Positions 1-64,000 of a stretch of 64,000 bases of DNA are shown here, piece after piece. The translations under genes were made by a program, and so were the position numbers. Each line of letters begins with the position of its first letter. The first letter of the stretch is position 1. This DNA comes from Gordius albopunctatus (taxonomy: Eukaryota), in NCBI GenBank assembly GCA_964276515.1, contig OZ193909.1, positions 930,001-994,000 of the forward strand. Reading direction: 5' to 3'. Below the pieces are notes generated by a model. The model made no database searches. It was given only the letters and a program-made list of their open reading frames with translations, and was not told where the DNA came from.

Positions 1-255
1 AAAAATAAATAATGTGCTTGTTGGGTAGTTAAAGCTTAGTATAATGTTTTATTGCCTACTTAAGAACAATGTCTCAGTAGTGACACGATGAACGCTGGGT
101 GTTAACACGAGATCTAAAATTGCCTCAAAAATCTCATCAATCACGCCTCTACCCAATCGCATTGGAGGGAGAGAGTGTGAACGAGCCATTAATCATCCCT
201 TTACCCAATCAAAAGGGGTGCTTGGAGTTACCACGCTGGCTGCTGACACCCTACA
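1..255. repeat. Partial LTR-like dispersed repeat (cut by window edge)
   Basis: Near-identical to 30870-31119; both copies end at ...CACCCTACA and diverge immediately after. Confidence 0.75.
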
Positions 256-785
256 CCGGTTTCCCCTATATATTAAACGACTAATTTTAAAAAGTTTTGA
301 TTTTTTTAAAAACAATTTTCTATTCAATTTATAAATTTAATAATTACTACTTAACTTTGCATCTTAGCCCATTTGAAACATAATATTGCATTTGCCGCTT
401 CCAATTTTTTTAGTGATTTACAAAAGATATTTAGATAATACTATATAGGCATCGGTTGATAATTTTTTAATATATGTAACAACAAAACAAATCAAAAGAA
501 ACATTTAAATTTTGACATAATCTTCAAATGCATTTATCACAAACTAAACATGTATAAACAAATACAATGACAATTAAATAATTTAATAAATAACGTATAA
601 AATATTAACAATAATACGATGTAATAAATATTACAAAAAACGATAAAAACACAAAATTAACGGCAAATAAATAATCTACATATAAAATAGGAGTACAAAA
701 TTGTGCGCAATTGGAAATGACCATTGCTATTGCAATATATCGTCTGCTTTCGGGTCATTGGTCGATCGAGTAGGTCACGTGGCAA

Positions 786-3700
786 TTAGTTAGAACTCGT
801 CTCAACTTTTTTGATGCCAAATAATTTAACGTCCGTCTCATACCAAATAGGAGGATCCATGTGTCTTAATAGCAAAATATATTTCATAAAGGGGTTGTTA
901 TAAAATATTAAAATTTAGGTTAAATTTTTTTAAAAAAATTATCAAAAGGCCTTCTTTAAATATTTCTAAACAATTTCGTACCCCTAACCCATACTATAAT
1001 AATACAATTCATTAACTTGTTGAATTATCAAAATTGATCTAAATCAAGTAAATATTTATCCAAAGAAATATGAAAAATTTAATATCGTTTTTCGGAAAAT
1101 AACTATTAGATCTGATTTAGATGGGCGTAGCTAGAATCAGAATTAGAGTGGGGAGCAAGACAATAGTTTTTTTTTGAAATTTTAGCCATAATTTTAATAA
1201 ATTTTGGGATTTAGAGGGGGGCATCCTCCCATCCCTGTCCCCTTGGCTACGCCTATGCCGCTTACTTTAGATAGATGATGCCCCACACGTAGGTCATGAA
1301 CCAAAGGCTGGTAGAATGATTAGTTTGATATTTCCTAATCAAAATGGGATGCGGAACTGGCAACAGGCCTACCAAGGTGCCGTGTCGCAAAAATTTCAAA
1401 ATTTCGTTTTCGTCGTAAAATTTGCTATAATAAAATAAAGAGACAAGCTGAGGATTTTGTGGTTAAATGGTTAATAGGGGGAAAGAAGGAATTAAAAAGT
1501 GATTGTTAGTGTTGTAAAAAGGACTGGGGTTTGTACGGTCGTCCTTTGCTTTTAGTCGACTAAAAATAAACAGACCCAAGGTTGACCAAACAAAACCCCC
1601 AACCGAACACTAATGACCCTTACTTATCGATGCAAATTTTTTCCACTTGGGGTATCAAAACTTGCAGCAAACGGAGAATGGTTTGCAATGGCATTTTTTG
1701 CTTGAGAGTCGCAGCCTTGAAGAGCATTAAATTTACAATATAAAAAACAATAATAGTTTTATTTATATAATACAAATTATATTTATTATTTAAAAAATAC
1801 ATATTTTGGTAAAATGGAAAAATTTTAGATTGCAATAAATTTCGTTAACCCATGATTGAGTTGGTTTCCAGGATGAATTAGATAGACAATCGCCAAACAG
1901 GCCGTTATCACCCTCTTCGGGGCTCATGATATTTAAGTGTGGAATCTTGATAATAAAATTAACATTAGCATATATGTCCTAAATCAACGAGGCATTCAAT
2001 CATAGCTCTATAATAGCCAAGGAGGAAGGGGTGGCATTAAATCCTCCAAAAATTGTTGAAATGTATTAAAATTTAAAAAATTATCATTTTGCCCCCCCCC
2101 CTGAATCACTATTGCCTCCCTCTAATTCCAATGCCCTCGTATTCAATAGTTAATATATTTAAAATACCAACTTGTAAGTGTGAAAAAGATTGTGACAGCC
2201 TCTTCGTCTCTTTAGTAATGTCAGCTAATAGCAAGAAAACATAATAAATATATTAGCTATTTGGTAACACATAAAATTTTAATGCTTATCTAGAGATTAG
2301 ACTGAATTTACTTTATTTTCCATAAAAGTCTATTTAATTTCAAATTTATGACTTTAACTGATTTATTACTTCTCCAAAACAATTAAACAAAAATATTTCA
2401 TAGAAATTTACCTTGCATATCATCCAAATGACATTGGTCGGTGGGCAAATTTAAGAGATTATAAAAAATTCGGCGTTTTTTTATGATTTGATACACTAGG
2501 TTAGAATTTCCTGTACAGTTAGAACCAAATTTTATACACAAAAATAAATATTGAATTAAATTAAAAGTAAATGATAAAATAAGATACTAATTAAAACAGA
2601 CCATCGAATTGGTATTGAATGAGGTTGTTGAAAGTTTCCAGCAAAAAGTAAACGAGTCTATAATTGTAGGGTTTAGCGTAGAGAAAATGGAGATTGCTAA
2701 ATCCCTGTATAATAACAATAATAATAAATTTTTTATACGACGAAAGTAGCATAAAAATCCATTTGGGACATTCTATTTCAAATCGCCACTTTTTCGGCTG
2801 ACCCCCCCCCCAGATTTTAAAAATATTTGAAAGGACCACAAATTTTCGCGTTAAGAGCGTTCTAAGCGGTGTTGTAAAAATGATATTAGTCGATTAAACG
2901 CAAATCTTAGTCGACTTCAAAGCTTAGGCGAAACTTGAAAAAGAAAGGAAAGTGGATCGCTAGTCTTACTAAAACCAAAGGTAGACTAGACTAATACGAC
3001 ACTAGTTCTAAGGCTATAAATCGGTCTTTGAAAACACTGGTTTATGACGATAAAGACACCCTGGAATCATTAAATCTTGTTTTAATGGAATGACAGATAA
3101 TATCTGTCTGTCTCCATACTAAAATTTAAAACTTTATTTTTGTCCATTGGTCACATGACAATGGTCTTAATGGGCAAAATGTCATTTTTATTTATGTTTT
3201 GAATATTCATTTACGCAGACAGGTCTTACCTGTCACTACAACAATATTTTAGGACTAAAGGGTGAATAATTTATGATTTTAACCAAATTTAGCGTGACGA
3301 GCCCTTGTTGCAACACCGATATTTGACCCTAAAATGATCACAATCCCAAAATTAATGTTCCAATACTTTCTACATTCCTACCAAATCTCATAAAGATCTG
3401 AGGGGGTCGGCCGAAAAAGGCGTTTTTGTGATCATTCTGACTAGTGTTATGAAAAGCTAAGGTCTGTCGACCTAACAAAGCCCGGCCCCTTTTAAAACAC
3501 TAGTTTTGACATGGAAGGGAATGCCCCCCCACATATGCTTTAGCCGGAAGAAAGTACCTCCAAAAGTTGCAGTAATCTTTTGGCAGTCACCATTGAAAGG
3601 CCTTTAAGGTAAGGCGAGACTAAATAAATGAAAATGATTTTTAAAATAATAGGATAATTAATAATAATTATGATGTGAAAAAGTAATTTGTGAAATTCAT

Positions 3701-6491
3701 CATTAAAGGTGTGATATTGAGAAAAGAATGGTAAACTTACTGTTGACTATGACTATCAACAAGCTCTCGTACAAATTACTTAGCTTGTAATGACCCTTCA
3801 CTATGACGTCGTGAAAGACCTTTATACAAATAAATACATAGCAATTAATATACGTGGCATTTGACAAAGGCAGACGAAAAAAATTAAAATGCTCTAAAAT
3901 TTTGTCTCTTATGTGGTGCTAAGAGGGGCGTGGCCAGCATTCGGATTGGGGGGTGGGCAATAGTGATTTAGGGGAATTTTAATTATTTTCAACAAATTCT
4001 TGGATTTAGAGGGGTCAGCAGCTCCTCCCTGCCCCCCTTGGCTACGCCCCTGAGTGTTGTTAATAATATAAATTTTAAAATGTGTTGTTAGATTAAAATT
4101 TACCAAGAGTAATATATCGGCGTGATTACAAGAGGAGTTTGTTAAGTCTTTGAACAAAAATTTTTCATATGGTTTATTGAGACGAACTCCGAAATTGCGC
4201 TCACCACTGAGCAGAAGCATAGAAAATACACCAACGTGGATTATACCCAATTTAGCTAGTGAGAATATTTATTTAAAAGTATCAAAAAATGAAAATATAA
4301 TTTAATACCTTCGTCCAGTTTGCATTCATCAATGTGGTATAACAAGGGAACTATTAAATCTAGGACTTGGTTAGATTTCATCAGGTGAAACAAAAATTTC
4401 TAAAAATTTGTTAGCGATATTTAGTTTTAATCGAAGTTACCTTGTTAATGTCGCAAAAAAGCCAAAACAAAATCATGACCTCTTGATGGAAGTAAATATG
4501 TTTGGGACTTTTGAGAAAATTCGGTAGGGCTGAATTAGAAGGGAGAGAATCATTGAGTAAGCCTACGAAACCATTTATAACAAAATCTAAATCTTCTTCG
4601 TGATGCAATCGACTGATATAGAAGGTGAATAAATGATTTGTACTTTCCTAAAACGTGTTTTAAGAAGCAGACGATAAAATAGTGTAATCGTTTCGTTTGT
4701 AATATATAATCTAACCGAAAATTCCGATGGCAGCTTTTCGTCACATTTTAGTGAAAGGGATTCGTAAGTGACAATGACCATCAATATGTGCAAACACGTT
4801 TCTACCAACAAACCCCTTGGATCTTAAAGTAATAAAATAGTCAAAACAGGTCAACTAGCTATATTAATGCAATAATTTTATTGTTTAACAAACTAAATAG
4901 ACAAAAGAACACAATGGAAATCGTTAAATCTAACACGATATCCATACACGGATCAATGCCATCCGTTTAGTTATAGCGCGTTTTTATATTTTTTTTAGTC
5001 GTGTATGTAATTTTTCGTATACCATTTAATTAAATAAAAGTATCTATTTTCCTAAAAAAAAAATGAAACTTTTCAAAAAAAAATTGATTGACTTTGCTAT
5101 AAACTATTTAAATTGGTGGGATGATTTTGATATAACAAGAGGGAAGAATTAAATAGGCATTATATATATAACAAACAAAAGAAATGTAAAAAAAGTTATA
5201 TGAATTCTGTATGTGTTAAAAATTTGTGTACCAGTTGAAAATATCAAATTTGTTGGTAACCAAGCATTCTGTAAATCAAGACCATGGGCACAAATGATGT
5301 TAAGCAAAGAAGTAAAAATGGATAACGTATGGCGATTTTCATTAGAAGAAAAATAAATGGCCCACTTATTAGAGGCAACTAATCCATTTAGATTGCTAGA
5401 TTCTAGGAAAATTTTTAAAAATCACTTTTAATATATTTGCATGTTCATCTCATTTAGTTAAAACTATTTATTAAGAAATAACTAAAAATAATAAAAGCAA
5501 ATACCCTTTTCAGAAATGTCATATTGATTGAAATTTATTGGTGTATATAAGCTTTCAGACAAACATGTAAGAATCAATCTTAAGATTTCAAGTCGATTGT
5601 TATCAAATTTATAAACTCGGGTAGGGTTTGATGAATAACCAACTCCATTTTCCCATATAAATTCACAACTATCTAATGTAACAATATCTTCAGGACCATC
5701 CTAAATATAAACAAAAAATATAAATCACATACATAATTTTGTATTTAAATAAATAATTAAGAACTTCAAACAAAATTGTCTAATATACTTACAGGCCATT
5801 TTCTATGTGGTGGAACAGTAAAATCAGGGCAAAACAGAAGATCCTATAAAAAGCATAAAAAAATTATAATTTATATAAATGCTATGCAATCTATAATTTA
5901 TTAACGATTATGTCATAATATAAAAGCATACACACAAGTTTGACATCAATGTTTGACCAAGGGGATTTGAATTCTAATATAAATGAAATATTGCATTGTT
6001 TAAAAGTGATTTATTAAAAAAAAATTACTTCAAAATTTGCAATATATCTACAAGATGACTTTAACCAAAAAAAATCATGCCATTCTTCATCTTGAAATAA
6101 ATGTGGCAAAATTCTAGTTAAAATTCTAGTACAGTTCAATACTTTAAAAAAATTAATTAGTATCATATATAAAAACCTGCTTTTTGATCAATAATATTTT
6201 GGCATGATGCTCTTACAGATAAATTTACGCGTTCAATAGTTTTACAACATAAATTCGACAAATTTTGTGGACATTCATCCTTAATTTTTCGCAATTCTCC
6301 ACTTATAATTAATATAAATATATCCTGAATATTAACATTGTGAGTTCCCCAAAATTGCTCCCAAAATGCATCATCTTTTGCTTCAATATACTAATATAAT
6401 TTGAAAATTTATTAAGATATATTACATGATTTTTAACAAGAAGCTTTAAAAAAGAATTTCTAAGATTGATTTTGAAGTTAACGTTTTGCAT
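786..6491 (-). CDS. HID1: HID1 (Golgi / dense-core vesicle protein), ~20 coding exons
   Basis: Spliced exons give HID1 hallmarks: DDAFWEQFW, DLLFCPDFTV, LDSCEFIWENGVG, LLLSGERNFGVRLNKPY, NNLIQYQFDGNSNLVY, PLQTILRLLQVLIPQVEKICID, GTLVGLLPVPHPILIRKY, MDPPIWYETDVKLF. Exons: 6491-6426, 6390-6177, 6141-6029, 5973-5932, 5843-5793, 5700-5505, 5402-5232, 4822-4716, 4647-4441, 4399-4309, 4255-4104, 3819-3741, 3619-3558, 2704-2602, 2510-2412, linker exons ~2224-2168 and ~1945-1850 (phases uncertain), 1715-1624, 1424-1266, 864-786. Confidence 0.93.
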
Positions 6492-8147
6492 ATTGTTTTA
6501 ATGCAAAATATCGATTAATTTGAATTTTAAGCATTTGTAAAACATGTGATGCCATATGTATGTATGTATCGTTTAAGACCTCTAATGGAGTAGTTGCTAC
6601 AATTTAATTTACACATTAGGATAAAGTTGGGTCTCCTTGAGCAAAAGGGCATAGATTACGTAAATTGTAAGCTTTCTTGTAAAAACAGGTTTATATGTTA
6701 GTAAGTTTATTTTGAAATTTTCAAGGATAACTCACTCCGTGAGAGGAAAAAGGCAATCAAACATAACTTCAAAAGTGACGTTATCTCACTCTCCATATTC
6801 TGTCGATAACTATTGCCTTCCCTCACTTCTTTATTTGTAAGAATTTCTTTACAGTTATCTTTTTTTGTCCTGATATTATTATTATTATGGTTCGAATCGT
6901 AAAATAAAAATAATATTTATAAATTTTTATTCAACTGATAAGCTACATCACCACGTTATCAGCCCCCTAAAAAATAAACATAAACAATGGCACATTACTT
7001 TTAAATAAACATATAATTTTAGGCAGCGCTACAAAATTTATTTAATGATTTTTATTGAATGATTCTAAAAAAAGTCATTTATTAAGGCAATACATTGATT
7101 CATTTATCTGCTTTATTCAAAAATTACATTAAAATCCTCTGCGCTTTTAAAATATTCTTAAGCGTTTTTTATATTAGTAAATTCCCATTATTATAAATTC
7201 TTTTTTACTTTACAATATTTAGATTGCAACTATAAGATGTTATTTAGACAAAAGAGTTTTATAAAAATCGAGAATATGTAAACTGTGGTAGAGACGAACA
7301 AAGGGGGGGGGGGAATACTTTTTGTTTGTTGCAAGAATTTTATATATTTATGGAATGGTTCGTATGGGAGATATTATTTTTAATTTATTGAAGTTATTTT
7401 CTTATATGAGTTTTTATCAGCTTACACACTGGTGAGCATCTGGTTCATGACAGCTATTCTCTTTAAGAGATCTATAACTGTTATGAATACCTCAAAAAGG
7501 GAGTAAAAATTATTAACAAGAATAATAGGGTAAAGGGTAAAGTATAGCAAAAATATCCAGTGTGTTGAGCCCAGATGTAGATCGGTACAATTGTATAGGG
7601 ATCACCACAAAAGCTTAGTGGAGGGGATAACATTGCCAAGCGAGGAGGGGGAGGATACCACATTTATGATTCCTAACATTTGATTTCTGTATTATCTCAT
7701 TGTTAGGAATAAATCTGAAGTAAAAAATAATGCATAAAATATTTAAAATCCAATTCAACAACCTAATTCTACCCATTAAATTATATATAACTTGCGATTT
7801 TTACTCTAAGAGCATGCAAGTCTCGCGAGCAATATATTTTTAAATAAAAAAATTGATTTTTGATCTCGTCTAGTATTGGTATTGAAAGCGATAACTCGTT
7901 TCGTCTCGGGTGCGATTTTAAGAATCTTGATCTCAACTCGGCTTAGAATAATTTCGGTATCGTCTTGACGAGAAATCTCGACAAATCTCGATAAAATATT
8001 ATTTATACAATACAATTAGTTCACCTGATTTATATGAATCATTTGATACAGACCCTTTCTTTATTTACAAATTGTGAAATCTCAATGTGCAAAGGGTTAT
8101 TAATATCGCTCGTACATTACTTCACTCATATAAAGATAGTTGGAAAT

Positions 8148-8853
8148 TAGAGAAATGCACAGGTAACCCGAGACCCGTACCCGATATCGGGGCGGGAAGA
8201 TCATTCATTAAGTTAATTAAAATTCCTTTTGTTTTTTTTTAAATCTGATTGTTTTAATTTCGCAAATTTAAATTTGACTCGTGAAAGGTAAAATATTTTA
8301 ACAAAATAATATTTTTAAATAGTATTCAAAGGGTGTGAAGTGGTAGTTCATTATTAATTTAAACTACATAAATATATATTCATAAAACCAATAAGATTAT
8401 GTTTAAATTTATTAAATTATTCATTTGCAAAACTCTAGATTTCAAATTGAGTCTGACCAGATACTGTATGTTATATATATATAATAAATCATTAAAATAA
8501 ATTTAGTAATCAAAATCTGTGGAATCAATTAGTTTCATAAATCGCACTTTAATTTGTCAATTAAATTTTAAACAACCTCATGGGAGTAGCCAGGAAATTA
8601 AAATTAGAGGGGGCAATAATGATTAAGGGACCATTTTTCCATGTACACCGCAATTTTTCTTACTCTCGCGTTGGATACCAAAATTTGAAACACGTTCGAC
8701 AGGGATAAAAATTTTCACGGCTTTCGGGTTGGGCCGGGTCGGGTTCGGGTTGAAATTTTTTTTATGATTTCGGATTAGGTCGGATTCGGGCTAAAAAATT
8801 TAAAATGATTTCGGGTCGGGTTCGGGTTAAAAAAGTGACTTTGCATTTCTCTA
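8148..8853. mobile_element. Non-autonomous hAT-type element with CCCGA/TCGGG subterminal repeats
   Basis: TIR TAGAGAAATGCA...TGCATTTCTCTA; 8-bp TSD TTGGAAAT/TTGCAAAT; related copy in inverted orientation at 54929-56809. Confidence 0.7.
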
Positions 8854-9517
8854 TTGCAAATAAATATAAATACCATTTTCCCTAAAATGAGGAAATTTTT
8901 AGAAAAATAAATTACTATATTCGTATTAAATACATGGTATCTGTGAAATATTGATTGACACATTAATATTTTGGTTACCTGGGACCTGGAATTCGCAATG
9001 ACAAAAATAATTATAGATATATATTTAAAAAAAGTGTTTTTGATACCTGAAAACCGTAATCAGGTCCCAAAGATTGTATTGCAGATTTTAGCATTGTGAT
9101 TGTCATATGTTCGGCATTGTATAGAAAATAGTTTAGTGCAGCGTTTATAGTAGTGTAATGTCATAGCCTAAGATCTATAGTATCAAAATGAAGAGATATT
9201 AAAAGATCTCCTACAAATTTGGTTAAATGAAGACTTTTATAATATTTGGTTGGAATGAGAAATAATTAGAAATTATACAAATTTCCGCCAGTATAATGGA
9301 AGCGAAATATTTATGAATGAGAAAAAAAAATAGAAAGTTAGTTATATCGTTATACCTAGGAAAACATTGATCAGATGAAGGTTTTATAGGTAAGGTATGA
9401 TTATAATAAAAAGCAGTATAAAGATAATGACTTAAAAATTATAAAGTAAAAAAATTGATATAATAAGTTTAGACCTGCAAGTGTAGTCAAAGTTTAAAAA
9501 GGGACTTATGGTATATT

Positions 9518-9686
9518 TATAAGGGTAGCCAGCATTGGAATTAGAGGGGGGGGCAATAATGATTTAGGCAGAAGTGAAATGATAATTTTTTGAAATATTA
9601 ACCATAATTTTAATAAATTAATAAAAAAAAATTGATTTGGATGGGGGGCAGCCACCCCTCCCTGCCTCCCTCTGGCTACGCTCATG
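9518..9686. mobile_element. hAT-type MITE, CATGGGCGTAGCCAG family
   Basis: 8-bp TSD GGTATATT on both sides; degenerate TIR. Other copies at about 1120, 3925, 16560, 22949, 25660, 25990, 54740, 56897 and 58438. Confidence 0.75.
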
Positions 9687-9934
9687 GGTATATTAATATT
9701 TTGATTGTACATATACGATTTTCACTATAACTGAGAGATGTTAAGATATGCCCGACCAGTCGGGCCAGGTTCGGGCTTGGCTTCGGACGGTCGTAAGAAA
9801 ACTATGCTTAAATTTACCTAAAAATAAGTTTGAATAAGAATAAAATTGGGAGATTGATATGGTTGGTGGGGAAGAAACATATTGGTATATGAAGATATAT
9901 ACAGCTATACCTGTTATGGAGTTATAAAATTTAA

Positions 9935-10960
9935 AAATGCACATGTCCAGTCAAAATCGTGGCTTCTTCAACGTTGCACATCAAGCGTTTAACAGCGAGA
10001 AGTAAACCATTGCAAAGTTTTGGCTGACTGTAATTGCACATCGCGATACTTTGTACGCCAAATTTCAAATGCAAAATGTGAGGTGGCATCCCTGCCAGAT
10101 CATTTGAATTCAAAGATTCGATTGCATAATTTGCGTCATCAATAACAACAGCAGTGTCAACCGACTTGTAAGTAATTGGATTCCCTTGAATGTTAGACAG
10201 AATGAGATTGTTAAGCTCGTGGGCGTCATTATTCTTGCGGGGCGAGAATAGCCCGTTGGCTGAGCCAAAGTCTATCATGATAATGGGCGTTAATATTTGG
10301 AAACACTTTATCAACCAAGCAGTTTAGATGGAACAAAATTGCAAATGTTTGTAGGAAAAGATATCCGCCCTGAGCATATATCAACGCGCACGGTTCCCTT
10401 CCCAATTTCTAGCAATCAATGGGAGAATATCTCACATGCAGGATGATTTTGAAATACTACACGCATATTAGTAGTTAGATTTAATGTTTTGACATAAGGC
10501 AACAAAATAGAATATTTTAGGCAAGCATTAATTTTATCCGCAGGGGTGGATCGTAAGAGAAGCTGTAAAGTTTGCCTCAAATCTCCTGCAAGCAATAACC
10601 TTGCGTTACCAATAGGTTTGATGGTTCTTTGTAAATCTTGCGATTACCGATTAAAACTTAGAGCGGTTATTCATAAGCCATTGTGCATTCATCCCAAACG
10701 ATAAGTTTGCACTTCTGTAATACTATACCCATTCCATATGTTCTGGAAATGTTGCACATTAGAGTTTCACAGTCATAAGCGTTTAAATGCAATTTATAAG
10801 CTGAATGAGCAGTTTTTCTACCGGGTAATTATGTGACAGCCCTTCGGGAAGACGCTAGAGCCACGGCTATATTAATTTGGGAACGAATAGTTGCCAGAGC
10901 AAAGTCAGTAGGAAATTTTTACTAGTTCCACCTCAAGCATCTAAGAAGAAGACTTATCCT
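9935..10960 (-). mobile_element. Decayed Helitron PIF1-helicase fragment
   Basis: Minus-strand motifs: degenerate Walker A (DA*GGTSKNF), GRKTAHS, VWDECTM, LLLAGDLRQTL, GMPPHILHLK..PKLCNG; stops and frameshifts present. Confidence 0.85.
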
Positions 10961-11143
10961 TAACCTTTATTAACAGCAAGCAAAATCTTATTGTAAAGGG
11001 GGGGGGAGAAAGCGTTTTAAGTTCAATTATGATGGGTGGGAGGGGGCAAAATAAAATTTTTTGAATTTTTAAGGGTTTTTGTATTGAATTTTTTTGTCAT
11101 TTAAGGGGGGGGGGGCATAAACCCAAAGGCTATCTGCCTAGAC

Positions 11144-12089
11144 CAGTGATTCTTAACCGGGAGGCCGTGAGAGGTTTCCCGGATTAGAATATAATAAAAA
11201 TATTCAGAAAAGCTTTAGAAAAAATACTCACCAGGGGGATTCGAACTCCTTGCCTTCTGTTTACAAGATGTTCGCTATAACCACTCACACCCTGCTGGTA
11301 TTAAAAAAAGCTGGTATGAAATGTTTCCATTCTATTCGCAACAAATCTCTGATTCAAAATTTCAATTCGAGAAAGGAAATGTAAAATACTTAATTAAATG
11401 TCATATTTTAAAATTAATTGATAAATTTGAAAAATATTTCCCTAATGATGAAGGTCACATTAAAAAACTTTGGATTCAAGATCCATACAACAATTATAAA
11501 AATACCAATTTATCATCAGATGATGAAGATTCATTATTAGAATTAATAAATGATTGTAATTTAAAATATTTGTTTAAAACTAAAAGTTTGCCGCAATTTT
11601 GGATACAAATTCGTGCAGAATATCCTCCATTATTTTCAGCAGCAATGCAAAATTTGCTGGCTTTCGCTAGTACATATTTGTGTGAAATGGTGGTGGATAT
11701 AAAAACTAAAGAACGCAATCGCGTGCGACTAGATTCTTTCCTGCATGAGGATAGCATTACAATCAATTGAACAAAGAAGAATTAACGAATTGGTTGATGA
11801 TGTTCAGCAGCAGAAATCTCATTAAATATAATATTTCCGAATGCATATATTTTTTATTATAAATGAATGCTTTTTATGTTTAATTATGAAGTTTTTATGT
11901 TATTTAAATAGATAATGAAATAATAAAGTTGTGTTTTATGTTTATTATTTAATAAAATGAAACAATAATAGAAAATCAATATATTATAGATAATTTAACA
12001 AATATAAATTATTATAAAAAAATGGGAGGGCGCAAAAAAAATTATAAAATGTTTGTGGGCCGCGTGTATAAAAAGGTTAAGAACTACTG
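11144..12089 (+). mobile_element. Internally deleted hAT (Buster/Charlie-like) transposon
   Basis: TIR CAGTGATTCTTAACC / GGTTAAGAACTACTG; TSD GCCTAGAC/ACCTAGAC; C-terminal hAT dimerisation fragment (FWIQIRAEYP..LLAFASTYLCE..IKTKERNR) at 11321-11825. Confidence 0.85.
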
Positions 12090-14539
12090 ACCTAGACTAT
12101 TGCGTTCCGCAGTTGAATGGTTGCCACGCTACCACCACCCTCTGTTGATCTTATTTTTTATAAAGGATACCCATCACTGCTCGTAATCTAATTAATGTAG
12201 AGCAGAGGTTCCGATTCAATTTTAAAATCTTTATTAGGTAAAATCTAGCATTATTCTGTATGAATAATCATATAACTGTATTTCAAGTTTGTCGGTCAAC
12301 CATTGTCTGCATTTATCAACTTACCGTTAAAGTAATGTTTTTGTACTTTTAATATTAATAACCGAACTTCATAAAAATGGAAAAAAAGCATGAAAAGTGG
12401 GAATGTTTCTAAAAGCGCGCGTTATATTTATTTAAGAAAATTGCACGGAGCGCCGCTCCTATTTAAAAATGAGGAGCGAGCGCGGGATTAGCACCTTTTG
12501 GGGCTGGAGCGGAGGAGCGTCCTGCGCTCCTTTAAATTTAATATATAAATGATATTATTTTTTAAATATTAATAATATTTGTTAATTAAAATTTAATGAA
12601 AATATAAATTTTATTTAAATTTATTTATTATTAAATGTTGAGCCGAGTTTTATATTGATTTTTCATCGAATCATTTGAAACATAAAACACCAGTTTTTCC
12701 TTTTTATATTGAAAATTTTTTGAAAAATCTTGTAAGTCATATTAATGTTTATTTTATATAATATAATAAAAAAATTAAAATAGTTTTATTATGGATATAG
12801 TAGAGATTATAGAAGAAGAAACCAAATTTCCATTTCCACCATATTAAAAATATTTCAAGCTTATAGATGATACAAATGGTGATGTTTTAGGGTATCGAGA
12901 ATATTTATTTGCTACAGCTTTATATATTGTAAAAAAACGGGTGTAGTTGAGTAAAAAATTGAGACACAGATGACAAAGCAATCGCGGAAAAAAGTTTAAG
13001 GTAATTTGTAGCACCATAACGATAAATAAGTATAAAAAAGTAGTATAAATAATCCGCTAGATGGCGGTATAGACTACCAAAAAAAGTGTTACGGCTGTCG
13101 CAGGTCGATAAAAAGTATATATAAAGTATAAACCATCTAGGATGCTAGGGCAATTATCTGACCAATTTGGTGGCAATCGGTCGAGAACTTTAGGAGTTAT
13201 TTACGCTTACCTTAGCTAGTATTAAGAATACACACACACAGCACTGCCAGCAGTAGCCTAAAGCATGCTAAAGCACCCTTGAGCATTCTAATATAGCCTA
13301 AAAACAGCCTAAGCAACCTTTCCTTATTATATATTAGCGCTTGCTTACGCTTACCTTAGCAATTGCTAGTATTAAATTATGAATACAAAATACAATACAT
13401 AATAATACAGAACACAGCACACACTCTCCCTCTCTAATAATAATTTATCTCTCTCTCAATTTAATTAATTTCTAGGTGGCGGTATAGTTTTAAATACTTG
13501 TCGAAATATCTTTATTAAATGGTATACAAAAAATTACATACATGACTAAAAAATATAAAAACGCGCTATAACTAAACGGATGATGGCATGTATAATTTAG
13601 CTTACAATAAAAATTTAGATTTTAAACTTATTAATAATATATATGTAATTTTGTGTATACCATTTAATTATCATTTATTATTACAAAAAATAATACTCGA
13701 TTATATACTGGAAAATTTCAACTTAGCTACGGTCTTTTAGCACTTTGTCTGCTTTATTTTTTACATATATAAAAAATAATATAAATTTTAAGATTTATTC
13801 CAATTAAAAATAAGGCAAATTAAACTAAAAATATAATTTTAATTTTTAATAAAAAAATCGCGATTTGGGTTTTTAATACATACCTACCTCTATCGAGTGT
13901 TTTATTTTTAATTGCCACCATTTTGTAACATATTCCTTTTGTGTTGAGTGAAAATAATCGTCTGCGGTTTCACTAAGAACGCATCCTATTTACAATTGTT
14001 ATTTTTGTGATATATGATAAATTTTACGATGAATATAAAAATATTAAGAAAAAATAATGAATAGTTTGATAAATTAGCTCAAAACTTCACTTCGCTTTTT
14101 TTCGCTTCGCGCGTCATCACGAACGTTGCGTTAGTAAACATCGCGTATGTTGTAAGTACTCTAAGGCAACAAATTATTTTGCTTAGTTTTTTATTCAAAG
14201 TGAAAAGTTTTTTTTGCCATTTTTTAAGTTTTTTATTCAATTTGCCAAGTTTTTAATTAAACGTTAAGTTTTTTTATTAAATTCTCAATTGGCTAAATTT
14301 AATTAATTTTGTTATTGATCGATCCTTCGGGTTGAAGGCTATTGCCCCAATTCTACCATTAAAGGAAACGTTAAACAAAAAAGGATAAATTAAACGGGTC
14401 GTAATACAATTGACAAGTTTTTTTTGTTGGTTTTTCAATCAAAGTTTATTTACACATAATTATGTATGTTATATGCTAAAATATATAAAATTAATAAGCT
14501 GGCATCGAGCCATGGATTGAGATTGTATTATATTTCTTC

Positions 14540-15110
14540 CCTCCAAGAGTGGTGGATCCTCCGGGGGTTACGAATGGCTCGAGGTCCTACCAAGCCAAAA
14601 CCTAGGGTTACACTTGTCGGGCGAGGAGCTTCAGCCTCGGCTGCGACATTGTGTCCCCATTCAACTATCCTCTACACTGTCAATTCAGCAAGGGGGGCGG
14701 CATCCCCGTCATGCCACAATAAATAAAATAATCGGACAATTTTTAAAGAAAGCCGGCTTCCCCAACTTAATGGAACCCACTGGCCTAAGCTCCACTGACG
14801 GTAAAAGACCCGACGCTGTAACGATCCCGTGGGCTCGTGGCCTAAACCTGTTGGGACTTCACTGAAGTGGATATATTTGCTCTAACGCCTCTCCCCACCT
14901 CATCTCTTCTACTGAGAGGAAGAAAGTGGACAAATACAAATACCTCAGCAATATTATTTTTTTAGCAGTAGTAGCCACGACCCTCGGTAATTCGAGTCCC
15001 GAGGGCAGCCAATTCCTCAGACAAATATCAAAATTTATAACCTCCATCACACACGATCCCAAAGAATTTTTCTACATCAAGCAGAAAATCACCAGATTTT
15101 TATTTATTTG
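14540..15110 (+). mobile_element. 3' fragment of an RLE-bearing (CRE-like) non-LTR retrotransposon
   Basis: RHATIN..EPTGL..DGKRPDAVTIPWARG motif of the restriction-like endonuclease domain; frameshifted; same class as 28757-29720. Confidence 0.65.
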
Positions 15111-15915
15111 CTCAGAGATGGCACTTGCCTAGTTTTTTTATGCAACGTGGTTTTAAAGTGAGGGATTCGAACGTACGAGCTATCGAAGCTAGCCACACAC
15201 AATCAACTGAGCAATGAGACTTACAAACAAGATTTGCCTATTACTTATATATAACTCGGTATTTTTATAAAGGATAATTCAAAGCATCATCTTGTTTGCT
15301 TTCAATAAACTTTGATTAAAATTAGGTACTTATTTAGAGTAATAACTTAAATTGATTATAAAAGCTCTCTAGGGTTTTCACAGGTGAAAATAATTTTTTT
15401 TATAAATATACAATTTTAAATTAATGATTTATGACGATTATAAGAGCTCTCTAGTGTTTCCACAGCCCAATAATATTCATTCAACTTGCCTATAAGGCCT
15501 TTAAAACAATTAAAATTTAAATGCCGCAAAAAATATTGAACATTCTTCTGTTTCGATTTTTTTTAAATAAAAACTGAGCATATTTTGGAAAAAAATGAAC
15601 ATTTAAAAAAACGGAACATTTTTTGGAAAAAAACATAATATTTTTTGAAAAATTACTGAACATTTTTTTACAAAAAAACTGAGCACTTTTTAATTAAAAT
15701 CTGAGCATAAAAGAACTGAGCATTATGGAATTTTTCACATTGCATTTAAATAACACCCGTACTCTAATGTACTCCCTTTTCCAAATAGTGGGACGAATTT
15801 TGAGAAGGGGAAGGAGTTCACATAAATGCGAATGAATAAATTTTGAGGCGAAACAAAAAAAATTAAAATAATGATGGCCACACTTTAGGCGCTCGGGAAA
15901 AAGGACTCAGTTTAG

Positions 15916-16116
15916 TAAAGTTGTTAAATTGCTAACTTTCTTCAACTCCAGCTACTATCTGCTTGAGTTTCTGCTCGGCCCTCGAGCATTTTTATATGCT
16001 ACTGTTTTTCCTAGGACCGGACAGCGGGCACATATTGTGCTAACGCGTATGTTAAGCAACTCAGTGTGCGTGCTCGCGTCTAGAGTTTGAAGAAAGTTAG
16101 CAATTTAACAACTCTA
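15916..16116. mobile_element. hAT-type MITE, TAGAGTTGTTAAATTGCT family
   Basis: ~30-bp TIR; TSD CAGTTTAG/CATTTTAG; near-identical copy at 54100-54302, diverged copy at 52455-52755. Confidence 0.85.
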
Positions 16117-17318
16117 CATTTTAGCATGGGACTATATATGTACTGACGTATTTGCCCCATCTAATCACAACAAAGATCCCTTGTCCTCAGCCGATGCTCT
16201 GAAAATTTCAAAATACTCAGAAATTAACAATGCTACTATAATATTTTGTCCCATTGCGACAACTACCCTAACAACCTTTGGCCTCCAAGTCTTACAACCT
16301 TTTGAAAAAGTAGGGAGACAAATCTCATTACTATCACATAATAATCGCGAATCATTTTTTATACGACATAAAATCGGCATAACTATCTGTAAATATAATT
16401 CATTAGCCCAGTATTTACGATTCTTAATTTTTTAATTTATTTACTTCACCTTCACAAAATACGTAATTCTCTCCATAAAAATAATAAATGATTAATACCT
16501 ATAGATGAAATTTTGAACTACAGGGATAAATTAATATTCTTCGATGTAAATTAAAAGTGCCTTGGGGGGGGGGCAAAAATGCTTAAGGAAGGGCAAATTT
16601 ATCATTTTTTGAAATTTTAGCCATAATTTTAATAAATTTTTGGATTAAGAGGGGGGCAGTCGTCTGCCCCTCCCCCTCTTGGCTATGCCCACGCGTGGCA
16701 ATATAGCCCCAAAAAGGTTAAAAAGGGTATTTTCTGTACCTTCAACCTCGTTTATCTAAAAAAACTGGAAGTCTTGGGAAAAAATTAAAATATATTATTG
16801 TTCAACGCAAAATTTTTTATCACAATCATTGGGTCTGGTTGCGGGATGGAACCACAAAGTGAATAACCCACTCTGCCCAAAAACGCTAAACCATATTTAG
16901 AATTGATTTATTCTAATTTTATCCACAAACTGACCTGCAAACTATTTTTAACCCAAATCCCTTCCTTTTAACTAACCAAATATTATATTTTAGATAGAAA
17001 ATAATGTTAAACGCAGCACTAATTTAAAAATAAATGATGCCTTTATTGTTTGATATCAATATGACAGAGATTAAAAGTCAATTTGTTTATCTTTCTATCC
17101 TCAACGCTACATAATTTGACCCTAATTGTATGCAATTTCGGGTCAGGTCTGGTTGTTTTACACACTGATGATTTGAATCCAAGCCTCGATTTACTTTTTG
17201 CTACTTTAACTATTAAAACGCTGTGAATCTTCCAAAGTTTACTCTTGTGATGAGGATATAGTAAAATAAATTATCCTTGAGTAATATATAAATATGTTAC
17301 TATCAAAAATGTTAACAA

Positions 17319-17391
17319 GGTTCTGTAGTGTAGTGGTTATCACGTTTGCTTTACACGCAAAAGGTCCTGAGTTCGATCCTCAGTAGAACCA
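17319..17391 (+). tRNA. tRNA-Val (anticodon TAC)
   Basis: Cloverleaf: GGTTCTG/TAGAACC acceptor stem, TTTGC-TTTACAC-GCAAA anticodon arm, GTTCGATCC T-loop; T6 Pol III terminator at 17394-17399. Confidence 0.95.
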
Positions 17392-17693
17392 ACTTTTTTA
17401 AAATTCTTATTTTGAATATCCACGCGACCTAACAGTATATTTTCTTACAAAATTACTCTTAATTTTCATGACTCTGCTTTATTTTTAGTCCATTTTAACG
17501 ATTTTTTATTTTAAATAAATTAATTTTTATATTTTTTTAGTCGTGTATGTAATTTTTTGTATACCATTTGATAAAGATATGATAAATATTTTTAAAAAAT
17601 AAATACAAATTAATTTTTGTAAAGAGGGCCCAATTTACGACGAATGGTAACCATGAATCAAATAAGAATAACTCTAATTAACATGCCATCTAG

Positions 17694-17909
17694 GTCACAA
17701 TTTAAATTAGAGACTAGTCTGACTAAATTATCCCTCTATCTCTTTAAGAATGTGACTCGAAAATAAAAACAGAAATTAGATTATTTTCACGTTTATGGTG
17801 GTTAAGGATAAAACGTTATTAAATATAAATAGTATGCTTTTATTTTTGAGCCACATTCTAAAAGAGATAGGGATAATTTAGTCAAACTAGTATCTAATTT
17901 AAAGTGTGT
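17694..17909. mobile_element. Fold-back MITE (long imperfect inverted repeat)
   Basis: ~75-bp arms (...ACTAAATTATCCCT..ATCTCTTT / AAAGAGATAGGGATAATTTAGT...) are reverse complements. Confidence 0.65.
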
Positions 17910-20760
17910 CTTAGATAGAGAGAGACCTGCAAGATCGATTTTTTAAGACCCGAACCCCCCCCCCCCCGAATTTTAGCATCTTTAAAAACAAGGTCCAGGC
18001 CCGTCCAGAAACATAATCAAACTTAATTTTGGTAACATTTTTTATTAAATAATAAAACGCACATAAATTATAAATCGATAATACAACTATTTTGATGCAA
18101 AAAACAAATGAATCAAAAATTTCGATTTGTTCTCCGCTCTTCATAAATGCGGCCGCTCACGAAAAACACCTCCGACTCGAGGCAAAAGCAAGTGTCGAAT
18201 AAATCTTACAAACAAAAGTGCTAAGGGCTGGAAATGAGCACTGTGGTCTTTCCACCCATACGATAATTCTAATTTTTTCTCGTTGATCTTTAACTTTGTG
18301 TTGGTGTCAAGTGGTGATCAAAACCTAGGTTGGGTTTTCCCGAGGTCAAACCCGAGGTGGGTTTTGGGTTAATGTTGGAAAAAGACCTTTAAGGTCTTTA
18401 AGATTCCCTAACCCAAAACTGGGGTGGAACCTCAAAAAGACCTTAAAAACCTTAATAATGTTGTTGCTTAATAAAAATATAAGGGGGGGGGATTTTATTC
18501 AATTTAATTTATTGAATTTTCTCAATCAATAAATACATTAATTAATTCTAAGTAAATTTTTAGAGTATTTATTATTTAATATATTGAAAATTATTACTAT
18601 CACTTAGTATCGTAGGTTGGGTAAAAAATGCTAACACGGATGGTATTTGGGGTTATAATTACCCCAAACTTTAAATAGCTATAACTTCCATATTTTATAA
18701 TATAAACTAGTCAAAATTTGCAAGAATAATATTTCAACTCTCATACGTTAATTATTATATTAATTTGGCTATTTGATCAATTGGTTTAAATTTCATTTGT
18801 TAATAAACACTTGTTTCCAAAAAATAGCAACAAAAGTTAAATACAACGCTCGCAACTAGTTGCAATTGCATTTTGTTAACATTTTACGCTAAAACAAGGG
18901 AAATAATATGTTAAATAGATGGTTAATATTCGTAGCTAGGGGTGGCAGAATCATTATTGCCTCCCTCTAATCCCGAAATTATGGCTAATCTTTCTATAGT
19001 ATCTTCGATCCTCCTCTTTTAATCATTATTAAATTATTCTCATAATTTAAATTAAGCTTCGTGTTCTGCTAAATTTATTCGCAAATTTTAATGTTAGAAC
19101 TTATTTTGAAAATATCAAATTGCCAAGTAAAACAACACATTTTAATATTGATTTTAAAAAGATTGCAAGATGATTGGTAGAAAATTATTAAAAATATTGG
19201 GTGGGCTTTATAGATATTGACTTTAAAAACCTGGAAAAATAGGTCACTGAAAAAAATTGTTTGTTATTATATTATTTTTTGCAATATTAGTATTATGAGT
19301 TTAATTTGAAATGAGGTCATGTTTGTATAAATATAATACCAAACGATTTTAGAAAGTAGTTTCAAAACATGGTTCCCTAAAATTATAAGAAAATATCATG
19401 ATATTCATATAGACAAAAAGTTTATTTAATTCTGTATTAAAGGATAATATTCAGCCTAATATCACTTATTAAAATATTTTGCAAAAATTTAATAAAATAA
19501 AACACTATCTAACTATATTAATCATCTCATTGACTTTTGTATTCATACTTGAATTTACGGGTAAAATTATTACTAGTAATTTATTAAGAAATCAAAATTA
19601 TATGTTTTTTTTGTTAATTTTATATTTAGAGTCGGTTAGTAACAAAACTAAACAATTCCAGGAACGACCATTGGAATATATCTATAATTATGGGCATAAG
19701 AATCTATCAACAACAAGTTAATTTTTTTAAATATTAGCAAAAGAAGATTTAGCAATAGAAGTAAGGAAAAATTCTTCAAATTTTAATAATTAATTTCGTT
19801 TTCGCAATAATGCCTTTTAGAGTTAGTTGAAAATCGACGACAAAAATATGAAACAGACGATACTGAACTAAAGGTAAATACTTTAAATTTATGCGCTATT
19901 AGTACTTTAATATATTCAAAACATTTTTATAGGAAGTCCTAGAATAATTCCCGGATGTAGAACTAAAATTTATTATATTTTTAAAATTAAATTTTGATAT
20001 TTAAATAGGAAATTATGGTATAAGAGGCAGAAAGTATTATTATACTGATTGAGATGGAAACATCACAGAGCACGATTAGCAACATGAAACTAATTTAAAA
20101 CAGAATTACAATTTATAGAAATTTAGCGTTGATCCTTAAATCTAACCGTAAATTGCATAGCAATTAAAAGAACCCATACTTCATCATAATCTATTGCTCA
20201 AATTGTAATATTTGTATTAACGAAATATACATCGTATTTTTATATTGTTTATGTTCGGTATTCCTAGTGCATACAATTTGTATATTTAACATAGGACCTA
20301 ATTTGAATAAACATTTAGTACAAATTACTAACTGTGTTCCACGCTATACAAATATCGTATTTTAATAGTTAATAATTTCAAAATTACTTATGTAATCCAT
20401 TTTAGTCCAATAAAAGGGCATCGTAACAAACATGTATATTGAATTAAAAAAAATATCAATCACATATTGAAAAAAATACAATATGAAGAATAAGAACGGG
20501 CAAATAAAATATTAAAAGCAGAAGAATCTAACAAACATATGTACTACTAAATTGTAATTAATCAAAAAACTGGCAGGCTGTTGTAGTTACTTTAGTTCAC
20601 ATACTCTAAAATATAAAAACTAGATTTATTGATTGCTTAATTACATTACAGAATTGTTTAAACTTATATCTTAATATTGATTGTTGATAATTAACAACAA
20701 TATGGTTTATTATCTTAATTAATATTCTCCTTTTCCGATCCATTACTACACACGTCTTTC

Positions 20761-21183
20761 ATGGGTGAATACGTGCAAGAAAATTTCGATATATATCAGC
20801 TGTTTTTATACCTTTACGACCACACCCTAACGCATGCCCATTATTTGGTAGCTATATTTTTGGCGGCAATCGCTATTTTGTTGGTAAACTTGATAAGGAA
20901 AGAGCGTAGACTCTCTCGTAACCGAATTCATATTGATTTATTGGAATTGAGGCTGACCGCCATACAAAATGCGCGGGAACGGATTTTGGCGCGAGAATTT
21001 GCGCGTGAAAATCACGAACTCGCTCACGTGCCCAACGAGCTGATTCACGATTTGGCCTATCCCGTACTCGGGGATAATCCCCAACCACGTGATCGTGGTA
21101 CGACCGGGCGGCGCAGGCCCAATTGCCCGCCCCGAAATAATCAAGAACGCCAAGCAACTACCAAAAGATCTAGCATATTGTGA
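20761..21183 (+). CDS. Orphan 140-aa single-pass membrane protein ORF
   Basis: ATG-initiated, intronless, more GC/CpG-rich than its flanks; hydrophobic YLVAIFLAAIAILLVNLI followed by basic RKERRLSRNR. No family recognised. Confidence 0.45.
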   Translation: MGEYVQENFDIYQLFLYLYDHTLTHAHYLVAIFLAAIAILLVNLIRKERRLSRNRIHIDLLELRLTAIQNARERILAREFARENHELAHVPNELIHDLAYPVLGDNPQPRDRGTTGRRRPNCPPRNNQERQATTKRSSIL

Positions 21184-22050
21184 AGCGTGAGAATTTCGAT
21201 TTAAAAATATTATATTGGTTCCAAAAGCTTTAAAGTCAATAAATGAAAGTTGGATATTCATACGTTTGTCAAATATTACTCTTGGTTTATTAAGCATTCA
21301 AAAGTTATATCGGCGTAGGCAAGGGATGGCAGAGAAGGGCGGCTGCCCATATAAACCCAAAAATCCTTCATAATTTAGTATAAGCTTAAATTTCAAAAAA
21401 TTATCATTTTGGTAATCCCTAAATCATTATAGCCTCCAAATGAAAAATTAGAAATACATGTCTGCAATTTTTAAATCTTTATGGTACATAGGAAATAGAT
21501 TTAAATTAGCGCGCAAGAGTATTTTTTGGTAGCAATCTGCCCATTTACGTATCTTGTTTAATAAAGACAATTATAATTTTAATCATAAAGTATTAAAAAG
21601 TGGATATATTTTCGGAACCTACTTATAAATTTTATTATTAAAATATACTATAAATATTACAAAATTGAATTTCTAAACTAAAATAGATTTTTCTAATTTT
21701 TAAAGGGGCCAATATACATACTCCTTTATTAACACTCTATAATAGAGAGACGAGAAGCTTCCCATTAAAATATTTATTGTTCGCCGTTTGTTAAATATAC
21801 AATAAAAATATGGATTAAATAATGAGCTGGCCGGGTTATAGAATAATATCTCGTATTCTCAATAATAATAAGGATTATTTTTGTTAAAATGAACTTGGTT
21901 CAACAGATAAAATTATATAAGTAAAATTGTTATAAATATATATATAAATCCATCCATAAATCATATAATAAGTTAGATAACAATAGTTGTGATATTAATA
22001 ATCGTGTCAAAATGATGATCATTAGTGGTCCTTTTTAAGATTTAGAAAAC

Positions 22051-28464
<6,414 letters not shown>

Positions 28465-28756
28465 TATTTAGAATATAAATTGACAAAAAATTCTAGAATG
28501 AAATACGCTACGTAAATTAATTTAGGTAAACGTTTGAAAACAAACAATTAGCAAATTGTGTTTACAATCACAATCAGCAGGTATTGGTAAACTTCGGGGT
28601 GGAGGAATATGTGGCGTCGACGGAACTAAAAAAGAAAATTTGAGTCATTGACATTTACATTATTTCTAGTATATAATTAAGCTCCTTTTGTTTTATAATA
28701 TTATAAATAAAACCGATGTCTGTAAAAATAAGAGCAGAGTTATATAGGTGTCATAG

Positions 28757-29720
28757 ATTTTTTTTTGTTAAAAAGTTTATTTTCACGAAACAAAGTTACA
28801 TAAATAAGCGAAATACAAAAATAAAGACATATTGGTTAAATACAAAGATCTATATCCTTATCTTCTAAAATGGGGCATGAGTCGGCAAAGGATTTAAAGT
28901 TGTATCGTGCAACAAGAATCCCTAATTGTTGCCTGAGTAAAAAGGACGCAGAAATTTTAGATTTCGGGGTGCGTTTTCCGATTTCTTTAAAAAACCCCAT
29001 TGCCTGTTTACCAAAGGAACCGGAGCACGAGGTAACGACAGGGATAAAAATATTGGATGCCAAAAGGGCAGAATACTTTGTAGTTTTACGCCTTTCTTCT
29101 GTAGCGATAGGGTCGTAATTAAAATGGGAAGGGGCAAAAAGGTCAATACAAGTAAAATCCCATTTGAGGGATAGGCCATTTTTCCAGGGGACTAGAGAAG
29201 AGCCGTCAGGGCGCATCCTACCTTCAAGAGAGGGATCTGATGGCTCAGGGATTGAGGGGATTTTTGCCTTTTTAAGGGCAACTTGAATTAATAAATTAGC
29301 TTTACTGTGCATAACGTATTTATATTTGTTTGCTAGGTAGTGTAGAGGGTGCCTAGCATATTCGTCTACAACGGTAAGGCAATTTTGACAGTTGAATTCT
29401 CTGCTGTAACTAATTCCCAACCTTAAAGCTATGGAATATGATAGCTCAAAGTCTTCAAGCAGCATTCCCAAAAGTTTGCTGGGATAGTCTTCAAGCCACT
29501 CGTGACCGGAACTGTCAAAAGCGAGGGACCTAAGGTTGTAATGCTGGCTATCATCGCTGCTCGATGAAAGGTAATCAACGGAGCGCGATACTAGTCCAGA
29601 ATCCCAATCCTTTTGTCTCGTACTTTTAGGTTGAATGGTCTCGGGTGTGACATTCAAATTCCAAAGCTACAAGGCTTGAGTTAGCAGGGAGTCGGAATCA
29701 TGTTTTATGAGATTAAAAAT
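28757..29720 (-). mobile_element. 5'-truncated RLE-bearing (CRE-like) non-LTR retrotransposon
   Basis: 273-aa ORF with a CxxC knuckle remnant and MRPDG..VPWKNG..WDFTCIDLFAPSH..RKTTKY endonuclease motifs; A-rich tail near 28757-28770 on the minus strand. Confidence 0.75.
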
Positions 29721-30638
29721 TAAGTTTTTGACCGACCTAAAATTGGTTGTATAGCTTTGTATGGTATCCTAAGTAGTAAAGAAATAATAAGGCAAATACA
29801 GCCTTTTTCAATAAAAAATTTACGCTAATTCTCTGTGAACAATTAATTCATAATTACTCTTGCTATATTTAACGATAAGTTAGGTCTGTAAATCCCTCCA
29901 ATTTATCTTAGGGTACAAAATTTTTATTAGCCTTCTAGATTTAGGTGGTACCATTAAAATTTAATTGATCGTATATATGCTCCCACCGGCTAGATATCTT
30001 AAAAAAGTACGGCCCCCCACATGACAAAAAAAATTCGAGCGGCCAGTACAGGGCTCTAGGTGTAGATGCATTTAATCTACAATTTATTTTCTGGTTTCAC
30101 CAAGATTAGTACAAAATATTCGGTTAATGCAATTTTAACTGTAAAATATTACCTGTCAGTCAATATATTATTAATTAACTTGTTTGTCGCATTTGGCTAA
30201 AAATATTTGCTAAGTTATTGTAAGTACAATAGATCGACAACTCCGTTTTGGGACTTGCTTTTTTATATAATAATTATTTCTAACACATTGTCCTATTATG
30301 ATAAATTATGCATAATTTGAAGCTCTTTTCTATTTTCATCGCTCAATTAACTTTTTCCCGATATTTTAAGTTTGATTTTTAAAAATATAATTAATGGGCA
30401 AAGAAAAAATTGTCATGTAGAGCTTAGATTACATGAAAGCAATTAAATTTTAATTAAACATTAATAAGCTCTATTTTTTATGCCCAAATCTCTTGAGATG
30501 TCCGCCCGGTCCAAAAAACATTGTTTTATTATACAATTTTGTTGTCTATTAGTTTTAACTTCATGGCTTAAGCACTACTTCATAATTTAATCTATTTTTA
30601 TTAATAATGAAAAATGGAATTAATTTCAGAAGCCCCGG

Positions 30639-31119
30639 TGTAGTATAACTAGACTAGCATTTTAGTTATAATATTGAATTTTTAAAATTGTGGGGTTTTA
30701 TAAATTTTTATATAATAAATATAGACAAATTATAAATTTTTATAAAGCTGGGATCATCTAACTTAGGGTGATTTCTTCCCCCTCCCCCCCTATAAAAATA
30801 AATAAATATTTGTAAAAACAGACAAATTATTATAAGTTATAAAGAGAAAAATACAAATTTTAGTATGCAAAAAATAAATAATGTGCTTTTTGGGTAGTTA
30901 AAGCTTAGTATAATGTTTTATTGCCTACTTAAGAACAATGTCTCAGTAGTGACACGATGAACTGTTAACACGAGATCTAAAATTCTCTCAAAAAATCTCA
31001 TCAATCACGCCTCTACCCAATCGCATTGGAGGGAGAGAGTGTGAACGAGCCATTAATCATCCCTTTACCCAATCAAAAGGGGTGCTTGGAGTTACCACGC
31101 TGGCTGCTCACACCCTACA
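30639..31119. repeat. Solo-LTR-like element (~480 bp)
   Basis: TGTAG...CTACA inverted termini; second copy at 1-255; AATAAA on the minus strand. Confidence 0.6.
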
Positions 31120-31940
31120 AACGTAACCATAGATACAGTTGTTTATTCCAGATAATGGTTACAGGAGATATTTTAAATCTAAAGAAGAGCTGTCTATATA
31201 AAATCTGATTTAACATTAGGATCGAGGACAAATTAATATCTGATATAAAGCAAGAACCTAGACTAATTGTCAAAAGAAATTAATATATATGAAGGTAATC
31301 ATCAGTCAGGCAAAAAAACATTAATGGAATTTGATCTCGGGCGAGGTGGGAAAAAATAAAAGCCAAGCAGCGGTCATTAGCTAGTCGTCTATTTGGCAAA
31401 GCAAAATAAATTCCTTTTACAGAAGCATAAGCCTACAGCCATTAAAAACCTGTATAAGTTTCTACAGCAATTATGCAAAAATTAGAAGTTGGACACGGCG
31501 AACATTGCATAGCATTTAAAATATTAATTCAAAGAGAAGAGTAAATGGGTCTTGTTATTATAATTAAAAATGCTCACAATTTTCTAAATTTCTAAAAATC
31601 ACGGGATGATTTATGAGGGGCCATTATGACCTTCCAAACACTAAAAGATGTTTAATTAAGCCAAACAATTTTTATTTCAGTACTCTAACAAATTACATAT
31701 ATAGTACAAAATTGTAGAAGATAACAGTTAAATCAATAATGATAAAGACGATAGATATACTATACAAGATATAACTAATGAAAATATCAAAGATATAAGA
31801 AATTGTATAAAAATGACCAAAAATGTCACAATACAAAATAATAAATTAAGGTGTAAATATGGATTGATTGCATTTAAGTGTTTAAATGATAAAATCACAT
31901 GTTATCCTTTCATAAAACCCAAAATTATGTAAACTAGTTT

Positions 31941-34900
31941 TCAGGTTGAAAGGGCATTAGAATTTTGCGATTCAATTGGAATCGTTTCAGCTGGACCCGA
32001 CCGACTCTTAAAGAGGGCAACAGCTGATGCTAAAACTAGGCCGAGGAGCAAAACGTAGAGACGTCCCCAATTATGTCCCGTCTCGTCTACTTTCGAGGGG
32101 CGAAGCAAGAGGCCGACCAATGGTCCTTCCAAGAATGTACCCAAAGATCCCAATCCGTTGATCAGCCCAACAACAGCTGACGGCGAAACAGGATGGCCGC
32201 TATGGGTATGTTGTCGTTTATTGTAATTACTCGCCAAGAAAAGTGGTACGCAACTACCAAGCATATTATCTAAACCACCCAAAAATGTTCCTAAAAAATA
32301 TTGTAAAAAATAAGCTATAATTTAAACTAACCTATTAATTTAATTTGTGACAAATTTAATTTAACTCTTCATTTTAAATTCAATAAAAACATATAAAATT
32401 AATTCTAAACTTTAATTTTCTCATCATTTTTGTTGTTGTTTTGAACCTTGGAAAAGAAGAGTGGCTGATACGGCGACCCAATGAACTCCGGGTTTACTAG
32501 TGGTGTACAAAAAGGTTACCATGGCAACGGCGTTAACGCAGACGAAATAAAAGATTCCGCACATTTGATTTTTTCGGTAATATCTAAAACACATTAAACG
32601 TTATTTTTGCTATCAAAATTATACTATTATTTTATCTCAAATGGTCTTTTTTTCAAATATAATTTTTTCCAAATTACAACGCACAAACTATATAATAAAA
32701 CGAAAGACTCTGAAATTGTTTTGGTAAAATCGAAAAATTAAATTATTTTCAACGATAAATCAATTAAATTTACATGAAATATAAGTAATATATTTTGAAG
32801 GCAAAAGATGATGTTTAACCTGTCCAAGAGATATCCCAGAAACACTGATCCAAGGACCCCCCCAATCTCAAAAAAGGCCGAAATATTACCTGCCTGGGCA
32901 CTTGTAAAAAGCGTCTATCATTTACATAAAATAAATATTAAATACTTTTTGCACATTTTACTCGAAATCCACCACAACACATAAACTAAATATATATTCA
33001 TCAAAATTCACTCATACCTGCTTTTCCAACATCAAAGGCAACCACATGTAGAGTATGTAGCGCACCATTTTGAGGCAGAACGTGGCAAAAGAGATCTCCA
33101 ATAAAACCCTACATCAAATCGAATGTATCCAGATGTCGCAAAAACAAAAGATAATCTAGCTATCAAATATCCAATCGACGACAAGTCATATTTCCATGGC
33201 CGTAGCCAAGAAGGGGCAGCATAAACAGAACAAAGATTTTTTGGTCTGATTTTCTTAGTCAGCCTCTAGGTTTGGTCGAAATTTGTAAAACAGACCAGAG
33301 TCGATGGAAGGTTACGAAATATGAGTTTTAACACTTTGCCGGTCAGGTTTACAAGGCTAAAACCAAATGGCTGCTATGTATCGAAAACAAAAGATTTAAA
33401 TAAAAGGTAGATTTACGGGATTTGAGTAATCAAAGTGTTGTGAAGGGTGTTTACACTTCTCTATTTCTCCTTCCCTTTCCCCCTACCCCTTTGTAGTTTA
33501 CACGGTCGTTGTCTCTCGATCTCTCGTTGTTAGCGAGCGTCAATAATATTATTTATTACGCGAGATATTATTTATCGTATATATATGTTTATCACGCGTT
33601 GTGTGAGCGATAAAAGAGGATTATTAAAAAGTTTGGTCTCCTTACCTTTCACATTTTTCATCATCCTAGTACGAGTAAGAAATCAGTTGGATAAACAGTA
33701 TTACACATTTATTAATGGTGATAGCTAATTTAATATTCTTTGTTTAATGAATAATGTAATATTTCTGATTTTTTTGATGCTTTTTGGATATTTTCTTCTT
33801 ACAATTAAATTTTTCAGGCTGTTTATTATAAGAATTTTATTATGCTATTTACTTGATTCAAATTAGTTTTAGATCACGCTGATATATATATTTTACTTCA
33901 AGTGGGTTAATAAATACATGCATATTTGGTATTTACGTAATTTTTTAATAATTTTATCTTTGAATTAGTTTAAATATAACTCACAATTTTGCTATTAGAT
34001 TTAGGGGTGCAATATATTATCTTTGAAAAGTTTTGTAACATTTACTAATTTTGCCATTAGTTTGAATTTTTTAATATTTCGGCTTCGATTTAATTTAGTG
34101 ATACGTACTATTTTGCTATTTGATTAAATTGTGCAATATTTTGGCCTCAAATCAATTTATATGTTACAATTTGTTCTTGTTGTATATTGATTTTGATGTA
34201 ATTTGATATTGGTAACATTATAAGTTTTGAACAATTAACCAAGTTGTAGTAAAGGTATCGTATAGCTTGCATTAATTAATTTGCAGAGTAATATTTATAT
34301 ATTTGCCATAGTTTTTTTTATTTCGCTCAGGGTTTAATTTTTATTGTGGGCATTAATTGCAGGCGATTAAAGTAAGCATTTAACTTTTTTACTAGCGTTA
34401 ATTTGTTAAGCTGTGTAGCAGATATGTTATCATTTTTTAAAACGACACAGAGGGTGGACTTATATGTGGATATTATTAGAGCGAACTGGTTAGTCCTGGT
34501 TTTATTAATCGTTTTAATAGCTGCTTTGTGGAAGATGTGGTGTTTAAGCATTAGGGTAAATGTAGTAAAACAAGCGATAAAATGCTTTCACTGTGGGGGA
34601 CCACATATGGTTAGATATTGTAATAAGAAAGCAGGAAGGATGTTCAAAGGCAGAATTAGGCAAAGTTTTAATAACAGGGATAATGGCAGAGATGGGAATT
34701 ATTCTAGACCACTGCCAGATGGTTATAGGGATAAATTTAATAGTGCTAATTTTGATGACAGGAATTATTCGGGTAATAATGTTTCGCATCCCTCTCAGAA
34801 TGCTTTTTGTAATGGCAATATGAACAGGGATAGTGAGAGGGGAAATAATTTTAATAAGGGTGTTTCAACTTCGTGCGGGTGTAGCCTGCCTTCCGCGGTG

Positions 34901-37900
34901 ACTGCTAGTGGAGCGGGGGTGCGTTGACTAGATGTCAACGTACCTAATTCATCCAGCTCCATTGTAACGTTTAATTTAACAAGCGCTTTGCCCCGTTTAT
35001 TATTTGGTACACAACTGCCCACATCAAAAGTGTGGGTGGAAGGTGCGTTAATTAATTTTATACTCGATTCCGGCGCTTGTGTTAGTTTAATTTCATTAAA
35101 GCATTTTAAGTTATTTTGGCCCTCTAAAAAGATATCCCATTCCCTTTTTAATGCGCGCCAGTTAGATGGTGCGTCTGTCCAATTAGTAGGGAAGGCCTGT
35201 ATGGAGGTGGTGGCTGGCGGCACGAGGTGTAATTTACCTATTTTTATCACGGCAGCTAATATCGCCCCTTTAATGGGCTGGGATTGGTTGCAAGTGATAG
35301 GCCCTCGTGTTAGGTGGTTCGGGTTATGTGACACGTTAGAAGTACCTACCCCGGAGTTGAAGTTAAAGCGTAGTCGTAAAGTAAGCCCAGGGGGGAGTGC
35401 GATGATATGTAATATTGAGCCTCCGAGTACCAAGCAAGCGACTAAGTCGTGTGCGATGATAAACATCGGGACGCCTGCGGGCTTGACACCTTCGGGTGCT
35501 GCAGGTGTGACACCTTCGGGTGAGTGTAAGTGTTTGGGCGACCTGGGCGAATGGCAATCTAATTTGCGTAATTTAGTGACGCGCTACGCCGAAGTTTTTT
35601 CGGAAGGTTTAGGATGTTTAAAGGGGTATGAGTACGATGTGCTGCTTAAACGAGGTGCCTGTCCTAAGTTTTGCCCGAATAGGCGTATTCCGTTTATTTG
35701 GCGGGACGAAGTTAATGCCGTGCTTCGGGACTGGGTTGATCAGGGGATAGTTTCGCCCGTTGATTATAGTGAGTGGGCGACCCCTCTGGTTCCGGTTAAG
35801 AAGAGCGACGGTTCGCTTCGTCTGTGTGTAGATTTCCGGGTTACACTTAATCCGTGGTTGGTGGAAATTAAGTACCCAATTCCGCGGGTTGAGGAGATTT
35901 TAGCTAACCTGAGTAACGCATGTTATTTTTCAAAACTTGATTTAAGATCGGCATATTTGCAGATCAGATTAAATGCTCGATCGGCACGGTTAATGACGAT
36001 AAATACTCCTTTGGGGTTGTTTGCGTTTAATCGTTTGCCGTTTGGCTTGAGTATTTCGGCGTCTGTTTTCCAAAAGACGATGGCCTCGGTTTTCCAGGGT
36101 TTGAACGGCGTGTTCTTTTACCTGGATGATGTGCTGATTGTGGGCGCGTCAATGCAAGAGCATGATATGCGTCTAGAATCGGTACTGAACCGCGTCCAGG
36201 AGAGAGGATTACGTTTAACCAGGAAGAAGTGCATGATTGGGGTTACCGAAGTTACTTTTTTAGGGCATGTTATCGCATGTGGGAGAATTAGACCTCTGGG
36301 TAGTAAGGTGGCTGCGATTAAGAATATACGGGCCCCGGTTAGTAAAAAAGAGGTTTTGGCTTTCATGGGGTCGGTTAATTATTATCGCAAGTTTATACCA
36401 CATTGTTCGGAGGTGGCGGCTCCCTTGCATAGACTGACGCAGAGTAATGTGCGTTTTGTTTGGGCCGAAAAGGAGCAGTTAGCTTTCGATAAGTTAAAGA
36501 ACTTGTTAGGAAGCGATCCTGTTTTGGTGTGTTTTAATCGTGACCTGCCAATAGGTCTAGCGGTAGACGCATCGAATAGCGGTATAGGTGGCATGCTCTT
36601 TCATATTGTTATGGGCGTAGAACGGCCAATACTATTTTTCTCGCGTAAATTAACGGCGGCGGAGCTTAATTATTCAGTTATTGAGAAGGAGGCTCTTGCC
36701 GTGGTTTTTGCGTTAATAAAGTGCCGTGAGTATCTTGGTCGAGATTTTAAAGTTTTTACGGATCATAAACCGCTAATTCCTCTGTTCGCGAAGTGTAACA
36801 GTAGTTTGTTGCTTAGCCCTAGGTTACAGAAATGGTTGTTGTTTTTGGGGAATTTTAACGTAACCTTAGAGTATAAAAAGGGGGCAACGAATTATTTACC
36901 TGATACGTTGTCGCGCTTAGGTGAGGATAATGGTACCTTACCTGAGGAGGAATTAGAAGGTGATAAATTTTTGGTCAATATTGTAACGGAAACTTTCCCA
37001 TCAGTTAACCTTAAAGAGGAGGTTAGTAAAGATGAGGAGTTGAGTCGAGTTACAAGATGCCTGATTGACGGCGAGACGCTCGAGGAGATTCCTGTGGGTT
37101 ACCGCGGGGTGAGGAACGAACTCTGTTTTGAGAACGGTATCATTCTGCGGGGTGAACGCATAGTGATTCCACGAGTGTTACGTCCTCAGGTTCTGAATTT
37201 ATTGCATGCTGGACATATTGGGACGGCTAAAATGAAGGTTTTGGCACGTAGATATGTTTGGTGGCCTAAGATGGGAAAAGATATAAGCATGTATGGGCGT
37301 AAATGCGTTGCATGTAACAAGAATGCGAGTATGCCCAGGCATGATAAAAAGGCGAGGTGGCCTCAGGCACATAATGTGTGGGATCGAGTGCACCTTGATT
37401 TTTTTGATTTTGACTCTAAGCAATATCTTTTGTTGGTGGATGCGACATCGAGTTGGGTTGAATTCGAGCGGGTGTCGAAACTATCTACTAAAAGCGTAAT
37501 TGTTTTTTTGGAAAAATTAATGGGCGCTTTTGGCATACCGAAGTGCGTGGTGTCAGATAATGGTACCGCGTTTACTAGTGCCGAGTTTAAAGCGTTTTGC
37601 GATAGGTGGGGCATACGTCACGTATTAACGCCTCCCTATCATCCTAGTTCTAACGGGCTGGCTGAGCGACATGTGGCGATTGTTAAACGATGGTTAAAAA
37701 ACGAGAAGGTGGAGAAAGAAGGCATTTGGATGTACAGGTTGTTGCACAATGCTTCCCCTCGTTTCCCGTGTCGCGCGCCGGTTAGTAAGGTTTTTTTAAA
37801 TAGGATACCGCGAATACCGATCGATGTGTTCGTAGATAGCGAGTTGACATCTCGTGTATCTGACATTGGCCGGTTTCGGGTTAATGAGGCAGTTTGGGCC

Positions 37901-40900
37901 CGGGGTTATGGCGGGTCTGAAAAATGGCTCGAAGCGGTAGTTAAATCCCGCGTGGGCTCTAAAGCTTACGACGTGGAGTTTACAGCTGCAAATAACCATG
38001 CTATGAGGCATGAAGAGCAATTGCGGCCGCGTTTTGAATAAAATATTAATATGGATATGTTATAATGTCTAATGTTTTTAGTTATATTAGATGGATATAA
38101 TTGCTTCGTGGTGCCGAGTACGAGTGGTGGTTCAGGCGATCGATCCACTGTACGCCCCAAGCAATTTACACGTGTCGTTTGTGGTGGGTGCAGACGGTGT
38201 GCCCCACATGGTCAACTTCCATGAACAAATCTACCCTCAGGCGAGGAGAGAGATCCGACCCGGGGGTGAAAGATTTGTGAATATGGGTCGACGTGGCGGA
38301 GCGGCTCGTAACGTCGCCCCGATAGTGAGGATCCCGATAGCGAGGATTCAAGAGAACCTGCAGCGCGGCGTAGCCGCTGGGCGCCAGGTACGGAGGGGCG
38401 CGGAAGCTGCCCCACCGGCGACGAATGGCGGCAGGCGACGTCGTGTTGCACGGAGGTGGTGTCATGGGTGTCATCGTCGGCATCGTGGGCTGAGATGTAA
38501 CCCACAGATACCGCCGGAGGGTGGTAATGCCGTAGGTACGGTAGTAGAGCGTATCATTGAGGCAATGGACGCGTCGGAAATAGTGGCGGGTGCGAACGTT
38601 GTAGGGACGGTAGCGCTGCAGGGTGACAGTACCTTGGTACGGTCGTCCGCGGCGGCGTCGCAACAGAGCGTGGTAGCGCCAGGTGAGGCAACAATTATCT
38701 GTCAGGTGGAAACGTTGTCGTTACAGGAAGAGGAGGCTTTATTGCTTTCTCCTGTAATGGTGGCTCCACCGGATTCGGCAGTTGAGTCGAACGTAGTACG
38801 CCGGTCTGCAAATATGGACCAGCGTGGGGAACAATAGGGTGAAGCGAAGTGCAAGGCGGAAGAATGGGGGAAAGACATCGAGCCCAACTACGTCGTCCGA
38901 GGAGCTCTCGATTTCTAAACAATCAAGAGGTCGTGCTGACCGGTTGCGCTATCTCATTTGTCTTGCCCCGGATGGAGTTATTTTAAAAAGGATGGTGTTG
39001 TGAAGGGTGTTTACACTTCTCTATTTCTCCTTCCCTTTCCCCCTACCCCTTTGTAGTTTACACGGTCGTTGTCTCTCGATCTCTCGTTGTTAGCGAGCGT
39101 CAATAATATTATTTATTACGCGAGATATTATTTATCGTATATATATGTTTATCACGCGTTGTGTGAGCGATAAAAGAGGATTATTAAAAAAGTTTGGTCT
39201 CCTTACCTTTCACATTTTTCATCATCCTAGTACGAGTAAGAAATCAGTTGGATAAACAGTATTACACATTTATTACAAAGCTAAGGATTCTCGGATTCGT
39301 TGAATCAAAAGGACTGGCAAGGCCACAAATAGACGTCTCGGATTTATCCTAAAGGATTTGGGCGAATCTATAAAAATGAAAAATATATAAAAAAAACAAC
39401 TTATTTAAGTATAGTAACTTTATTTTGCATTTTAATAATAGTATTTTTATAATGATTTCACATTATTTAAATTACCACATCGAGTAGTTTAAAAATAAAG
39501 GCATTAACGCTAAAATTAAAAATTTTTTTTACAACTTTTGAGTAAAAGCAAAATTAAACTTGATGCCAAGACAAACATATGCACCCGATCTTATTTATAG
39601 TCTTAAAACACACAAGGATTAAGCTATTTTTTGCTATTTTTATATAAGAGCTACTAAAATTTAAGCATACATCAATAAAAACGTTAAACCTATGCAAACC
39701 ATAGGTAATTTAAAGCTTGAATAAATTAATGAGCTATAAATTTTTAAAATTGAGTCGTCACAAAAAAATAAATTAAAATTGTAATATATAGTAACTAAGC
39801 AAAGGAATAAAAATTGCGTTAACTTTAAGAATTATGCCATGAAATAAGTTGTGAACTTAGCAATTAATTGAATATAAAGATTATAGCTTAGGCTTAGCTC
39901 GTTAATTAAATAGATTTTGGCATAAAGTGCAACTTAATAATAATACATTATTTCTAATTTTGTTCGTTTTTTAATATAAAACTATTACTTAATTAATTAA
40001 ATAATAAATTAACTCAATCTAAAACTCACCGACGTGGGAAGGGTGTGCATTTGAAAATAGTTTTGGTGGAATGTGATGTTTGAAACAGAGGTAAAATACT
40101 AGGAAAGTCACAGCATAACATATCTATAATAATTAACAGTTCATCCAAAAATGTATATAACAGATGTTTACAACATGTAAAAATTTGTTATGCCTTTTAT
40201 AGTTATCAATTAGCTAGATTCTAGTGTAAAGCAAGATTAATTGTAATAAAAAGCCATGATCTTATACCAGAACTTTTAATATTTGTCAGAAAATATATTT
40301 TGAAGCTTATATAAACTATTAGATTCCTTTCAGATATTTTACAAATAATTGAAAAATACATAAATTTTTTAAAACATAGAATTAACATTTATGTAAATCA
40401 TACATTACTATAATCAAAGAGGGTATAGGGTACATCCAATGCCAACCATATTTCTCACGAACGTAGACCTATATAAAATCCAAAAAGTATTCAAGTAGTC
40501 CAATATTAATACTAGTGTTGCAAAAAGACGTGGGTTTTATTTGGTTGCCCTTTGGTTTCAGTCGACTAAACATAAACAAAGCTAAGGTTTTTTGGTTTGT
40601 TTATCTTGATAGACCTCTAGGCTTAGTCAAAATTAAAAAAAACAGACCAGATTTGAACCAAACAAAACCCACGTATTTTTAAAACACTACTTCATACAAA
40701 GATATATATGTAATACAAAATTTACTGCAAAAATGGTTCCCAAAGTTCCTCCTGCAAATGCACAAGTCCCGAAGACACCCAGTAAAACATTAAGGTGTGA
40801 TGAATCACTTAATATGATTGAAACCAATTTTATTGACATTGGCCAGAAAAATGACTATAATTTGAAAAAAATTAATATATTCACATTGCTTGGGGTTTAT

Positions 40901-43900
40901 TTAAAAATATAGGAGAATTTTGGAAATTGTTCTAAATTTGTATTTAAAATAGAACCATTAAATATAATAACATAATAAATTCCAACATTATGAACATGTT
41001 TAAAAAGTGACTCAATTTAAATACTGAGGACCTCCTTTAGAACAAGTCACTCTTTTTAAATTTATCAAATAAGCAGTAATGATTACTAATAAGTAGGTGC
41101 CCTTTTGATACCAAAGTTGATTAAATGTAAATTATTGCTATAAAGACATTGATGTTGCTATTATATTTTTATGCTTAATCAGTCCATATTTTATAATAAT
41201 TTGATATTATCATAAATTTGAGACTATGTCAAAATGATTTATAAAAAAGTGTGATCTATATTTAATATAATTAAATGTGTAAAAATAATTTTCAACATCT
41301 AAGGTACTTTTACCTGAAAACTCCCATTTAAAAATAACATGACAAGAAATGACCAAAAATTTCGTTTTGGGGCAACGGGTAAAATCCCTTCCTGTCAAAA
41401 GTTTCACGATCGTGAAACTTTTTCGTGAAACTTTTTCGAAGCGACAAATTTCAAATTGAACAGATTTTTTTTCAGGCAACCCAGCCAAACTTCACAAGAT
41501 TATACTAAATTCTCAACTTCAAAAGAGTATAATAATTTTAATGTTTTTGCAACAAATTTACACTAACTTTTTTACTATTTTTTTAGAATTGCTTATTCTT
41601 TTTACACAATTTTTAATAAGGCAACCCAGCCAAACTTCACAAGATTATACTAAATTCTCAACTTCAAAAGAGTATAATAATTTTAATGTTTTTGCAACAA
41701 ATTTACACTAACTTTTTTACTATTTTTTTAGAATTGCTTATTCTTTTTACACAATTTTTAATAAGGCAATCCAGCCAAACTTCACAAGATTATACTAAAT
41801 TCTCAACTTCAAAAGAGTATAATAATTTTAATGTTTTTGCAACAAATTTACACTAACTTTTTTACTATTTTTTTAGAATTGCTTATTCTTTTTACACAAT
41901 TTTTAATAAGGCAACCCAGCCAAACTTCACAAGATTATACTAAATTCTCAACTTCAAAAGAGTATAATAATTTTAATGTTTTTGCAACAAATTTACACTA
42001 ACTTTTTTACTATTTTTTTAGAATTGCTTATTCTTTTTACAGAATTTTTAATAAGGCAATCCAGCCAAACTTCACAAGATTATACTAAATTCTCAACTTC
42101 AAAAGAGTATAATAATTTTAATGTTTTTGCAACAAATTTACACTAACTTTTTTACTATTTTTTTAGAATTGCTTATTCTTTTTACACAATTTTTAATAAG
42201 GCAACCCAGCCAAACTTCACAAGATTATACTAAATTCTCAACTTCAAAAGAGTATAATAATTTTAATGTTTTTGCAACAAATTTACACTAACTTTTTTAC
42301 TATTTTTTTAGAATTGCTTATTCTTTTTACACAATTTTTAATAAGGCAATCCAGCCAAACTTCACAAGATTATACTAAATTCTCAACTTCAAAAGAGTAT
42401 AATAATTTTAATGTTTTTGCAACAAATTTACACTAACTTTTTTACTATTTTTTTAGAATTGCTTATTCTTTTTACACAATTTTTAATAAGGCAACCCAGC
42501 CAAACTTCACAAGATTATACTAAATTCTCAACTTCAAAAGAGTATAATAATTTTAATGTTTTTGCAACAAATTTACACTAACTTTTTTACTATTTTTTTA
42601 GAATTGCTTATTCTTTTTACACAATTTTTAATAAGGCAATCCAGCCAAACTTCACAAGATTATACTAAATTCTCAACTTCAAAAGAGTATAATAATTTTA
42701 ATGTTTTTGCAACAAATTTACACTAACTTTTTTACTATTTTTTTAGAATTGCTTATTCTTTTTACACAATTTTTAATAAGGCAATCCAGCCAAACTTCAC
42801 AAGATTATACTAAATTCTCAACTTCAAAAGAGTATAATAATTTTAATGTTTTTGCAACAAATTTACACTAACTTTTTTACTATTTTTTTAGAATTGCTTA
42901 TTCTTTTTACACAATTTTTAATAAGGCAATCCAGCCAAACTTCACAAGATTATACTAAATTCTCAACTTCAAAAGAGTATAATAATTTTAATGTTTTTGC
43001 AACAAATTTACACTAACTTTTTTACTATTTTTTTAGAATTGCTTATTCTTTTTACACAATTTTTAATAAAATATATGCTTTAACATTCATTAAACTATTT
43101 ATACTCAGATTTAAAAAAATATTTTTATTATGTCTTATTAATATTTAAATTTATTTATTATATTTTTAATTTGTTTTATGATTACTATACATTTAAGATG
43201 CTTACTAGAAAGTATGATCTTCATAAAACATTTTGAATTCTTTTTACAGAATTTTATTGCACAAACCACAGCTCCTATTCCTACTGTTATATTTGATATG
43301 CCCATCGAATTTAAATTAACTCAAAATAAAAACCCAATTTTAGTCTTAGGGGAATATGAATATACCCAAACTAAAGTTGGCAAAAAATTGCAACTTTATT
43401 TTAAGTGCCGAACAAAGAAATGCCAAGGACGAGGCATATACCAAAATGCTGATTTCCATATAACTCAAGAACACTCAGATATTCCTCACAAAAGTATATT
43501 TATAATAATTTTTTTATCATGGTGTATTTAGTCTATCCCAAAATAAATATAAATGAAACTCATATACAAATCAATCCAATTGAAGCACCTACATCACTAG
43601 TTGTTTCTAGGTCACCCCTGGAAACACTTAACATGAAAAATATATCTTGTAAGGTATAAATATATAAATCCTCAAACTATTAGAGGTACTTCAAGCGAAT
43701 ATACACCTTCAATTTAAATATATTGTGAATTATATATTTTTTATAGGACAAGCCTCTCTATCTTCCATGACAATTGATAACAATATCTCAAATAATATTA
43801 TGTCTTTTTCAAGTAAAAATATTTCAAATATATTTAATTTTTAATAAAGGGCCAATAAACATACTGGCTGAATCAACACTTGATAACCTTACTCCTACAT

Positions 43901-46900
43901 CAAGTAAAGTTTATTATTTAAAAGATTTAATGTATAATAAATATAAGGTTCTCTTGAAGATGCTCAGATATTATTGGATGCTTTCCAAATAATCCAGACA
44001 AATAACCAAAGTAATATTCTTTTAATGTAAATTATATCACAGTTTTTAGTCAATGCTCCGGAGTTTTTGCCGTCAAACAATGGAACTTTGCTTTATTTTG
44101 AAAACTATCTTTACCGTAGAAATATGGAAAAGAATGATAGAGTTTACTACGGATGCCGCAAACTGTCATGTTCTGGCAGAGTCAAAGAGGTTTTGGGAAT
44201 TTTTTCTCAATTGCGTCCCCACAATCACGCGCCCCCTATTGGGGAATATGAAAAAATAATCACTAACATTGCATTAAAAAATGGGGTTCTGGATGACCCT
44301 AAAGAAAGGATCAGCAAGATATATTACAAAGTCATAGCGGAGAGGCTGAGGGACAATCCTGACATCAGGGACCATCCCGAAGCCACCCCACTGTTAAGGT
44401 CTGTTAAAAAAAAGCTAAAAAAAATGGATCCATTCAGGTACGACACGCCTAAGGATAATGACGACATTATCCTTAGGCCGCATCATTTCAAAACTCATGG
44501 TGGCGAAAACTTTTTGCTCTGGAACGAGGAAAATAGGATTTTTATTTTTGGGACAGCCGACCTATTAAAAATAATGTGTGAATCCAAAAATATTTATGGT
44601 GACGGTACCTTTAAATGTTGCCCCCAACATTTTACTCAGGTATTTACATTTTTATAATATATCCGTAACGTTTTTTTTAGATTTATACAATTCATTCTTA
44701 TTACCGGGAGCACATGGTTCCGGTAGTATATACACTTCTGCCTGATAAAACCGAAGATACTTATAAGAAAGTGTTCAGGAAACTTATTCAGATTTGTGCT
44801 ACCTTGCAGCTAGTTTTCGCCCCAAACTATGCACAGGTTGATTTTGAACGGGCAAGCATCGAGGCATTGGAAGCCTGTTTCCCTAATATTATTATAAAGG
44901 GTAAAATTTAATGTTTTGTTTATATAAGTTTTAGGTTGCTTGTTTCATTTTGGCCAGGCGATCTATCGACACGCTGGGTCTGGCAAAATGAAGACTCTTT
45001 ATTCATCAAACGCTGATTTCAAGCGCAGCGTTCGTCGTCTTTTAGCATTACCATTTGTGAAGAGAGGACACATCCGCGATGTCATGACCCATTGCATGGT
45101 CCAGCCCAATGTGCGCGGCGATAGAGAAATTGAGAATTTTTTTCTGTACATCCACAATACCTGGGTTGGGCTTGAGAGGGACCCTTTGTTCCCCTATGAT
45201 ATGTGGCAACGGCTTGATGCAGAGGGGCCCCGTACCAACAACCACCTAGAAGGGTTTCATAATGCTCTTAGAAGTGGGCTTAAACAAACCCACCCTACTA
45301 TTTATGTGTTTGTTGATTTCCTGCAAGACCTGCAAGAAAAGACTAATGTTGATTTACTACACATCTCTCAGGGCAAGAGAGTTTATGAAACAAATAAAAA
45401 ATACGCTTCTATAAATTATCATATAAATCGTCTTATAGCACAATATACAAATATATCTAACCCTATGCCCCTATTTCCATATGTTGATGCCATCTCTAAT
45501 TATATGCACTTACAAGGTCACGATACCCCGTTATATGATGAAATTGATTTACAATAATAAATATAAATTTGTTTAAATTTTTACTTTTGCGGATATTACA
45601 AGCTCAAACATATAAATAGTTTGGAACGGCTTAAATATATTGGCTAGATGCTAATAATTTATGATGTAAAATAATCTTTAACGGTTCATTTGCATGTCTA
45701 AACAAATGCTTGCCCATAATGTGGGATGTTGAAACCCGGGTAAAAAAAGGTACCCCATTTTGTGATTGGTTGTATGGGGAACGATTTTAAATTAGGGGAC
45801 CTTTTTTAACCGAAGGACATTAAATTAGGCGAGATGATTTTTGGCGAGTTGATAGGGCGCCTAAATGAATAAATCCTATAAGCTAACTTTATACAAATAA
45901 ATTGACTAAGTTTGATTATTGCTAATTATAACATAACCTAACAAGAACTATAAAAAAATTATCCTAACTTTTTTAACTACTTTCATACATTATTTTACAT
46001 AATATTTATTTTTAAATGTAACAATAGTATGTATAACTGTATTAAGCTTATTTTACTTATACTATATTGTACATTAAGCACATTAGTGATAATATTTATT
46101 CATTATATATATATAATTAACTATTATTTTATGTTATTTATATCAAATAGATGTTATATCAGGTATAAAATGCACTAGTGCTAATATTTATTCATTTTAT
46201 ATATATCATTAAATATTATTATCTGTTATTTAAATCCCATAAATATCACAACAGATAGAATATGCACAAGATGTATAACGTTTTATAGCATTACTTTAGC
46301 TTTACATATGCTATACATACAAATTTAACGAATTTATAGTAACACATGTTTATTAATTATTAACTATTATTATTATTAACAGTTAAATCTAATTGATTTG
46401 TTAAAATGTAATTAAAATGTTTATATAACATTAAATATAATTATAAACGTTTTATAGCCTTACTCTAACTATAATTATGCTATATATACACATTACACCA
46501 ATTGATAATAATGCATGTTCCTTAATTATTAAATATTATCATTATTAACAATTAAATCTAATTTATTTGATACTATATATTTAAAATATATTATATTATC
46601 CATATGTTTATATGTACAAATTAAATATTTCATATGATCCGAATTTCTGATTCATGCATACAAAAATTTGACTGGATGTACCCGAACCAAAAATTTGACC
46701 AATATCCTAAACCAATAGTGGAAAGTCCAGATGCAATTAGGCATGTGGTTAAAAAGTAAAATGGATCTTTATTTTCTCCTAAATTGGAAAGCAAAATCTG
46801 AAAAATGGTAAATAATTTATATAATAATAAGTTAATCCACCTGACATAATGAATAGGGCAATAAGAAAGCAGAATCAAGAAAACCAATTTGTAATTTGGA

Positions 46901-47056
46901 ATAATTTTGGTTTTCAAGATTTGTTTTAATCTATAAATACTTATATGTATGCATAAACTAATAGGAAAATACAATTCCTATGGGCTTTCGCGTGAAGTAA
47001 ATTAAGCAATATGATATCCATAGGTGACAAAATATTGTAAATTTAAGAGCGTTCAT
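31941..47056 (-). CDS. SLC37/GlpT-like (OPA family) MFS sugar-phosphate transporter; exons 3 and 7 interrupted by transposons (possible recent null allele)
   Basis: MNALKFTIFCHLWISYCLIYFTRKPIGI.., LDSAFLLPYSLCQ, LFLNGSFQSFFWP, FCLKMVRYILYMWLP, FEIGGVLGS, VGLINGLGSLGTFLEGP. Exons: 47056-46973, 46930-46841, 46797-46686 + 41351-41314 (split), 40854-40726, 40468-40409, 40123-40030, 39367-39276 + 33430-33417 (split), 33108-33018, 32914-32820, 32583-32447, 32290-31941. The frame is intact once both insertions are removed. Confidence 0.85.
34424..34927 (+). CDS. ORF1 (gag position): TM helix + CCHC zinc knuckle + N/G/R/D-rich tail, 167 aa
   Basis: First ATG 34424; in-frame TAA upstream at 34373; WLVLVLLIVLIAALW; CFHCGGPHMVRYC. 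Confidence 0.8.
   Translation: MLSFFKTTQRVDLYVDIIRANWLVLVLLIVLIAALWKMWCLSIRVNVVKQAIKCFHCGGPHMVRYCNKKAGRMFKGRIRQSFNNRDNGRDGNYSRPLPDGYRDKFNSANFDDRNYSGNNVSHPSQNAFCNGNMNRDSERGNNFNKGVSTSCGCSLPSAVTASGAGVR
34928..38041 (+). CDS. pol: Pol polyprotein (protease, RT, RNase H, integrase), in frame with ORF1
   Basis: ILDSGA, YLDD, AVDAS/EKEALA/TDHKPL, HAGH..CVAC, VHLD/SDNG/LAER; uninterrupted; first in-frame ATG (35201) lies after the protease active site. Confidence 0.95.
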   Translation, partial: LDVNVPNSSSSIVTFNLTSALPRLLFGTQLPTSKVWVEGALINFILDSGACVSLISLKHFKLFWPSKKISHSLFNARQLDGASVQLVGKACMEVVAGGTRCNLPIFITAANIAPLMGWDWLQVIGPRVRWFGLCDTLEVPTPELKLKRSRKVSPGGSAMICNIEPPSTKQATKSCAMINIGTPAGLTPSGAAGVTPSGECKCLGDLGEWQSNLRNLVTRYAEVFSEGLGCLKGYEYDVLLKRGACPKFCPNRRIPFIWRDEVNAVLRDWVDQGIVSPVDYSEWATPLVPVKKSDGSLRLCVDFRVTLNPWLVEIKYPIPRVEEILANLSNACYFSKLDLRSAYLQIRLNARSARLMTINTPLGLFAFNRLPFGLSISASVFQKTMASVFQGLNGVFFYLDDVLIVGASMQEHDMRLESVLNRVQERGLRLTRKKCMIGVTEVTFLGHVIACGRIRPLGSKVAAIKNIRAPVSKKEVLAFMGSVNYYRKFIPHCSEVAAPLHRLTQSNVRFVWAEKEQLAFDKLKNLLGSDPVLVCFNRDLPIGLAVDASNSGIGGMLFHIVMGVERPILFFSRKLTAAELNYSVIEKEALAVVFALIKCREYLGRDFKVFTDHKPLIPLFAKCNSSLLLSPRLQKWLLFLGNFNVTLEYKKGATNYLPDTLSRLGEDNGTLPEEELEGDKFLVNIVTETFPSVNLKEEVSKDEELSRVTRCLIDGETLEEIPVGYRGVRNELCFENGIILRGERIVIPRVLRPQVLNLLHAGHIGTAKMKVLARRYVWWPKMGKDISMYGRKCVACNKNASMPRHDKKARWPQAHNVWDRVHLDFFDFDSKQYLLLVDATSSWVEFERVSKLSTKSVIVFLEKLMGAFGIPKCVVSDNGTAFTSAEFKAFCDRWGIRHVLTPPYHPSSNGLAERHVAIVKRWLKNEKVEKEGIWMYRLLHNASPRFPCRAPVSKVFLNRIPRIPIDVFVDSELTSRVSDIGRFRVNEAVWARGYGGSEKWLEAVVKSRVGSKAYDVEFTAANNHAMRHEEQLRPRFE
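38091..38837 (+). CDS. ORF3, 248 aa, Arg-rich with a C-x2-C-x3-H-x4-C motif
   Basis: ATG-initiated GC-rich ORF between the pol stop and the PPT; RRRRVARRWCHGCHRRHRGLRC; no signal peptide or TM, so not env-like. Confidence 0.7.
   Translation: MDIIASWCRVRVVVQAIDPLYAPSNLHVSFVVGADGVPHMVNFHEQIYPQARREIRPGGERFVNMGRRGGAARNVAPIVRIPIARIQENLQRGVAAGRQVRRGAEAAPPATNGGRRRRVARRWCHGCHRRHRGLRCNPQIPPEGGNAVGTVVERIIEAMDASEIVAGANVVGTVALQGDSTLVRSSAAASQQSVVAPGEATIICQVETLSLQEEEALLLSPVMVAPPDSAVESNVVRRSANMDQRGEQ
40513..40689. mobile_element. MITE of the TAGTGTTG(T/C)AAAAA family with an internal AGTCGACT palindrome
   Basis: TAGTGTTGCAAAAA...TTTTAAAACACTA termini; related pieces at about 1507, 2865 and 26250. Confidence 0.6.
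41475..43069 (+). repeat. Tandem array of 11 x 145-bp near-identical units inside the MULE
   Basis: Units start at 41475, 41620, 41765 ... 42925; variation seen: C/T at position 6 and one substitution in unit 4. Confidence 0.97.
43298..45557 (+). CDS. MULE transposase with two FLYWCH-like zinc fingers, spliced
   Basis: YFKCRTKKC..H..H and YYGCRKLSC..HNH fingers; DDE core YGDGTFKCCP, QVDFE, GCLFHFGQA, RTNNHLEGFH; introns 44640-44680 and 44901-44934 restore frame; small 5' exons (43532-44010) less certain. Confidence 0.85.
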
Positions 47057-47236
47057 CAAAAATAATGTTTATATTTGAATTATTTTTTACTAATTTTATG
47101 GGATCAGCTGTGTAAAAGCAAGACATGTGTGACTATATTTTGTGAAAATCAAATTAAACAATGGGTCCAAAATACAGCTAATCACCTTTGCATGCTAAAT
47201 TCAAAATCCCTTATTATATCTCTAAAATAAAATATT

Positions 47237-49300
47237 CAGTCGAAATTGTATAAGTGAGAATCGGATAAATGGTAATATTTATAAATGATAAATAACCGCG
47301 ATATTTTGAACATATCGTTTAAATTTTGCGCAAAATATATTTAAAAGTGAGAATTGTATAAGTGCTAAAAATCGCATTACTAGGAAAATTTTAAAGGTAT
47401 TTTATTATTTTTATACTTGATAGTATGTGGTTAAGTGAGAATGAAAAAAAATTTAACTTACTATGAAAAGTTGAAAATTATAGAAGAAGCCAAACTTAAC
47501 AGTAAATCAACTTTAGCCAAAAATTACAATGTGGGATTAGGAACAATATACCGTATATGCAAAAATGCTACCGATTTGAAAACAACTGCTTCTAATAACA
47601 TATCTCTCAATAAAAAAAGACAAAGAAAAAGTAATATTGTTTGTATAAATAAAAATTATTAAATTTAGCACAATACATAAAGACAGAACAAACCCTTCTA
47701 AAATGTTTCTCAGAAATTAGTTCAAAACAATGTGCAATTAATGGTCCTTTGCTTCTTACAAAGGCAAAATCTTTTTCAAATCATTTTAATGAAGGTAAAT
47801 TTTTTAAATTAATATTTTTATCATTAATGATCCATTTTTATTATAATTTTTAATTAGCCTTTTTAAACAAATTTATATTTTTTAAATAATAATCTTAGGC
47901 ATTCCAGATTCTAGTTGGATACAGAGATTCCGTACCAGGAACAATATCAATTGCTACTCTACAAATAATGAAATGGGTAATGCTGATTTTGTTACAGCTT
48001 CATATTGGAGAGAAAAATTATTACCACAGTTTAAGTAGCTCAGACTCTTTAGTTAGCACCTCATCTTCTCCATCCTATGATGATTCACTTAACTATGATG
48101 ATGATTGTTGTAGAGAGGTAAAGTGCCTCCAGGGATACGATAGTTACCTGCGTGTTGATGTTATTTACACGCGCGTTGGCGATCAAATTTGATGTTATTT
48201 ACACGCGCGTTGGCGATCAAATTGTCGTTAATTGGTTGTAACATAAAGGCTTTGGATATATACGCCAGCACATTTTTTATGATTTGGTCGTCGTGTTTTT
48301 GTATCACACTCCTAATAGTTTACGAGAATAAATATCAGCCCATAACAATTGTATTAGCTGTTTTGGTGATTATACTGATGCTGATATTATAAAGGAAATA
48401 GGTAATTTTACATTTTAATTTATATTTTTTTAGAAAATTTGGAAAGACAAGATGATTGTACCTATGATGATATAAATGAAGTTGAATTAGTTGAAGATAT
48501 ACCTACCAAAGAAGATGCACAAATGGCATTCTTTACTTTAGCCAAATATGCACATCATGTATTGAAAGATCAAAAAAAAATTAGAGAGTTTGAATTCTTT
48601 ATTGAAATAAAACTCTTTAAATGTGAAAGTCATCAACAACTTATAACACAATATTTTACCAAATAATTTGTATATTTAAATACACTTATCACAGTAATTT
48701 TTGTCCATTGTTTAGTTTTATTTCAAATGTGAAGAAACCTAGAAAAATGTTTTTCTTGCTAATTTTAGTAATAATAAAAGATATGCAAATATAAGACAAG
48801 TACAAAACAAAGATTTATTTATAATATTTTCATGATATAAATTCATTTAAGATTTCATAAGTTTATTATAAAATTTAACAAACATACTATTAAAATAGTA
48901 AATTTTAGAATATATACCCTCTGATTGGATATTACTATAGAATGTATAAATAAGACAAATATAAATCAAATATTTATCTAGATTATTTCATATATTAGAA
49001 AATTTATAAATGTTAAATGTATGCAACAAATGTCAGCTGATTCTGTTTAGCATAAAAAGTGCATAAAGTTAAGTATGCTTAAAATTTTAACTTTATCTAA
49101 ATAATTTATATATATATATATATTATATGTTACGGATATTAATTTTTGGAATCTATAGCTTTATAAATATAGCATGAGTGCAAAACTCTTCATAAATTAA
49201 ATAAATAATTAAATTAATCGTATAAGTGCTAAAAATCGCTTAAATGAGAATTTTTTTTTAAATTAAGGCCCAGCAATTCTCACTTAAGCGATTTTGACTG
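47237..49300 (+). mobile_element. Tigger/pogo-like element, internally deleted
   Basis: TIR CAGTCGAAATTGTATAAGTGAGAAT / ATTCTCACTTAAGCGATTTTGACTG followed by TA; CENP-B-type HTH (LTYYEKLKII..LAKNYNVGLGTIYRICKN) and C-terminal QQLITQYF; no DDD core seen. Confidence 0.85.
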
Positions 49301-49539
49301 TACTATATATATCTCAAATATTTATAATCAATGAGCTTAGTGGATTTAAACACTCAACTATTTTGAATATATTATTTGGTAACAATTATATGAGTTAGCT
49401 TAAAATATATTTTGTTCTGATATAATATGAAGGCAATAAATTGCATGATTTCCATAAAATTTGTATTTTTTAATTGTTGAATTTGAATTTTTTTCCTCCT
49501 CTTTATGAGGTATTAGGTCTTACATTGGTGGGGTTGGAT

Positions 49540-51770
49540 TTCAATGTTTTTTCCATCTTAGGCAGAGGCGCCATGTTCTAATTTATCTTGTTAGATTCAT
49601 AGCTTTGTCTAGTTGCCGTTTAAACCTCTCTTTCGTCCGCACCTCCATGTCGAATAAATATCGGTTTACATCATTTGCCTACCATCTTACTGTATAATTC
49701 CCTAGCCAAATTTTGTAAGAAAGTCCGCCATAGGTTTAATACCCATTTTCGCCCTGAGGCTGTCATTTGTTATATGCCCGAGTGTATAATACGCTATTCT
49801 CCATGTCATTCTTATCTCCGAGGCTCTTAAAAACTTTTCTTCCGTGACATTTAACCGTCATGTTTCACTTCCATAGAGTAACAATAATACTATAATCGAT
49901 TTGTAAAATTTTTTCTTCAAATATATTGACATATTCTTGTCTCCTTTGCACCAAATTTGCTATTTAGGCCATCCTTTTTGGATTGATTGACTTCTTTTGC
50001 GCAACCTCCGTCTTGATGTAAAATTACGACATCGTATGTAAACCTGTCAACTTTTAGGTACTTTAGACGTTCATCTCCAATACCACTCTTCGATTGTTGA
50101 GATTTAAACTATATCCAATTCAACGCTTTGAACACTTTTCGGCTTCTTAGAATACTATCTACTTTGACTCTTCGCATAGAAATGACTATTATCCTGTCCA
50201 TAATTATTTTGAATAAATAGGGACAAAGAGCAGATCCTTGATTTAATTCAAAAACCTTTATAGTCCTTCAACTGTTGTTATAAGGCACGAATTTGAGGCT
50301 TAATAAATATTTTTCATAAGCTGCATACAGGGATATTTCGTTTTATCTAGTACAACCATATTTAATCTAGAGGGACCGTGTCATAAGCTTTTTCCGAGTC
50401 AATTAAGTCCATATGTAGGTCTCTTCTCTTTTCACCATCATTTGTCTTAGTGCGAAAATTGGGTCGATTGTAAATTTGCCGCCCACATATTCGAATTGGT
50501 TAGCTAATATTTTCACCTCCTTTTATCAGCCTTGTTACTAAGATCCTTTCCATATTCAAGGAGTGGCAAGCTAACTTTACAACTCTGTAATTGCCAGAGT
50601 CATGAGGGTTTAGGCCCCCATCCTTTTTTAATTTTGTGGCACCCTGGAGGCTGTAGTGCAACGAATTCATTTAACTCGAAAGAGATTAATTGAGAGGTTG
50701 AATAGGTTGATTCCTTATCTCGATCATTTCATTGCCAGTGTTATTAAGTGATGTGAGAAATAGTGCCCAATCTATCCAAGTTGCATTGTTATAAGTAAAA
50801 CATCCTTTATATCGATACTACAGAAGTGGGGAGGAATAAAAAGCACGGCTCCTTCGAAATGCGGGGTTATCTTTTTATAGTAAAAAGGGTTGATAGTTTA
50901 TTTTATTATATCGAAATCATAAAAATAGTCAGGAATATATAAATCGCACATTTATATATTAGTAAGTGTTGTAAGTAACAATAAATATTAATATTCAAGT
51001 TTTATTCTCTTCGCGTATTATTTCTCCTTTAACCTTGTGCTTATCCCTACCAAATCTCTTTCGAGGTAAGCGAAGTCGTTTCACTACAAGGCTTTCCGAT
51101 AGTATTATCGTTCCTCGTCATATTCTTTAGTCTTTCGTATCGAATTCGAGGTTCCTAAACCTTTCTTTTTTCAAAGATGCTTAGCGTCTCTAATTTATTT
51201 TCCAGGTATTACTTTGCCATCTTTGATACACCTTAAATCCTTTCGCGGTTTGAGCGAATGGTCCTTTTGAGTAAAATACTTCTCACTTCTATAAGTCACA
51301 ATTCGCGTTATTGAAAATACGAGTTAACGATCGCCATGTCACATGCTAAAGATACTTGGAAACGGTTCCCCTTCCTTATTCTTCAGGCCACGTCCATAAC
51401 CTCCATGATTTCATTCACAACCAAAGGGATCTTTCCCTACGTAAGCGTTGAAGTTCGCCCCAATAATTGGCTCTTCTTCCTGTCCTATTCCATATTTTTG
51501 TATTCGAATGAATCGAAGAATATGTCTCTCTATGATCATGCACCCAATTAAGGAGCCTAAGCGCACAACGCTTACTTCTACAACCTTGTCCTTGCTGATT
51601 CGCTTAGAAACAATACCGACCCCGTTTCTACCATTTGGTGACTCAATGTAGAATAAGTTGTATCTCTATCCTAACCCCGAGCTTTGATTTTGTTTTATTT
51701 AAAATTCTCATGATTTTGGAGACGTTTTTACAGCCAATTTGAACTGACGCCAACCGTTCACTTTGTGCAC
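49540..51770 (-). mobile_element. Decayed RTE-clade LINE
   Basis: Minus-strand APE motif PIIGANFNAY and RT motifs LIDSEKAYDTVP and QGSALCP; many stops and frameshifts; ends approximate. Confidence 0.8.
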
Positions 51771-53079
51771 ACAAACTTGGCACGTTCATAAATGCAAAAA
51801 AAAAAAAGTTATATATAATTTTCCCATCATTTTTATGTTTGTAGAATTCCTTTTCCCCTTCGCTGGTGGCGTTAATCGCTTTAATTGCTTTTCGATTGAT
51901 TAGTGACAGATGGGCTTAGAGGCCCACCATCTGCGGGTACTATAAGAGGATTTGTTCATAATATAAAACTAAATAAAAGTAAATAAATATAACTCTCCAT
52001 TTTCTTCTGAAAAATTATATTATATTCGAATATTATATGCCACGCGAACATTATAACCCAGTTATAATAGAATCAAATCTTTATATATCTCATTCGCGAA
52101 TAATATATAGAGAGATTACACAGAGTAATGTGTTTCTGATTTTTTTAAAACTTCCAAAATTTTAGGCGAATGAGGATTAAGTTGTGAAAAAGAGCTTTTA
52201 TACGTTTTTTGAAGGCAAATTTCTTCCCCATTTTATTTTCATGTATAACCGTTTAATCTTATATTATTCTACAGGCCTTTAAAATTTTTTTTTACTTTAC
52301 TTTTAGATTTATCCCTAATATTATCTACCCTGTCCTAAGTCCGTAGGCAAAATGTGGAGTGTTGCAGGAAAGCCCACTCCCAAATCATGATAGTCTCAAA
52401 ATTTTACAATCAGCCGAACCTCTTCCCCTTATTAAACTTCCACTATGTATAGACTAGGGGTGTTAAATTGCTAAATAGCTTCAACTCCAAACGCGAGCAC
52501 ACACACTGAGCTGTTTAATATGCTCGTTAGCACAATGAGTACTACCTGTTCGGTGCATTAGGCAGAACAGTAGCAATTAAAAATGTCTGAGAGGGGAGTC
52601 GCAGCTGCAAAATATGTTCAAGCATTAAGCAGATTGCCCGTGTAGCAGATATAATTGCTATTTGCTATTATTGAGTAACTTTAAATATTTTCTCAAATAT
52701 CAGCAAAGCAAAGCACATATTGAGCATTGCTCACGCGAGAAATTTAACAACCCTAGTCTGGACAAACAGAGTAAATGGTACCTATGCGATTTTTTCTATC
52801 TATTTCTTCCCTCTCTCTCTCTCTCCAGTTCTTACATTCATGGGGACGGGGGGAACTTAGAATAATACAGTTCACCCTCACAAATGCAACATTTGTGGAC
52901 CTGTGCTATAAATGACAATGTCTACCTCTGATTTATGTTATTAATCTTGCCTCTACTTTAATAATAAAGACATAGGGTATGTCTTTCAATATTACTATAA
53001 GCGATTACATTGTTATTACTACAAATTACTGTAACGTTTTATAATTTCATATACAATATTCCAGTACCTCAGTGGTACC

Positions 53080-53699
53080 TAGAACCCTGCAAAATGAAAT
53101 TTCTTCTGCCCGAACCCGGTCCGAGCCTGAATTCTCCATTTTTATTTTGTCCGAGCCCGGCCCGAGCCCAAAAGAATTTCTTCTTTTTGGCCCGACCCAA
53201 TCCCGAGCCCGATTCGATTTTTTAAATAAAACTTTTTAAAATTTTATTTTTGAAAATTATTTCACTATCTAAATATAAAATGCATTAGATTATTATTACT
53301 CGTAATTTACAACTAGGATAAGTTTAAAACAAAAAATCCATTTTCACTCCTTACAAATTATTTAGCTAATGAATTAAAACTAAAAATATAACTTTACGAA
53401 AATACTTTATTTAACACTTCTTGAAATATTTACTTATATCATTTCTAAAGTTCTAACAGCTACTATGAATATTTTAAATACTAGAATAAAATTTACAATT
53501 CAGGTCAGTTATATTTTAATAGATAAGGGAAAAAGCTGAAGTTTGGGTGCGAAGATAATTATTTGATATCGAGTTGAGTGTTTTTGAATCATCTTTTATA
53601 AAAGATTAGTTTGCTTTACTTCAATTCGGCCGGGCTAATTTTATGAAATTCTGGCCGGTCGGACGGGGTCGCGGTTCCGGAGGCCGGTGCAAGGCTCTA
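53080..53699. mobile_element. Non-autonomous hAT-type element with CCCGA repeats
   Basis: TAGAACCCTGCA...TGCAAGGCTCTA termini; TSD GTGGTACC/GCGGTACC. Confidence 0.7.
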
Positions 53700-54099
53700 G
53701 CGGTACCTCGTTCAGACAAATTTTGAATAAATGCTTAGCTTATCATGGTTTCACCTATATATTAACTTTGAGAATCCATTTTCAAATAATTTTAGGGTCA
53801 CTAAACCATTGCTAACAAGAGCACTTGATGTCAGGGATTTGGCAGCAGCGTTGCTGAAATGACTTAGAGACGTGGTGATAGCTATAGCAATTTTAGACAT
53901 TACTGCAAATATTTAAAGACCTTTACAAATAGTACCACCAACGGCTTGTCGTCAATTACATCACAAAACATCGACCCTTATAAATTTTCTAAGCTGTATC
54001 AGGGTGTGCTTCGCACTCTAACATACTAACTGAGTCCTATTACATTTCTAGTTGATTGAGGGTATTCCGGCCCCTTCTATAAGCATCGACGGCAACTGC

Positions 54100-54302
54100 T
54101 AGAGTTGTTAAATTGCTAACTTTCTTCAACTCCAGCTACCATCTGCTCGAGTTTCTGCTCGGTTTTCGAGCATTTTTATATGCTAATGTTCTACCTAGTG
54201 CACCGAACAGAGAGCACATATTGTGCTAACGCGCATTTTAAGCAACTCAGTGTGCGTGCTCGCGTCTGGAGTTTGAAGAAAGTTAGCAATTTAACAACTC
54301 TA
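54100..54302. mobile_element. hAT-type MITE, TAGAGTTGTTAAATTGCT family
   Basis: Perfect 8-bp TSD GCAACTGC; long TIR. Confidence 0.9.
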
Positions 54303-55423
54303 GCAACTGCTAATGCTGATAAGGGGTTGAATATTCTCTAACATGAAAATTTTTACATTTTGTTTTATTTACAAAATTGAAATTTGTTTCCATTTTAATA
54401 GAAATGCATCTATTTAACTATTTGGGCATAAGTTGTTCATGCTTTTAAATTCGCCGATTTATGAAAACCGCGACATTCTATAAGTTTAGCGATTCCACAG
54501 CCCCAAATAAGCATTTACTCAACCGTGAGTAGAATTTTGTTTTGGCCACCCTAATAATAACTCTTATTAACCATTAAAATAGGGTAACAATATTTTTTAA
54601 AACTGGAGCCTGAAAGCTCAATCATCCGAATTGTGTTACGGGCGAGTTATAAAGAGAATTTGTTTGACAAGCTCCTCAAATGAGCCAAGGTAAGGTCAAT
54701 TATATAATTTAAATTTCTTAAACAAATTAAAATCTCTGATGGACGTAGCCAGCACTGGGATTAGAGGGGGCAATAGTGATTGAGTAAGGGGCAAAAGGAT
54801 CTTTTTTTGAAATTTTAGCCATATTTTTACTAAATTTCAACAATTTTTTGGATTTAAAGGGGGGTAGCCGCCCCCTGGCTAGGAATTAAATTTCCACTAG
54901 TTTTAGCTCTATATTTAGGACTTAAGGGTAGAGAACTTCAAAGTCATTTTTTTGAACCAGAACCCGACCCGATCCGAAATATTTTTAAAATTTTAAACCC
55001 GGACCCGACCCGAAAGCATTTTAAAATTTTCAACCCGAACTCGACCCAACCCGAAAGCATTTTAAAATTTTCAACCCGAACCCGGCCCGACCCGAAAGTG
55101 TTAAAAAATTTTACCCGAATCCCTTCCGAACGTGTTTCAAATTTTGGTATATAACGCGACAGTAATAAAAATTGCGGTGTGCATGGGCGTAGACAGGGGA
55201 TCGCAGGGAGGGGTGGATGCCCCCCTCTAAATTTAAAAAAATCTTAGATACATTATCAAATTATGTCGAAAATTAAAAAATGGTAACATATAAAACAAAA
55301 TATCTCAAAAACTACTGGACCGATTTGGCTCGAACGAATCTTAAAACATGCTCCGGAGTGTGGGGAATAAACTATTAAATTTTGAGCCAACTCGGTCTGG
55401 TAGTTCTCCAAAATCCGTGGCGG

Positions 55424-55547
55424 CATACATACATACATACATACATACATACATACATACATACATACATACATACATACATACATACATACATACATAC
55501 ATACATACATACATACATACATACATACCTACATACATACATACATA
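55424..55547. repeat. (TACA)n microsatellite, ~31 units
   Basis: Read directly; one TACC variant unit. Confidence 0.98.
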
Positions 55548-56136
55548 CAGCGTTTACCTCAACTTTTGCACTTCGTATGGATCTCCTGCACACTAGTAGG
55601 AGAGAAAACATTTTACATATACAATAGTACATTAATCGTTAGATTACTTCAGAAGATTTTCGAAACTATTTTTCCCATGTAAAAACATATATTGACCCGT
55701 GTTTGAATAATGAAAATATTGATTATTAAATTTTACATGATTTTCTTTTGTTTTATATATGCATATTTTATTGTATTTTACATTTTTTTTTCGACAATAA
55801 ATGTATACATGACAAAATTTCATTTTCAGGTTGAATAAACTTTAAATTAAAAAAATAATCATTAAAAAATTTAATTTTAATTAATTTAAACTATACTAGA
55901 TAAAATTCGGAAAAAAAATCACTAATTTATACAAAAAACGACCATTTTATAAAAAAGTGCGAAATATGGTGTATGAGTTGCAAAATAACATGTAAGGTTG
56001 GGGAAGGAGTGTGTTACATGCGAAGGGGAGAGAAGGAATGAGCGATTCATGTTAGACGCTATGATTGATTACCCCTTTTCTCTCCTACTAGTGTGCAGGA
56101 GATCCATACGAAGTGCAAAAGTTGAGGTAAACGCTG
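55548..56136. mobile_element. Tc1/mariner-type MITE with perfect 61-bp TIRs
   Basis: 55548-55608 is the exact reverse complement of 56076-56136; TA on both sides. Confidence 0.9.
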
Positions 56137-58293
56137 TAAATAGTTTCATTTATATATATAAGATTAACATCATTTCACGTAAGTTTTTTTCCCTCCCCAC
56201 TCTATCATATAAAATCAATAAATTCGTTTTCCTTACCCATGTGATGTAATCGATTGAGGGGTGGAGACTTGTTTAACAAATATTGATAAAATTTACTACA
56301 TATTTATCATTATTACTCTTATTTTTATATCCCAAGGTTAAACTACATTTTATTACCCTAGCCCTCTTATCCGCCCACCGCTGACTTGGCATTATTAGGG
56401 GGCGGGAGTGGAGGAGATGGAGAAAGGGAGAGAGAGTTGTCCGTGCCCTGGCTACTGACCAATGGAAAAATGACCATTAGCCAAAATTTGATTCGAAATT
56501 TTAAATTGGTTAACATTGATATTTACCCTATGCCCGTCAGTCGAATTATTTTGCACTTATAACCCCCCTTAAGGCATTCTCGCCCCTTCCCATCTTTCTC
56601 GCCCATAAATTGCATAGCAAATATGCTACGTCTATACGGAGTATAGATGAGTTCGTTCCCCATTCCCTCCCCCCTTCCCACGAGGGCCGAAGGCCCGGAC
56701 TTTAAATCCAATCCGACCCGACTCAAAAGCATATTAAAATTTTCAACCCGACCCGACCCGAAAGCCTTTCAAAATTTTCGACACCTCGGGTCACCCGTGC
56801 AGTTCTCTATTTAAGAGCTAATAAAGTCAATCCATACACTTTAAGATTAAGGAACCTCAATAAGGCCATAACTATCATAAAAATAAAAATTACTTGGTAG
56901 GCGTAGCCAGGGGGTGGCAGGAAAAGCGACTGCCCCCTCTAAATCCAAAATTTTTTTCAAAATTTTATAGAAATATGACAAAAATTACTAAAATTATCAT
57001 TTTGTCCCTCCCTCAATCATTATTGCCCCTCCCCCCTCTAATTTCAATTCTAACTACGCCCATGAATAAATCTGAGGCAAAATAAATGAGAATTTAGATA
57101 GCTAGGAATATTATAAAAACACAAAATACAATTCTTACTCTTGATAACATTTTCTTAATAAAATTTATGATGCTTAGGCAAAAAATATTTCATCAATCTA
57201 ATTTACTAGCTACCGCTCCTCCCCATATCCTATAATAATTTATGGACAAACACTTTTCAGAATGCTTTGGAGAAACAGACAGGCGCTAGCATTATATCAA
57301 AAATGCATCTTTATTTTTTTTAATATTTTGTCGCAAAGATAAATGTCAGGAACAATTGCATAATTAGTGTTGCTTTAGAGATAGATAAGATATAAAGACA
57401 GACGTAAATTTTAGAATCTATTTCTTGTATTCTAAATTAAATTCTAAAACTTCCTCGCGTAAGTTGTCTAAATATGATTAATTTTTTATAAGCTTTATAT
57501 GATATAATTTGTTGCATATGATTCAATTTTTATAATTGAGCAAGATTCTTTACTACTCAGTCTCTGATTTGCGTTAGCTTGGGTTGGGGTTAAAAAGTGA
57601 GATTAAAACTAAGGTCAGATGCTAAGGTTTAAGTTCCTAGCCTTCAATACTGTTTCCATTTCATTACATTAATTGTGCCACTTTTTATAAAACATGTTTT
57701 CTATCCATTAAAAAATAGCTTTGAAATTACTAATTTATTAAAAATATATGTGGGAAGGTAAAACAATTTTGGTATAAAACGATGAAAGAATAGCCTTTGA
57801 GTACACATAATGTCTCGGCCAGGAATACATTAAACAAAGTATTTGACTGATAATCGATTTAACATATATCTTACTTTGAGTTTATTACCTTAGGTCCCAT
57901 TTAAACAGTCTAAAAATAGTATAAAACTATCAATAATGGTACGATCTAAAAAATCTATATATAAGCATAAGCACCTCGTCGATCATCTGGGACCCCCGAG
58001 GCCCTTTGAACGATGCTCTACTTGATAGAATTGTAAACCAAACCAAATCAAATTTATAATTTTTTTTAAATTAATCTTTTAAAATATAATCAATTAATAA
58101 GCAACTATGACCTCCTTACCACCCAGTCACTATATTTATTCTGACCAATATTGTAAAGTCGTTATCTGACCATTAAATAAAATTTTCAACCCGAACCCAA
58201 CCCATCTCAAATTTTTTAATCTCAAACCTGACCAGCGCAAGACCCCTACTGCACCCTATATATATATACAAACTTTTATTTTTGATGCAGGGC

Positions 58294-61200
58294 ATGAACC
58301 GAATAAATATTGCCATACAAATATTATGCTGCGCTAGTTTCTTACAATATATCAAAGCCGCTGAGTACAGAGGAGTTTCCCTTGATACTGGTAAACTCTA
58401 TTCCATATTCAAGATTTTGTTTTATATAATTGTCCTCATGGACGTAGCTGGGGAGGAGGAGGGGGGCAAGGAGGAACGGCTTGTTATATATTGTAATATT
58501 GTATTTTAATATTGTATTTTAATCTTATTTGATAATTTCGGTTCGTATTTTATAGATACCCTTTGTTTGAATTTGATATATAATTCCATTTCCATATGTT
58601 TTAGCGTCATTGTTTTATCGAGCTATCCAATAAATTTATGTTATAATTTCCAGTTGTAATATTGGCGCTGCGAATTAAAGATGACTGCAGAACCGGATTA
58701 TTCCAAATTGGAAAAAATATCCCTTAAGGAATTTGATTACAGCTGCGAGAATATCGAAGATTATTTAGATTACGTGGACGCTCGCCTTGATATTATAGGA
58801 CTTTCATCCGATTTGGCAAGGAAAAAGTTGATCAGATCATTTCTATGCACGGCCAATTTAAGAAAACTGTCTCAAATTTTATATCCTAAACTTTTTAAAG
58901 ATGCCATATGGGATGAAATCGTCTCGGCTTTGCGTAAAGTATTTAAAAAGACAACTTCGGCATTTGCGGCGAGAATGGAACTGATGCGATCGAAAAGAGC
59001 CTCAGGTGAATCGGTTTTGGATTTTTATCGAAGAATCAATTCTATAGTGCAAGATTGCAACTTCAAGGTAGACATAGAGGCACGTATTCGGGATCAGCTG
59101 ATTTTTGGAGTGGATATTCAACGGTTGGAACTCGAAATTCGGACTAATTTTTCCAATTGTGAGGAGAAGGACGGAAGTCCTCTCACATTGGAGAAGGTGC
59201 TAGACATGGCACTAACGATAGAAAGAGCTGAGAAGGAGACCCAGGAAAATATTCCTATGGTTCAAAAGATATCGAGGACGCAAGGTGACAAGTCTTTTAA
59301 ATCCGACAAGAGTTTTAAATGCCAACGTTGCGACAGGAATCATCCTCCAAATCAGTGTCCTGCCTTCATGGCGTATTGTAGAAAGTTTAATACGAGGTGA
59401 CATTACGCTCGGTGTTGTAAAGACGATTCTAAGGTACAGCAAGTATATATAGCCGGAGAAGATAATGATGCCAGTTCTATGGATTCAATATCCCAGATTA
59501 ATCGTCGAGGGCGTCGTGCCACGATTAGGGTGAAAATCAACGATCTCTGGACAGTGATGGATTTTGACACTGGGGCGCAGGTATCTGTAATTAATTCATC
59601 GTTATGGAAAGAAATCGGCCAGCCCATACTTAGAAAGACCATACCACCTCTAGTATACGGTTGTACAGCCCTAGAGATATTGGGTGAATCAACGGTGAAG
59701 GTCCAGTTGGGCAAGCGAACGGAATTTTTAACAGTGGTAGTTAGCAAGGGTAAAGAGGTACCACTTTTTGGATTACCATGGAGTTTAGCTTTTAACTTAG
59801 TACTTCCCTCAATGGTTGAAGTTCATAATGTAAGTAGTTCAAACAATCTAACCTCGCTTACTAGGAATTTTGAAGAGAAATATAGTGGTATTTTTGATGG
59901 TAAATTAAGATTAATAAATTCATGCGAACCAGTAGTTATCCATTTGAAGTCTAATGCAACTCCTAGATCTTGGCAAGCTAGGAGGGTTCCGTTTCCCTTG
60001 CGAGCTCCTTTAGAGAAAGAGCTTCAAAGATTGGTTATCGCAGGTGTGCTAGAACAAGTGGATCCCAACATTACACCCATTCAATGGGCTACTCCAATTG
60101 TGATCGTAAGGAAAACAAATAATGACATCCGTATCTGTGCCGATTTCAAGGTTACTTTGAATCCAAATTTAATTATAGATTACCATCATATCCCAACGTT
60201 TCAAGATGTTGCCGCAAAAATTTCGGGAGGAAGGAAGTTCACGAAAATTGATCTAAAAGATGCATACCTGCAAATGCCTGTTTCCGAGAAATCACAAGAC
60301 CTCTTAGTTATATCAACCAGTTTGGGCTATTACAAATGCTGTCGGCTTCCGTTTGGGTTGTCCTCAGCTCCAGCCATTTTTCAGAGGTTTATGGATAACT
60401 TACTAAAAGATTGTCCTAAAACAGGAGTTTACCTTGATGATATAATAATCACCGGTGAAAATGACGAGGAGCACATTGCAAACGTCAATAAAGTTTTAAT
60501 GAAATTAAAAGATTCGGGAATTAAAGCACAGTTTAATAAAATTCGGTTTTTGGAAGAATCGGTTGAATTTTTAGGGTATGTGATAGATAAAGAAGGGATC
60601 CATCCCTCCGGATCAAAGATACAAGCCATTTTAGAAATAAAAAGACCCACTAATAGATCCGAGTTAAAATCTTTTCTTGGGATGCTTTGCTATCAGGAAA
60701 AATTTATTCCTAGCCTTCACGGTATTTTATCACCATTGCATCGACTTACGGCACGAAATCTAGATGGGTATGGTCACAGGAGGAGGAACAAATATTTTTA
60801 AAAGCTAAATCGATTTTAAAGAATTGTAATACCTTAATTCCTTATTCACCAACCTTGCCCTTGGTGTTGGAAACCGACGCTTCTGATAAAGGATTTGGGG
60901 CGGTGTTGTCACATGCACTTGATGCTGGACTATTGCGCCCTATTGCGTATGCTTCGAGAACACTTTCCAATGCCGAGGAAAGTTATGCTACTATTGATAA
61001 GGAAGCCAAGGCCATACTATGGGCGGTCCAAAAATTTCACACTTACCTTTATGGAAGGAAATTTATCATGAGAACGGATCATAAACCTTTAGTGCGATTG
61101 TTCGGAGAAAATAGGGATCTTCCAAGAATAGTAAATAATAGATTGATGCGCTGGGCTTATCAGCTATCAGCATACGATTTTTCATTGGAGTACATCGAAA

Positions 61201-63662
61201 GCAAACAGAATAAAGTAGCTGACGCACTTTCAAGGGCGCCTTTACCTCTTACAAAAGATATTCACAACAGTGATGATTTATCAATGTTTAGGATCAAAAA
61301 CATCATCCTTAATGATTTATCAATATCGGGAAAGACTATTGGTGAAGAAACACATAAAGATTTTAAACTGCGTAAAATAAAGAACTTTATAAACAAAAGT
61401 TAGCCCTCACGCAAAGATGATATTCCACAAGAATTGGGGGTATTTTATAATCGCAGAGCAGAGCTAAGCTGTGAAAACAATTTATTATTTATGGATGGGC
61501 GGATTGTTATACCGCAATCCCTTCAGCAGCGAGTATTGATAAATTTGCATAAAGGCCACCCCGGAATATCGGCTATGAAATCTATCGCTAGGTTCTATTG
61601 CTGGTGGCCTCAACTGAGTTCTGAGATTGCAAATTTTGTGAATGCTTGTAAAGCATTTCAACAGAATCGCGGGGAAGCTAATGAAGTTCCATTGTTTTCA
61701 TGGAATGTCCCCGAGTTTCCTTGGGAAAGAATTCACATCGATTTTGCGGGACCAATCGATGGTTACTCCTGGTTAATAGTAGTTGATGGATTTTCAAAAT
61801 GGATGGATGTTGAGCTCTTACAGTCAACAACAACTCAGGTCTCTCTTCGAACTCTTAGGAAGTGGTTTGCCCTGTACGGTGTCCCTAGGCAAATTGTATC
61901 AGATAACGGACCCCAATTCACGGGGTTAGATTTTCATAATTATTGCAAGGAGAATAATATCATTCATATAAAATCTTCCCCGTATCATCCTAAGACTAAC
62001 GGGTTGGCAGAGAGAGGAATTCAAACTTTGAAGAAAAGGTACGCGGCTACCAAAATGCAGAAGACGAGCCCTCATGAATGTTTGTCAGAGGTATTGATGA
62101 CTTACCGAATAAGCACTTTAAATTCAACAGGATCATCACCATATAAGCTAATGTTTGGACGACATATGAAAACGGCCTCGGATTGGGCACGATCTCCGGT
62201 TAAGTCAAAATTGGAAAAACAGGTTTGGTTAACCGAGGAAAGGCATAACAAAGGATTAAAGAGTCCAGAATTTCTCTCAGAACAACCGGTATGGGTAAGG
62301 AATGAAACGAGACCCAGATGGCGTGAAGGTTCGGTAATTACTAGAACAGGGCCCTTGTCCTACTCAGTGGAAGCGGATGGGAGGATATTGCGGAAGCACG
62401 CCGACCAACTAAGGAATAGATTCTTAGATACACGACAAGAGCCTGTACAATCTTCTTCTCCACAAGGGTCAGTTACGCCTCGGGGAGAGTTTGGGATTGA
62501 ATCGTCATTTACGTCAGGAGAAGAGACGGAATTAGCGGGGGAGGAGAGACAATCTAACTTAGGTCACACGTCTCGCCCAAAATGCGACGTTCGCCCACCT
62601 TCAAGACTTATCAAAGAAATATAATTAAAACCCAAAGAAAGGGAGGACATATGTTATATATTGTAATATTGTATTTTAATATTGTATTTTAATCTTATTT
62701 GATAATTTCGGTTCGTATTTTATAGATACCCTTTGTTTGAATTTGATATATAATTCCATTCCCATATGTTTTAGCGTTATTGTTTTATCGAGATATCCAA
62801 TAAATTTATGTTATAATTTCCAGTTGTAATACGGCTGCCCCCAAATTTAAAAAAAATGTTCATTTTTCCCCTCCCTGTATCATTATTGCCTTTCTCTAAT
62901 TCCAATGCTACGCCCGAGTTTGTCATTCAAGCCCCAAACTTGAAATTTTATCATTGTTAAACATTTTTGGTATGTGTAAACAAGTCAGACTAGATACGTT
63001 TTTTTATAAATATCATTTTATAAAATCGGTGAGTTTGAATTGATAATCTATGTAGAGGGAAATTGAGATGTCCAAATAGTGTGCTAAGCCAAATTAATAG
63101 CAATAGGTTTCTAATGTGAATGTAATAGTAGCTATTAAAATTTTTTAATAGGTAAGAAATATGGCACTTATCATCTGTGTCCTCATATTTCTACACTATC
63201 GACCTAGTCAGGATTATATTTAGGGTTTTAAGATAGACGGAATGAAGGTTTCTCGAAGTGTTTACTATAAAATGTTATATAAATAATAATTTTTTGATTT
63301 AAAGTCAGCTGGCCACGCTTTACTCTGCACACTTTCCTGGATCCAATATATTTTAAACTAATCAAATCCTGTTAGGTGGGTGCGAATATAAGCAAAACGT
63401 GAATTTCACAAAAATTGTTGGAGTCGGGGAATTTACGGGAAAACCTGATAAATGTGAACGCTGCATTTGTTCAAGCAAAGTACTTGATAGCGGATCTACA
63501 AAATACACCTACGTATGCAAAGCGTAATTAATTAATTATTGTATATTTATGTTCTATAAAAATTTTAGGTGCGTATCAGTTTATGGTACTAAAAATTGTA
63601 AAGTAGGGGATAATACGAAACCACATCCACATTGCTGCCCTAAGTGTTATATCGACCACTAA
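58294..63662 (+). CDS. Small secreted single-VWC-domain protein (~112 aa), 3 exons
   Basis: Exons 58294-58390 (signal-peptide-like MNRINIAIQILCCASFLQYIKA), 63376-63523 and 63569-63662 give GCEYK..PDKCERCIC..VCKAC..NC..KPHPHCCPKC (10 Cys, VWC spacing). Linkage of exon 1 is inferred from phase. Confidence 0.65.
58482..62831 (+). mobile_element. Ty3/Gypsy (Mag-like) LTR retrotransposon, mildly decayed
   Basis: 180-bp LTRs 58482-58661 and 62652-62831 with 3 substitutions; TSD CGGCT; PBS TGGCGCTGCGAA; inserted inside a CATGGGCGTAGCC MITE within an intron. Confidence 0.97.
58681..62624 (+). pseudogene. gag-pol pseudogene
   Basis: Conventional Gag (RIRDQLIFG, CQRCDRNHPPNQC), FDTGA, YLDD, ETDAS, SDNG; lesions: TGA 59398-59400 in the second knuckle, frameshift near 60760, TAG 61401-61403. 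Confidence 0.9.
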
Positions 63663-64000
63663 CATTTAAACGAGATCAACGTCAAATCTAATGTTAAATC
63701 TATGTTTGCCAATAATTGCAACATTGTGATATAATGATTTATTAAATTTACAAATTATAATATGCAACTTGAATTATTGTGTTTACATAATGTTAGACTT
63801 AAAACTATGTTTGCCAAAAATTGCGGCATTTTTAGTAAAATGCGTTATTAAATAAATGCAATATGTGACTTGATTTATTATGTTGATCATAGATAATGTT
63901 AGCCATCCAATAAAAGTAACAATTTTATTGCCAGTTAGCCCTAATAAATACTATTTGGATTCCAGATGGAGTACAGAAAAGCATGTAACAGTCACTCTTA

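What the first reader, a model, noticed from the sequence alone, without database searches (positions are those of the whole stretch)
33436..39275. Recently active Gypsy element with no recognisable capsid: a membrane-anchored zinc-knuckle ORF sits where Gag should be
Seen: LTRs are essentially identical, the TSD is perfect and pol is uninterrupted, so the insertion is very recent. ORF1 (167 aa) has only ~53 residues before the CCHC knuckle, including a hydrophobic run (WLVLVLLIVLIAALW), and is followed by an N/G/R/D-rich low-complexity tail. An in-frame TAA at 34373 and a stop-rich ~700-nt T-rich leader leave no room for a capsid. The neighbouring Gypsy (58681) has a normal ~210-aa capsid region before its knuckle. 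Established: Ty3/Gypsy elements need a Gag capsid to form particles. Inference: this lineage may tether RNA and Pol to membranes or vesicles instead of a capsid, or borrow capsid from a helper element.
Basis: partly seen in the sequence, partly recalled or inferred. Interest (0 to 1): 0.88.

Follow-up and report, generated by a model that had tools for sequence, protein, structure and literature searches.

The report
Capsid-less retrotransposon with membrane-anchored Gag
A young retrovirus-like jumping gene, probably of a horsehair worm, has no recognisable shell (capsid) gene, as do the sister copies we could see; in its place is a small protein with a predicted membrane anchor and an RNA-gripping zinc knuckle, which suggests it may copy itself on membranes rather than inside a virus-like particle.

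Summary
Confirmed and extended. 33436-39275 is a young Ty3/Gypsy element: LTRs differ by one indel, 5-bp TSD, open pol. ORF1 has 53 residues before one CX2CX3HX4C knuckle, including a strong hydrophobic helix. A capsid profile finds the neighbour's Gag (75 bits) and nothing in this element (best -0.3); the leader is non-coding by composition. Contigs from three studies, including a second organism about 10% diverged, keep the layout: indels fall upstream of the ATG, none shift ORF1, and anchor changes stay hydrophobic. So this is a family design, not one deleted copy. RT groups with Gordionus elements inside a capsid-bearing Mag-like group, so the capsid was lost. Best reading (0.42): a membrane-tethered nucleocapsid-Pol replicates the element without a shell. 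Rivals: borrowed capsid (0.27), ORF3 as replacement shell (0.2). No RNA data, whole genome or ORF1/ORF3 homologues were available, and selection on the anchor is only suggestive.

The parts
33431..33435 (+). Target-site duplication CAAAG (left)
33436..33714 (+). 5' LTR, 279 nt, TGT...TTA; TATA-like at 33578; donor-like GTAAGA at 33675
   Evidence: promoter and donor roles inferred
33716..33733 (+). PBS position (starts TGG, 1 nt after the LTR); primer tRNA not identified
   Evidence: role inferred from position
33715..34423 (+). T-rich (47%) non-coding leader with 8 upstream ATGs; acceptor-like T-tract-CAG ending 34330, donor-like GTAAGC at 34372, AG at 34395; possibly an intron in the translated RNA
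   Evidence: non-triplet indels in sister copies; splicing untested
34424..34927 (+). ORF1, 167 aa: 22-residue N-terminus, predicted TM helix (about residues 22-41), basic stretch, CX2CX3HX4C knuckle (residues 54-66, from 34583), N/G/R/S-rich tail; no capsid
   Evidence: frame kept in sister copies
34925..34931 (+). TGA-CTA-G junction, ORF1 and pol in one frame; candidate readthrough signal with a downstream stem-loop (z -2.4)
   Evidence: context as in alphavirus type II sites; readthrough untested
34928..38041 (+). pol: PR-RT-RNase H-IN, 1037 codons, no GPY/F; first Met at residue 92, after the protease motif at 46
38091..38837 (+). ORF3, 248 aa orphan: predicted beta-rich N-terminus, Arg-rich region, second CX2CX3HX4C knuckle (38460), acidic tail; no TM; acceptor-like AGs at 38081 and 38090 just before the ATG
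38978..38995 (+). PPT position (purine-rich, ...AAAAAGGATGG)
   Evidence: role inferred from position
38996..39275 (+). 3' LTR, 280 nt
39276..39280 (+). Target-site duplication CAAAG (right)

Best explanation
This is a recently inserted member of a Mag-like Ty3/Gypsy family, probably of a horsehair worm, that has lost the capsid domain and likely replicates as a membrane-tethered RNA-protein complex instead of inside a Gag shell. Shown: no capsid anywhere in the element; ORF1 = short N-terminus + hydrophobic helix + knuckle; in-frame TGA into an open pol; the same layout in sister copies. Inferred: (1) ORF1 inserts once in an internal membrane, N-terminus outside and C-terminus in the cytosol (net +1 before, +4 after the helix). 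(2) Its knuckle and basic, low-complexity tail bind and concentrate the genomic RNA on that membrane. (3) A minority of ribosomes read through UGA-CUA-G, giving an anchored ORF1-Pol precursor, which is the only AUG-started route to the protease; clustering on the membrane would stand in for capsid assembly in bringing PR, RT, RNA and tRNA together. (4) ORF3 is likely an accessory RNA-binding protein from a spliced message (export, chaperone or condensate role).
For: Profiles of 38 Mag-like and 69 Gag N-terminal regions score the neighbour at 75 and 83 bits and the best of 84 element tiles at -0.3 and -0.5. Leader frames have 9-11% D/E/K/R against at least 22% in 38 capsid regions. X1 contig 34339-35036 has 1 difference; X3 contigs cover 33628-34219 and 34237-34851; X4 and X5 (organism B) cover ORF1 in 30 and 29 of 30 bins or better. 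All 7 indel rows lie upstream of the ATG, none in ORF1; tail length variants in X2 and X4 add 60 nt, in frame (table 5c, counted by hand). Changes in and near the helix are I32L, M38I, I43F; none is listed in the knuckle. None of 91 measurable fetched proteins with a knuckle has a hydrophobic window above 1.58 before it, against 2.66 here. pol rows: 8 synonymous of 14 codons, so the element's own Pol appears to be under selection, although without a capsid domain it has no obvious way into another element's particle (inference). No LTR or leader similarity to the capsid-bearing neighbour (best 26 nt, E 0.04); RT identity 36%.
Against: All known Metaviridae replicate in capsid-built particles (ICTV profile), and a Gag-less, pol-keeping parasite exists (BARE2). 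Selection on ORF1 residues 1-70 is not significant: 6 synonymous of 15 changes, omega about 0.37-0.55, p 0.06-0.19; the tail looks unconstrained (1 of 15); 44 difference rows were hidden. Two Gordionus relatives lack a capsid in the 97 and 141 residues before PR but also show no TM or canonical knuckle there, so the anchor is not shown beyond this family. No contig spans the whole element; one contig each in X4 and X5 carries other sequence just before the knuckle, of which only 30 of 130-137 letters were shown. The TM call rests on hydropathy and a single-sequence model, not on a topology predictor. The host genome could not be searched for a closer helper.
Confidence: 0.42

Rival explanations
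1. Helper-dependent parasite: the family lost its capsid and has its RNA packaged by the Gag of another Gypsy family in the same genome, as BARE2 does with BARE1; the TM-knuckle protein is an accessory (for example targeting or cell-to-cell transfer).
For: Precedent: BARE2 cannot make Gag, keeps pol and is packaged in BARE1 particles (PMC3735527, passages). Capsid-bearing Mag-like elements occur in this genome (neighbour). Particles are the rule for the family.
Against: BARE2 keeps its helper's packaging signals; here the only visible candidate shares no LTR or leader sequence and only 36% RT identity. The element sits on a long branch (0.75 + 0.36 changes per column) with no capsid-bearing close relative among 121 rows. 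An anchored precursor without a capsid domain has no evident way to co-assemble (inference).
Confidence: 0.27
2. ORF3 has taken over the structural role: a non-homologous shell or scaffold protein with its own Arg-rich region and knuckle packages the RNA, while ORF1 anchors the particle and delivers Pol.
For: ORF3 has a second CX2CX3HX4C knuckle after an Arg-rich stretch, a predicted beta-rich N-terminus and acceptor-like sites before its ATG. Listed differences in codons 1-181 are 5 synonymous of 7, and X4 has an in-frame 3-nt insertion.
Against: No capsid-profile score, no Pfam, PDB or database homologue. The main X1 contig and part of X2 have a 1-nt deletion at 38636 that changes the last 66 residues; rows after it are 4 non-synonymous of 5. 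Several of the synonymous rows are private to this copy. Env-slot orphans elsewhere are regulatory (CERV).
Confidence: 0.2
3. A capsid exists but was missed: it is spliced together from the leader, or carried by rarer full-length sisters, and the common form is a deletion derivative.
For: The leader has splice-like sites, and a 24-nt GT...AG stretch (34372-34395) contains the in-frame TAA. Short exons could fall below profile detection. 8 loose-end rows and 460 were hidden. Cer1's capsid was recognisable only by structure.
Against: Leader composition is far from any capsid (37-45% F/I/Y/W/C against at most 18%). Every leader segment between the indel sites has stops in all three frames. Non-triplet indels and higher divergence in organism B. 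The letters shown for the one alternative junction before the knuckle hold an in-frame stop five codons upstream (read by eye). Removing the 24-nt stretch would add only about 26 codons with no ATG (by eye).
Confidence: 0.07
4. The hydrophobic run is a by-product of T-rich leader sequence recruited into a truncated gag and has no membrane role.
For: The leader yields a hydrophobic frame by composition alone (KD 2.44); the selection test is not significant.
Against: T is concentrated at codon position 2 (13 of 19, against 9 and 5); 4 of 1,287 shuffles match the score; changes in organism B stay hydrophobic.
Confidence: 0.04

Closest known systems
Mag-lineage Ty3/Gypsy elements (Metaviridae). 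The Mag label is from recall, from NCBI's 'K02A2.6-like' names and from passages of PMC5408684; no named reference elements were in the tree.
   Same: PR-RT-RH-IN order; RT inside a 33-row group (SH-aLRT 97) in which 22 of the 29 sister rows have at least 180 residues before a double knuckle; no GPY/F; gag and pol in one frame; CX2CX3HX4C first knuckle.
   Different: No capsid region; one knuckle, not two; hydrophobic helix before the knuckle; a stop between ORF1 and pol; an ORF3 with its own knuckle.
Gypsy elements of Gordionus sp. m RMFG-2023 (P0001, P0124, P0125; names)
   Same: Closest RT (57-58%), one clade with SH-aLRT 100; long PR-RT spacer; no capsid in the 97 and 141 residues annotated before PR.
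   Different: Those gene models show no TM or canonical knuckle before PR; their upstream DNA could not be fetched, so a separate gag there is not excluded.
BARE2 of barley (PMC3735527, passages)
   Same: Spreads without making its own capsid and keeps pol.
   Different: Copia, not Gypsy; a close derivative of its helper that lost the gag start; no replacement protein. Here a distinct ORF1 is kept in frame and no close helper is visible.
sORF2/FAST-like proteins of MDG1-group Gypsy elements (bioRxiv 10.1101/2025.03.14.642691; sections 7 and 10 and passages)
   Same: Small single-TM protein 5' of pol, short ectodomain, basic residues after the helix.
   Different: sORF2 accompanies a normal Gag capsid, starts with MGxxxS/T and is a separate ORF. 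ORF1 starts MLSFFK, carries the knuckle and runs into pol.
CERV of C. elegans Cer1 (PMC10309623; abstract and passages)
   Same: Orphan, Cys-containing protein in the env slot of a Gypsy element; spliced message (only inferred for ORF3).
   Different: No sequence link tested; Cer1 has a 690-aa Gag with a capsid-like domain; ORF3 has a CCHC-type knuckle.
Type II stop-codon readthrough of alphaviruses (PMC13517186, table passages)
   Same: UGA followed by CUA (UGA CUA GAC in ONNV, UGA CUA GAU here), a downstream stem-loop, polymerase after the stop.
   Different: Here in an LTR retrotransposon; efficiency not measured.

Membership tests
Metaviridae (Ty3/Gypsy) | Two LTRs, PBS and PPT positions, target-site duplication | tested here: met
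   primer tRNA not identified
Metaviridae (Ty3/Gypsy) | pol with PR, RT, RNase H, IN in that order; RT groups with Gypsy elements | tested here: met
Metaviridae (Ty3/Gypsy) | gag encodes a capsid domain (ICTV profile) | tested here: not met
   profile search with positive control; only 53 residues before the knuckle; leader composition
Metaviridae (Ty3/Gypsy) | gag encodes a nucleocapsid knuckle | tested here: met
   CX2CX3HX4C at 34583; motif match only, no Pfam hit
Metaviridae (Ty3/Gypsy) | Replication inside virus-like particles | not testable with these tools
   needs tissue fractionation or EM
Mag lineage | RT placement among Mag elements | tested here: inconclusive
   nested among double-knuckle, K02A2.6-like rows in a quick tree without named references
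Mag lineage | Two adjacent knuckles; no gag-pol frameshift; no GPY/F (passages) | tested here: not met
   single knuckle in ORF1; the other two features hold
BARE2-type helper-dependent element | No own capsid, pol kept | tested here: met
BARE2-type helper-dependent element | A closely related capsid-encoding helper with shared cis signals | tested here: inconclusive
   neighbour shares none; whole genome not held
sORF2/FAST-like protein | 60-210 aa, single TM, 10-50 aa ectodomain, at least 3 K/R within 15 residues after the TM | tested here: met
   167 aa, 22-residue N-terminus, K36/R44/K49 (criteria); TM by hydropathy only
sORF2/FAST-like protein | N-myristoylation motif MGxxxS/T | tested here: not met
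   ORF1 begins MLSFFK
env-bearing Gypsy | ORF3 with signal peptide and TM anchor | tested here: not met
   ORF3 maximum KD19 1.22, no Pfam hit
Divergent capsid in ORF3 | Retroviral-type helical capsid fold | tested here: inconclusive
   model pLDDT 35, mostly strands; fold searches uninformative

The most novel reading that the evidence does not exclude
A lineage of LTR retrotransposons in horsehair worms has given up the retroviral capsid altogether and transposes on its own, using a membrane-anchored nucleocapsid-Pol as a replication platform, the way capsid-less RNA viruses use membranes.
Probability: 0.35. Interest if true: 0.93.

Novelty: new variant of a known kind. Interest (0 to 1): 0.76.

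Why it matters
The capsid is the shared hallmark of retroviruses and LTR retrotransposons, and reverse transcription in these elements is taken to happen inside it (ICTV profile). A spreading family that keeps its own Pol but has replaced the capsid with a membrane anchor would show that the shell is dispensable, and would give a natural system for asking what the capsid is really needed for: concentration of enzymes, protease activation, shielding of cDNA. If it borrows a capsid instead, it would be parasitism across distantly related elements, with a dedicated membrane adaptor. Ten literature searches of the held library listed nothing that, by title and abstract start, describes this architecture or nematomorph Gypsy elements. 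Subscription journals, Repbase notes and bioRxiv supplements were not visible.

Tried and rejected
No whole genome is held, so no copy census or helper search. Protein searches: ORF1 and ORF3 had no hit at E 0.01 among near-length proteins. The ORF1-plus-protease query gave 76 hits, nearly all on the protease or knuckle alone; P0151, the only hit spanning both, has no TM. None of the five window ORFs looked up is in the collection by identity. No related loci in viral contigs or metagenome contigs. No RNA holder listed; no GT-AG joint from the leader to ORF1 or ORF3 among the joints shown, with 21 hidden and run type unknown. ORF1 model is one long helix plus disorder and was not fold-searched. 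ORF3 model is too poor: Foldseek viral no hit at E 0.001, VIA best Z 4.9 to unrelated beta proteins; no PDB sequence hit. ORF3 four-copy complex: no answer. ORF1 and ORF3 show no similarity by BLASTP. No Rfam match. The Atlas search gave no result in any of eight tries. Weak tblastn hits of Gag regions to the element (best E 0.005, minus strand inside the protease region) were judged chance. My integrase HHCC regex found nothing while Pfam Integrase_H2C2 did. A recalled paper on gag-pol recoding in retrotransposons was not held, so the frequency of readthrough in LTR elements is not cited. Contig depth was not used as copy number or expression. Rejected: single-copy deletion derivative; env in ORF3; classic sORF2.
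Full report
Observation. The element runs from 33436 to 39275. Its LTRs (279 and 280 nt) differ by one A in an A-run, and CAAAG flanks both ends. pol (34928-38041) is one open frame with protease, RT, RNase H and integrase in Gypsy order and intact catalytic motifs. ORF1 (34424-34927, 167 aa) has 53 residues before a CX2CX3HX4C knuckle. Its hydrophobic run scores 2.66 (KD, 19 residues), a value reached by 4 of 1,287 stop-free shuffles, with T concentrated at codon position 2. A single-sequence model makes residues 4-57 one helix, with pLDDT about 90 or more over residues 11-40.

Is a capsid hidden? I built profiles from the pre-knuckle regions of fetched relatives (38 Mag-like; 69 in all) and searched 852 six-frame tiles of the window with stops as X. 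The neighbour's Gag scored 75 and 83 bits; the best of 84 tiles in the element scored -0.3 and -0.5. Short exons could escape such a search, so I also compared composition. Leader frames have 9-11% charged residues and 37-45% F/I/Y/W/C, against at least 22% and at most 18% in the 38 capsid regions; every leader segment between the indel sites of sister copies has stops in all three frames. ORF3 has no capsid score either; its model is too poor for a fold verdict (pLDDT 35).

Is this copy a one-off deletion? No genome was held, so I used contigs of public runs: 7 holders in 3 studies, 5 of them laid. X1 and X2 may be the window's own source and are not independent. X1 has one contig over 34339-35036 with 1 difference. 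X3 (another study) has contigs over 33628-34219 and 34237-34851. X4 and X5 (organism B, a third study) cover ORF1 in short contigs about 90% alike. In one search the indel table was complete: all 7 rows lie in the 144 nt before the ATG and none in the 504 nt of ORF1; they may be only about three events. Tail variants in X2 and X4 add 60 nt, in frame. Of the 40 difference rows shown (44 hidden), 30 are organism-B changes in ORF1: residues 1-70 have 6 synonymous of 15 changes, all replacements conservative and none in the knuckle; the tail has 1 of 15. That contrast is suggestive only (p 0.06-0.19; Fisher 0.08). One contig each in X4 and X5 has other sequence just before the knuckle; the 30 letters shown hold an in-frame stop, so it does not look like a capsid extension, but about 100 letters were not shown. 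No contig spans the whole element. The capsid-less layout is therefore the family's common form in at least two organisms; rare capsid-bearing sisters are not excluded.

ORF1 and pol are in one frame, separated by TGA-CTA-G. UGA followed by CUA is the type II readthrough context listed for Sindbis and o'nyong-nyong viruses (PMC13517186, table passages), and the 140 nt from the stop fold better than 198 of 200 shuffles (z -2.4). The first Met of the pol frame is residue 92, after the protease motif at 46, so an AUG-started protease needs readthrough from ORF1 and the precursor would carry the anchor. The stop is present in X1's contig; in organism B contigs span it and no change there is among the rows shown. 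ORF3 has a second CX2CX3HX4C knuckle after an Arg-rich region and no TM, with acceptor-like AGs just before its ATG. Its listed differences are 5 synonymous of 7 in codons 1-181, some private to this copy; a 1-nt deletion at 38636 in X1's main contig and part of X2 changes its tail. Donor-like sites at 33675 and 34372 and an acceptor-like site at 34330 suggest that the T-rich leader, with its 8 upstream ATGs, is spliced out of the translated RNA and that ORF3 is reached by an env-style splice. No RNA data could test this.

Where it belongs. The closest Pol is from the horsehair worm Gordionus sp. m RMFG-2023; five further protease-bearing hits are from the same species (P0124, P0125, P0131, P0152, P0167). 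The host is thus probably a nematomorph (inference). In a quick maximum-likelihood RT tree (121 of 123 rows; two dropped for short alignment; SH-aLRT only, midpoint root), the element and two Gordionus sequences form a long-branch clade (100) inside a 33-row group (97), where 22 of the 29 sister rows have at least 180 residues before a double knuckle. Loss of the capsid is the simplest reading. The two Gordionus models with sequence before PR have 97 and 141 residues without capsid, but also without TM or canonical knuckle; they are gene predictions and their upstream DNA was out of reach. Of 196 fetched proteins, 96 have a knuckle; among the 91 with enough sequence before it, the highest hydrophobic window is 1.58. 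ORF1 and ORF3 have no database homologues.

Mechanism. I favour a membrane-tethered replication complex (0.42). Charges around the helix (+1 before, +4 after) predict the knuckle and Pol on the cytosolic side. The family keeps its own Pol under apparent selection (8 synonymous of 14 listed codons), yet without a capsid domain that Pol has no evident way into another element's particle, whereas the anchor could cluster it with the RNA. The helper model (0.27) has a real precedent in BARE2 (PMC3735527, passages) and fits the rule that Metaviridae replicate in particles (ICTV profile, whole text). However, the only visible candidate, the neighbour, is broken, shares no cis sequence and has 36% RT identity. 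ORF3 as a replacement shell (0.2) is open; the nearest analogue in position, CERV of Cer1, is regulatory (PMC10309623, abstract and passages). ORF1 meets the size, ectodomain and polybasic criteria of sORF2/FAST-like fusogens but lacks the myristoylation motif, and sORF2 elements keep their capsid (bioRxiv 2025.03.14.642691, sections 7 and 10 and passages; supplements closed).

Verdict. The anatomy is real, family-wide as far as visible, and not described in the papers listed by ten searches of the held library (judged from titles and abstract starts). By RT, LTRs and pol this is a Ty3/Gypsy element, but it fails the capsid criterion, so I call it a new variant. How it replicates is inferred, not shown. 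Interest 0.76.

Noticed in passing
window 58482-62831: Neighbouring Mag-like Gypsy with 180-nt LTRs (3 mismatches of 180) and a real capsid region, but broken by a stop in the second knuckle, a frame change in RT/RNase H and a stop before integrase.
   Followed up: partly
window 22359-26551, minus strand: Multi-exon host gene resembling glutamine-fructose-6-phosphate aminotransferase (name recalled from motifs); its exon ends show GTAAG/GTAAA/GTATT donors like those in the element's leader.
   Followed up: partly
window 20761-21183, plus strand: Orphan 140-aa ORF with one strong hydrophobic helix (KD 2.49), a charged helical stretch and a basic tail; only a weak Pfam SieB hit (E 0.017); no similarity to ORF1.
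   Followed up: partly
window 41474-43069: Young satellite: 11 copies of a 145-nt unit, 99% matches.
   Followed up: no
window 28839-29666, minus strand; related pieces at 14569-16399: 276-codon frame resembling the restriction-like endonuclease end of a non-LTR retrotransposon (recalled motif), with decayed relatives.
   Followed up: no
window 44031-45554: Two frames resembling a FLYWCH finger and a Mutator-like transposase (recalled motifs).
   Followed up: no
window 33715-38995 in run X2: Low-depth internal deletion joints (33715 to 38360, 36492 to 38995, 33937 to 34581) point to non-autonomous derivatives of this family.
   Followed up: no
Untested.
   Followed up: partly
window 33220-33299 and 40571-40651: The element landed next to or inside a short inverted-repeat element; the left flank matches another copy at 77% over 81 nt.
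   Followed up: partly
P0125 (Gordionus): A protease of this clade is followed by about 450 residues of a Trp/Pro/Arg-rich repeat instead of RT.
   Followed up: no
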